This document shows positions 1 to 64,000 of a stretch of DNA of 64,000 nucleotides, one piece after another (position 1 is the first letter of the stretch; each line of letters starts with the position of its first letter). A program made the position numbers and the translations under genes. This DNA comes from Eledone cirrhosa. Lineage: Eukaryota. The stretch covers positions 3,658,001-3,722,000 of the forward strand of contig OZ024741.1 of assembly GCA_964016885.1 (NCBI GenBank). Reading direction: 5' to 3'. The notes under the pieces were generated by a model. That model made no database searches, was not told where the DNA came from, and saw only the letters and a program-made list of their open reading frames with translations.

Positions 1-640
1 GGTTAGACAGGTTGTCCCATTTGAGGCAAGTTGGGTCAGGTGACTGTGTCTTACTCATACAGAACTGTTTCTGGATGGTTTTCTATGGCTGGATGCCCTT
101 CCTAACACCAACCACATTTACAGTGTGGACTGGGTACTTTTTGTTGTGACTCCTACATGACTACTTTACAGTGTGGGCTGGGTACTTTTTGTCATGACTC
201 CCACATGACCACTTTACAGTGTGGGCTGGGTACTTTTTATCATGACCACTTTACAGTGTGGGCTGGGTACTTTTTATCATGACCACTTTACAGTGTGGGC
301 TGGGTACTTTTTGTCATGACTCCCACATGACCACTTTACAACGTGGGCTGGGTACTTTTTGTTGTGACTCCTACATGACTACTTTACAGTGTGGGCTGGG
401 TACTTTTTGTTGTGACTCCTACATGACCACTTTACAGTGTGGGCTGGGTACTTTTTGTCATGACTCCCACATGACCACTTTACAGTGTGGGCTGGGTACT
501 TTTTGTCATGACTCCCACATGACCACTTTACAGTGTGGGCTGGGTACTTTTTGTCATGACTCCCACATGACCACTTTACAATATGGGCTGGGTACTTTTT
601 GTCATGACTCTTACATGACTACTTTACAGTGTGGGCTGGG
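1..640 (-). mobile_element. RTE LINE 3' UTR fragment whose internal motif has expanded into a 48-bp minisatellite (about 11 units, 110-640)
   Basis: Bases 1-135 match the RTE 3' UTR seen at 17630-17770 and 23490-23610 (GGATGCCCTTCCTAACACCAACCACATTTACAGTGTGG). The unit ACTTTACAGTGTGGGCTGGGTACTTTTTGTCATGACTCCCACATGACC then repeats, giving the 16-aa periodicity of ORF 258..677. Confidence 0.85.
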
Positions 641-769
641 AACAGGGACAGTTCATTGTTTTGAATGTGAAAAATGAAATTTACAGTTTATATTTATGCA
701 GATTTAGTTGGCCCCTGGGAGTTTCTAGGGTGTTTTAACAATAGGGAGACCTAATCTTATAATGAAGTG

Positions 770-885
770 TAACATGGCATGAAGAGTCTTGCGTAGGAAC
801 ACAATGCACCACCCGCTCTAAGAATTGAACCTTAAACCTTATGATTGTGAGTCCAGCACCCTAACCATTAAGCCATGTACCTTCA
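770..885 (-). mobile_element. tRNA-derived SINE head, degenerate
   Basis: Reverse strand has A-box-like TGGCTTAATGG and B-box-like GGTTCAATTC; similar to the copies at 4848 and 38692. Confidence 0.65.
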
Positions 886-1010
886 CATTAACAATACAAT
901 ATGTCTTGAAAAATATTATGTTTAAAAAGTGTGTTATCCAGTGTGAACTGTTTAAAAAGTTCTGCTTTCAACAGAAGGAAGTTAATTCAAAAACAGAGAA
1001 ATAAACTCAC

Positions 1011-1152
1011 GTAATTTGATGGTTTTCCGGATAATTACCAAACATCTTCCTCTTCTTCGCTGGAAGGTCGGAGATGTCGTAGAACTCAAGATTGGAAAAT
1101 GAGAGTTTGTGGCAAGGCACACAGCCTAACGAGTAGTTTTCCCAGTTGACAT
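1011..1152 (-). CDS. LAS1L: LAS1L coding exon, last in window: (D)VNWENYSLGCVPCHKLSFSNLEFYDISDLPAKKRKMFGNYPENHQIT
   Basis: TTTCAG acceptor at 1153-1158 and GTGAGT donor at 1005-1010; 142 nt; phase-1 start joins the G ending exon 3227-3304. WQVSTD-VNWENYSLGCVP resembles the conserved LAS1L C-terminal WQV..DV.W...PLG motif (recalled, not searched). Read-through gives an immediate TGA, so it could instead be the terminal coding exon. Confidence 0.8.
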
Positions 1153-1254
1153 CTGAAAGAAAATAAATATTAGAGTCAATAAATATTGTTGTTGTTTAGA
1201 CAGAGGATGGTGGACAGAGAGTAAACTCAGGAAAAAAGTCCTTTGGTTATATCC

Positions 1255-1370
1255 TCAGACTCTTTCTGAATTCAATCCTGACGAGGACAACTTTCATCCT
1301 TCCGGAGTCGATATAATCTACTTTCCCTTTGCCCCTAAATTGCTGGCCTTGTGCCCTCATCAGAAATCAT
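1255..1370 (+). mobile_element. SINE fragment, same family as 38995-39735
   Basis: TTCTGAATTCAATCC...CTTTCATCCTTCCGGAGTCGATA...TTGCTGGCCTTGTGCC matches the other copies. Confidence 0.55.
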
Positions 1371-1415
1371 TCTTTACATACAGTTAACCCTTATTAAGCA
1401 GACAATCCCATATAC

Positions 1416-1630
1416 ATCATCATCATCACCGTTTAATGTCCATTTTTCCACACTAGCATGGGCTAGACAAGTTGCTCTATTGTGAAACAAGCCAGGTTGG
1501 ATGACCAGGACTTGCTCATACAGGACTGATTTGGGCCTGATTTCTACAACTGGATGCCCTTCCAAACACCAACCACATTTACAGCGTGGGCAGGGCACTT
1601 TCGTCATGACACCTACATGACTACTTTACA
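1416..1630 (-). mobile_element. 5'-truncated RTE 3' end with (CAT)n tail
   Basis: CATCATCATCACCGTTTAATGTCCATTTTTCCACACTAGCATGGG terminal motif followed by 3' UTR homology. Confidence 0.85.
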
Positions 1631-1637
1631 CACATAT

Positions 1638-2106
<469 letters not shown>

Positions 2107-2399
2107 TATATATATACACACACTCACACCTCTAATTCATATAACTCTAGCACCACACAGTCCAATGTCTCTTCCTAATTATCTTTGTAAGATAAGGTGT
2201 AATTTGGAGGAGTTTTACTGCTATTTCTTGAAGAAAAGCATCCAAATAGAGGCAACTTCAATGACCTGTGTTACAACAAATTTCATAAGGGGTATAGTCT
2301 ACTAAATCAATCCTAATATATTACTGGTACATATTTTTACTATCTTAAGGAAATTAGCTCATCGACATTAACTTGGCATGGGTTGTATGGGTTATTGTT

Positions 2400-2700
2400 T
2401 TATGAAGGTAGAGAGGTCAGGGGACTACAACTTCTCATATGTTCTGTTTTGGCCTGGTTTTCTATGGTTGGGAGCCCTTCCAAATGACAACCATATTACA
2501 GCGTCTACTGGGAGAGTTTTCCTGGCACTATTACTACCACCTTACAGGGTGGACTGGGTGCTTTTTGTCATGGTACCAGCACAACCTCCTTACAGGGTAG
2601 ATAGGGTACTTTTCATATCCCCGACACTTCCACTTTATGAGGTGGACTGGGGTCTTTTTCATCGTGGCACCAGTACAACCACCTTACAGGGGGGCCTGGG
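2400..2700 (-). mobile_element. Old RTE-type 3' UTR remnant with divergent internal repeats of about 45 bp
   Basis: GGTTTCTATGGTTGGGAGCCCTTCCAAATGACAACC and repeated CCACCCTTACAGGGTGGACTGGGTG resemble the RTE 3' UTR repeat. Confidence 0.5.
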
Positions 2701-2820
2701 AACTAACAGCTTCAATAACATTACTCTCTCTCACTATATTTGTTAAAATACCTTACAACAATGTCTATGGTAAAGGTAGAGGATCCGCAATTTTTATACT
2801 GCAGCCAATATCCACCTTGT

Positions 2821-2995
2821 CTACATCTGTTGTGGTCTACACTACAACCTACAGATATACAAGATAACTACATCTGTTGTGGTCTACACTACAACCTACA
2901 GATATACAAGATAACATCTGTTGTGGTCTACACTACAACCTACAGATATATAAGATAACTACATCTGTTGTGGTCTACACTACAACCTACAGACA
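2821..2995. repeat. 47-bp minisatellite, about 3.7 units
   Basis: Unit CTACATCTGTTGTGGTCTACACTACAACCTACAGATATACAAGATAA. Confidence 0.9.
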
Positions 2996-3226
2996 AAGTG
3001 CATGTTATGTTGGAGAACAGAGTATGACAGTAAACTACCATTTGATTACATCTGGTCACTTCTCTCAAATAAGGGGAATCAGGTGTTGTGTGCAAGACTG
3101 TGATGGTATGGATGTGTAATGTGTTTAGATGATGGTTGTTGGGTGAAGAAGTGCTAGAAGATGTCAGTGGGGAGGTGGGGGAGAGGATGACCAAGATAAA
3201 CGTAAGTAGAATCAAAATGTAAATAC

Positions 3227-3304
3227 CTGTAGAAACTTGCCAGGATGTAAGGACAGTGGAAATAGATTCTGGTTGAGTAGAATTCTGTAAATTGATTATG
3301 ACAT
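3227..3304 (-). CDS. LAS1L: LAS1L coding exon: (D)VIINLQNSTQPESISTVLTSWQVST(D)
   Basis: TTTTCAG acceptor and CAG|GTATTT donor; 78 nt; phase 1-1, compatible with both neighbouring exons. Confidence 0.85.
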
Positions 3305-3331
3305 CTGAAAAGTAAAACATAGCAGATATAT

Positions 3332-3530
3332 ATCATCATCATCATCGTTTAATGAACGTTTTCCACACAAACATGGGTTAGACAGGTTGTCCCAGTTGAG
3401 GAGGCAAGTTTGGTCACGTGACCGTGTCTTCCTCATACAGAACTGTTTCTGGCTTGATTTCTACAGCTGGATACCCTTCCTAATGCTAACCACATTTACA
3501 GTGTGGGCTGGGTGCTTTTTGTTGTGTATC
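3332..3530 (-). mobile_element. 5'-truncated RTE 3' end
   Basis: (ATC)n tail, CGTTTAA...CATGGGTTAGACAGGTTGTCC, and the GGATACCCTTCCTAATGCTAACCACATTTACAGTGTGG motif. Confidence 0.85.
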
Positions 3531-3536
3531 TATATA

Positions 3537-4836
3537 CGAGGGGTATCAAAAAGTTTCCGGTCTAGCTCTATAGCACACCAACAGATGGCAGCACAGGGTT
3601 GCGTGCGCAGTGAAAGTTAACTGTAAAAGTCATAAATCAGTGTACCAAGTGACATCGTTGTGTTTACATCGTGAGTTGTTAAATTGGTGTTTTTCTGATC
3701 ACATCCTTTGTACAAGTCTGCTATTACATAATGGACATCAAGTTGGAACAAAGAGCCAACGTGAAATTTTGTGTGAAACATGGAAAATCAGCCACAGAGA
3801 CATTGAACATGCTTCCGCAAGCTTACTGTCAGGAGGCAATGGATTGTTCCCAATGTTTCAAATGGCACAGACACTTCCAAAGCAGAACATCTCTGGAGGT
3901 CAACGACTGATCTGGAAGACCTTTGACAAACTCCAATCCCAGAAAGGTTGAAAAAATTAAACAACTTGTGTTTGAGAATCATTGGAGGATGATCAATGAC
4001 TTTGCTAACATTGTTGGGCTGTCGTATGGGTGCAGGCAATCCTAACAACTGAACATGTGGTGGGTCGCTGTCAAGTTTGCTCCCCACCTGCTGACATAGG
4101 ATCAGAAGGAAAATCGTGTCAGAGTTTACCAAGAACTCAAATGGGGTGCAGTGGATGAGACATCATTAATTGAAGGATCATCACTGGGGACAAGTCTTGG
4201 GTTTACGGGTATGATCCAGAGACAAAGTAGCAGTCAATACAATGGAAGATGCCATCAACTTTACATCTGAAGAAGGCGAGACAGAGCCACAGTTCAATCA
4301 AGACCATGCTCATCATCTTTTTCGACATCCATGTCATTGCTCATCGAGAATTCCTTCCCCCAGAGCCAGACCATCAAAAAAGTGTTTTAATGCAAAGTTT
4401 TGAGGTATTTGAGAATATTCAGCAAAAACAACTGGATCTGTGGCAGACGAAGAACTGGATTCTCAATGACAACAATCCACCATGTCACCAAGCATTCATC
4501 ATCTGTCATCACCAAACATAATATGCCATCACTTCTACATCCACTCTCCTCACCAGATTTAGCTCCTGCGGACTTCTTCCTTTTCCTGAAGATGAAAATC
4601 AAGCTAAAAGGTTGCTGTTTTAACACCATTGCCGATCCAGCATGAATTGCAGAAGTTCTCGACAAGATTACAAAAGATGACTTCAAACCCATATTCCAGG
4701 AGTGGCAGAAACGCTGGGATCAATGCATTGCAGTGTGCAAGGGGACTATTTCGAAGGAGATGGTGTTTAAACTTATGTAAAATAAAGTCCTTTTTTAAAT
4801 AATGAGAAAGCCTGGAAACTTTTTGACTTACCCTCA
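3537..4836 (+). mobile_element. Full-length but decayed mariner (Tc1/mariner) DNA transposon
   Basis: TA-flanked imperfect TIRs CGAGGGGTATCAAAAAGTTTCCGG / CCTGGAAACTTTTTGACTTACCCTCA; length 1.3 kb. Confidence 0.9.
3731..4770 (+). pseudogene. Mariner transposase pseudogene with multiple stops and frameshifts
   Basis: Fragments MDIKLEQRANVKFCVK.GKSATETL, IITGDKSWVYGYDPETK*QS.QW, KTMLIIFFD, DNNPPCH, HPLSSPDLAPADFFLF and GDYFEGD lie in different frames. Confidence 0.9.
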
Positions 4837-4847
4837 TATATATATAT

Positions 4848-4990
4848 AGGCGCATACCTTAGTGGTTAGAGCATTGGGCTTGCAATCGAAAGGTTGTGAG
4901 TTCAATTCTCAAACCGAGTGATGTGTTGTTTCCTTGAGCAAGACACTTTATTTCAAATTGCTCCAGTTTGCTCAGCTGTAGAAATGAGAT
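4848..4990 (+). mobile_element. tRNA-derived SINE head plus CORE-like domain
   Basis: CCTTAGTGGTTAGAGCATTGG...GAGTTCAATTC (A/B boxes), then TCCTTGAGCAAGACACTTTATTTC. Confidence 0.7.
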
Positions 4991-5011
4991 GATAGGACTG
5001 GGGTCCCTATA

Positions 5012-5290
5012 ATTCCACTGCAAAGTGGTCGTGGAGGTGCCACGGCAAAAATGTACCCAGCCCACACTGCAAAGTGGACATGGAGGCGCCACGGAAAAGA
5101 GCACCCAGCACTCACTGTAAATGAGGTTGGTGTTAGGAAGGGCATCCAGCTGTAGAAATCAAGCCAGAATCAGTTCCCGTATGAGCAAGACAAGGTAAGC
5201 CGACTGGACAGTGCCCACAACAGGACAACCCGTCTAACCCATGCTAGCGTGGAAGAACGGACGTAAGATGATGATGATGATGATGATGAT
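5012..5290 (+). mobile_element. RTE 3' UTR fragment, same subfamily as 17581-20558, with (GAT)n tail
   Basis: Reverse complement of 17581-17850; ends CCATGCTAGCGTGGAAGAACGGACGTAAGATGATGAT. Confidence 0.9.
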
Positions 5291-5309
5291 ATATATATAT
5301 ATATATATA

Positions 5310-6413
5310 AACTTGTCTAAGACTAGAGTTCTAGTATGTAGAAAGGAAAATGGCTATGCTCAGTGTATAAGAAGGGAGTAGGTAAAAATTCCATTCTATG
5401 CCCCAAATGCAAACTATGGGTACATAAAAGATGTAGTGGGATCACAGGCAAGCTATCTAAGAATGTAGATTTTATGTGGGAGATGCTCAGGTGCAGTAAG
5501 TAGCAAGTGCCCACAGGATACTAGCTCCTTCTATTGCCCAGATGGTTCTATAGAAATAGTAGACACTTTCCGTTACCTGGGTGACAAAATCAGCAGTGGT
5601 GGAGGGTGTTCTGAAAGTACAGTAGCTCGAGTCAGAACAGGATGGAAAAAGTTCAGAGAGCTTATACCGCTGTTGGCCACAAAAGGTTTCTCTCTAAAAA
5701 TGAAAGGCAGATTGTATGATGCTTGTATAGGAACAACAATGTTACATGGCAGTGAGACATGGGCATTGTGTGCAGAGGATCTGCGCAGACTGGAGAGGAA
5801 CGAAGCATGCATGCTCCGTTGGATGTGTAATAGTATTATACACAAACGGCAAAACATAAATGAACCAAGTGATAAATTAGGAATAAGTGGGATTAGATGC
5901 AGTTTACTTGAGAGAAGACTACGTTAGTATGGTCATGTGATGCGCATGAAAGACGACAGCTGTATAAAAAAGTGCAGGGCGATCAAAATTGACGGAAGCT
6001 ATGGAGTAAAAAACCTGGGGCATGATAAAAACTGACCTTGCACACTTACACCTCTCTAAGACAATGTCACTGGATTGAGATCTTTGGTGTTATGCCGTAA
6101 TACAGAAGACCCACCTTCCCTTACGTACAAAGTTAACCTACAGTCAGTAGGTACCTCTTAACCCAATATACACCCCAACCCACTACCCCTACTTCCACCA
6201 ATACCACCCTTTCTCTGTAAAGTTATGTTGGTACCACAGAACATGCAGTCCACGCTGTAATGTGGTTGGTGTTAGGAAGGGCATCCAGCCGTAGAAAACC
6301 TGCCAGATAGTCCTATATGAGCGAGACACGGTCACCCGACCAATCTTGTCTCAAGTGAGACAAACCCGTCTAACCCATGCTAGTGTGGAAGACGGACATT
6401 AAACGATGATGAT
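5310..6413 (+). mobile_element. 5'-truncated decayed RTE LINE (RT C-terminus, PHD finger, 3' UTR)
   Basis: NSILCPKCKLWVHKRCSGITG, DTFRYLGDKISSGGG and KGRLYDACIGTTMLHGSETW with frameshifts and stops; (GAT)n tail. Confidence 0.92.
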
Positions 6414-6584
6414 ATATATATCATCATGATGATATATCATCATCATTACTGTTTAACATCCATCTTCCACGCAAGCATGGGTTTTAGTTCTAATTCATTT
6501 CTGTTATCAATGGTGTAATATTCTTGGACATACACATGATATTATAAAATATAAGATTATAATAATTTTAGGCTATATTGTATA

Positions 6585-7537
6585 TAGACATGAAAAATGC
6601 GCAAGCTCAAAAGTGCCACAGAATGTTATAATAAACCTTCAAAAGTGTGGGACTAGAGTTGTTGCTAAAAAATATTGTAATCATTATATATCGTACATTC
6701 TGTGGCATCCTTTATAAAAATAGCTTAAACCAACGAAGCCTTTATTTTTACGCTATTTCACTTAGTTAATTCTTAGAGTGTAACATATAAAAATATGATT
6801 TACAACTATAAAATAAATTAATTAATATAATAACAGAGCTGCGGAGCTGAAATTTAGGAAATAATGGAGTATCGGATCCTGAGTTGGAGCCAGTCAATTT
6901 TTAGCCGACTCCGCAGCCCTGTATAATACATTTCATATTAAAGTTATTAATAAACCTATTTTACACTGCATGCAAATTACCATGAGATATTGATATTAGA
7001 TATAAGATACAGCGCAATATCTACAGCTGTAAAAGTACGAAAGCGAAGTAATAATAAGTGGCTTAAGGTAATTCCAATATGAAAGTTTGTAGTGATAAAA
7101 ATTTGATAATGCAATACGATTGTTAATATTATAGTTCTATGAAAATGTAACAATAGATAACTAAATTATTTTACTATTAGTATATTTAAGAAATTATCAT
7201 TATAGATTTGATCGTTCATATAAGCATCATATTAATTTTCAACACAATTATTTTGTTACTATGAGTATATGATAATAATATTACGTAATTATTTATAGCT
7301 GTTATTACATTAAACATAGATGTATTTATTTTTATATGTTACACTCTAAGAATTAACTAAGTGAAATAGCGTAAAAATAAAGGCTTCGTTGGTTTAAGCT
7401 ATTTTTATAAAGGATGCCACAGAATGTATGATATATAATGATTACAATATTTTTTAGCAACAACTCTAGTCCCACACTTTTGAAGGTTTATTATAACATT
7501 CTGTGGCACTTTTGAGCTTGCGCATTTTTCATGTCTA
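6585..7537. repeat. Long inverted repeat with 211-bp arms (6585-6795 / 7327-7537); foldback or MITE-like
   Basis: The arms are reverse complements with one visible CG/TG mismatch; AT-rich 531-bp spacer; TA at both outer ends. Confidence 0.9.
6834..6921. mobile_element. 88-bp hAT-like miniature element
   Basis: TIRs CAGAGCTGCGGAG / CTCCGCAGCCCTG; flanks TATAATAA / TATAATAC match at 7 of 8 positions (8-bp TSD). Confidence 0.65.
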
Positions 7538-8134
7538 GTTTAATATTTTTTTAAGGCAACGCTTGTAATAACTCTAGTTAAACAGGATATATATTAATAA
7601 TAAATTATCGTTGTAATGTAATTAGATTATGTAATTGTTATTATAAATTATCTTATAAATATTAGTGTAAGATGTATAAAAATATTTTCAGACTTTTAAT
7701 ATAAACAACTACAAAAAAACAATCAATATTAAATCAATATATTATACATAATAGAAGACATAAAATAAACAATACAAATACAAAATATTTACATACAATT
7801 GCAATTATCAGTGTATATACATTTTCTTTATATTCCCTGAGCAAATTAATAAGATTTGTTTTTATTGTACATAATTTGATGACTTGTTGGTGTGTATTAA
7901 AAGATAGCAACAATTTGTGATTAAATTGTTATCTTAAGCAACTCACTTTTTAATAGTTGTTGGCTGAGCGAAATTGTAAAAGCCTATGAGCAAATATAAA
8001 AAAAAATACACAAACAACATTTCCTTGTGTTATTACAACATTAGATAAAATAATTGAGCAATGTCGTTATATTTTGCTCTTATTGCACATTAATAGTGTT
8101 TCTATTTTTCGGCACAAATCCATTACGGCAGTCC

Positions 8135-8260
8135 ATTACTGGTACTTTATTTTATCGAATTAGTAAGTATGAAAGTCGAAGTTAACCTCGGCAGGATTTG
8201 AACTTAGAATGCAAAGGACCATAACAATACTGCAAAGCATGGTGTCTGACGCTCTACCAA
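8135..8260 (-). mobile_element. SINE copy; related fragments at about 9183-9235 and 11595-11740
   Basis: TACTGGTACTTTATTTTATCGA...AAAGTTAACCTCGGCAGGATTTGAAC-like sequence is the reverse complement of the body seen at 39600-39700. Confidence 0.7.
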
Positions 8261-8766
8261 TACTTGTGTTGAGCTGGTCATTAATTTATGGTGGTCGTGC
8301 GTGGAGTAGAGCAATCGCTAGTTGAAATATTATGAACAAAACATTTTTATTTGCCGAAGAACATATTTTCAATACTGTTTGTGAATGTGACGAAGGAAAT
8401 ACATTCTGATATGGAACAGTGTACAAAGTGTGTCTGTGAATAACATAATGTTACCTCATGTTGTTGTCAAGACATAATGGATTTCGTTTATCCAGTTAGA
8501 AGATGAAACCTAGCCATCTCGGATTAGTTATATTTCATGCCATGTGTAAACGTGTTTGAGGATAGCAAAATATGCGTGTTTCTTGTCTGGAAACTTTCTG
8601 CTAAACAAATTTGTTTCAGTATATATTTAATATAATATTAATATATTTTGTAATATTATTAACTAATTATTATAATTAGCGCTTCAGGCTTTGTCTATAT
8701 ACTGAAACAAATTTGTAAGTCATTACCTAATTAAACTCTTTGCTTGAAATTTTATCATTCTTCGTT

Positions 8767-8808
<42 letters not shown>

Positions 8809-10131
8809 TTTATCTAGTCCTTCGCTCAAGATTAATCTATAAGTTTAGATGTCTGCCTTCGTTTAAGTAAATATTACAGTAAGATTTTTAATATAAACAA
8901 CTACAAAAAACAATTAATATTAAAACGAAAAAATTATCAATGATAAAAGAAGCGGATGCAACTTTTTTTTTTTATAAAGTTATATTCCTGTTTCTTTAAA
9001 GAACATTTCATTTTTGTTCTATTGTAGGCGAAATAATGCAATGGTTTAATAGGGAAGATATAACTTACCAATTTATGTCTCTAACCGTGTAACGCTTTTT
9101 AAGTAGATAACTACAATTGAAAATACTAAAGAAATGGAACCAACAATTCAATTTGAAAGTCGTCTACTTATAGTGACAGTGTATTACTGGTACTTTATTT
9201 TATCGACCCCGTAACGATGAAATGCAAATGCTTAAAATTTAAATTGCCTTAATTCTATCGTCTGCTGTTTCATTAAAGGGAGATTCTCGTCTGTATTTAA
9301 TTCTATCGTCTACTGTTCCACTAAACAGATATACCTCCACTATCGTCTCGATTTATACATTTTAACTTATAACTTATACACATTTGATTTGAAATATTTT
9401 ATCTAGTCCCCCCTCTCAATATTATGATGATTTCTTTCGAATGAAACAGTTCTAGTCCTGTAGAAGCCATTTATATATATAATTGAACTGAGTTAAAAAT
9501 TCACAATATTTATAATTAAATAAGCTCATATATATATGTGTATTTATCTGTTTATTGTATTATATATAATGTGTGTATATACAGGATGTCCCCCCAAAAT
9601 ATATACACACTTCAACAGCATTCTAATAACTATTGCCTGTACAGGTAATCAAAGTGTCAATCGAATGTTAGTTTCGTGTTTTAACAGTACAAATTTACAA
9701 TACACACATAAAACCAGTGTATATACATACATGAGTGTGTATACACATACATGAATGTGTATATACAATATATATGTATATATATATAGACACATATATT
9801 CACGGTGCAACGGAACATTAAAATATAGATGCGGGAGGGGGGGTGTATATATATAGGGGCGCTGGGGATAAAGGAGTGTAAAGCGTGTGTAATTGATATA
9901 TTGAAGGAGAGGAGCGTGCAGCGATAGAGTAACAAATATATAGAGAGGGGGAGAGATGGTATTGAAGGGGAGGAGTGCAAAGAGTAAGAGAGATATATAT
10001 AGAGACGGAACAGATAGAGAGAAACAGGCGTAAGTAACAGTGGAAGAGATATATAGAGAGGGGGAAATGTGTTATTGAAGGGGAGGAGTGTAAAGCGAAA
10101 GCGTAAGATATATATAGAGAGAGGGGGAATA

Positions 10132-10177
<46 letters not shown>

Positions 10178-10542
10178 ACACTTACTCTGATTGGTTGAAA
10201 ATTAGCCAATGACATACGATCACCACCACCACGGCTATCCCCGAAAAATTTATGAAGAAGCTAGGCATATATGTTAGAACACGAAAAGTGAACATTCTGT
10301 TGTTTCACACTTTTCGTGTTCTAACAGATATGTAGATTACCAAGTTGTGTGTGGGGTAACCACAGTTAAAAAAGTACTCAATACATTGGCAGAGTATAGG
10401 CATTCTTTTATATTTTATATAGAAATGATGTCTACTGGACTAGAACTGTTTCCTTCCCGATGATTTCATATGAACGAAACAGTTCTAGTCCTGTAGAAGC
10501 CATTTCTATATTAAAATTTTAAACAAAATAAATATACAATGG

Positions 10543-10690
10543 CAGTGCCCCAATAGTGCTCCAGCAATGCCTCAGCACTGCTCCAATAGTGCTCCAGCAA
10601 TGCTCCAGCAGTGCCCCAATAGTGCTCCAGCAGTGCCTCAGCAGTGCCCCAATAGTGCCCCAGCAGCGCCCCAATAGTGCCCTAGCATGG
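10543..10690. repeat. 11/22-bp degenerate minisatellite (CAGTGCCCCAA/TAGTGCTCCAG)
   Basis: Read directly; about 13 11-mers. Confidence 0.8.
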
Positions 10691-10792
10691 CCTCAACCTG
10701 TCAGCTGGAACACATAAGAGAAGCAATAGAATACTGTATATAGACTAGCACTACAGTGAATTATGGTAAGATAGAAGAGATTGGTTACTTAC

Positions 10793-10956
10793 CATCAACT
10801 GTGTGGTGGCTCCTACTATTGTTTAGTTCCCCATTGGTGTCATTTGGAACATCAAGGGAGCTGTTTGTCAGGTTCTGTGACAGGTAAATGTTAATCAACT
10901 CCAACAGGTGGTTTTGTTGCTTCTCTTGAAAATGTCCTTCACATTCAGTCAACAGC
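10793..10956 (-). CDS. LAS1L: LAS1L coding exon: LLTECEGHFQEKQQNHLLELINIYLSQNLTNSSLDVPNDTNGELNNSRSHHTVD
   Basis: TACAG acceptor and G|GTAAGT donor; 164 nt; phase 2-1, fitting both neighbours. EKQQNHLLELINIY resembles vertebrate LAS1L EEQEKLLRICSIY (recalled). Confidence 0.85.
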
Positions 10957-13900
10957 CTGTATAAGTACAACAGCATGTATATATGTGTGTATATAATAGC
11001 ATGTATATATATGTGTGTATAAGCAGGGAAGAGCGGACGTATGATGATGATGATGATAATAGCATATATATACATATTGTGTGTGTGAATATACTAAGGC
11101 CATGTGGTTAAAATGTCTCAGGAAAGAATCACTGGACAGATTTTACAGGCAAAACCAACCGGCAGAAGACCCAGGGTTAGACTTCAAGCAAGATAGTTGG
11201 ATAACATCCACAAGCTTGGCTGGTCACCTTAGGCATCCAGCCGGATCAGTTGGAGATGGTTGCTTCTGACAGGACCCACTGGAAGGAGTGTCTGAGGAAT
11301 CTGCCCCCTCTCAGGAAAAAGGGGTGAAGAATAAGAATGGTTTACATCCTATCCCAGCATTGCTAGTGTGAAGTATGATCTTTTTTGAGGAGGGGTAAAA
11401 AGATTTTAACAGTTGTAATCTTTCTACTATTAACATGGTCCTGTAACTCCTGAGGAAGTCGTAGGGGTGCTGGGTTGATATACAGCGTTTCTAGGGATTT
11501 TTAAACCTGGCAGAGCCCATCTCCTCTTCAGGGCTAAATACAGAGAGATTAAGAGATTGGAAGCGAGAATGAAATATAGAGGAAGATTTGACCCTAGTGC
11601 TTGACTGATACTTTTTTATCGGCCTTGAATGGACGAAAGTAAAGTTGACCTCGGCAGGATTTGAAGTCAGAGGGCAGAGAGCCGAAATAAATAACACAAA
11701 GCATTCTACCAACGTTCTAACAACTGTACCAATTGACCACCTATCTTCTGTTAACAAATAGGAAACGTCATTTCGTCATCACCATACAGAGTTATCTACC
11801 TTGTTCAAAGATAAGTAGCAGTAGTAGTATTAAGATTTGCAGATGACCATGTGGCCAAGTTTGCTATGTTAACCACACAGCCATTATTCTTTAACATATT
11901 GTCTGAGATTGATACCCTTTCATTAACATATTTCTAATGAAAGACACTGTCTATGTCATTAACCCTTTCATTACCGTATTTCTAATAAAAGACACTGTCT
12001 ATGTCATTAACCCTTTCATTACCATATTTCTAATGAAAGACACTGGCTATGTCATTAACCCTTTCATTACCGTATTTCTAATAAAAGACACTGTCTATGT
12101 CATTAACCCTTTATAAAAGACACTGTCTATGTCATTAACCCTTTCATTACCGTATTTCTAATAAAAGACACTGTCTATGTCATTAACCCTTTCATTAACA
12201 TATTTCTAATGAAAGACACTGTCTATGTCATTAACCCTTTCATTACCGTATTTCTAATAAAAGACACTGTCTATGTCATTAACCCATTCATTACCATATT
12301 TCTAATGAAAGACACTGGCTATGTCATTAACCCTTTCATTTCCATATTTCTAATGAAAGACACTGTCTATGTCATTAACCCTTTCATTTCCATATTTCTA
12401 ATGAAAGACACTGTCTATGTGATTAACCCTTCCATTACAGTATTTCTAATAAAATACAGTCTATGTCATTAACCCTTTCAATACCATATTTCTAATGAGA
12501 GACACTGTCTATGTCATTAACCCTTTCATTTCCATATTTCTAATGAAAGATAGTCTATGTCATTAACCCTTTCATTTCCATATTTCTAATTAAAGACACT
12601 GTCTATGTCATTAACCCTTTCATTACCGTATTTCTAATAAAAGACACTGTCTATGTCATTAACCCTTTCAATACCATATTTCTAATGAGAGACGCTGTCT
12701 ATGTCATTAACCCTTTCATTACCATATTTCTAATAAAAGACACTGTCTATGTCATTAACCCTTTCAATACCATATTTCTAATAAAAGACACTGTCTATGT
12801 CATTAACCCTTTCATTACCATATTTCTAATGAAAGACACTGTCTATGTCATTAACCCTTTCATAACCATATTTCTAATGAAAGACACTGTCTCTGTCATT
12901 AACCCTTTCATTACGATATTTCTAACAAAAGACACTGTCTATGCCATTAACCCTTACATTACTGTATTTCAAATGAAAGACAGTCTATGTCATTAACCCT
13001 TTCATTACCGTATTTCTAATGAAAGACACTGTCTATGTCATGAACCCTTTCATTACCATATTTTTAATGAAAGACACTGGCTATGTCATTAACCCTTTCA
13101 TTTCCATATTTCTAATGAAAGACACTGTCTATGTCATTAACCCTTTCATTACCATATTTCTAATGAAAGACACTGTCTATGTGATTAACCCTTCCATTAC
13201 AGTATTTCTAATAAAAGAGACTGTCTATGTCATTAACCCTTTCACTTCCATATTTCTAATGAAAGACACTGTCTATGTGATTAACCCTTTCATTACCATA
13301 TTTCTAATAAAAGACACTGTCTATGTCATTAACCCTTTCAATACCATATTTCTAATAAAAGACACTGTCTATGTCATTAACCCTTTCATTAGCATATTTC
13401 TAATGAAAGACACTATCTATGTCATTAAACCTTTCATTACCATATTTCTAATGAAAGACACTGTCTTTGTCATTAACCCTTTCATTACCATATTTCTAAT
13501 GAAAGACACTACCTATGTCATTAACCCTTTCAATACCATATTTCTAATGAAAGACACTCCCTATGTCATTAAACCTTTCATTACCATATTTCGAATAAAA
13601 GACACTGTCTATGTCATTAACCCTTTCATTACCATATTACTAATGAAAGACACTGTCTATGTCATTAACCCTTTCATTACCATATTTCTAATAAAAGACA
13701 CTGCCTATGTCATTAACCCTTTCATTACCATATTTCTAATGAAAGACACTGTCTATGTCATTAACCCTTTCATTACCATATTTCTTATGAAAGACACTAC
13801 CTATGTCATTAACCCTTTCAATACCATATTTCTAATGAAAGACATTACCTATGTCATTAAACCTTTCATTACCATATTTCTAATGAAAGACACTGCTAAC

Positions 13901-16900
13901 CCTTTCATTACCATATTTCTAATAAAAGACACTGTCTATGTCATTAACGCTTTCATTTCCATATCGTGTAGGTGTCACGACAAAAAAACACACAGTCCAC
14001 GCTGTAATGTGGCCGTGTAGGCAACACGCTAAAAACCTCCCAGTCCCACACTGTAAATGTGGTTGGTGTTAGGAAGGGCATCCAGCTGTAGAAAACCCGC
14101 CAGACAGTCCTATGCGAGCAAGGAACCACTCTTGCCTCAAGTGGGAAAACTCCCGTCCAAACCCATGCAAGCGTGGAACATGGACATTAAACGATGATGG
14201 TGATGATGATGATTTCTAATGAAAGACACTACCTATGTCATTAAACCTTTCATTAACATATTTCTAATGAAAGACACAGTCTATGTCATTAACCCTTCCA
14301 TTACTGTATTTCAAATGAAAGACATTCTATGTCATTAACCCTTTCATTTCAATATTTCTAATAAAAGACACTGTCTATGTCCTTAACCCTTTCATTACCA
14401 TATAACTAATGAAAGACACTGTCTATGTCATTAACCCTTTAATTACCGTATTTCTAATGAAAGACACTACCTATGTCATTAATCCTTTCAATACCATATT
14501 TCTAATGAAAGACACTACCTATGTAATTAAACCTTTCATTACCATATTTCTAATAAAAGACACTGTCTATGTCATTAACCCTTTCATTACCATATTTCTA
14601 ATGAAAGACACTGTCTACGTCATTAAACCTTTCATTACCATGTTTCTAATGAAAGACACTACCTATGTCATTAACCCTTTAAATACCATATTTCTAAGGA
14701 AAGACATTACCTATGTCATTAACCCTTTCATTACCATATTTATAATGAAAGACACTACCTATGTCATTAACACTTTCAATACCATATTTCTAATTAAAGA
14801 CACTACCTATGTCATTAAACCTTTCATTACCATATTTCTAATAAAAGACACTGTCTACGTCATTAAACCTTTCATTACCATATTTCTAATGAAAGACACT
14901 ACATATGTCATTAACCCTTTCAATACCATATTTCTAATGAAAGACACTACCTACGTCATTAAACCTTTCATTACCATATTTCTAATAAAAGACACTCTCT
15001 ATGTCATTAACCCTTTCATTACTATATTTCTAATGATAGACACTGTCAATGTCCTTAACCCTTTCATTATCATATTTCTAATGTAAGACACTACCTATGT
15101 CATTAACCCTTTCAATACCATATTTCTAATGAAAGACACAGTCTATGTCATTAACCCTTTCATTACCATATTACTAATGAAAGACACTGTCTATGTCATT
15201 AACCCTTTCATTACCATATTTCTAATAAAAGACACTGTCTATGTCATTAACCCTTTCATTACCATATTTCTAATGAAAGACACTGTCTATGTCATTAACC
15301 CTTTCATTACCATATTTCTAATGAAAGACACTACCTATGTCATTAACCCTTTCAATACCATATTTCTAATGAAAGACATTAACTATGTCATTAAACCTTT
15401 CATTACCATATTTCTAATGAAAGACACTGTCTATGTCATTAACCCTTTCATTTCCATATCGTGTAGGTGTCACGACAAAAAAACACACAGTCCACGCTGT
15501 AATGTGGCCGTGTAGGCAACACGGTAAAAACCTCCCAGTCCCACACTGTAAATGTGGTTGGTGTTAGGAAGGGCATCCAGCTGTAGAAAACCGGCCAGAC
15601 AGTCCTATGCGAGCAAGACAACCACTCTTGCCTCAAGTGGGAAAACTCCCGTCCAAACCCATGCAAGCGTGGAACATGGACGTTAAACAATGATGATGAT
15701 GATGATGATGATTTCTAATGAAAGACACTACCTATGTCATTAACCCTTTCATTACCATATTTCTAATGAAAGACACTGTCTATGTCATTAAACCTTTCAT
15801 TACCATATTTCTAATAAAAGACACTGTCTATGTCATTAACCCTTTCATTACCATATTTCTAATGAAAGACACTGTCTATGTCCTTAACCCTTTCATCACC
15901 ATATTTCTAATGAAAGACACTACCTATGTCATTAACCCTTTCAATACCATATTTCTAATGAAAGACACTACATATGTCATTAAACCTTTCATTACCATAT
16001 GTCTTATGAAAGACACTACCTATGTCATTAACCCTTTCAATACCATATTTCTAATGAAAGACATTACCTGTCATTAAACCTTTCATTACCATATTTCTAA
16101 TGAAAGACACTGCTAACCCTTTCATTACCATATTTCTAATAAAAGACACTGTCCATGTCATTGACCCTTTCATTTCCATATCGTGTAGGTGTCACGACAA
16201 AAAGACACACAGTCCACGCTGTAATGTGGCCGTGTAGGCAACACGGTAAAAACCTCCCAGTCCCACACTGTAAATGTGGTACGTGTTAGGAAGGGCATCC
16301 AGCTGTAGAAAACCCCCAGACAGTCCAATGCGAGCAAGACAACCACTCTTGCCTCAAGTGGGAAAACTCCCGTCCAAACCCATGCAAGCGTGGAACATGG
16401 ACATTAAACGATGATGATGATGATGATGATGATGATTTCTAATGAAAGACACTGTCTATGTCATTAACCCATTCATTACCATATTTCTTATGAAAGACAC
16501 TACCTATGTCATTAACCCTTTCAATACCATATTTCTAATGAAAGACATTACCTATGTCATTAAACCTTTCATTACCATATTTCTAATGAAAGACACTGCT
16601 AACCCTTTCATTACCATATTTCTAATAAAAGACACTGTCTATGTCATTGACCCTTTCATTTCCATATCGTGTAGGTGTCACGACAAAAAAACACACAGTC
16701 CACGCTGTAATGTGGCCGTGTAGGCAACACGCTAAAAACCTCCCAGTCCCACACTGTAAATGTGGTACATGTTAGGAAGGGCATCCAGCTGTAGAAAACC
16801 CGCCAGACAGTCCAATGCGAGCAAGACAACCACTCTTGCCTCAAGTGGGAAAACTCCCGTCCAAACCCATGCAAGCGTGGAACATGGACATTAAACGATG

Positions 16901-17580
16901 ATGATGATGATGATGATGATTTCTAATGAAAGACACTACCTATGTCATTAAACCTTTCATTACCATATTTCTAATGAAAGACACAGTCTATGTCATTAAC
17001 CCTTCCATTACTGTATTTCAAATGAAAGACATTCCATGTCATTAACCCTTTCATTTCAATATTTCTAATAAAAGACACTGTCTATGTCCTTAACCCTTTC
17101 ATTACCATATTTCTAATGAAAGACACTGTCTATGTCATTAACCCTTTAATTACTATATTTCTAATAAAAGACACTGTCTATGTCATTAACTCTTTCATTA
17201 CCATATTTCTAATGAAAGACACTGTCTATGTCCTTAACCCTTTCATTACCATATTTCTAATGAAAGACACTACCTATGTCATTAACCCTTTCAATACCAT
17301 ATTTCTAATGAAAGACACTACCTATGTCATTAAACCTTTCATTACCATATTCCTAATAAAAGACACTGTCTGTGTCATTAACCCTTTCATTACCATATTT
17401 CTAATGAAAGACACTGTCTATGTCCTTAACCCTTTCATTACCATATTTCTAATGAAAGACACTACCTATGTCATTAACCCTTTCAATACCATATTTCTAA
17501 TGAAAGACACTACCTATGTCATTAACCCTTTCATTACAATATTTCTAATAAAAGACACTGTCTATGTCATTAACCCTTTC

Positions 17581-20558
17581 ATCATCATCATCATCATCAC
17601 CGTTTTACGTCCGTTCTTCCACGCTAGCATGGGTTAGACGGGTTGTCCTGTTGTGGGCAGTGTCTGGTCGGCTGACCATGCCTTGCTCATACAGGAACTG
17701 ATCTGGCTTGATTTCTACAGCTGGATGCCCTTCCTAACACCAACCTCATTTACAGTGAGTGCTGGGTGCTTTTTCGTGGCGCCTACACGTCCACTTTACA
17801 GTGTGGGCTGGGTGCTTTTTTGCCGTGGCACCTCCACGACCACCTTGCGGTGGGGGTGGGGGGGGGGGGGGGGGGGGCATATTGTTTATATGCTTCAGCA
17901 TGTACCCATGGGAGGTCGGGTACCCTGTATTACTGCGTGACGCCAGAAGTCACGGTCGTGTGTCATTGACTTTGAGAGGTGTAGTTGGGTAAGGTCGGCT
18001 TTTATCACCTCATCCCAAGTCATCTTGGGTCTCCCCACTCCGCGGTTTCCATCAACTTCTAGTGCTCTGCACCTTTTTATGCAGCTGTCATCCTTCATAC
18101 GCATCACATGTCCATACCAGCGTAACCGCCTCTCCTGCACGCAGCATTTGATTCCTCTTATGCTCAGTCTCTCTCTCAATTCATTTATGCTTTGTCGTTC
18201 ACGTATATTACTGTTACACATCCATCGGAGCATGCAGGCTTCGTTTCTCTCTAATCTACGTAAGTCTTCCACCTTCAGCGCCCAGGTCTCACTACCATGC
18301 AACATCGCTGTTCGGATACACGCATCATACAGTCTGCCTTTCATTCTGAGGGAGAAGCCTTTTGCAGCTAGCAGTGGTAGTAGTTCCCTAAACTTCTTCC
18401 ATCCCGTTCTTACCCTAGTTATTGTACTTTCTGAGCACCCACCTCCGTTGCTAATTCGGTCACCTAGGTAGCAGAAGCTGTCTACTGTTTCTACAGGGCC
18501 CTCCCAGAGATTGGTGGTACTTGTTTCCTGTGGCTGTTTGCTTGCTGTTTCAGCACAGCTGCTGCATGTGAATCCTACATTCTTAATTAAGCTTCCTGAG
18601 ATCCCGCTACATCTCTTGTGTACCCATTGTTTGCATTTGGGGCAAAGAATGGAGTTCCTACCTACACCTTTCCTACATACTGAGCAAGGCCATTTCCCTG
18701 AGGGGATCTGGGTTCTGTTTTCTCGTCTACTTATAAGGACCTTAGTCTTTGTCATGTTGACTTTGAGGCCCTTTCTCTCTAGTCCCTGCTTCCAGGTTTG
18801 GAATTTATTCTCTAGTTCTACCATAGATTCAGCTATGAGTGCGAGGTCATCAGCATACAGGAGTTCCCATGGGCATCCGGTCTTAAACTCCTCCGTTATT
18901 GCCTGCAGGACTATGATGAACAGGAGAGGGCTAAGAACAGAGCCCTGGTGGACCCCAACCTGTACGCTAAATTCCTCGCTATACTCATTGCCAATCCTAA
19001 CTTTGCTGACTGCTCCCCTATACATGGCTTGTACCGCTTTCACAAGCCATTCATCTACTCCTAGTTTTCTAAGAGCCCACCAGATTACTGCACGTGGAAC
19101 TCTGTCAAAGGCTTTCTCAAGGTCGACAAATGCCAAGTAGAGTGGCTTACTTTTAGCTAGGTACTTTTCCTGTAATTGCCTCACAAGGAAGAGCGCATCA
19201 GTGGTGCCTTTCCCTGGAACAAACCCAAATTGCATCTCGTCTATATTCACCCGGTCCCTAATCAGCTGTGCTATAACTCTTTCTGTTACTTTCATGACCT
19301 GGTCCATCAACTTTATACCTCTATAGTTTCCTCTATCTAGTGCATCGCCTTTACCTTTGTAGCAGTTGACAATGATGCTACTGCACCAATCTTTTGGTAT
19401 GGCCCCCTCTAGTATTACCTGGTTAACGATACGTGTGGTTATAGTGTGACCTACAGACCCAGATGCCTTCAGCATCTCGGCAGCTATACCCGATGGACCG
19501 GTTGCCTTCCCTATCTTCATATCTCTGATTGCCTTACTTACTACGCTGCCGCTGACTTGTACTGCTGGTCCCTCTATAGGGTCTACGTGGGGTAGGGTCT
19601 CTTCTTCCCATGCATTCTCCTCATTTAGTAATCTATCATAATGACTCTTCCATGCATCTTTCTTCTCAGCACTTGTGAGGGCAAGCTCACCTTTATCATT
19701 CCGGATACACTTCTCTCCAATGACATCACAACTATCTCTGACACACTGCCTCGCAATCTTGAATACCTCCTGTTTCTGGTCCTCACGTTGTAAAACATGC
19801 TTGAATTTTCTATCCTCTGCTTCCCTCCTAGCTAAGTATACTTGTCGCCTAGCTTCCCTCTTGGTCTCTATGTAATGTACCCTGCTCCCCCCGTTCTTCC
19901 ATTCTTTCCATGCCTGTCTCTTGGCCTTGACTGCTTCATCTACCTTATTGTTCCACCACCAAGTCACTCTCCTCCTGCTTGAGGTCTTACTCCAGCCACA
20001 AACCTCATCCGTCGCCTCTAGTAAGTTATTTTTTAGGAACTCCCAGTTCTCTTCTACGTTAAATGTCTCTATCTGTTCTTCTTTACTGTCGTAGGCGTTG
20101 AGTAAAATATCTTTAAATCTGTTACTGGTTGGGGGGACTTTCAGCTTCCAGATCTTTCTTCTCCAGGTTGGCCTCTGTTTCAGGGCTCGTCTAGTTCTGA
20201 CCGTGAGGTCGCTGACAACTAAGCTATGTTGGGATGTACATTCCTCACTAGGGAAGGCTTTTGTGTTTACGACCGTCCATCTGTCACGTCCTCTGATGAG
20301 GATAAAATCTAACTGACTAGAGTGCTCCCCTGATCTATAGGTGATCAGGTGGTTGTCGGGTTTTTTAAAGTTTGTGTTACATATCGACATGTCATTGGCG
20401 TCGCAGAATTCTAGAAGTCTGAATCCTTCCTCATTCCTTGTGCCAACTCCATGGCCTCCATGTACTCTATTGAAGCCGTCGCAGTGTTTACCTACGTGTC
20501 CGTTAAAATCTCCTGCAATGATTAGGAAGTCCTTGTCGTCTGTTAGAGCAGTAGTGTT
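17581..20558 (-). mobile_element. 5'-truncated RTE LINE (subfamily B) with an uninterrupted reading frame
   Basis: (ATC)n tail at 17581, 3' UTR, and an ORF open up to the truncation point in mid-endonuclease; satellite on both sides. Confidence 0.95.
17895..20390 (-). CDS. RTE ORF (partial APE endonuclease, reverse transcriptase, PHD-type finger); frame stays open upstream to about 20558
   Basis: IIAGDFNGHVG upstream of the listed Met; SQLDFIL, NYRGIKL, QFGF, FVDLEKAFDRV, GVHQGSVLSPLLF, LLYADDL, FCYLG, RLRWYGHVMRM. Confidence 0.93.
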   Translation of the reverse strand: MSICNTNFKKPDNHLITYRSGEHSSQLDFILIRGRDRWTVVNTKAFPSEECTSQHSLVVSDLTVRTRRALKQRPTWRRKIWKLKVPPTSNRFKDILLNAYDSKEEQIETFNVEENWEFLKNNLLEATDEVCGWSKTSSRRRVTWWWNNKVDEAVKAKRQAWKEWKNGGSRVHYIETKREARRQVYLARREAEDRKFKHVLQREDQKQEVFKIARQCVRDSCDVIGEKCIRNDKGELALTSAEKKDAWKSHYDRLLNEENAWEEETLPHVDPIEGPAVQVSGSVVSKAIRDMKIGKATGPSGIAAEMLKASGSVGHTITTRIVNQVILEGAIPKDWCSSIIVNCYKGKGDALDRGNYRGIKLMDQVMKVTERVIAQLIRDRVNIDEMQFGFVPGKGTTDALFLVRQLQEKYLAKSKPLYLAFVDLEKAFDRVPRAVIWWALRKLGVDEWLVKAVQAMYRGAVSKVRIGNEYSEEFSVQVGVHQGSVLSPLLFIIVLQAITEEFKTGCPWELLYADDLALIAESMVELENKFQTWKQGLERKGLKVNMTKTKVLISRRENRTQIPSGKWPCSVCRKGVGRNSILCPKCKQWVHKRCSGISGSLIKNVGFTCSSCAETASKQPQETSTTNLWEGPVETVDSFCYLGDRISNGGGCSESTITRVRTGWKKFRELLPLLAAKGFSLRMKGRLYDACIRTAMLHGSETWALKVEDLRRLERNEACMLRWMCNSNIRERQSINELRERLSIRGIKCCVQERRLRWYGHVMRMKDDSCIKRCRALEVDGNRGVGRPKMTWDEVIKADLTQLHLSKSMTHDRDFWRHAVIQGTRPPMGTC

Positions 20559-23439
20559 TAATTACCGTATTTCTAATGAAAGACACTACCTATGTCATTA
20601 ACCCTTTCAATACCATATTTCTAATGAAAGACACTACCTATGTCATTAAACCTTTCATTACTATATTTCTAATAAAAGACACTGTCTATGTCATTAACTC
20701 TTTCATTACCATATTTCTAATGAAAGACACTGTCTATGTCCTTAACCCTTTCATTACCATATTTCTAATGAAAGACACTACCTATGTCATTAACCCTTTC
20801 AATACCATATTTCTAATGAAAGACACTACCTATGTCATTAAACCTATCATTACCATATTTCTAATAAAAGACACTGTCTATGTCATTAAACCTTTCATTA
20901 CCATATTTCTAATGAATGACACTACCTATGTCATTAACCCTTTCATTACCATATTTCTAATGAAAGACACTATCTATGTCATTAAACCTTTCATTACCAT
21001 ATTTCTAATAAAAGACACTGTCTATGTCATTAAACCTTTCATTACCATATTTCTAATGAAAGACACTACCTATGTCATTAACCCTTTCATTACCATATTT
21101 CTAATGAAAGACGCTACCTATGTCATTAAACCTTTCATTACCATATTTCTAATAAAAGACACTGTCTACATCATTAAACCTTTCATTACCATATTTCTAA
21201 TGAAAGACACTACCTATGTCATTAACCCTTTCAATACCATATATCTAACGAAAGACACTGCCTATGTCATTAACCCTTTCATAACCATATTTCTAATAAA
21301 AGACACTGTCTATGTCATTAACCCTTTCATTTCCATATCGTGTAGGTGTCACAACAAAAAAACACACAGTCCATACTGTAATGTGGCCGTATAAGCAACA
21401 GGGTAAAAACCTCCCAGTCCCACACTGCAAATGTGGTTGGTGTTAGGAAGGGCATGCAGCTGTAGAAAACCCGCCAGACAGTCCTATGCGAGCAAGACAA
21501 CCACTCTTGCCTCAAGTGGGAAAACTCCCGTCTAAACCTATGCAAGCGTGGAACATGGACGTTAAATGATGATGATGATGATGATTTCTAATGAAAGACA
21601 CTGTCTATGTCATTAACCCTTTCATTACCATATTTCTAATGAAAGACACAGTCTATGTCATTAACCCTTTCATTACCATATTTCTAATGAAAGACACTGT
21701 CTATGTCATTAAACCTTTCATTACTGTATTTCAAATGAAAGACAGTCTATGTCATTAACCCTTTCATTTCCATATTTCTAATAAAAGACACTGTCTATGT
21801 CACAAACCCTTTCATTACCATATTTCTAATGAAAGACACAGTCTATGTCCTTAAACCTTTCATTACCATATTTCTAATGAAAGACATTGTCTATGTCATT
21901 AAACCTTTCATTACCGTATTTCTAATAAAAGACACTGACTACGTCATTAACCCTTTCATTACCATATTTCTAATGAAAGACACTACCTATGTCATTAACC
22001 CTTTCAATACCATATTTCTAATGAAAGACACTACCTATGTCATTAAACCTTTCATTACCATATTTCTAATAAAAGACACTGTCTATGTCATTAAACCTTT
22101 CATTACCATATTTCTAATGAAAGACACTACCTACGTCATTAACCCTTTCATTACCATATTTCTAATGAAAGACACTACCTATGTCATTAACCCTTTCAAT
22201 ACCATATTTCTAATGAAAGACACTCCCTATGTCATTAAACCTTTCATTACCATATTTCGAATAAAAGACACTGTCTATGTCATTAACCCTTTCATTACCA
22301 TATTTCTAATGAAAGACACTGTCTATGTCCTTAACCCCTACATTATCATATTTCTAATGTAAGACACTACCTATGTCATTAACCCTTTCAATACCATATT
22401 TCTATATTTCTAATGAAAGACATTACATATGTCAATAAACCTTTCATTACCATATTTCTAATGAAAGACACTGCTAACCCTTTCATTACCATATTTCTAA
22501 TAAAAGACACTGCCTATGTCATTAAACCTTTCATTACCATATTTCTAATGAAAGACACAGTCTATGTCATTAACCCTTCCATTACTGTATTTCAGATGAA
22601 AGACATTCTGTCATTAACCCTTTCATTTCAATATTTCTAATAAAAGAAACTGTCTATGTCCTTAACCCTTTCATTACCATATTTCTAATGAAAGACACTG
22701 TCTATGTCATTAACCCTTTAATTACCGTATTTCTAATGAAAGACACTACCTATGTCATTAAACCTTTCATTACCATATTTCTAATAAAAGACACTGTCTA
22801 TGTCATTAACCCTTTCATTACCATATTTCTAATGAAAGACACTGTCTATGTCCTTAACCCTTTCATTACCATATTTCTAATGAAAGACACTACCTATGTC
22901 ATTAACCCTTTCAATACCATATTTCTAATGAAAGACACTACCTATGTCATTAAACCTTTCATTACCATATTTCTAATAAAAGACACTGACTATGTCATTA
23001 AACCTTTCATTACCATATTTCTAATGAAAGACACTACTATGTCATTAACCCGTTCATTACCATATTTCTAATGAAAGACGCTACCTATGTCATTAAACCT
23101 TTCATTACCATATTTCTAATAAAAGACACTGTCTATGTCATTAACCCTTTCATTACCATATTTTTAATGAAAGACACTGTCTATGTCATTAACCCTTTCA
23201 TTACCATATTTCTAATGAAAGACACTACCTATGTCATTAAACCTTTAAATACCATATTTCTAAGGAAAGACGTTACCTATGTCATTAACCCTTTCATTAC
23301 CATATTTCTAATGAAAGACACTGTCTATGTCCTGAACCCTTTCATTACCATATTTCTAATGAAAGACACTACCTATGTCATTAACCCTTTCAATACCATA
23401 TTTCTAATGAAAGACACTACCTATGTCATTAAACCTTTC

Positions 23440-23995
23440 ATCATCATCATCATCATCAACGTTTAACGTCCGTGTTCCACGCTTGCATGGGTTTGGATGG
23501 GGGTAGTCCCACTTGAGGCAAGAGTGATTGTCTTGCTCGCATAGGACTGTCTGGCAGGTTTTCTACAGTTGGATGCCCTTCCTAACACCAACCACATTTA
23601 CAGTGTGGGTCTGGGAGGTTTTTACCGTGTTGCCTACACGGCCACATTACAGCGTGGACTGTGTGTTTTTTTGTCGTGACACCTACACGATCTCATTTGT
23701 TTCGGCCTCGATGGCGCGGCACCAACATAACTTTACATAGAACGGGGTGGTGTGGATGGGGTGGGGTGGTGGTGGTGGGACGGGGTGTATTTTGTTAGCG
23801 ATGCCTACTGGCTGGAGTAGGTTTTACTATATATTTAGGCAAGGCGGGTCTTCTCTGTTACTGAGTACCGCCAAAGGTCTCGGTCCAGTGACATCGTCTT
23901 GGAGAGGTGTAAGTGTGTGATGTCGGAGTTTATCAGCTCGTCCCAGGTTTTTCTAGGTCTGCCTATTCCGTAACTACCGTCTATCTTTATTGCCC
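23440..23995 (-). mobile_element. Short 5'-truncated RTE LINE (subfamily A)
   Basis: (ATC)n tail, 3' UTR and the last ~55 codons; very similar to 44748-45280. Confidence 0.95.
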
Positions 23996-24883
23996 ATATT
24001 TCTAATAAAAGACACTGTCTATGTCATTAAACCTTTCATTACCATATTTCTAATGAAAGACACTACATATGTCATTAACCCTTTCATTACCATATTTCTA
24101 ATGAAAGACACTACCTATGTCATTAAACCTTTCATTACCATATTTCTAATAAAAGACACTGTCTATGTCATTAACCCTTTCATTACCATATTTCTAATGA
24201 AAGACACTGTCTACGTCATTAACCCTTTCAATACCATATTTCTAATGAAAGACACTACCTACGTCATTAAACCTTTCATTACCATATTTCTAATAAAAGA
24301 CACTGTCTATGTCATTAACCCTTTCATTACTATATTTCTAATGATAGACACTGTCTATGTCCTTAACCCTTTCATTATCATATTTCTAATGTAAGACACT
24401 ACCTATGTCATTAACCCTTTCAATACCATATTTCTAATGAAAGACACAGTCTATGTCATTAACCCTTTCATTACCATAGTACTAATAAAAGACACTGTCT
24501 ATGTCATTAACCCTTTCATTACCATATTTCTAATGAAAGACACTACCTATGTCATTAACCCTTTCATTACCATAGTACTAATAAAAGACACTGTCTATGT
24601 CATTAACCCTTTCATTACCATATTTCTAATGAAAGACACTGTCTATGTCATTAACCCTTTCATTACCATATTTCTAATGAAAGACACTACCTATGTCATT
24701 AACCCTTTCAATACCATATTTCTAATGAAAGACATTACCTATGTCATTAAACCTTTCATTACCATATTTCTAATGAAAGACACTGCCTATGTCATTAACC
24801 CTTTCATTACCATATTTCTAATAAAAGACACTGTCTATGTCATTAACCCTTTCATTACCATATTTCTAATGAAAGACACTGTC

Positions 24884-27800
24884 ATCATCATCATCATCAT
24901 CATCATCAGGTTTAGCGTCCGTGTTCCACGCTTGCATGGGTTTGGACGGGGGTTTTCCCACTTGAGGCAAGAGTGGTTGTCTTGCTCGCATAGGACTGTC
25001 TGGCGGGTTTTCTACAGTTGGATGCCCTTCCTAACACCAACCACATTTACAGTGTGGGGCTGGGAGGTTTTTACCGTGTTGCCTACACGGCCACATTACA
25101 GCGTGGACTGTCTGGCGGGTTTTCTACAGCTGGATGCCCTTCCTAACACCAACCACATTTACAGTGTGGGGCTGGGAGGTTTTTACCGTGTTGCCTACAC
25201 GGCCACATTTTACAGCGTGGACTGTGTGTTTTTTGTCGTGACACCTACACGATCTCATTTGTTTCGGCCTGGATGTTGTGGGACCAACATAACTTTACAT
25301 TGAAAGGGGCGGTGTGGGTGAGGTGGAGGTGGTGGGACGGGGGTGTGTTTTGATAGAGATGCCTACTGACTGTAGTAGGTTTTTACTTTGTATTTAGGTA
25401 AGGCGGGTCTTCTCTATTACTGAGTACCGCCAAAGGTCTCGGTCCAGTGACATTGTCTTGGAGAGGTGTAAGCGTGTGAGGTCGGAATTTATCAGCTCGT
25501 CCCATGTTTTTCTGGGTCTGCCTACTCCGTGGCTACCGTCTATCTTTATTGCCCTGCACTTTGTTATACAGCTGTCGTCTTTCATGCGCATCACGTGACC
25601 GTACCAACGTAGCCTTCTCTCGAGTAAACAACATCTGATCCCTCTTATTTCTAATTTTTTCCTTAGTTCGTTTATGCTTTGCCGTTCACGTATATTACTA
25701 TTGCACATCCAGCGGAGCATGCAAGCTTCGTTCCTCTCTAGTCTGCGTATATCCTCTGCACACAATGCCCAGGTCTCACTGCCATGCAGCATTGCTGTTC
25801 GTATGCAGGCATCGTATAACCTGCCTTTCATTTTTAGGGAGAACCCTCTAGCGGCTAATAGTGGTATAAGCTCTCTGAACTTTTTCCATCCAGTTCTGAC
25901 TCTAGCTACTGTACTTTCAGAGCACCCTCCCCCACTGCTGATTTTGTCACCCAGATAACGAAAGCTGTCCACTATTTCTATAGAACCCTCTGCGCAGTTG
26001 AAGGAGCTAGTATTTTGTGGGCACTTGCTGCTATTTATTGCACCAGAGCACCGGCCACATGTAAAATCTATGTTCTTAGTTAGCTTACCTGTGATCCCAC
26101 TACATCTTTTATGCACCCATACTTTGCATTTGGGACATAAAATGGAGTTTCTACCTACGCCTTTCCTACACACTGAGCATGGCCATTTCCCAGATGGGAC
26201 CGCCGCCTTATTTTCTTTCCTACAAACTAGAACTTTAGTCTTAGCCAGGTTAATTTTAAGGCCCTTTGATTCTAGGCCGTGCTTCCATGTTTGGAATTTC
26301 TTCTCTAGTTCGGTCATTGATTCAGCTATGAGCGTTAGATCATCTGCGTATAGGAGTTCCCATGGGCAGCCGGTCTTGAACTCCTCTGTTATAGCCTGAA
26401 GGGCAATAATAAATAGTAGGGGGTTAAGAACAGAGCCCTGATGGACACCAACTTTTACGCTAAACTCTTCACTATATTCGTTGTTAATTCTAACCTTACT
26501 GACTGTTTCTTTATACATGGCTTGTATAGCTCTCACAAGCCATTCGTCAACACCTAGTTTTCTAAGAGACCACCAGATAATGGAACGGGGGACTCTGTCG
26601 AAGGCTTTCTCCAAGTCGACGAAAGCTAAGTATAGGGGTTTACTTTTAGCTAGGTACTTCTCCTGTAGTTGTCGTACAATGAAAAGAGCGTCTGTGGTAC
26701 TTTTGCCTGACACAAACCCGAACTGCATTTCATCTAGATCAATTCTCTCTCTGATTAGTTGCGCTATTACTTTTTCCGTGACCTTCATGACCTGGTCGAT
26801 TAATTTAATGCCTCTATAGTTACTCCTATCTAGGGCATCTCCTTTTCCCTTATAGCAGTTAACGATGATGCTGCTACGCCATTCCTTCGGAACAGCCCCA
26901 TTCTGTACGACTTGGTTAACTATCCGGGTGACCATGGTGTGTCCCACCGAACCAGATGCCTTCAGCATCTCAGCAACTATTTCCGAAGGCCCAGCCGCCT
27001 TACCCGTCTTCATATCTTTGATTGCCTTACTTATTATACTACCTTCAACTAACACTGCTGGTCCCTCTATTGGATCGATCTGGGGGAGACTGTCTTTCTC
27101 CCATTTGTTCTCCCATTTGTTCTCCTTAGAAGCCTTTCGTAGTGACACTTCCAAGCTACCTTCTTATCAGCGTCGGTGATGGCAAGTATGCCATCATCGT
27201 TAAGTACACACTTCTCCCCAACAATATCACGGTTTTCCTTGACACATTGGCTGGCAATCCTGAACACCTCACGTTTTTGGTCCTCACGTTGTAGAACATG
27301 CTTGAACTTTCTTTCCTCTGCTTCCCTTCTTGCGAAGTACACTTGTCTCCTAGCTTCCCTCCTGGCCACTTGATAGTCTTCTCTACTTCCCCCATCCCGC
27401 CATACTTTCCAAGCCTGCTTTTTGGCCTTAATTGACTCCTCCACCTTACTGTTCCACCACCATGTTACTCTCCTCCTACCTACAGGCCTGCTCCAGCCAC
27501 AGACTTCGTCTGCCGCCGTCAGCAGGTTTGCTCTCAGGAATTCCCACTGTTCCTCTATATTATACGACTCTAATTGCTCTTCCTTACTGTCGAAAGCGTC
27601 AAGTAATATGCTTTGAAATTTATTTCTGGCTATGGGGTCCTTTAGCTTCCATATTTTTCTCCTGAGGATAGTCCTCTTCCGCTGTCTAGTACGTCTCGTC
27701 CTGACTATGAGGTCGCTAATTATCAATCTATGTTGGGAGGTGAATTCTTCATGGGGGTGGGATTTAGTGTTAACAACAGACACTCTGTCACGTCTTCTGG

Positions 27801-29074
27801 TAAGGATATAATCTACCTGACTTGTGTGTTCCCCCGATCTATAGGTGATCAAGTGATTGTCTCGTTTTTTGAAGTTAGTGTTACAGATAGTTAAGTTATT
27901 TGCGTCGCAGAATTCCAGGATTCTGGAGCCTTCCTCATTTCTAGTACCGAACCCTTAGCCTCCATGGATTCCGTCATAGCCGTCACAATGTTGTCCAACG
28001 TGACCATTTAGGTCGCCTGCAATAACTATATAGTCACTGTCGGTTATTTGGGAGGTAGCGAGCATCAGTGTCTCGTAGAATCTGTCTTTTATAGCGCCGG
28101 GCAGTCCGGATTGGGGTGCGTACGCAGATATTACTGTCACCGTAGTTTTATTGAGGACAAGTCTTATTTTAATTATTCTGTCGTTCACTCTATTTACGTC
28201 TATTATCTTATCTGCCCACTTTTCTGCTACCATGATTCCTACCCAACCCAACCCATTGTCATTTCCCACCCAGAAAAGCTTATAGCATCGTTCTTTACCC
28301 ACGATGAATCTAGCCGACCCTCCCCTCCACCTGGTCTCTTGAATACAACAAACATCGACCTCCTTACGTTCAAGCATTTCTACAACCTCGTTAGAGCGAC
28401 CCTTTAAGGTGCCTACATTCATGGTACCAACTCTGAAGTTTTGGATTGCGTTTGGAGGGTGGGAGCGGTGGGGCGCAGGGGGAGGGTGGGGGGTGGGGGG
28501 GGGGGGGGAGGGGGTTATGTTAGCCATCCTGGGCCGAAACAAGGAGGAGTGCTTGCATTCTCGTCCACGAGGTGAATTTGGCTTTATCGTTGGCATTGTC
28601 GCTGAGCGTCCACATTTTTCTCTCTTCAACTCTCCAGAATTCCGTAGTCCATCCATCATATCGAAAAGCAACCAGTTAAGCGATAGTATGGGCCTCTGAC
28701 TTATGATTGGTCCACGTAATAATGGTGGTGTGTGGGGGCGGGAGGGAGGGATGATGGGTTGTTAGCGAGAATGTAAGGTTTAAGATAAGATCGCCGTATT
28801 TTGGGCATAATTTAACAATAAACGAAAATACAAGATTTGTTTTGTTTAAGAAAATACAATAGAGAAAATGCGGTGATAGGGAAAATATGATTTTTAGAGA
28901 AAAGATATGATATAGAATGGTGAAAATAGGATATAGTGTGAAATTAGGACATAGAATAGTGATTGAATGAATGGGTTCGAATGGAGAGAAGAATCGAGAA
29001 AAATTTGAACGTTACTTTATACCGAAGGAACAGCCATCCCAGAAATAGCGAGTTGGCGATTTTGATTAATTTTG
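24884..29074 (-). mobile_element. Apparently full-length RTE LINE (subfamily A), 4.2 kb, inactivated
   Basis: Tail at 24884; 3' UTR with a tandem duplication of about 110 bp (~24995-25220); ORF pieces 25394-27154, 27067-27852 and 27955-28671; 5' UTR to about 29074; satellite resumes at GTCTATGTC. Confidence 0.95.
25394..28671 (-). pseudogene. RTE endonuclease-RT ORF with two lesions
   Basis: TAT>TAA nonsense at 27955-27957 (GG-Y-GFG in the sister copy), and a frameshift with a 12-bp duplication (TTCTCCCATTTG x2) at about 27095-27130. Confidence 0.92.
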
Positions 29075-32000
29075 GTCTATGTCATTAACCCTTTCATTAC
29101 TATATTTCTAATGAAAGACACTACCTATGTCATTAACCCTTTCAATACCATATTTCTAATGAAAGACATTACCTATGTCATTAAACCTTTCATTACCATA
29201 TTTCTAATGAAAGACATTACCTATGTCATTAACCCTTTCATTACCATATTTCTAATAAAAGACACTGTCTATGTCATTAACCCTTTCATTTCCATATCGT
29301 GCAGGTGTCACGACAAAAAAACACACAGTCCAACCGTAATGTGGCCGTGTAGGCAACACGGTAAAAACCTCCCAGTCCCACACTGTAAATGTGGTTGGTG
29401 TTAGGAAGGGCATCCAGCTGTAGAAAACCCGCCAGACAGTCCTATGCGAGCAAGACAACCACTCTTGCCTCAAGTGGGAAAACTCCCGTCCAAACCCATG
29501 CAAGCGTGGAACATGGACGTTAAACGATGATGATGATGATGATGATGATGATTTCTAATGAAAGACACTACCTATGTCATTAACCCTTTCATTACCATAT
29601 TTCTAATGAAAGACACTGTCTATGTCATTAACCCTTTCATTACCATATTTCTAATGAAAGACACTGTCTATGTCCTTAACCCCTTCATTATCATATTTCT
29701 AATGTAAGACACTACCTATGTCATTAATCCTTTCAATACCATATTTCTAATGAAAGACACAGTCTATGTCATTAACCCTTTCATTACCATATTTCTTATG
29801 AACGACACTACCTATGTCATTAACCCTTTCAATACCATATTTCTATTGAAAGACATTACCTATGTCATTAAACCTTTCATTACCATATTTCTAATGAAAG
29901 ACACTGCCTATGTCATTAACCCTTTCATTACCATATTTCTAATAAAAGACACTGTCTATGTCATTAACCCTTTCATTACCATATTTCTAATGAAAGACAC
30001 TGTCTATGTCATTAACCCTTTCATTACCATATTTCTAATGAAAGACACTGCCTATGTCATTAACCCTTTCATTACCATATTTCTAATAAAAGACACTGTC
30101 TATGTCATTAACCCTTTCATTTCCATATCGTGTAGGTGTCACGACAAAAAAACACACAGTCCACGCTGTAATGTGGCCGTGTAGGCAACACGCTAAAACC
30201 CTCCCAGTCCCACACTGTAAATGTGGTACGTGTTAGGAAGGGCATCCAGCTGTAGAAAACCCGCCAGACAGTCCTATGCGAGCAAGACAACCACTCTTGC
30301 CTTAAGTGGGAAAACTCCCGTTCAAACCCATGCAAGCGTGGAACATGGACATTAAACGATGATGATGATGATGATGATGATTTCTAATGAAAGACACTAC
30401 CTATGTCATTAAACCTTTCATTACCATATTTCTAATGAAAGACACTGTCTATGTCCTTAACCCTTTCATTACCATATTTCTAATGAAAGACACTACCTAT
30501 GTCATTAACCCTTTCAATACCATATTTCTAATGAAAGACACTACCTATGTCATTAAACCTTTCATTACCATATTTCTAATGAAAGACACTACCTATGTCA
30601 TTAACCCTTTCATTACCATATTTCTAATGAAAGACACTACCTATGTCATTAAACCTTTCATTACCATATTTCTAATAAAAGACACTGTCTATGTCATTAA
30701 CCCTTTCATTACCATATTTTTAATGAAAGACACTGTCTATGTCATTAACCCTTTCATTACCATATTTCTAATGAAAGACACTACCTATGTCATTAACCCT
30801 TTCAATACCATATTTCTAATGAAAGACACTACCTATGTCATTAAACCTTTCATTACCATATTTCTAATAAAAGACACTGTCTATGTCATTAACCCTTTCA
30901 TTACCATATTTCTAATGAAAGACACTACCTGTGTCATTAAACCTTTCATTACCATATTTCTAATAAAAGACACTGTCTATGTCATTAACCCTTTCAATAC
31001 CATATTTCTAATGAAAGACACTACCTACGTCATTAAACCTTTCATTACCATATTTCTAATAAAAGACACTGTCTATGTCATTAACCCTTTCATTACTATA
31101 TTTCTAATGAAAGACACTGTCTATGTCCTTAACCCTTTCATTATCATGTCATTAACCCTTTCATTACCATATTACTAATGAAAGACACTGTCTATGTCAT
31201 TAACCCTTTCATACCCATATTTCTAATAAAAGACACTGTCTATGTCATTAACCCTTTCATTACCATATTTCTAATGAAAGACACTACCTATGTCATTAAC
31301 CCTTTCAATACCATATTTCTAATGAAAGACATTACCTATGTCATTAAACCTTTCATTACCATATTTCTAATGAAAGACACTGCCTATGTCATTAACCTTT
31401 TCATTACCATATTTCTAATAAAAGACACTGTCTATGTCATTAACCCTTTCATTTCCATATCGTGTAGGTGTCACGACAAAAAAACACACAGTCCACGCTG
31501 TAATGTGGCCGTGTAGGCAACACGGTAAAAACCTCCCAGTCCCACACTGTAAATGTGGTTGGTGTTAGGAAGGGCATCCAGCTGTAGAAAACCCGCCAAA
31601 CAGTCCTATGCGAGCAAGACAACCACTCTTGCCTCAAGTGGGAAAACTCCCGTCCAAACCCATGCAAGCGTGGAACATGGACGTTAAACAATGATGATGA
31701 TGATGATGATGATTTCTAATAAAAGACACTACCTATGTCATTAAACCTTTCAATACCATATTTCTAATGAAAGACACAGTCTATGTCATTAACCCTTTCA
31801 TTACCATATTTCTTATGAACGACACTACCTATGTCATTAACCCTTTCAATACCATATTTCTATTGAAAGACATTACCTATGTCATTAAACCTTTCATTAC
31901 CATATTTCTAATGAAAGACACTGCCTATGTCATTAACCCTTTCATTACCATATTTCTAATAAAAGACACTGTCTATGTCATTAACCCTTTCATTACCATA

Positions 32001-35000
32001 TTTCTAATGAAAGACACTGTCTATGTCATTAACCCTTTCATTACCATATTTCTAATGAAAGACACTGCCTATGTCATTAACCCTTTCATTACCATATTTC
32101 TAATAAAAGACACTGTCTATGTCATTAACCCTTTCATTTCCATATCGTGTAGGTGTCACGACAAAAAAACACACAGTCCACGCTGTAATGTGGCCGTGTA
32201 GGCAACACGCTAAAACCCTCCCAGTCCCACACTGTAAATGTGGTACGTGTTAGGAAGGGCATCCAGCTGTAGAAAACCCGCCAGACAGTCCTATGCGAGC
32301 AAGACAACCACTCTTGCCTTAAGTGGGAAAACTCCCGTTCAAACCCATGCAAGCGTGGAACATGGACATTAAACGATGATGATGATGATGATGATGATTT
32401 CTAATGAAAGACACTACCTATGTCATTAAACCTTTCATTACCATATTTCTAATGAAAGACACTGTCTATGTCCTTAACCCTTTCATTACCATATTTCTAA
32501 TGAAAGACACTACCTATGTCATTAACCCTTTCAATACCATATTTCTAATGAAAGACACTACCTATGTCATTAAACCTTTCATTACCATATTTCTAATGAA
32601 AGACACTACCTATGTCATTAACCCTTTCATTACCATATTTCTAATGAAAGACACTACCTATGTCATTAAACCTTTCATTACCATATTTCTAATAAAAGAC
32701 ACTGTCTATGTCATTAACCCTTTCATTACCATATTTTTAATGAAAGACACTGTCTATGTCATTAACCCTTTCATTACCATATTTCTAATGAAAGACACTA
32801 CCTATGTCATTAACCCTTTCAATACCATATTTCTAATGAAAGACACTACCTATGTCATTAAACCTTTCATTACCATATTTCTAATAAAAGACACTGTCTA
32901 TGTCATTAACCCTTTCATTACCATATTTCTAATGAAAGACACTACCTGTGTCATTAAACCTTTCATTACCATATTTCTAATAAAAGACACTGTCTATGTC
33001 ATTAACCCTTTCAATACCATATTTCTAATGAAAGACACTACCTACGTCATTAAACCTTTCATTACCATATTTCTAATAAAAGACACTGTCTATGTCATTA
33101 ACCCTTTCATTACTATATTTCTAATGAAAGACACTGTCTATGTCCTTAACCCTTTCATTATCATGTCATTAACCCTTTCAATACCATATTTCTAATGAAA
33201 CACACAGTCTATGTCATTAACCCTTTCATTACCATATTACTAATGAAAGACACTGTCTATGTCATTAACCCTTTCATACCCATATTTCTAATAAAAGACA
33301 CTGTCTATGTCATTAACCCTTTCATTACCATATTTCTAATGAAAGACACTACCTATGTCATTAACCCTTTCAATACCATATTTCTAATGAAAGACATTAC
33401 CTATGTCATTAAACCTTTCATTACCATATTTCTAATGAAAGACACTGCCTATGTCATTAACCTTTTCATTACCATATTTCTAATAAAAGACACTGTCTAT
33501 GTCATTAACCCTTTCATTTCCATATCGTGTAGGTGTCACGACAAAAAAACACACAGTCCACGCTGTAATGTGGCCGTGTAGGCAACACGGTAAAAACCTC
33601 CCAGTCCCACACTGTAAATGTGGTTGGTGTTAGGAAGGGCATCCAGCTGTAGAAAACCCGCCAAACAGTCCTATGCGAGCAAGACAACCACTCTTGCCTC
33701 AAGTGGGAAAACTCCCGTCCAAACCCATGCAAGCGTGGAACATGGACGTTAAACAATGATGATGATGATGATGATGATTTCTAATAAAAGACACTACCTA
33801 TGTCATTAAACCTTTCATTACCATATTTCTAATGAAAGACACTACCTATGTTATTAACCCTTTCATTACCATATTTCTAATAAAAGACACTCTCTATGTC
33901 ATTAACCCTTTCATTACCATATTTCTAATAAAAGACACTGTCTATGTCATTAACCCTTTCATTAACATATTTCTAATGAAAGACACTGTCTATGTCATTA
34001 ACCCTTTCATTACCATATTTCTAATGAAAGACACTACCTATGTCATTAACCCTTTCAATACCATATTTCTAATGAAAGACACTACCTATGTCATTAAACC
34101 TTTCATTACCATATTTCTAATGAAAGACACTACCTATGTCATTAACCCTTTCATTACCATATTTCTAATGAAAGACACTACCTATGTCATTAAACCTTTC
34201 ATTACCATATTTCTAATAAAAGACACTGTCTATGTCATTAACCCTTTCATTACCATATTTTTAATGAAAGACACTGTCTATGTCATTAACCCTTTCATTA
34301 CCATATTTCTAATGAAAGACACTACCTATGTCATTAACCCTTTCAATACCATATTTCTAATGGAAGACATTACCTATGTCATTAACCCTTTCATTACCAT
34401 ATTTCTAATAAAAGACACTGTCTATGTCATTAACCCTTTCATTTCCATATCGTGTAGGTGTCACGACAAAAAAACACACAGTCCACGCCGTAATGCGGCC
34501 GTGTAGGCAACACGGTAAAAACCTCCCAGTCCCACACTGTAAATGTGGTTGGTGTTAGGAAGGGCATCCAGCTGTAGAAAACCCGCCAGACAGTCCTATG
34601 CGAGCAAGACAACCACTCTTGCCTCAAGTGGGAAAACTCCCGTCCAAACCCATGCAAGCGTGGAACATGGATTAAACGATGATGATGATGATGATGATGA
34701 TTTCTAATGAAAGACACTACCTATGTCATTAACCCTTTCATTACCATATTTCTAATGAAAGACACTGTCTATGTCATTAACCCTTTCATTACCATATTTC
34801 TAATGAAAGACACTGTCTATGTCATTAACCCTTTCATTACCATATTTCTAATGAAAGACAATGTCTTTGTTATTAACCCTTCTTTACACTATTTCTAATG
34901 AAAGACACTGTCTATGTCTTTAAGCCTTTCATTACCATATTTCTAATGAAAGACACTGTCTATGTTATTAACCCTTTCATTACCATATTTCTAATGAAAT

Positions 35001-35206
35001 ACACTGCATATATTATTTCAATTAATACTAAAAATAACCAAATATTTGGAGGAATTTAATAAAATAAACTTTCATTAATAAGAAGATATTTTGAAGATTA
35101 CCTAACAATAGTTTGATAAGGTTTTAATATAAGGATAAACATTTTAAAGTAAGGAGCTTTGTCAGATAGTTTTAGGCAATTTGATATGAAAAGAGTTAAA
35201 ACTGAC

Positions 35207-35324
35207 CACAAGGCGAGGTGTAGAGGATATTTTGTTGGTACTTTAAGAGCTTGTTCTACCAGTGATCGCCATGGTAACGTACAGGAAATGTTATACAACG
35301 AGTTTTGGTCATCTTTCATCTGGT
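35207..35324 (-). CDS. LAS1L: LAS1L coding exon: (N)QMKDDQNSLYNISCTLPWRSLVEQALKVPTKYPLHLAL(W); an alternative in-frame donor would extend it to 35102
   Basis: TTTCAG acceptor at 35325; donors TG|GTCAGT (35206) or AG|GTAATC (35101), both phase 2. LYNISCTLPWRSLVEQAL resembles LAS1L LFNCSASLDWPRMVESCL (recalled). Confidence 0.8.
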
Positions 35325-35359
35325 CTGAAACAAAATAAAATATTGTGTTCACAGTATTT

Positions 35360-35860
35360 ACTAAACACATCACACAGCATATTAACTCTTTCAATATGTT
35401 TACAGTAAACACCTCACACAACATATTAACCCCTTCAATGTTTATAGTAAACACCTCACACAACATATTAACCCATTCAATGTTTACAGTAAACACCTCA
35501 CACAACATATTAACCCCTTCAATGTTTACAGTAAACACCTCACACAACATATTAACCCCTTCAATGTTTATAGTAAACACCTCACACAACATATTAACCC
35601 ATTCAATGTTTACAGTAAACACCTCACACAACATATTAACCCCTTCAATGTTTACAGTAAACACCTCACACAACATATTAACCCCTTCAATGTTTACAGT
35701 AAACACCTCACACAACATATTAACCCCTTCAATGTTTACAGTAAACACCTCACACAACATATTAACCCCTTCAATGTTTACAGTAAACACCTCACACAAC
35801 ATATTAACCCCTTCAATGTTTACAGTAAACACCTCACACAACATATTAACTCTTTCAATA
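35360..35860. repeat. 42-bp minisatellite, about 12 units
   Basis: Unit ATTAACCCCTTCAATGTTTACAGTAAACACCTCACACAACAT; contains the palindrome TGTTTAC-A-GTAAACA. Confidence 0.95.
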
Positions 35861-35924
35861 TCAAGCCACATGAGACATCCCCATACTTGACTTATCATTA
35901 TTTTATGTGTTTTCCATGCTGGCT

Positions 35925-37460
35925 GTAGGGCAGACAGGTCATCGACATGAGGCAAGTCTGGTCAGTTGGCCGTCGACATGAGACAAGCCTGGTCAGTTGG
36001 CCATAGATCAGAGAGGTCATCGACATGAGACAAGTCTGGTCAGTTGGCCGTAGATCAGAGAGGTCATCGACATGAGACAAGTCTGGTCAGTTGGCCGTAG
36101 GTCAGACAGGTCATCGACATGAGACAAGTCTGGTCAGTTGGCTGTAGGTCAGACAGGTCATCGACATGAGACAAGCCTGATCAGTTGGCCATAGATCAGA
36201 CAGGACATCGACATGAGACAAGTCTGGTCAGTTGGCCGTAGATCAGACAGGACATCGACATGAGACAAGTCTGGTCAGTTTGCTGTAGGTCAAACTGGTC
36301 ATCGACATGAGACGAGTCTGGTCAGTTGGCCATAGATCAGAGAGGTCATCGACATGAGACAAGTCTGGTCAGTTGGCCGTAGGTCAGACAGGTCATCGAC
36401 ATGAGGCAAGTCTGGTCAGTTGGCCGTAGGTCAAACTGGTCATCGACATGAGGCAAGTCTGGTCAGTTGGCCGTAGGTCAGACAGGTCATCGACATGAGA
36501 CAAGTTTGGTCAGTTGGCTGTAGGTCAGACAGGTCATCGACATGAGACGAGTCTGGTCAGTTGGCCGTAGGTCAGACAGGTCATCGACATGAGGCAAGTC
36601 TGGTCAGTGGGCCGTAGGTCAGACAGGTCATCGACATGAGACAAGTTTGGTCAGTTGGCTGTAGGTCAGACAGGTCATCGACATGAGACGAGTCTGGTCA
36701 GTTGGCCGTAGGTCAGACAGGTCATCGACATGAGGCGAGTCTGGTCAGTTGGCCGTAGGTCAGACAGGTCATCGACATGAGGCAAGTCTGGTCAGTTGGC
36801 CGTAGGTCAGACAGGTCATCGACATGAGACAAGTCTGGTCAGTTGGCCATAGGTCAGAGAGGTCAGCAACATGAGGCAAGTCTGGTCAGTTGGGTATAGG
36901 TCAGACAGGTCATCGACATGAGACAAGTCTGGTCAGTTGACTGTAGGTCAAACAGGTCATCGACATGAGACAAGTCTGGTCAGTTGGCTGTAGGTCAGAG
37001 AGGTCATCGACATGAGACAAGTCTGGTCAGTTGGCCATAGATCAGACAGGTCATCGACATGAGACAAGTCTGGTCAGTTGGCCATAGATCAGACAGGTCA
37101 TCGACATGAGACAAGTCTGGTCAGTTGGCCATAGATCAGACAGGTCATCGACATGAGACAAGTCTGGTCAGTTGGCTGTAGGTCAGACAGGTCATCGACA
37201 TGAGACAAGTCTGGTCAGTTGGTCATAGATCAGACAGGTCATCGACATGAGACAAGTCTGGTCAGTTGGCCGTAGGTCAGACAGGTCATCGACATGAGAC
37301 AAGTCTGGTCAGTTGGCTGTAGGTCAGACAGGTCATCGACATGAGACAAGTCTGGTCAGTTGGTCATAGATCAGACAGGTCATCGACATGAGACAAGTCT
37401 GGTCAGTTGGCCGTAGGTCAGACAGGTCATCGACATGAGACAAGTCTGGTCAGTTGGCCG
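35925..37460. repeat. 47-bp minisatellite, about 32 units
   Basis: Unit GTCATCGACATGAGACAAGTCTGGTCAGTTGGCCGTAGGTCAGACAG; related shorter units at 37590-37705. Confidence 0.95.
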
Positions 37461-37714
37461 TGCTGAACCTTCCTCAAATGTATTTTTCCCGGTTTTTTTT
37501 ACAGCTGGAATTCTTCCTAACACCAACAATGCTTAGAGGAACTGTGTGGTCCATTAGAGGGGCCCAGTCGGTTGTGCTGTACCCTGCTCACAGGGGTCAG
37601 TTGCCATGGGTCAGACAGGTCAGTTGGTTGTGCTGTACCCTGCCCTCAGGGGCAAGTTGGCCGTGGGTCAGACAGGTCAGTTGGTTGTGCTGTACCCTGT
37701 TCACAGGCGGATCC

Positions 37715-37895
37715 ATATTTGTAAAGTGGTTGTGTAGGAGTCACGACACAAATCACCCAACACACACTCGAAATGTGGTTAGCATTAGGAAGAACCAAGC
37801 TAGAAACAGTTGTGTATGAGCAAGACATGGTCACCTGGCTTGACTTGCCTCAAACGGAACAACCCATCTAACCCATGCTAGCATGGAAAATGGAC
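37715..37895 (+). mobile_element. Old RTE 3' end fragment
   Basis: AAATGTGGTTAGCATTAGGAAG...AACCCATGCTAGCATGGAAAATGGAC. Confidence 0.8.
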
Positions 37896-38101
37896 ACACA
37901 TATATATATATTTACACACACATACATATACACACATACACACAACAGGCTTCCTTATAATTTCCATCAATTAGAGAATGTGAAGAAAAGTGAGCAGAAG
38001 AGAGATGGGAGAGAGAGATTGTAAGAGAGAGAGAGAGAGATTGGGAGGGGGAGAGAGAGAAAGAGAGATTGGGAGAGGGAAAGAGAGAGAGAGAGACATA
38101 C

Positions 38102-38308
38102 TTGCTTGATTAACACTGAATAAAATGGCCATAAGCCATCCAGCTGTGAGACGTGCAGGTAATGTCTCAGAATTGTTGGCACAGACCATATCCATTAAAT
38201 TCTTGACAGCAAGAGGTGTAAATTTCATAGAATGCAGCAGTAACAATATAGGTTTCCAGAACTGAACAAGGCTGTCTGGCAACCAAAGACCATTCTGTGA
38301 CTGAAGTT
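38102..38308 (-). CDS. LAS1L: LAS1L coding exon: (E)LQSQNGLWLPDSLVQFWKPILLLLHSMKFTPLAVKNLMDMVCANNSETLPARLTAGWLMAILFSVNQA
   Basis: TTTTTCAG acceptor and A|GTATGT donor; 207 nt; phase 1-1. QFWKPILLLLHSMKFT resembles LAS1L QFWQPLLRGLHSQNFT (recalled). Confidence 0.9.
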
Positions 38309-38495
38309 CTGAAAAAGTGGAGAATATTTATTGTTTTTAGTCTAAGTGTAACAAGTTAGAATTTACAGATTCTCACATTAATTTTACCATTTCTACTTCC
38401 ACGGTTGATAAAACATTAAAGTACCATTTACCTTTTAGGGGCAGATATAATTAACTTTCCTCTCCCTACAAATTTTTGGCCTTGTTCCTAAATAT

Positions 38496-38688
38496 TACTA
38501 CTACCACTACTAGTACTACTACCACCACCACTACTACTACTACCACTACCACCACTACTAGTACTACTACTACCACCACCACCACTAGTACTACTACTAC
38601 CACCACCACTACTACTACCACTACCACTACTACTACCACTACCACTACTACCACTACTAGTACTAATTCCATTACCTCTACTACTACC
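38496..38688. repeat. (ACT/ACC)n trinucleotide microsatellite
   Basis: Read directly; source of the poly-Thr and poly-Val ORFs. Confidence 0.9.
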
Positions 38689-38691
38689 TGT

Positions 38692-38970
38692 GGAGGCACG
38701 TGGCCTAGTAGTAAGGGTGTTGGACTCACGATCATAATGTTGTGGGCTCGATTCCTGGGTTGCGTGTTGGGATCTTGAGCAAGACACTTCATTTCACGTT
38801 GCTCCAGTATACTCAGCTGAAAATGAGTACCAGCAATAACTGGAGGTTTAACCCTGCGATGGACTGGCGTGCTGTCCAGGGGAGAGTCTTGTACTCTCAG
38901 TCGCTTCAATCCATGAAACCGGGATAAGCATCGGCCAAATGAGCCTTCTGGCTTAAGACAGACTACTACT
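38692..38970 (+). mobile_element. Near-complete tRNA-derived SINE
   Basis: A-box TGGCCTAGTAG, degenerate B-box GGCTCGATTCC, CORE-like TCTTGAGCAAGACACTT, then AACCCTGCGATGGACTGGCGTGCTGTCCAGGGG, and an (ACT)n tail. Confidence 0.75.
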
Positions 38971-38994
38971 ATCACTACTATTACTGCTACTGCT

Positions 38995-39735
38995 AGGTCG
39001 TTGGGTTGGCAATATTGGTAGAGCATCAGGCAACATGCTTCGCAGCGTATAGTTATGTCTGGCTTTTCACATTCTGAGTTCAAATCCCACCGAAGTTAGC
39101 TTTGCCTTTCATCTTTACAGAGTCAATAAAATAAAGTACCAGTAACGAACTGGGGTTGATTTAATCGACTTTCCCCTTTCCTCAAATTGTTGGGCTTGTG
39201 TCTAAATCAGAAACTATTACTACTACTACTACTATTACCACTACTACTAATACTGCTATCACTATTACTACTACTACCACTTCTATTACCACTACTACTA
39301 CTGCTATCACTATTACTACTACTAAGGCAGTAGATTGGTAGAATCTGTAGTGTCAGACAAAATACTTTGCAGCATTTGTTCCTGCTCCTTTGAGTTCAAA
39401 TCCCACTGAGGTAAACTTTACCTCTCAATCCTCCAAATTTGATAAAATATAACACCAAACTCTCATCAATTTAATCAATGTTTCCCCCCTTCCCCCAAAA
39501 TTGCCGGCCTTGTGCCTTCATTAGAAACCCTTATTAAAGAAGGCCAGTGGATTGACAATAATTGGTAGAGCGCCGGACATGCATTCCAGCATATAGTTAC
39601 GTCCCTTTACGTTCTGAGTACAAATCCCGCTGAGGTTAGCTTTGCCTTTCATCTTTACGGGGTCGACAAAATAAAGTACCAGTAATACACTGGGATCGAT
39701 TAAATCGGCTTTCCCCTCCCCCAGAATTATTGACC
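38995..39735 (+). mobile_element. Cluster of three head-to-tail SINEs of a second family (~38995-39215, ~39325-39530, ~39543-39735); another copy at ~40500-40680
   Basis: Shared TTCTGAGTTCAAATCCCACCGAGGTTAACTTTGCCTTTCATC...GGGGTCGATAAAATAAAGTACCAGT body with TTA/CTA tails. Confidence 0.8.
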
Positions 39736-39768
39736 TAGAAAGCATTGCTAAAGAAAAGGTGACACTAC

Positions 39769-39854
39769 CTGCTGGATCAATATCAAGGGCTTCAAGTTGT
39801 TCAGCTGACGGGATTAAGTAACCCTCTTCTAGTAAGATACACAAAAATTCAGGA
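39769..39854 (-). CDS. LAS1L: LAS1L coding exon: (S)PEFLCILLEEGYLIPSAEQLEALDIDPA(E)
   Basis: TTTCAG acceptor and CAG|GTAGT donor; 86 nt; phase 2-1. LEEGYLIPSAEQLEALDI resembles LAS1L LDDGFLVPTFEQLAALQI (recalled). Confidence 0.9.
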
Positions 39855-40167
39855 CTGAAACAAACAAAACAATACATTAAATATCTATGATGATGGTGGT
39901 GGTGGTGAGGATGATGGTGGTGGTCGTGGTGATGATGATGATGGTGGAGGTGGTGATGGTGCTGGTGGTCTAAATCTTTGAGATCTGTTATTGCTATCAT
40001 ATTTCAGACTATCAGCTCCATGTGTAGAATGTAAAAAAAAAAAGAGACAGGAAAGGGGCCATAACTCCTCCTGCAGTCCTAAGCACACTGTCCTCACATA
40101 TTTTAAATCTATTATTTTCATATTATTTCATGATAAAAAAGTGGGTGAAATTATATAAAGTATACTT

Positions 40168-40466
40168 AAGACCCACCTTCCTCTGGGCAGAAGCTGAAGC
40201 ATACATATAGTATACACCACCCCCACCTCACCACTCTTCTATACATATAGTGAAGCCTCCAGTCCACATAGTAAAGTGGTCGTGTAGGTGACACCACAAA
40301 AAGCACTCAATACACACAGGAAGGGCATCCAGCCATAGAAACCAAGCCTAAATCAGTTCTGTGTGAGCAAGACATGGTCACCTGACCTAGCACTGCCCAC
40401 AACAGGACAACTCGTCTAACCCATGCTAGCGTGGAAAAATGGACGTTAAACAGTGATGATGATGAT
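40168..40466 (+). mobile_element. Old RTE 3' end fragment
   Basis: AGGAAGGGCATCCAGCC...AACCCATGCTAGCGTGGAAAAATGGACGTTAAACAGTGATGATGAT. Confidence 0.85.
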
Positions 40467-40709
40467 ACATATGTAAGATGATGTGATAAAACAGAAATAT
40501 TTGTAGTTGAGTAAAGGGTCGGACGCCATGCTTTGAAGCATAGAGTTACCTCCCTTTATGTTCTGAGTTCAAATCCCACCGAGGTTAACTTTGCCTTTCA
40601 TCCTTACGGGGTCGATAAAATAAAGTACCAGTAATGCACTGGGATAATTGCTGGCCTTGTGCCAAAAGTAGAAACAATTATCTTTATACTGGCTGTTATG
40701 GAAGACAAC

Positions 40710-40750
40710 TCTAGACATGTTTTGTTCTTATTGGAACTCTTCAGTAGAAA
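40710..40750 (-). ncRNA. Degenerate minimal type I hammerhead ribozyme motif, Penelope-like relic
   Basis: Minus strand reads TCTA-CTGAAGA-GTTC(CAATAA)GAAC-AAAA-CATGTC-TAGA: stem I TCTA/TAGA, core CUGANGA, stem II, palindromic stem III, GUC site; the GAAA core reads AAAA. Confidence 0.5.
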
Positions 40751-40889
40751 TACATGCATCACAATTACATCAATGATTGTATTGTTAAATAAAGACAGAG
40801 AAATGTATATTTATTGATGGAGAAGTGAATTTAGGACAAATTCCATTATTTATCTGCATAACCTGGAGTTCTTTAATCTAAAATCTTAA

Positions 40890-41770
40890 GGTCAGTAGAT
40901 TTAATGTAATGCCCAGCTGTGTTATTACCACTTATCTAGTTGACCACAGGATCAGTAGATTCAATCTAACCCTCAGTTGACCACAGGGTCAGTAGATTCA
41001 ATCTAACACCCAGTTGACCACAGGATCAGTAGATTTAATGTAACACCCAGTTGACCACAGGATCAGTAGATTTAATGTAACACTCAGTTGACCACAGGAT
41101 CAGTAGATTCAATGTAACACTCAGTTGACCACAGGATCAGTAGATTCAATGTAACACTCAGTTGACCACAGGATCAGTAGATTTAATCTAACACTCAGTT
41201 GACCACAAGGTCAGTAGATTCAATGTAACACTCAGTTGACCACAGGATCAGTAGATTTAATCTAACACTCAGTTGACCACAGGATCAGTATATTTAATGT
41301 AACACTCAGTTGACCACAGGATCAGTAGATTTAATCTAACACTCAGTTGACCACAGGATCAGTAGATTTAATGTAACACTCAGTTGACCACAGGATCAGT
41401 AGATTTAATCTAACACTCAGTTGGCCACAGGGTCAGTAGATTTAATCTAACACTCAGTTGACCACAGGATCAGTAGATTTAATCTAACACTCAGTTGACC
41501 ACAGGATCAGTAGATTTAATCTAACACTCAGTTGACCACAGGATCAGTAGATTTAATCTAACACTCAGTTGACCACAGGATCAGTAGATTTAATCTAACA
41601 CTCAGTTGACCACAGGATCAGTAGATTTAATCTAACACTCAGTTGACCACAGGATCAGTAGATTTAATCTAACACTCAGTTGACCACAGGATCAGTAGAT
41701 TTAATGTAACACTCAGTTGACCACAGGATCAGTAGATTTAATCTAACACTCAGTTGACCACAGGATCAGT
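40890..41770. repeat. 37-bp minisatellite, about 23 units
   Basis: Unit CAGTTGACCACAGGATCAGTAGATTTAATCTAACACT. Confidence 0.95.
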
Positions 41771-41791
41771 ACGTCTGTGTTAACAACTTAC

Positions 41792-41874
41792 CTGGTTTCA
41801 TTCAGAATCAATCTCATTCCTTCCAGTAACTGTTTCAGCTTCTGTTTACCTTCCCTTCTCTGAGACTGGATTAA
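41792..41874 (-). CDS. LAS1L: LAS1L coding exon, first in window: LIQSQRREGKQKLKQLLEGMRLILNET(S)
   Basis: TTTTGTTCCTCTCAG acceptor and CAG|GTAAGT donor; 83 nt; phase 0-2, joins 39854 in frame. Confidence 0.8.
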
Positions 41875-41981
41875 CTGAGAGGAACAAAAGTAAAAACAAT
41901 AGTTCATGTAATGATGAGCTCAAGTGTGGAGATGCTAAAAATAGGGCGAAGACCCTTAAAAGATGGGAAAAGTTGCCATTA

Positions 41982-42052
41982 GCTTCTATGAGGAATTGAA
42001 CCCCATATCTTTCAGATAGCAGCTAGGTATTTTAACCATTAAGCTAAGGGGC
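41982..42052 (-). pseudogene. tRNA-like remnant or SINE head
   Basis: GCCCCTTAGCTTAATGGTTAAAA...GGGGTTCAATTCCTC has A/B boxes and a T-arm but a mismatched acceptor stem. Confidence 0.5.
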
Positions 42053-42139
42053 TATGACAACTCTATACCGTCTTAAATTAGATAGATAGCTGAATAACAG
42101 CTTTTAGATGTCAGACAGACAGTCTGTACTTTGCACCTC

Positions 42140-42697
42140 TTTCTAGTAGATATGACATCCAGTCCTAGTATCTGTCCTGACACTTTCTAGTAGATATGAC
42201 ATCCAGTCCTAGTTGTATCTGTCCTGACACTTTCTAGTAGATATAACATCCAGTCCTAGTTGTATCTGTCCTGACACTTTCTAGTAGATATGACATCCAG
42301 TCCTAGATGTATCTGCCCTGACACTTTCTAGTAGATATAACATCCAGTCCTAGTTGTATCTGTCCTGACACTTTCTAGTAGATATGACATCCAGTCCTAG
42401 TTGTAGCTGTCCTGACACTTTCTAGGAGATATGACATCCAGTCCTAGTTGTATCTGCCCTGACACTTTCTAGTAGATGACATCCAGTCCTAGTCGTATCT
42501 GCCCTGACACTTTCTAGTAGATATGACATCCAGTCCTAGTTGTATCTGCCCTGAAACTTTCTAGTAGAAATAACATCCAGTCCTAGTTGTATCTGTCCTG
42601 ACACTTTCTAGTAGATATGACATCCAGTCCTAGTTGTATCTGCCCTGACACTTTCTAGTAGATATGATATCCAGTCCTAGTTGTATCTGCCCTGACA
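42140..42697. repeat. 47-bp minisatellite, about 12 units
   Basis: Unit TTTCTAGTAGATATGACATCCAGTCCTAGTTGTATCTGTCCTGACAC. Confidence 0.95.
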
Positions 42698-42752
42698 GTT
42701 GAAACTTTTTTCACACCATGCTGTCTATGGTTTTAACTAGCTCTCAGATCCA

Positions 42753-44747
42753 ACAGATATAAAGGTATTCTGTACCTGACAGGTATAAAGGTATTCTGTA
42801 CCTGACAGATGTAAACGTATTCTGTACCTGACAGATGTAAACGTATTCTGTACCTGACAGGTATAAAGGTATTATGTACCTGACAGATATAAAGGTATTC
42901 TGTACCTGACAGGTATAAAGGTATTCTGTACCTGACAGGTATAAAGGTATTCTGTACCTGACAGGTATAAAGGTATTCTGTTCCTGACAGGTATAAAGGT
43001 ATTCTGTACCTGACAGATGTAAAGGTATTCTGTACCTGACAGATATAAAGGTATTCTGTTCCTGACAGGTATAAAGGTATTCTGTACCTGACAGATATAA
43101 AGGTATTCTGTACCTGACAGATATAAAGGTATTCTGTTCCTGACAGGTATAAAGGTATTCTGTACCTGACAGATGTAAAGGTATTCTGTACCTGACAGAT
43201 ATAAAAGTATTCTGTACCTGACAGGTATAAAGGTATTCTGTACCTGACAGATATAAAGGTATTCTGTACCTGACAGGTATAAAGGTATTCTGTACCTGAC
43301 AGATATAAAGGTATTCTGTACCTGACAGATATAAAGGTATTCTGTACCTGACAGATATAAACATATTCTGTACCTGACAGATATAAAGGTATTCTGTTCC
43401 TGACAGGTATAAAGGTATGCTGTACCTGACAGATGTAAAGGTATGCTGTACCTGACAGATGTAAAGGTATTCTGTACCTGACAGGTATAAAGGTATTCTG
43501 TCCCTGACAGATATAAAGGTATTCTGTACCTGACAGGTATAAAGGTATGCTGTACCTGACAGATGTAAAGGTATTCTGTACCTGACAGATGTAAAGGTAT
43601 TCTGTACCTGACAGGTATAAAGGTATTCTGTACCTGACAGGTATAAAGGTATTCTGTCCCTGACAGATGTAAAGGTATTCTGTACCTGACAGATGTAAAG
43701 GTATTCTGTACCTGACAGGTATAAAGGTATTCTGTACCCGACAGATATAAAGGTATTCTGTACCTGACAGGTATAAAGGTATGCTGTACCTGACAGATGT
43801 AAAGGTATTCTGTACCTGACAGATGTAAAGGTATTCTGTACCTGACAGGTATAAAGGTATTCTGTACCTGACAGATATAAAGGTATTCTGTATCTGACAG
43901 GTATAAAGGTATTCTGTACCTGACAGATGTAAAGGTATTCTGTACCTGACAGATATAAAGGTATTCTGTACCTGACAGACGTAAAGGTATTCTGTACCTG
44001 ACAGACGTAAAGGTATTCTGTACCTGACAGGTATAAAGGTATGCTGTACCTGACAGATGTAAAGGTATTCTGTACCTGACAGACGTAAAGGTATTCTGTA
44101 CCTGACAGGTATAAAGGTATTCTGTACCTGACAGATGTAAAGGTATTCTGTACCTGACAGGTATAAAGGTATTCTGTACCTGACAGATATAAAGGTATTC
44201 TGTACCTGACAGGTATAAAGGTATGCTGTACCTGACAGATGTAAAGGTATTCTGTACCTGACAGATGTAAAGGTATTCTGTACCTGACAGGTATAAAGGT
44301 ATTCTGTACCTGACAGATATAAAGGTATTCTGTATCTGACAGGTATAAAGGTATTCTGTACTTGACAGATGTAAAGGTATGCTGTACCTGACAGATGTAA
44401 AGGTATTCTGTACCTGACAGATGTAAAGGTATTCTGTACCTGACAGGTATAAAGGTATTCTGTACCTGACAGATGTAAAGGTATTCTGTACCTGACAGGT
44501 GTAAAGGTATTCTGTACAGTGTGGGACATATAAAGGTATTCTGTACCTGACAGATGTAAAGGTATTCTGTACCTGACAGATGTAAAGGTATTCTGTACCT
44601 GACAGGTATAAAGGTATTCTGTACCTGACAGAGGTAAAGGTATTCTGTACCTGACATGTATAAAGGTATTCTGTACCTGACAGATATTATTCTGTACCTG
44701 ACAGATGTAAAGGTATTCTGTACCTGACAGATATAAAGGTATTCTGT
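42753..44747. repeat. 26-bp minisatellite, left part, about 76 units
   Basis: Unit AAAGGTATTCTGTACCTGACAGATAT; stop-free on the minus strand, hence the 679- and 637-aa artefact ORFs. Confidence 0.97.
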
Positions 44748-45105
44748 TCATCATCATCATCATCATCATCAACGTTTAACGTCCGTGTTCCACGCTTGCA
44801 TGGGTTTGGACGGGGGTAGTCCCACTTGAGGCAAGAGTGATTGTCTTGCTCGCATAGGACTGTCTGGCAGGTTTTCTACAGTTGGATGCCCTTCCTAACA
44901 CCAACCACATTTACAGTGTGGGTCTGGGAGGTTTTTACCGTGTTGCCTACACGGCCACATTACAGCGTGGACTGTGTGTTTTTTTGTCGTGACACCTACA
45001 CGATCTCGTTTGTTTCGGCCTGGATGGCGCGGCACCAACATAACTTTACATGGAACGGGGTGGTGTGGATGGGGTGGGGGTGGTGGCGGGACGGGGTGTA
45101 GTTTG

Positions 45106-48093
45106 TTAGAGATGCCTACTGGCAAGGCGGGTCTTCTCTGTTACTGAGTACCGCCAAAGGTCACGGTCCAGTGACATTGTCTTGGAGAGGTGTAAGTGTG
45201 TGAGGTCTGAGTTTATCAGCTCATCCCATGTTTTTCTAGGTCTGCCTATTCCGTGGCTACCGTCTATCTTTATTGCCCTGCACTTTGTAATACAGCTATC
45301 GACTTTCATGCGCATCACGTGTCCATACGAACGCAGCCTTCTCTCGAGTAAACAACATCTGATCCCTCTTATCTCTAATTTTTTCCTTAGTTCGTTTATG
45401 CTTTGCCGTTCACGTATATTACTGTTACACATCCAGCGGAGCATGCAAGCTTCGTTCCTCTCTAGTCTGCATATATCCTCTGCACACAATGCCCAGGTCT
45501 CACTACCATGCAACATTGCTGTTCGTATGCAGGCATCGTACAACCTGCCTTTCATTTTTAGGGAGAACCCTTTAGCAGCTAATAGTGGTATAAGCTCTCT
45601 GAACTTTTTCCAACCAGTTCTGACTCTAGCTACAGTACTTTCAGAGCACCCTCCCCCACTGCTGATTTTATCGCCCAGGTAACGGAAGCTGTCCACTATT
45701 TCTATAGAACCCTCTGCGCAATTGAAAGAGCTAGTATTTTGTGGGCACTTGCTGCTACTTATTGCACCAGAACACCGGCCACATGTAAAGTCTATGTTCT
45801 TAGTTAGCTTACCTGTGATCCCACTACATCTTTTATGCACCCATACTTTGCATTTAGGACATAAGATGGAGTTTCTACCTACGCCTTTCCTACATACCGA
45901 GCACGACCATTTCCCAGAAGGGACCGCCGCCTTGTTTTCTTTCCTACAAACTAGAACTTTGGTCTTAGCCAGGTTAATTTTAAGTCCTTTTGACTCTAGG
46001 CCGTGCTTCCATGTTTGGAATTTCTTCTCTAGCTCGGCCATTGATTCCGCTATGAGTGTCAGGTCGTCTGCGTATAGGAGTTCCCATGGGCAGCCTGTCT
46101 TGAACTCCTCTGTTATAGCCTGAAGGGCAATAATAAATAGTAGGGGGCTGAGAACAGAGCCCTGATGGACGCCAACTTTTACGCTAAACTCTTCACTATA
46201 TTCGTTGTTAATTCTAACCTTGCTGACTGTTTCTTTATACATGGCTTGTATAGCCCTCACAAGCCATTCGTCAACGCCTAGTTTTCTAAGAGCCCACCAG
46301 ATAATGGAGCGGGGGACTCTGTCGAAGGCTTTCTCCAGGTCGACAAAAGCTAAGTAGAGGGGTTTACCTTTAGCTAGGTACTTCTCCTGTAGTTGTCGTA
46401 CTATGAAAAGAGCGTCTGTGGTGCTTTTGCCTGACACAAACCCGAACTGCATTTCATCTAGATCAATTCTCTCTCTGATTAGTTGCGCTATTACTTTTTC
46501 CGTGACCTTCATGACCTGGTCGATTAATTTAATGCCTCTATAGTTACTCCTATCTAGGGCGTCTCCTTTACCCTTATAACAGTTAACGATGATGCTGCTA
46601 TGCCAGTCCTTCGGAACAACCCCATTCTGTACGACTTGGTTAACTATGCGGGTGACCATGGTGTGTCCCACCGTGCCAGATGCCTTCAGCATCTCAGCAA
46701 CTATTTCCGAAGGCCCAGCCGCCTTACCAGTCTTCATATCCTTGATTGCCTTACTTATTATACTCCCCTCGACTAACACTGCTGGTCCCTCTATCGGGTC
46801 GATATGGGGGAGACTGTCTTTCTCCCATTTATTCTCCTCATTTAGTAGCCTTTCATAGTGACACTTCCAAGCTACCTTCTTATCAGTGTCGGTGATGGCA
46901 AGTATGCCATCATCGTTAAGTACACACTTCTCCCCGACAATATCACGGTTTTCCTTGACGCATTGCCTGGCAATCCTGAACACCTCACGTTTTTGGTCAT
47001 CGCGTTGTAGAACATGCTTGAACTTTCTTTCCTCAGCTTCCCTTCTTGCTAAGTACACTTCTCTCCTAGCTTCCCTCCTGGCCACTTGATAGTCTACTCT
47101 ACTTCCCCCATCCCGCCATACTTTCCAAGCCTGCTTTTTGGCCTTAATTGACCCCTCCACCCTATTGTTCCACCACCATGTTACTCTCCTCCTGCCTACA
47201 GGCCTGCTCCAGCCACAGACCTCGTCTGTCGCCAACAGCAGGTTTGCTTTCAGAAATTTCCACTGTCCCTCTATATTGTCCGATTCTAGATGCTCTTCCT
47301 TACTGTCGAAAGCATCAAGTAATATGCTTTGAAATTTATTTCTGGCTGTGGGGTCCTTTAGTTTCCATATTTTCCTCCTGAGGATAGTCCTCTTCTGCTG
47401 TCGGGTACGTCTCGTCCTGACTATGAGGTCGCTAATTATCAGTCTATGTTGGGAGGTGCATTCTTCATGGGGGAGGGATTTAGTGTTTACAACAGACACT
47501 CTGTCACGTCTTCTGGTAAGGATATAATCTACCTGGCTTGTGTGTTCCCCGGATCTATAGGTAATCAGGTGATTGTCACGTTTTTTGAAGTTAGTGTTAC
47601 AGATAGTTAGGTTATTTGCATCACAGTATTCCAGGATTCTGGAGCCTTCCTCATTTCTAGTACCAAACCCATAGCCTCCATGGATTTCGTCGTAGCCGTC
47701 ACAATGTTGTCCAACGTGACCATTTAGGTCGCCTGCAATAATTATATAGTCACTGTCAGATATTTGGGAGGTAGTTAGCAACAGTGTCTCATAGAATCTG
47801 TCTTTTATAGTGCCGGGCAGTCCGGATTGGGGTGCGTACGCAGATATTACTGTCACCGTAGTTCTATTGAGGACAAGTCTTATTTTAATTATTCTGTCGT
47901 TCACTCTATTTACGTCTATTATCTTATCTGCCCACTTTTCTGCTACCATGATTCCTACTCCACCCAGCCCATCGTCGTTTCCCACCCAGAAAAGCTTATA
48001 ACATCGTTTTTTACCCTCAATGAATCTAGCAGACCCACCCCTCCACCTGGTCTCTTGAATACAACAAACATCGACCTCCTTACGTTCAAGCAT
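45106..48093 (-). CDS. RTE ORF: APE endonuclease, reverse transcriptase and PHD-type finger (995 aa; true start upstream)
   Basis: CCIQETRW, SAYAPQ, AGDLNGHVG, QVDYIL, FVDLEKAFDRV, QGSVLSPLLF, YADD, FRYLG. The frame stays open upstream through NFRVGTINVGTLKGR to about 48210, where a 1-nt shift in a C-rich tract separates it from ORF 48135..48386. Confidence 0.95.
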   Translation of the reverse strand: MLERKEVDVCCIQETRWRGGSARFIEGKKRCYKLFWVGNDDGLGGVGIMVAEKWADKIIDVNRVNDRIIKIRLVLNRTTVTVISAYAPQSGLPGTIKDRFYETLLLTTSQISDSDYIIIAGDLNGHVGQHCDGYDEIHGGYGFGTRNEEGSRILEYCDANNLTICNTNFKKRDNHLITYRSGEHTSQVDYILTRRRDRVSVVNTKSLPHEECTSQHRLIISDLIVRTRRTRQQKRTILRRKIWKLKDPTARNKFQSILLDAFDSKEEHLESDNIEGQWKFLKANLLLATDEVCGWSRPVGRRRVTWWWNNRVEGSIKAKKQAWKVWRDGGSRVDYQVARREARREVYLARREAEERKFKHVLQRDDQKREVFRIARQCVKENRDIVGEKCVLNDDGILAITDTDKKVAWKCHYERLLNEENKWEKDSLPHIDPIEGPAVLVEGSIISKAIKDMKTGKAAGPSEIVAEMLKASGTVGHTMVTRIVNQVVQNGVVPKDWHSSIIVNCYKGKGDALDRSNYRGIKLIDQVMKVTEKVIAQLIRERIDLDEMQFGFVSGKSTTDALFIVRQLQEKYLAKGKPLYLAFVDLEKAFDRVPRSIIWWALRKLGVDEWLVRAIQAMYKETVSKVRINNEYSEEFSVKVGVHQGSVLSPLLFIIALQAITEEFKTGCPWELLYADDLTLIAESMAELEKKFQTWKHGLESKGLKINLAKTKVLVCRKENKAAVPSGKWSCSVCRKGVGRNSILCPKCKVWVHKRCSGITGKLTKNIDFTCGRCSGAISSSKCPQNTSSFNCAEGSIEIVDSFRYLGDKISSGGGCSESTVARVRTGWKKFRELIPLLAAKGFSLKMKGRLYDACIRTAMLHGSETWALCAEDICRLERNEACMLRWMCNSNIRERQSINELRKKLEIRGIRCCLLERRLRSYGHVMRMKVDSCITKCRAIKIDGSHGIGRPRKTWDELINSDLTHLHLSKTMSLDRDLWRYSVTEKTRLASRHL

Positions 48094-48596
48094 TTCTACA
48101 ACCTCGTTAGCGCGACCCTTTAGGGTGCCTACATTTATGGTACCAACTCTGAAGTTTTGGGTTGTGTTTGGAGGGTGGGGGTGGTGGGGGGGGCGGGAGG
48201 AGATAGGGTTATGTTAGCCATCCGCGGACGAAACAAAGAGGAGTGCTCGCATTCTCGTCCACGAGGTGAATTTGACTTTAACTTTGGCATTTTCGCTCTG
48301 GGCGTCCAGATTTTTCTCCCCCTTCCACTCTCCAGGATTCCGCAGTCCGTCCGTCCATCCATCCATCCATCATATATCGAAGGCAACCGGGCAAGCGATA
48401 GTATAGGCCTCTGGCTTATGATTTGGTCCGCGTAATAATAATAATAATGGTGATGCGTGGGGGTGGGGGGGGCTCTGGCTTATAATAATGGTGGTGATGC
48501 GGGGGGGGGGGGGGGGGGGGGGGCTCTGGTTATGATTGGTCCACGTATTAAGTATGGTGGCGTGTGGGGGCGGGAAGGAGGGGTGTGGGGTAGCTA

Positions 48597-51500
48597 GCTG
48601 GAAGGTTATGAATGTTTAACAAGCGATTTAACAAAAAGCAAAACTGCAAGATTTGTTCTGTTCAATACGACAAAAACACCGTATTTAAACCTTAAATAGA
48701 TAACAAAAAATACAGATTTCGGATTTTGCGAGATTGGATGTTTGTTTGGACTATGTACGAAATTGAGCGTGGAATGGAGAGAATAATTTGTACTTTACGG
48801 TTTACATGAGTACATCATAGAGATAATTGAAGCAGCGGTGGATTGGCGAAAGTGAATAAACATGAAGGAGAACTTATCTTATATATATATATGTGTGTGT
48901 GTGTAGCTAAGAGAGAGATAGAGGGGAAGAAAGAGAGGGGGGGGGAAGGGGGAGAGATATTGTGGCTGACCGCAGCCCCTCGTGGAGTAGCAAGGAGGGT
49001 GAAGGGGTGGAGCGGATTTTTGACTTTCAAGTAGCATACTATATATATTTAAAGTAATTTATAAGTAGAATGGGAAGGATTTTGTTTTTTGTTTGAGAAT
49101 ACGATAGAATTAAGGAATTGGACGAATACGATAGATTTAAGCTAGGAAGGTTATGAATGTTTAACAAGCGATTTAACAAAAAGCAAAACTGCAAGATTTG
49201 TTCTGTTCAATACGACAAAAACACCGTATTTAAACCTTAAATAGATAACAAAAAATACAGATTTCGGATTTTGCGAGATTGGATGTTTGTTTGGACTATG
49301 TACGAAATTGAGCGTGGAATGGAGAGAATAATTTGTACTTTACGGTTTACATGAGTACATCATAGAGATAATTGAAGCAGCGGTGGATTGGCGAAAGTGA
49401 ATAAACATGAAGGAGAACTTATCTTATATATATATATGTGTGTGTGTGTAGCTAAGAGAGAGATAGAAGGGAAGAAAGAGAGGGGGGGAAGGGGGAGAGA
49501 TATTGTGGCTGACCGCAGCCCCTCGTGGAGTAGCAAGGAGGGTGATGGGGTGGAGCGGATTTTTGACTTTCAAGTAGCATACTATATATATTTAAAGTAA
49601 TTTATAAGTAGAATGGGAAGGATTTTGTTTTTTGTTTGAGAATACGATAGAATTAAGGAATTGGACGAATACGATAGAATTAAGCTAGGAAGGTTATGAA
49701 TGTTTAACAAGCGATTTAACAAAAAGCAAAACTGCAAGATTTGTTCTGTTCAATACGACAAAAACACCGTATTTAAACCTTAAATAGATAACAAAAAATA
49801 CAGATTTCGGATTTTGCGAGATTGGATGTTTGTTTGGACTATGTACGAAATTGAGCGTGGAATGGAGAGAATAATTTGTACTTTACGGTTTACATGAGTA
49901 CATCATAGAGATAATTGAAGCAGCGGTGGATTGGCGAAAGTGAATAAACATGAAGGAGAACTTATCTTATATATATATATATGTGTGTGTGTGTAGCTAA
50001 GAGAGAGATAGAGGGGAAGAAAGAGAGGGGGGGGAGGGGGGGAGATATTGTGGCTGACCGCAGCCCCTCGTGGAGTAGCAAGGAGGGTGAAGGGGTGGAG
50101 CGGATTTTTGACTTTCAAGTAGCATACTATATATATTTAAAGTAATTTATAAGTAGAATGGGAAGGATTTTGTTTTTTGTTTGAGAATACGATAGAATTA
50201 AGGAATTGGACGAATACGATAGATTTAAGCTAGGAAGGTTATGAATGTTTAACAAGCGATTTAACAAAAAGCAAAACTGCAAGATTTGTTCTGTTCAATA
50301 CGACAAAAACACCGTATTTAAACCTTAAATAGATAACAAAAAATACAGATTTCGGATTTTGCGAGATTGGATGTTTGTTTGGACTATGTACGAAATTGAG
50401 CGTGGAATGGAGAGAATAATTTGTACTTTACGGTTTACATGAGTACATCATAGAGATAATTGAAGCAGCGGTGGATTGGCGAAAGTGAATAAACATGAAG
50501 GAGAACTTATCTTATATATATATATGTGTGTGTGTGTAGCTAAGAGAGAGATAGAGGGGAAGAAAGAGAGGGGGGGGGGGGGAGAGATATTGTGGCTGAC
50601 CGCAGCCCCTCGTGGAGTAGCAAGGAGGGTGAAGGGGTGGAGCGGATTTTTGACTTTCAAGTAGCATACTATATATATTTAAAGTAATTTATAAGTAGAA
50701 TGGGAAGGATTTTGTTTTTTGTTTGAGAATACGATAGAATTAAGGAATTGGACGAATACGATAGATTTAAGCTAGGAAGGTTATGAATGTTTAACAAGCG
50801 ATTTAACAAAAAGCAAAACTGCAAGATTTGTTCTGTTCAATACGACAAAAACACCGTATTTAAACCTTAAATAGATAACAAAAAATACAGATTTCGGATT
50901 TTGCGAGATTGGATGTTTGTTTGGACTATGTACGAAATTGAGCGTGGAATGGAGAGAATAATTTGTACTTTACGGTTTACATGAGTACATCATAGAGATA
51001 ATTGAAGCAGCGGTGGATTGGCGAAAGTGAATAAACATGAAGGAGAACTTATCTTATATATATATGTGTGTGTGTGTGTAGCTAAGAGAGAGATAGAGGG
51101 GAAGAAAGAGAGGGGGGGGGAAGGGGGAGAGATATTGTGGCTGACCGCAGCCCCTCGTGGAGTAGCAAGGAGGGTGAAGGGGTGGAGCGGATTTTTGACT
51201 TTCAAGTAGCATACTATATATATTTAAAGTAATTTATAAGTAGAATGGGAAGGATTTTGTTTTTTGTTTGAGAATACGATAGAATTAAGGAATTGGACGA
51301 ATACGATAGATTTAAGCTAGGAAGGTTATGAATGTTTAACAAGCGATTTAACAAAAAGCAAAACTGCAAGATTTGTTCTGTTCAATACGACAAAAACACC
51401 GTATTTAAACCTTAAATAGATAACAAAAAATACAGATTTCGGATTTTGCGAGATTGGATGTTTGTTTGGACTATGTACGAAATTGAGCGTGGAATGGAGA

Positions 51501-54500
51501 GAATAATTTGTACTTTACGGTTTACATGAGTACATCATAGAGATAATTGAAGCAGCGGTGGATTGGCGAAAGTGAATAAACATGAAGGAGAACTTATCTT
51601 ATATATATATATGTGTGTGTGTGTAGCTAAGAGAGAGATAGAAGGGAAGAAAGAGAGGGGGGGAAGGGGGAGAGATATTGTGGCTGACCGCAGCCCCTCG
51701 TGGAGTAGCAAGGAGGGTGATGGGGTGGAGCGGATTTTTGACTTTCAAGTAGCATACTATATATATTTAAAGTAATTTATAAGTAGAATGGGAAGGATTT
51801 TGTTTTTTGTTTGAGAATACGATAGAATTAAGGAATTGGACGAATACGATAGAATTAAGCTAGGAAGGTTATGAATGTTTAACAAGCGATTTAACAAAAA
51901 GCAAAACTGCAAGATTTGTTCTGTTCAATACGACAAAAACACCGTATTTAAACCTTAAATAGATAACAAAAAATACAGATTTCGGATTTTGCGAGATTGG
52001 ATGTTTGTTTGGACTATGTACGAAATTGAGCGTGGAATGGAGAGAATAATTTGTACTTTACGGTTTACATGAGTACATCATAGAGATAATTGAAGCAGCG
52101 GTGGATTGGCGAAAGTGAATAAACATGAAGGAGAACTTATCTTATATATATATATATGTGTGTGTGTGTAGCTAAGAGAGAGATAGAGGGGAAGAAAGAG
52201 AGGGGGGGGGGAGGGGGGGAGATATTGTGGCTGACCGCAGCCCCTCGTGGAGTAGCAAGGAGGGTGAAGGGGTGGAGCGGATTTTTGACTTTCAAGTAGC
52301 ATACTATATATATTTAAAGTAATTTATAAGTAGAATGGGAAGGATTTTGTTTTTTGTTTGAGAATACGATAGAATTAAGGAATTGGACGAATACGATAGA
52401 TTTAAGCTAGGAAGGTTATGAATGTTTAACAAGCGATTTAACAAAAAGCAAAACTGCAAGATTTGTTCTGTTCAATACGACAAAAACACCGTATTTAAAC
52501 CTTAAATAGATAACAAAAAATACAGATTTCGGATTTTGCGAGATTGGATGTTTGTTTGGACTATGTACGAAATTGAGCGTGGAATGGAGAGAATAATTTG
52601 TACTTTACGGTTTACATGAGTACATCATAGAGATAATTGAAGCAGCGGTGGATTGGCGAAAGTGAATAAACATGAAGGAGAACTTATCTTATATATATAT
52701 ATGTGTGTGTGTGTAGCTAAGAGAGAGATAGAGGGGAAGAAAGAGAGGGGGGGGGGAGAGATATTGTGGCTGACCGCAGCCCCTCGTGGAGTAGCAAGGA
52801 GGGTGAAGGGGTGGAGCGGATTTTTGACTTTCAAGTAGCATACTATATATATTTAAAGTAATTTATAAGTAGAATGGGAAGGATTTTGTTTTTTGTTTGA
52901 GAATACGATAGAATTAAGGAATTGGACGAATACGATAGATTTAAGCTAGGAAGGTTATGAATGTTTAACAAGCGATTTAACAAAAAGCAAAACTGCAAGA
53001 TTTGTTCTGTTCAATACGACAAAAACACCGTATTTAAACCTTAAATAGATAACAAAAAATACAGATTTCGGATTTTGCGAGATTGGATGTTTGTTTGGAC
53101 TATGTACGAAATTGAGCGTGGAATGGAGAGAATAATTTGTACTTTACGGTTTACATGAGTACATCATAGAGATAATTGAAGCAGCGGTGGATTGGCGAAA
53201 GTGAATAAACATGAAGGAGAACTTATCTTATATATATATGTGTGTGTGTGTGTAGCTAAGAGAGAGATAGAGGGGAAGAAAGAGAGGGGGGGGGGAAGGG
53301 GGAGAGATATTGTGGCTGACCGCAGCCCCTCGTGGAGTAGCAAGGAGGGTGAAGGGGTGGAGCGGATTTTTGACTTTCAAGTAGCATACTATATATATTT
53401 AAAGTAATTTATAAGTAGAATGGGAAGGATTTTGTTTTTTGTTTGAGAATACGATAGAATTAAGGAATTGGACGAATACGATAGAATTAAGCTAGGAAGG
53501 TTATGAATGTTTAACAAGCGATTTAACAAAAAGCAAAACTGCAAGATTTGTTCTGTTCAATACGACAAAAACACCGTATTTAAACCTTAAATAGATAACA
53601 AAAAATACAGATTTCGGATTTTGCGAGATTGGATGTTTGTTTGGACTATGTACGAAATTGAGCGTGGAATGGAGAGAATAATTTGTACTTTACGGTTTAC
53701 ATGAGTACATCATAGAGATAATTGAAGCAGCGGTGGATTGGCGAAAGTGAATAAACATGAAGGAGAACTTATCTTATATATATATATGTGTGTGTGTGTA
53801 GCTAAGAGAGAGATAGAGGGGAAGAAAGAGAGGGGGGAAGGGGGAGAGATATTGTGGCTGACCGCAGCCCCTCGTGGAGTAGCAAGGAGGGTGAAGGGGT
53901 GGAGCGGATTTTTGACTTTCAAGTAGCATACTATATATATTTAAAGTAATTTATAAGTAGAATGGGAAGGATTTTGTTTTTTGTTTGAGAATACGATAGA
54001 ATTAAGGAATTGGACGAATACGATAGAATTAAGCTAGGAAGGTTATGAATGTTTAACAAGCGATTTAACAAAAAGCAAAACTGCAAGATTTGTTCTGTTC
54101 AATACGACAAAAACACCGTATTTAAACCTTAAATAGATAACAAAAAATACAGATTTCGGATTTTGCGAGATTGGATGTTTGTTTGGACTATGTACGAAAT
54201 TGAGCGTGGAATGGAGAGAATAATTTGTACTTTACGGTTTACATGAGTACATCATAGAGATAATTGAAGCAGCGGTGGATTGGCGAAAGTGAATAAACAT
54301 GAAGGAGAACTTATCTTATATATATATATGTGTGTGTGTGTAGCTAAGAGAGAGATAGAAGGGAAGAAAGAGAGGGGGGGGGGAAGGGGGAGAGATATTG
54401 TGGCTGACCGCAGCCCCTCGTGGAGTAGCAAGGAGGGTGAAGGGGTGGAGCAGATTTTTGACTTTCAAGTAGCATACTATATATATTTAAAGTAATTTAT

Positions 54501-57500
54501 AAGTAGAATGGGAAGGATTTTGTTTTTTGTTTGAGAATACGATAGAATTAAGGAATTGGACGAATACGATAGAATTAAGCTAGGAAGGTTATGAATGTTT
54601 AACAAGCGATTTAACGAAAAGCAAAACTGCAAGATTTGTTCTGTTCAATACGACAAAAACACCGTATTTAAACCTTAAATAGATAACAAAAAATACAGAT
54701 TTCGGATTTTGCGAGATTGGATGTTTGTTTGGACTATGTACGAAATTGAGCGTGGAATGGAGAGAATAATTTGTACTTTACGGTTTACATGAGTACATCA
54801 TAGAGATAATTGAAGCAGCGGTGGATTGGCGAAAGTGAATAAACATGAAGGAGAACTTATCTTATATATATATATGTGTGTGTGTGTAGCTAAGAGAGAG
54901 ATAGAGGGGAAGAAAGAGAGAGGGGGGGGGGGGAGATATTGTGGCTGACCGCAGCCCCTCGTGGAGTAGCAAGGAGGGTGAAGGGGTGGAGCAGATTTTT
55001 GACTTTCAAGTAGCATACTATATATATTTAAAGTAATTTATAAGTAGAATGGGAAGGATTTTGTTTTTTGTTTGAGAATACGATAGAATTAAGGAATTGG
55101 ACGAATACGATAGAATTAAGCTAGGAAGGTTATGAATGTTTAACAAGCGATTTAACAAAAAGCAAAACTGCAAGATTTGTTCTGTTCAATACGACAAAAA
55201 CACCGTATTTAAACCTTAAATAGATAACAAAAAATACAGATTTCGGATTTTGCGAGATTGGATGTTTGTTTGGACTATGTACGAAATTGAGCGTGGAATG
55301 GAGAGAATAATTTGTACTTTACGGTTTACTTGAGTACATCATAGAGATAATTGAAGCAGCGGTGGATTGGCGAAAGTGAATAAACATGAAGGAGAACTTA
55401 TCTTATATATATATATGTGTGTGTGTGTAGCTAAGAGAGAGATAGAGGGGAAGAAAGAGAGGGGGGGGAAGGGGGAGAGATATTGTGGCTGACCGCAGCC
55501 CCTCGTGGAGTAGCAAGGAGGGTGAAGGGGTGGAGCGGATTTTTGACTTTCAAGTAGCATACTATATATATTTAAAGTAATTTATAAGTAGAATGGGAAG
55601 GATTTTGTTTTTTGTTTGAGAATACGATAGAATTAAGGAATTGGACGAATACGATAGAATTAAGCTAGGAAGGTTATGAATGTTTAACAAGCGATTTAAC
55701 AAAAAGCAAAACTGCAAGATTTGTTCTGTTCAATACGACAAAAACACCGTATTTAAACCTTAAATAGATAACAAAAAATACAGATTTCGGATTTTGCGAG
55801 ATTGGATGTTTGTTTGGACTATGTACGAAATTGAGCGTGGAATGGAGAGAATAATTTGTACTTTACGGTTTACTTGAGTACATCATAGAGATAATTGAAG
55901 CAGCGGTGGATTGGCGAAAGTGAATAAACATGAAGGAGAACTTATCTTATATATATATATGTGTGTGTGTGTAGCTAAGAGAGAGATAGAGGGGAAGAAA
56001 GAGAGGGGGGGGAAGGGGGAGAGATATTGTGGCTGACCGCAGCCCCTCGTGGAGTAGCAAGGAGGGTGAAGGGGTGGAGCGGATTTTTGACTTTCAAGTA
56101 GCATACTATATATATTTAAAGTAATTTATAAGTAGAATGGGAAGGATTTTGTTTTTTGTTTGAGAATACGATAGAATTAAGGAATTGGACGAATACGATA
56201 GATTTAAGCTAGGAAGGTTATGAATGTTTAACAAGCGATTTAACAAAAAGCAAAACTGCAAGATTTGTTCTGTTCAATACGACAAAAACACCGTATTTAA
56301 ACCTTAAATAGATAACAAAAAATACAGATTTCGGATTTTGCGAGATTGGATGTTTGTTTGGACTATGTACGAAATTGAGCGTGGAATGGAGAGAATAATT
56401 TGTACTTTACGGTTTACATGAGTACATCATAGAGATAATTGAAGCAGCGGTGGATTGGCGAAAGTGAATAAACATGAAGGAGAACTTATCTTATATATAT
56501 ATATGTGTGTGTGTGTAGCTAAGAGAGAGATAGAGGGGAAGAAAGAGAGGGGGGGGAAGGGGGAGAGATATTGTGGCTGACCGCAGCCCCTCGTGGAGTA
56601 GCAAGGAGGGTGAAGGGGTGGAGCGGATTTTTGACTTTCAAGTAGCATACTATATATATTTAAAGTAATTTATAAGTAGAATGGGAAGGATTTTGTTTTT
56701 TGTTTGAGAATACGATAGAATTAAGGAATTGGACGAATACGATAGATTTAAGCTAGGAAGGTTATGAATGTTTAACAAGCGATTTAACAAAAAGCAAAAC
56801 TGCATGATTTGTTCTGTTCAATACGACAAAAACACCGTATTTAAACCTTAAATAGATAACAAAAAATACAGATTTCGGATTTTGCGAGATTGGATGTTTG
56901 TTTGGACTATGTACGAAATTGAGCGTGGAATGGAGAGAATAATTTGTACTTTACGGTTTACATGAGTACATCATAGAGATAATTGAAGCAGCGGTGGATT
57001 GGCGAAAGTGAATAAACATGAAGGAGAACTTATCTTATATATATATATGTGTGTGTGTGTAGCTAAGAGAGAGATAGAGGGGAAGAAAGAGAGGGGGGGG
57101 AAGGGGGAGAGATATTGTGGCTGACCGCAGCCCCTCGTGGAGTAGCAAGGAGGGTGAAGGGGTGGAGCGGATTTTTGACTTTCAAGTAGCATACTATATA
57201 TATTTAAAGTAATTTATAAGTAGAATGGGAAGGATTTTGTTTTTTGTTTGAGAATACGATAGAATTAAGGAATTGGACGAATACGATAGAATTAAGCTAG
57301 GAAGGTTATGAATGTTTAACAAGCGATTTAACAAAAAGCAAAACTGCAAGATTTGTTCTGTTCAATACGACAAAAACACCGTATTTAAACCTTAAATAGA
57401 TAACAAAAAATACAGATTTCGGATTTTGCGAGATTGGATGTTTGTTTGGACTATGTACGAAATTGAGCGTGGAATGGAGAGAATAATTTGTACTTTACGG

Positions 57501-60500
57501 TTTACATGAGTACATCATAGAGATAATTGAAGCAGCGGTGGATTGGCGAAAGTGAATAAACATGAAGGAGAACTTATCTTATATATATATATGTGTGTGT
57601 GTGTAGCTAAGAGAGAGATAGAGGGGAAGAAAGAGAGGGGGGAAGGGGGAGAGATATTGTGGCTGACCGCAGCCCCTCGTGGAGTAGCAAGGAGGGTGAA
57701 GGGGTGGAGCGGATTTTTGACTTTCAAGTAGCATACTATATATATTTAAAGTAATTTATAAGTAGAATGGGAAGGATTTTGTTTTTTGTTTGAGAATACG
57801 ATAGAATTAAGGAATTGGACGAATACGATAGAATTAAGCTAGGAAGGTTATGAATGTTTAACAAGCGATTTAACAAAAAGCAAAACTGCAAGATTTGTTC
57901 TGTTCAATACGACAAAAACACCGTATTTAAACCTTAAATAGATAACAAAAAATACAGATTTCGGATTTTGCGAGATTGGATGTTTGTTTGGACTATGTAC
58001 GAAATTGAGCGTGGAATGGAGAGAATAATTTGTACTTTACGGTTTACATGAGTACATCATAGAGATAATTGAAGCAGCGGTGGATTGGCGAAAGTGAATA
58101 AACATGAAGGAGAACTTATCTTATATATATATATGTGTGTGTGTGTAGCTAAGAGAGAGATAGAAGGGAAGAAAGAGAGGGGGGGGGGAAGGGGGAGAGA
58201 TATTGTGGCTGACCGCAGCCCCTCGTGGAGTAGCAAGGAGGGTGAAGGGGTGGAGCAGATTTTTGACTTTCAAGTAGCATACTATATATATTTAAAGTAA
58301 TTTATAAGTAGAATGGGAAGGATTTTGTTTTTTGTTTGAGAATACGATAGAATTAAGGAATTGGACGAATACGATAGAATTAAGCTAGGAAGGTTATGAA
58401 TGTTTAACAAGCGATTTAACAAAAAGCAAAACTGCAAGATTTGTTCTGTTCAATACGACAAAAACACCGTATTTAAACCTTAAATAGATAACAAAAAATA
58501 CAGATTTCGGATTTTGCGAGATTGGATGTTTGTTTGGACTATGTACGAAATTGAGCGTGGAATGGAGAGAATAATTTGTACTTTACGGTTTACTTGAGTA
58601 CATCATAGAGATAATTGAAGCAGCGGTGGATTGGCGAAAGTGAATAAACATGAAGGAGAACTTATCTTATATATATATATGTGTGTGTGTGTAGCTAAGA
58701 GAGAGATAGAGGGGAAGAAAGAGAGGGGGGGGAAGGGGGAGAGATATTGTGGCTGACCGCAGCCCCTCGTGGAGTAGCAAGGAGGGTGAAGGGGGTGGAG
58801 CGGATTTTTGACTTTCAAGTAGCATACTAGATATATCTTTAAAGTAATTTATAAGTAGAATGGGAAGATTTTGTTTTTTGTTTGAGAATACGATAGAATT
58901 AAGGAATTGGACGAATACGATAGAATTAAGCTAGGAAGGTATGAATGTTTAACCAAGCGATTTAACAAAAAGCAAAACTGCAAGATTTGTTCTGTTCAAT
59001 ACGACAAAAACACCGTATTTAAACCTTAAATAGATAACAAAAAATACAGATTTCGGATTTTGCGAGATTGGATGTTTGTTTGGACTATGTACGAAATTGA
59101 GCGTGGAATGGAGAGAATAATTTGTACTTTACGGTTTACTTGAGTACATCATAGAGATAATTGAAGCAGCGGTGGATTGGCGAAAGTGAATAAACATGAA
59201 GGAGAACTTATCTTATATATATATATGTGTGTGTGTGTAGCTAAGAGAGATAGAGGGGAAGAAAGAGAGGGGGGGGGGGGGGGGGGGAGAGAGATATTGT
59301 GGCTGACCGCAGCCCCTCGTGGAGTAGCAAGGAGGGTGAAGGGGTGGAGCGGATTTTTGACTTTCAAGTAGCATACTATATATATTTAAAGTAATTTATA
59401 AGTAGAATGGGAAGGATTTTGTTTTTTGTTTGAGAATACGATAGAATTAAGGAATTGGACGAATACGATAGAATTAAGCTAGGAAGGTTATGAATGTTTA
59501 ACAAGCGATTTAACAAAAAGCAAAACTGCAAGATTTGTTCTGTTCAATACGACAAAAACACCGTATTTAAACCTTAAATAGATAACAAAAAATAAAGATT
59601 TCGGATTTTGCGAGATTGGATGTTTGTTTGGACTATGTACGAAATTGAGCGTGGAATGGAGAGAATAATTTGTACTTTACGGTTTACATGAGTACATCAT
59701 AGAGATAATTGAAGCAGCGGTGGATTGGCGAAAGTGAATAAACATGAAGGAGAACTTATCTTATATATATATATGTGTGTGTGTGTAGCTAAGAGAGAGA
59801 TAGAGGGGAAGAAAGAGAGGGGGGGGAGGGGGAGAGATATTGTGGCTGACCGCAGCCCCTCGTGGAGTAGCAAGGAGGGTGAAGGGGTGGAGCGGATTTT
59901 TGACTTTCAAGTAGCATACTATATATATTTAAAGTAATTTATAAGTAGAATGGGAAGGATTTTGTTTTTTGTTTGAGAATACGATAGAATTAAGGAATTG
60001 GACGAATACGATAGATTTAAGCTAGGAAGGTTATGAATGTTTAACAAGCGATTTAACAAAAGGCAAAACTGCAAGATTTGTTCTGTTCAATACGACAAAA
60101 ACACCGTATTTAAACCTTAAATAGATAACAAAAAATACAGATTTCGGATTTTGCGAGATTGGATGTTTGTTTGGACTATGTACGAAATTGAGCGTGGAAT
60201 GGAGAGAATAATTTGTACTTTACGGTTTACATGAGTACATCATAGAGATAATTGAAGCAGCGGTGGATTGGCGAAAGTGAATAAACATGAAGGAGAACTT
60301 ATCTTATATATATATATGTGTGTGTAGCTAAGAGAGAGATAGAGGGGAAGAAAGAGAGGGGGGGGAAGGGGGAGAGATATTGTGGCTGACCGCAGCCCCT
60401 CGTGGAGTAGCAAGGAGGGTGAAGGGGTGGAGCGGATTTTTGACTTTCAAGTAGCATACTATATATATTTAAAGTAATTTATAAGTAGAATGGGAAGGAT

Positions 60501-62020
60501 TTTGTTTTTTGTTTGAGAATACGATAGAATTAAGGAATTGGACGAATACGATAGATTTAAGCTAGGAAGGTTATGAATGTTTAACAAGCGATTTAACAAA
60601 AAGCAAAACTGCAAGATTTGTTCTGTTCAATACGACAAAAACACCGTATTTAAACCTTAAATAGATAACAAAAAATACAGATTTCGGATTTTGCGAGATT
60701 GGATGTTTGTTTGGACTATGTACGAAATTGAGCGTGGAATGGAGAGAATAATTTGTACTTTACGGTTTACATGAGTACATCATAGAGATAATTGAAGCAG
60801 CGGTGGATTGGCGAAAGTGAATAAACATGAAGGAGAACTTATCTTATATATATATATGTGTGTGTGTGTGTAGCTAAGAGAGAGATAGAGGGGAAGAAAG
60901 AGAGGGGGGGGGAGGGGGAGAGATATTGTGGCTGACCGCAGCCCCTCGTGGAGTAGCAAGGAGGGTGAAGGGGTGGAGCGGATTTTTGACTTTCAAGTAG
61001 CATACTATATATATTTAAAGTAATTTATAAGTAGAATGGGAAGGATTTTGTTTTTTGTTTGAGAATACGATAGAATTAAGGAATTGGACGAATACGATAG
61101 AATTAAGCTAGGAAGGTTATGAATGTTTAACAAGCGATTTAACAAAAAGCAAAACTGCAAGATTTGTTCTGTTCAATACGACAAAAACACCGTATTTAAA
61201 CCTTAAATAGATAACAAAAAATACAGATTTCGGATTTTGCGAGATTGGATGTTTGTTTGGACTATGTACGAAATTGAGCGTGGAATGGAGAGAATAATTT
61301 GTACTTTACGGTTTACATGAGTACATCATAGAGATAATTGAAGCAGCGGTGGATTGGCGAAAGTGAATAAACATGAAGGAGAACTTATCTTATATATATA
61401 TATGTGTGTGTGTGTAGCTAAGAGAGAGATAGAGGGGAAGAAAGAGGGGGGGGGGGAGGGGGAGAGATATTGTGGCTGACCGCAGCCCCTCGTGGAGTAG
61501 CAAGGAGGGTGAAGGGGTGGAGCGGATTTTTGACTTTCAAGTAGCATACTATATATATTTAAAGTAATTTATAAGTAGAATGGGAAGGATTTTGTTTTTT
61601 GTTTGAGAATACGATAGAATTAAGGAATTGGACGAATACGATAGAATTAAGCTAGGAAGGTTATGAATGTTTAACAAGCGATTTAACAAAAAGCAAAACT
61701 GCAAGATTTGTTCTGTTCAATACGACAAAAACACCGTATTTAAACCTTAAATAGATAACAAAAAATACAGATTTCGGATTTTGCGAGATTGGATGTTTGT
61801 TTGGACTATGTACGAAATTGAGCGTGGAATGGAGAGAATAATTTGTACTTTACGGTTTACATGAGTACATCATAGAGATAATTGAAGCAGCGGTGGATTG
61901 GCGAAAGTGAATAAACATGAAGGAGAACTTATCTTATATATATATATGTGTGTGTGTGTGTAGCTAAGAGAGAGATAGAGGGGAAGAAAGAGAGGGGGGG
62001 GAAGGGGGAGAGATATTGTG
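48597..62020. repeat. Tandem array of about 544-bp units: 24 full copies and one partial copy of about 370 bp, near-identical
   Basis: GCTAGGAAGGTTATGAATG recurs at 49141, 49684, 50229, 50771 ... 61107, 61651. Differences are mostly G-run and TA/TG-run lengths plus a few shared SNPs. Confidence 0.98.
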
Positions 62021-62634
62021 TCCCTGAAAGGTATTCTGTCCCTGACAGATGTAAAGGTATTCTGTACCTGACAGATATAAAGGTATTCTGTCCCTGGCAG
62101 ATGTAAAGGTATTCTGTACCTGACAGATATAAAGGTATTCTGTACCTGACAGATGTAAAGGTATTCTGTACCTGACAGATGTAAAGGTATTCTGTACCTG
62201 ACAGGTATAAAGGTATTCTGTACCTGACAGGTGTAAAGGTATTCTGTACCTGACAGGTATAAAGGTATTCTGTACCTGACAGGTATAAAGATATTCTGTA
62301 CCTGACAGGTGTAAAGGTATTCTGTACAGTGTGGGACATATAAAGGTATTCTGTACCTGATAGGTATAAAGGTATTCTGTACCTGACAGATGTAAAGGTA
62401 TTCTGTCCCTGACAGATATAAAGGTATTCTGTACCTGACAGATGTAAAGATATTCTGTACCTGGCAGATGTAAAGGTATTCTGTCCCTGACAGATGTAAA
62501 GGTATTCTGTCCCTGACAGATATAAAGGTATTCTGTACCTGACAGGTGTAAAGGTATTCTGTACCTGACAGGTGTAAAGGTATTCTGTACAGTGTGGGAC
62601 ATATAAAGGTATTCTGTACAGTGTAGGACAGATA
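62021..62634. repeat. 26-bp minisatellite, right part, about 23 units
   Basis: Same unit and same rare variant (TCTGTACAGTGTGGGACATATAAAGG) as at about 44511. Confidence 0.97.
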
Positions 62635-62759
62635 AAGACAATTAGTTCATGTCTTCTGTAATTTTACCAAAATTGATAGTTGCTAATCAAGAATTGATTA
62701 CTTCAGTTTCCAAACTATAAAACAGCGCTGTATGGAAAATAATAGTTTTTCCACCTTAA

Positions 62760-63836
62760 CCCTTTCGTTACCAAACGGCCCAAAGACGCCCGAAAAAAAT
62801 GTTGGTTCATGTGACCAAGCCACCCAAAACCGCCCGTACTCACACATTCATATTTAAATGAGAATATCAGAGCAAATCTCGTTAGTATATTCGTGAAAAC
62901 ACGTGATTATACTACGTAAACAATTGAGCTACAGTTTCGGACAAATATCGACGTTATTTTAATTCTGTGAATTTTGGGAGATTTTTTTTCAAAATTTGTT
63001 CCTGTTGTATTTTGAAAATTTTTAATTCTGACAAAAAATGGATACCAATTTCATTCAGTCAAGCAGCGAGTCAGAATTCGAAGGATTTTCTACTGAAGAC
63101 CTTGAAAAATCTAACTCTATAACTGAAAAAAAAAAAGCACGTGGTATTTGATAATGAATCCGATGTTTCATTTTCTGAGAGTGAAAGCAGTGAATCCGAG
63201 AGCTCCGATGACAGCGATAAAGAAAATGAATTGGCACCTGAATGGAGTAAAAATTTAAAAACTGTTTCTTTCAGTGATTTTTATGAAGAAACTGGACCAA
63301 GTCACAGTCTATCCCAGGAGAGCAAAGCTTTAGACTATTTCCTTTTACTTTTTCCTATGAGCTTGTTTGAAATTATTACGGTGGAAACAAACCGTTACGC
63401 TGAAAGTAAACAAAGCGAAAAAAAGGATAGTTTGTGGTTTCCCACAAGCTTAATTGAAATTAGGGCTTATTTTGCCATAAATATTATTATGGGCATTAGA
63501 AAGCTACCCAGAATTACAAATTACTGGAGTACCGATGAACCCTTTGGAGACGAATATGTCTCAAGTATAATGACGAGGACACGGTTTTTAAAATTGACGC
63601 AGTATTTACATGTAAGAGACGCGAGCTGTACACCAGTAAGTGGAGAACCAAACTATGATCCCTTATTTAAAATAAGACCCCTCATTGATTGTGTTCAAAA
63701 CACATACAAAACAGTTTACAAACCAGGGAGATATTTATCTATCAATGAGGGTATGGTGTGCTATAAAGGCTGAGTGCGTTTTCCACAATATATGCCAGGA
63801 AAGCCCACAAAATGGGGGATGAAAGTTTGGAAGATT
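62760..63836 (+). mobile_element. piggyBac transposon, left end and 5' half
   Basis: TTAA (62756-62759) followed by CCCTTTCGTTACC; downstream PGBD4-like transposase. Confidence 0.88.
63038..63836 (+). pseudogene. piggyBac (PGBD4-like) transposase pseudogene
   Basis: Acidic N-terminus, ETNRYA, YWSTD, MTRTRF, DPLFKIRPL, LSINEGM (first catalytic D reads N), KG* stop, QYMPGKPTKWGMKVW. Frameshift at the A-run near 63127; interrupted by an RTE. Confidence 0.9.
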
Positions 63837-64000
63837 TCATCATCATCATCATCATCATTTTACATCCACTTTTCCCTGCTTGCAAGGGTGGGACAGGAAC
63901 TGATTCTGGCTTGATTTCTACAGCTGGATGCCCTTCCTAACACCAACCTCATTTACAGTGAGTGCTGGGTGCTTTTTTGCCGTGGCACCTCCACGACCAC
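63837..64000 (-). mobile_element. RTE 3' end inserted into the piggyBac transposase; runs off the window
   Basis: (CAT)n tail, then CTGGCTTGATTTCTACAGCTGGATGCCCTTCCTAACACCAACCTCATTTACAGTGAGTGC as in subfamily B. Confidence 0.9.

Follow-up and report, generated by a model that had tools for sequence, protein, structure and literature searches.

According to the available parts of the literature on mouse L1Md (A, Tf and Gf) and rat L1 elements, tandem units stand 5′ of a short unique tether, the outermost unit is partial and the unit count varies; very long arrays are rare and attributed to unequal crossing-over, with 50 units in one mouse locus (PMC5381506; PMC6454616; PMC9022269; bioRxiv 10.1101/2022.08.06.500894). 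Rodent L1 monomers are also described as subfamily-specific, and longer arrays as occurring in younger copies. The LINE described here, found in the 64,000-nucleotide stretch of Eledone cirrhosa DNA that was analysed (hereafter the window), resembles these elements in all of layout, monomer subfamilies and age trend, and the rat L1 units of about 650 bp match its units in size. However, where rodent L1 has two ORFs and a poly(A) tail, the octopus LINE has a single ORF and a (GAT)n tail, and its AT-rich monomer (37% GC) contrasts with the GC-rich 5′ UTRs of mammalian L1. Mouse L1 5′ ends are reported to cluster at start sites (PMC6454616), whereas those of the octopus LINE do not. Octopus copies are mostly shorter than rodent ones, 79 of 90 ending within two units, yet at least 10 units are present in 5 of the 90, compared with more than 10 units at 7 of 5765 mouse L1 loci in the portion of the mouse data available. 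Promoter activity is reported as proven for rodent L1 and is putative for the octopus LINE. Given that the architecture differs from that of rodent L1, the monomer design would be convergent, and our best reading, drawn by analogy, is that an RTE-type LINE acquired, by convergence, a promoter of the rodent L1 monomer style and has giant arrays far more often than mouse L1.

Among RTE elements, octopus RTE-2_OV (Petrosino 2022, PMC9115989) and young O. vulgaris RTE families (PMC13282606) share with our LINE, as far as the accessible text of both reports goes, one ORF, about 1100 aa long, that encodes EN, RT and a zinc-binding domain, as well as a microsatellite tail, recent activity and a 5′ UTR reported at about 600 nt. 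Compared by description only, they differ in that the accessible texts describe no 5′ monomer array (PMC9115989; PMC13282606), and the words “tandem” and “monomer” have 0 matches in the accessible text of PMC9115989. No published description of a monomer array in this LINE was found in the literature searched. RTE elements with 5′ self-cleaving ribozymes, either HDV-like (PMC5786205) or, in Perere-3, twister variants (PMC8501958), are in the available parts of these sources elements of the same kind that face the same problem of 5′-end definition. Unlike them, the octopus LINE lacks a ribozyme match in Rfam or descriptor searches, unusual folding and a fixed 5′ end. The monomer has no Rfam match, a scan of 20 sequences with custom HDV-like and hammerhead descriptors, which are blind to unknown ribozymes, gave 0 sense-strand matches, and RNA folding is not unusual (z-scores 0.26 and 0.04). 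With neither a ribozyme by these searches nor a fixed 5′ end, a retrozyme or ribozyme-headed LINE was rejected. The A-module of the Dictyostelium non-LTR element TRE5-A is tandemly repeated. This 5′ module is likewise reported to have Pol II promoter activity, whereas TRE5-A, in the accessible part of the source, belongs to another clade and host and targets tRNA genes (PMC5633606).

The window copy and its insertion site

The 17.3-kb stretch at 44748–62020 is a minus-strand LINE (44748–48599) joined to an array of 24.7 near-identical 544-bp units (48600–62020). The array reported in the first-pass annotation is confirmed, comprising 24 full monomers of 539–548 bp (48600–61654, minus strand; 37% GC, CpG O/E 1.1) and a 5′-most partial monomer of 365 bp (61655–62020, minus strand) that ends at CACAATATC. 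From its 3′ end, the LINE consists of a (GAT)n tail (44748–44771), a 3′ UTR (44772–45105), a single long frame of 1035 aa stop to stop that contains an APE endonuclease, an RT and a PHD finger (45106–48213), and an N-terminal coding part, out of frame and reaching about 48360, together with a unique tether-like 5′ UTR (48214–48599), all on the minus strand. Two TATGATT(T)GGTCC motifs lie in the tether-like 5′ UTR, at 48417 and 48531. Near 48190 the window copy carries 2 more bases in a G-run than the 4 sisters compared, which puts the N-terminal part out of frame; the extra bases reflect either a mutation or an assembly error. In 41 of 72 relatives an ORF of 1069–1089 aa (about 1084 aa) is present. 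As in RTE-clade LINEs, the element encodes APE endonuclease and RT in one ORF, lacks ORF1 and has a short tandem-repeat 3′ tail in place of poly(A), which is (GAT)n here and in relatives; it is termed RTE-type on these features, and a PDB structure search with the RT returned distant L1 and R2 chains only. The family is a very young, abundant RTE-type LINE with hundreds of very young copies.

The element splits a 26-bp minisatellite, as had been proposed, with the left part at 42753–44747 and the right part at 62027–62590 (both plus strand), and a rare variant of the repeat occurs on both sides, at 44513, 62323 and 62586. The last 13 bases of the left part, AAAGGTATTCTGT (44735–44747), recur at 62027–62039 after a 6-nt filler (filler and right copy, 62021–62039, plus strand). 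This pair fits a target-site duplication, yet it is indistinguishable from the minisatellite register. At most other family loci, insertion into (TA)n makes target-site duplications uncallable. The window is rich in expanded minisatellites. The first-pass placement of the insertion within a LAS1L intron, in sense orientation, also appears likely: a Las1 Pfam exon lies on the minus strand 2.6 kb beyond the window end (E 7.8e-7, over the cut-off), downstream of the insertion, 38102–38306 (minus strand, bounds approximate) is a likely exon of LAS1L with a weak match to solved chains of that protein (E 0.04), and the host gene and the LINE are on the same strand.

An older sister LINE at 24883–29076 (minus strand) is 91% identical to the body of the window copy. 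Of the two matches to this sister from which the unit had been traced to LINE 5′ sequence, the first is real (33/40, E 1.6e-5). The remaining sister 5′ end aligns only weakly with the window monomer, scoring 62 where shuffled sequences reach 67, but significantly with the older monomer of copy L166 (88, where shuffled sequences reach 77). The description of the sister's 5′ UTR as single-copy is not supported, as the sister stops at 29076, inside a diverged first monomer, and is probably a truncated copy.

Tandem units across the family

The monomer adjoins the LINE body or tether in sense at 35 of the 36 best BLAST loci, the exception being L015, which was excluded from the census; on contig C1, all 53 fetched monomer loci (54 are present) adjoin the LINE body in sense. 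The genome-wide search for RTE-independent copies proposed at first pass thus found a missing body or tether at 1/36 and 0/53 loci, and free-standing satellite DNA is not supported. In a body-first census of 100 listed copies, the 5′ end falls short of the monomer in 10, within unit 1 in 48 and within unit 2 in 31; a further 6 copies have 2–5 units and 5 have 10–31. The monomer is reached by 90 of these copies and the second unit is entered by 42, so that other RTE copies, whose monomer count had been suggested as a check, also carry more than one unit.

The rate of 5′ ends climbs from 0.85 to 3.2 per kb across the first 1.1 kb of the array; in the body it is roughly 0.4–1.0 per kb, a range that mixes subfamilies. 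With L073, L033 and L140 excluded for a gap or inversion and 15 positions corrected by eye, no 5–31-bp window outside the TA tract shows significant clustering among 122 ends (P 0.10–0.53). A peak at monomer position 280 was set aside, as it coincides with an internal TA tract resembling TA targets. The earlier suggestion that CACAATATC marks a start site is likewise rejected, with 3 ends within positions 350–370 against 4.0 expected. A TA-type target sequence lies within 12 bases of 55 of 67 5′ ends, and upstream flank is therefore seldom carried along. Monomer positions 279–286 resemble a TATA box, and position 254 is initiator-like. The spacing of the pair is 17–24 nt in 15 of 18 monomers and 7 nt in two, and the pair is missing in the young clade of L127. 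Four ends fall at 254–257, but this was noticed post hoc; with its spacing unconserved and the motif absent from the L127 clade, the pair is rejected as a start signal and kept as a lead only.

Nine unit-to-unit junction types are each common to 2–11 loci, and on an ORF tree of 42 copies they require 11 changes, where the minimum is 9 and shuffled assignments need 26 on average and never fewer than 21. In L140, the 612-bp 5′ end is inverted, picks up 8 bp past the break and runs across a junction between units; this mark resembles twin priming and suggests an RNA with tandem units. Taken together, the shared junctions that follow the ORF tree and the L140 inversion indicate that the array is carried in RNA and inherited by daughter copies. 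Comparison of unit 1 with unit 2 within 33 loci gives 24 differences in 7611 sites, and monomers of different subfamilies are 72–99% identical; units are homogenised within each copy. The monomer is fast-evolving, its length varying across the family from about 500 to 770 bp. The old-subfamily copy L166, 74% identical to the window monomer, extends into a second unit, and the tandem layout is evidently kept in subfamilies with 26% monomer divergence. Some loci have been remodelled individually, with 27 bp repeated about 35 times in L042 and 247-bp units in three higher-order blocks in L055. In runs X1 and X2, short-read contigs cross a related junction between units at depths of 1978 and 1445, arguing that the tandem units are real outside this assembly. 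Runs X5 and X6 yielded short pieces only.

Proposed promoter role and probable local growth of the arrays

We lean towards the reading that the family inherits its 5′ UTR as units of 500–700 bp arranged head to tail, that these units serve as internal promoters that can be stacked, as those of rodent LINE-1 do, and that the window array grew locally to 24.7 units after insertion. By analogy with mouse and rat LINE-1, the units are likely promoters. The monomers lie directly 5′ of the unique tether and ORF, the majority of daughter copies stop in unit 1 or unit 2, and CpG O/E is 0.9–1.5 in monomers (GC 35–40%) versus 0.61 in the ORF. The unit-to-unit junction of the window copy has 23 exact matches in the whole assembly, every one inside the window, and its array length therefore likely arose locally. 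Mean pairwise substitution divergence among the window units is 0.36% (simple tracts masked), and three substitutions are common to 3, 4 and 10 scattered units, respectively. Only 2 singletons are seen against 8.9 expected had the 24 units aged with the body (P 0.007), and 0 against 7.1 in the array of L027, although the private body changes may partly derive from unsampled donors. The first-pass annotation had offered a monomer-type RTE subfamily and local macrosatellite growth as alternatives; the former is supported structurally, and over a wider range than first suggested, by tandem units inherited across the lineage, and the latter seems true for the window copy, so the two are better seen as stages of one process than as rivals. 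In such a process, transcription would start at dispersed sites within the array, and each round of retrotransposition would lose upstream sequence while retaining working promoter units. Once two units are present, unequal exchange or replication slippage may regrow and homogenise the array, sometimes to 10–30 units, and regrown arrays would resupply long donors.

A clearly less probable account keeps the monomers as promoters and has the giant arrays long at birth, either as 12–16-kb leaders from long donors or through an RT that copies the monomer repeatedly, by template jumping or on a monomer RNA circle. The copies with the longest arrays are indeed the youngest, at a median private divergence of 0.03% versus 0.13% (P 0.04), and L127 (31.5 units) and L140 (23.7 units), which belong to one very young clade, have zero substitutions among their units; both observations also fit arrays long at birth. 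Moreover, one private base of L127 is present in all 31 units, and the L140 inversion is situated beyond unit 24. However, a body truncation rate of 0.44–0.97 per kb would let at most 0.5% of cDNAs past 12 kb, yet 3 of 90 copies exceed this length, and the array's own rate predicts 0.03 copies over 5.5 kb where 5 are seen. Repeated copying of a single template gives no variants common to scattered units, the junction of the window copy occurs at no other locus, and Rfam and descriptor scans found no ribozyme able to make a circle. If this tentative account were right, the LINE would itself generate promoter macrosatellites upon insertion or immediately afterwards, with arrays of at least 10 units about 40 times oftener than in mouse L1; introns would thereby be seeded with satellites and batteries of promoters, and monomer-promoter regeneration would be directly visible.

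We consider it more doubtful still that the tandem units have no promoter role, being neutral duplications in an expansion-prone genome with transcription from the tether or host read-through. Such an origin would suit the unclustered 5′ ends, a fast-evolving monomer of variable length, CCAAT-type motifs in the tether and a window full of expanded minisatellites, but 90 of 100 copies extend beyond the tether on its 5′ side, which places the RNA start upstream of the tether, host flank is seldom carried along, and the tandem layout has outlived 26% monomer divergence and many truncating generations. That the unit count at the window locus is an assembly artefact is very improbable, for although the window junction was not seen in the X1 and X2 contigs (which show presence, not absence), the units vary in microsatellite length and carry patterned variants, the window sequence has no gap and no N, unit counts differ between loci, and a related junction is bridged by those same contigs.

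Meaning for LINE biology

In the available parts of the mouse literature, how LINE monomer promoters regrow after each truncating round is still open (PMC6454616; bioRxiv 2022.08.06.500894). The octopus family comprises hundreds of very young copies that have 0–31 units and junction types that can be traced, and giant arrays form a heavy tail in its unit counts; it therefore makes unequal exchange testable against RT-coupled growth. Our preferred reading, inherited promoter units with local growth, points to a monomer-plus-tether design arising convergently in a second LINE group and in another phylum, provides a first candidate promoter for young RTE families reported to be expressed in octopus brain, and shows satellites forming while the parent element is still attached.

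The LINE and its array in the window

In the window (G000:C2:3658001-3722000), the minus-strand LINE is seamlessly adjoined by a monomer array at 48600-62020, in which 24 units, each 539-548 bp long, are followed on the outer side by a partial one of 365 bp, an arrangement that bears out the first-pass annotation of near-identical units joined to such an element; with simple tracts masked, mean substitution divergence among the units is 0.36%. The LINE body, which terminates at 44748 in a (GAT)n tail, contains a 1035-aa frame with endonuclease, RT and PHD domains, its N-terminus lying out of frame because a G-run near 48190 is longer by 2 bases. The LINE shows two RTE features, a single ORF with endonuclease and RT and a short tandem-repeat 3′ tail, and is putatively of RTE type. 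Both flanks carry a 26-bp minisatellite including its rare variant, as expected of a minisatellite split by the element, and beyond a 6-nt filler comes a 13-bp stretch that is a candidate target-site duplication. Since a Las1 domain exon lies on the minus strand 2.6 kb past the window end and an exon at 38.1-38.3 kb weakly resembles LAS1L, the LINE and its array likely sit in sense orientation within a LAS1L intron.

The monomer array across the LINE family

The array is a real and family-wide feature. Searches of the 3.0-Gb genome returned 993 exact matches for a monomer 30-mer and 269 for a 30-mer of the tether, the unique 5′ UTR between array and ORF; ORF 28-mers going from 3′ to 5′ gave 4469, 2746 and 815. 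A same-orientation body directly adjoins the monomer at 35 of the 36 best BLAST loci, and a body or tether does so at all 53 loci examined (of 54 in the first 405 Mb of contig C1), confirming that the monomer is LINE sequence present upstream of other copies. The exception among the BLAST loci, L015 (G000:C1432:90261-91964), is the sole orphan seen, with ~3 monomers lacking an adjacent body; its neighbours are an older RTE, whose 3′ end adjoins it, and a full copy at a distance of 6 kb. A related unit junction is also spanned, at high depth, by short-read contigs from two runs (X1 and X2), so the assembly cannot have created the tandem units as an artefact.

The 72 bodies long enough for alignment differ by a mean of 1.05%, nearest neighbours in the youngest clade being 0.03-0.16% apart, and 41 of them retain an intact ORF (1069-1089 aa). 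Most insertions of the family lie in (TA)n; in the TA tracts flanking most examined loci, the same complex variants are often repeated many times on both sides, suggesting that the target, too, may expand once the element has inserted.

Unit numbers were taken from a census of the 100 listed tether matches of the 269 (C1 contributing 62 and C2 its first 38, window copy included), the exact-match pattern being biased toward young copies; 15 end values, part of them outside the census, were corrected by eye. The 5′ end falls before the monomer in 10 copies, in unit 1 in 48 and in unit 2 in 31, while the longer arrays comprise six of 2-5 units and five of 10.2, 17.3, 23.7, 24.7 and 31.5 units, the 17.3-unit array being a mixture of 247-bp and 620-657-bp units.

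The tandem array is inherited by daughter copies. Nine junction types are each common to 2-11 insertions and require 11 changes on an ORF tree of 42 copies (minimum 9, shuffled mean 26). At L140 (G000:C2 near 146.76 Mb), the outer end is an inverted 612-bp piece that spans a unit junction and resumes 8 bp past the break; twin priming typically leaves an inverted 5′ end of this kind, resuming near the break, which indicates that the RNA held tandem units. Units 1 and 2 of the same locus differ at 24 of 7611 sites (33 loci), and monomers of other subfamilies are 72-99% identical to the window monomer. Of 20 copies with neither exact pattern, 9 stop no more than 370 bp from the ORF pattern; older monomers are present in most of the remainder, and one copy, L166, extends into a second unit. 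The sister copy (24883-29076, minus strand), previously credited with a single-copy 5′ UTR, aligns significantly to the L166 monomer and stops inside it, arguing that its 5′ UTR is probably truncated instead. A 112-bp tandem duplication in its 3′ UTR (24993-25225) is common to the sister and another copy, L028.

Origin of the long arrays

Five arrays exceed 5.5 kb, against 0.03 expected from short copies, and a second process is therefore needed. Judged from sequence, local growth is the favoured origin of the window array: its junction has 23 exact genome matches, all within the window, three substitutions are common to 3, 4 and 10 scattered units, there are 2 singletons, whereas units as old as the body would be expected to show 8.9, and L042 and L055 represent other locus-specific expansions. 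Against local growth, the youngest copies hold the longest arrays (rank test P 0.04; Spearman not significant, P 0.20), and the arrays of L127 (G000:C2 from 70.775 Mb; 31.5 units) and L140 (23.7 units), both in the youngest clade, contain no substitutions; arrays may therefore have been long at birth.

At L042, whose copy has one private ORF change, a 27-bp piece at the tether-monomer boundary is repeated ~35 times, versus 2-3 times in sister copies. At L055 the monomer has been cut down by deletion to a 247-bp derivative, which forms three higher-order blocks, (247)x4-6 plus one full unit. The locus in the window readily undergoes tandem expansion at the DNA level. A 48-bp minisatellite at 11914-35017 contains 11 copies of an oppositely oriented 250-bp RTE 3′ fragment, amplified together with the minisatellite as higher-order blocks of ~2 kb. 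The window also holds an older RTE-type copy (17579-20561; 888-aa open frame, 74% identity to the body), an uninterrupted (ATC)115 run (1731-2075) that forms the unusually long 3′ tail of an RTE-type fragment, and a broken piggyBac-like transposase, DDE_Tnp_1_7 (63123-63773; E 1.5e-33), with an RTE-type 3′ end interrupting near 63837.

Promoter reading and relation to rodent L1

We infer that the monomers are promoter units. Since 90 of the 100 census copies reach the array, transcription must begin 5′ of the tether, and the RNA rarely carried host flank, given that TA-type sequence lies no more than 12 bases from 55 of 67 5′ ends. Across the first 1.1 kb of array, 5′ ends become more frequent, rising from 0.85 per kb to 3.2 per kb and exceeding the body's approximate 0.4-1.0 per kb; such a rise would be expected if the first two units are where most RNAs originate. 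CpGs are retained in the monomers. Counting against a promoter role, the outer end of the 5′-most partial monomer, CACAATATC, earlier proposed as a start site or truncation point, is not a preferred 5′ end (3 ends nearby versus 4.0 expected), and the 122 5′ ends form no cluster there or elsewhere apart from the TA tract. Binned at 20 bp, the ends depart significantly from an even spread (chi-square, P 0.007), being over-represented around positions 101-120, 281-300 and 461-540; their distribution is thus irregular without being focused. Neither a ribozyme nor a stable fold turned up in the sequences checked.

Mouse and rat L1 combine monomers with a tether, rat units being ~650 bp (PMC5381506); more than 10 units occur in 7 of 5765 mouse loci, with higher unit numbers in younger subfamilies (PMC9022269), and one mouse locus has 50 units, the mechanism of monomer growth being unsettled (PMC6454616; bioRxiv 2022.08.06.500894). 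Mouse L1 5′ ends cluster at start sites (PMC6454616; bioRxiv 2022.08.06.500894), whereas the ends of the present family do not outside the TA tract. The openly accessible literature searched yielded no account of an RTE element with tandem monomers at its 5′ end, and the passages covered of two octopus RTE papers (PMC9115989, PMC13282606) make no mention of such an array. The family shares the rodent L1 design of units plus tether but is not L1; its array is a convergent variant of that design, with a putative promoter function.
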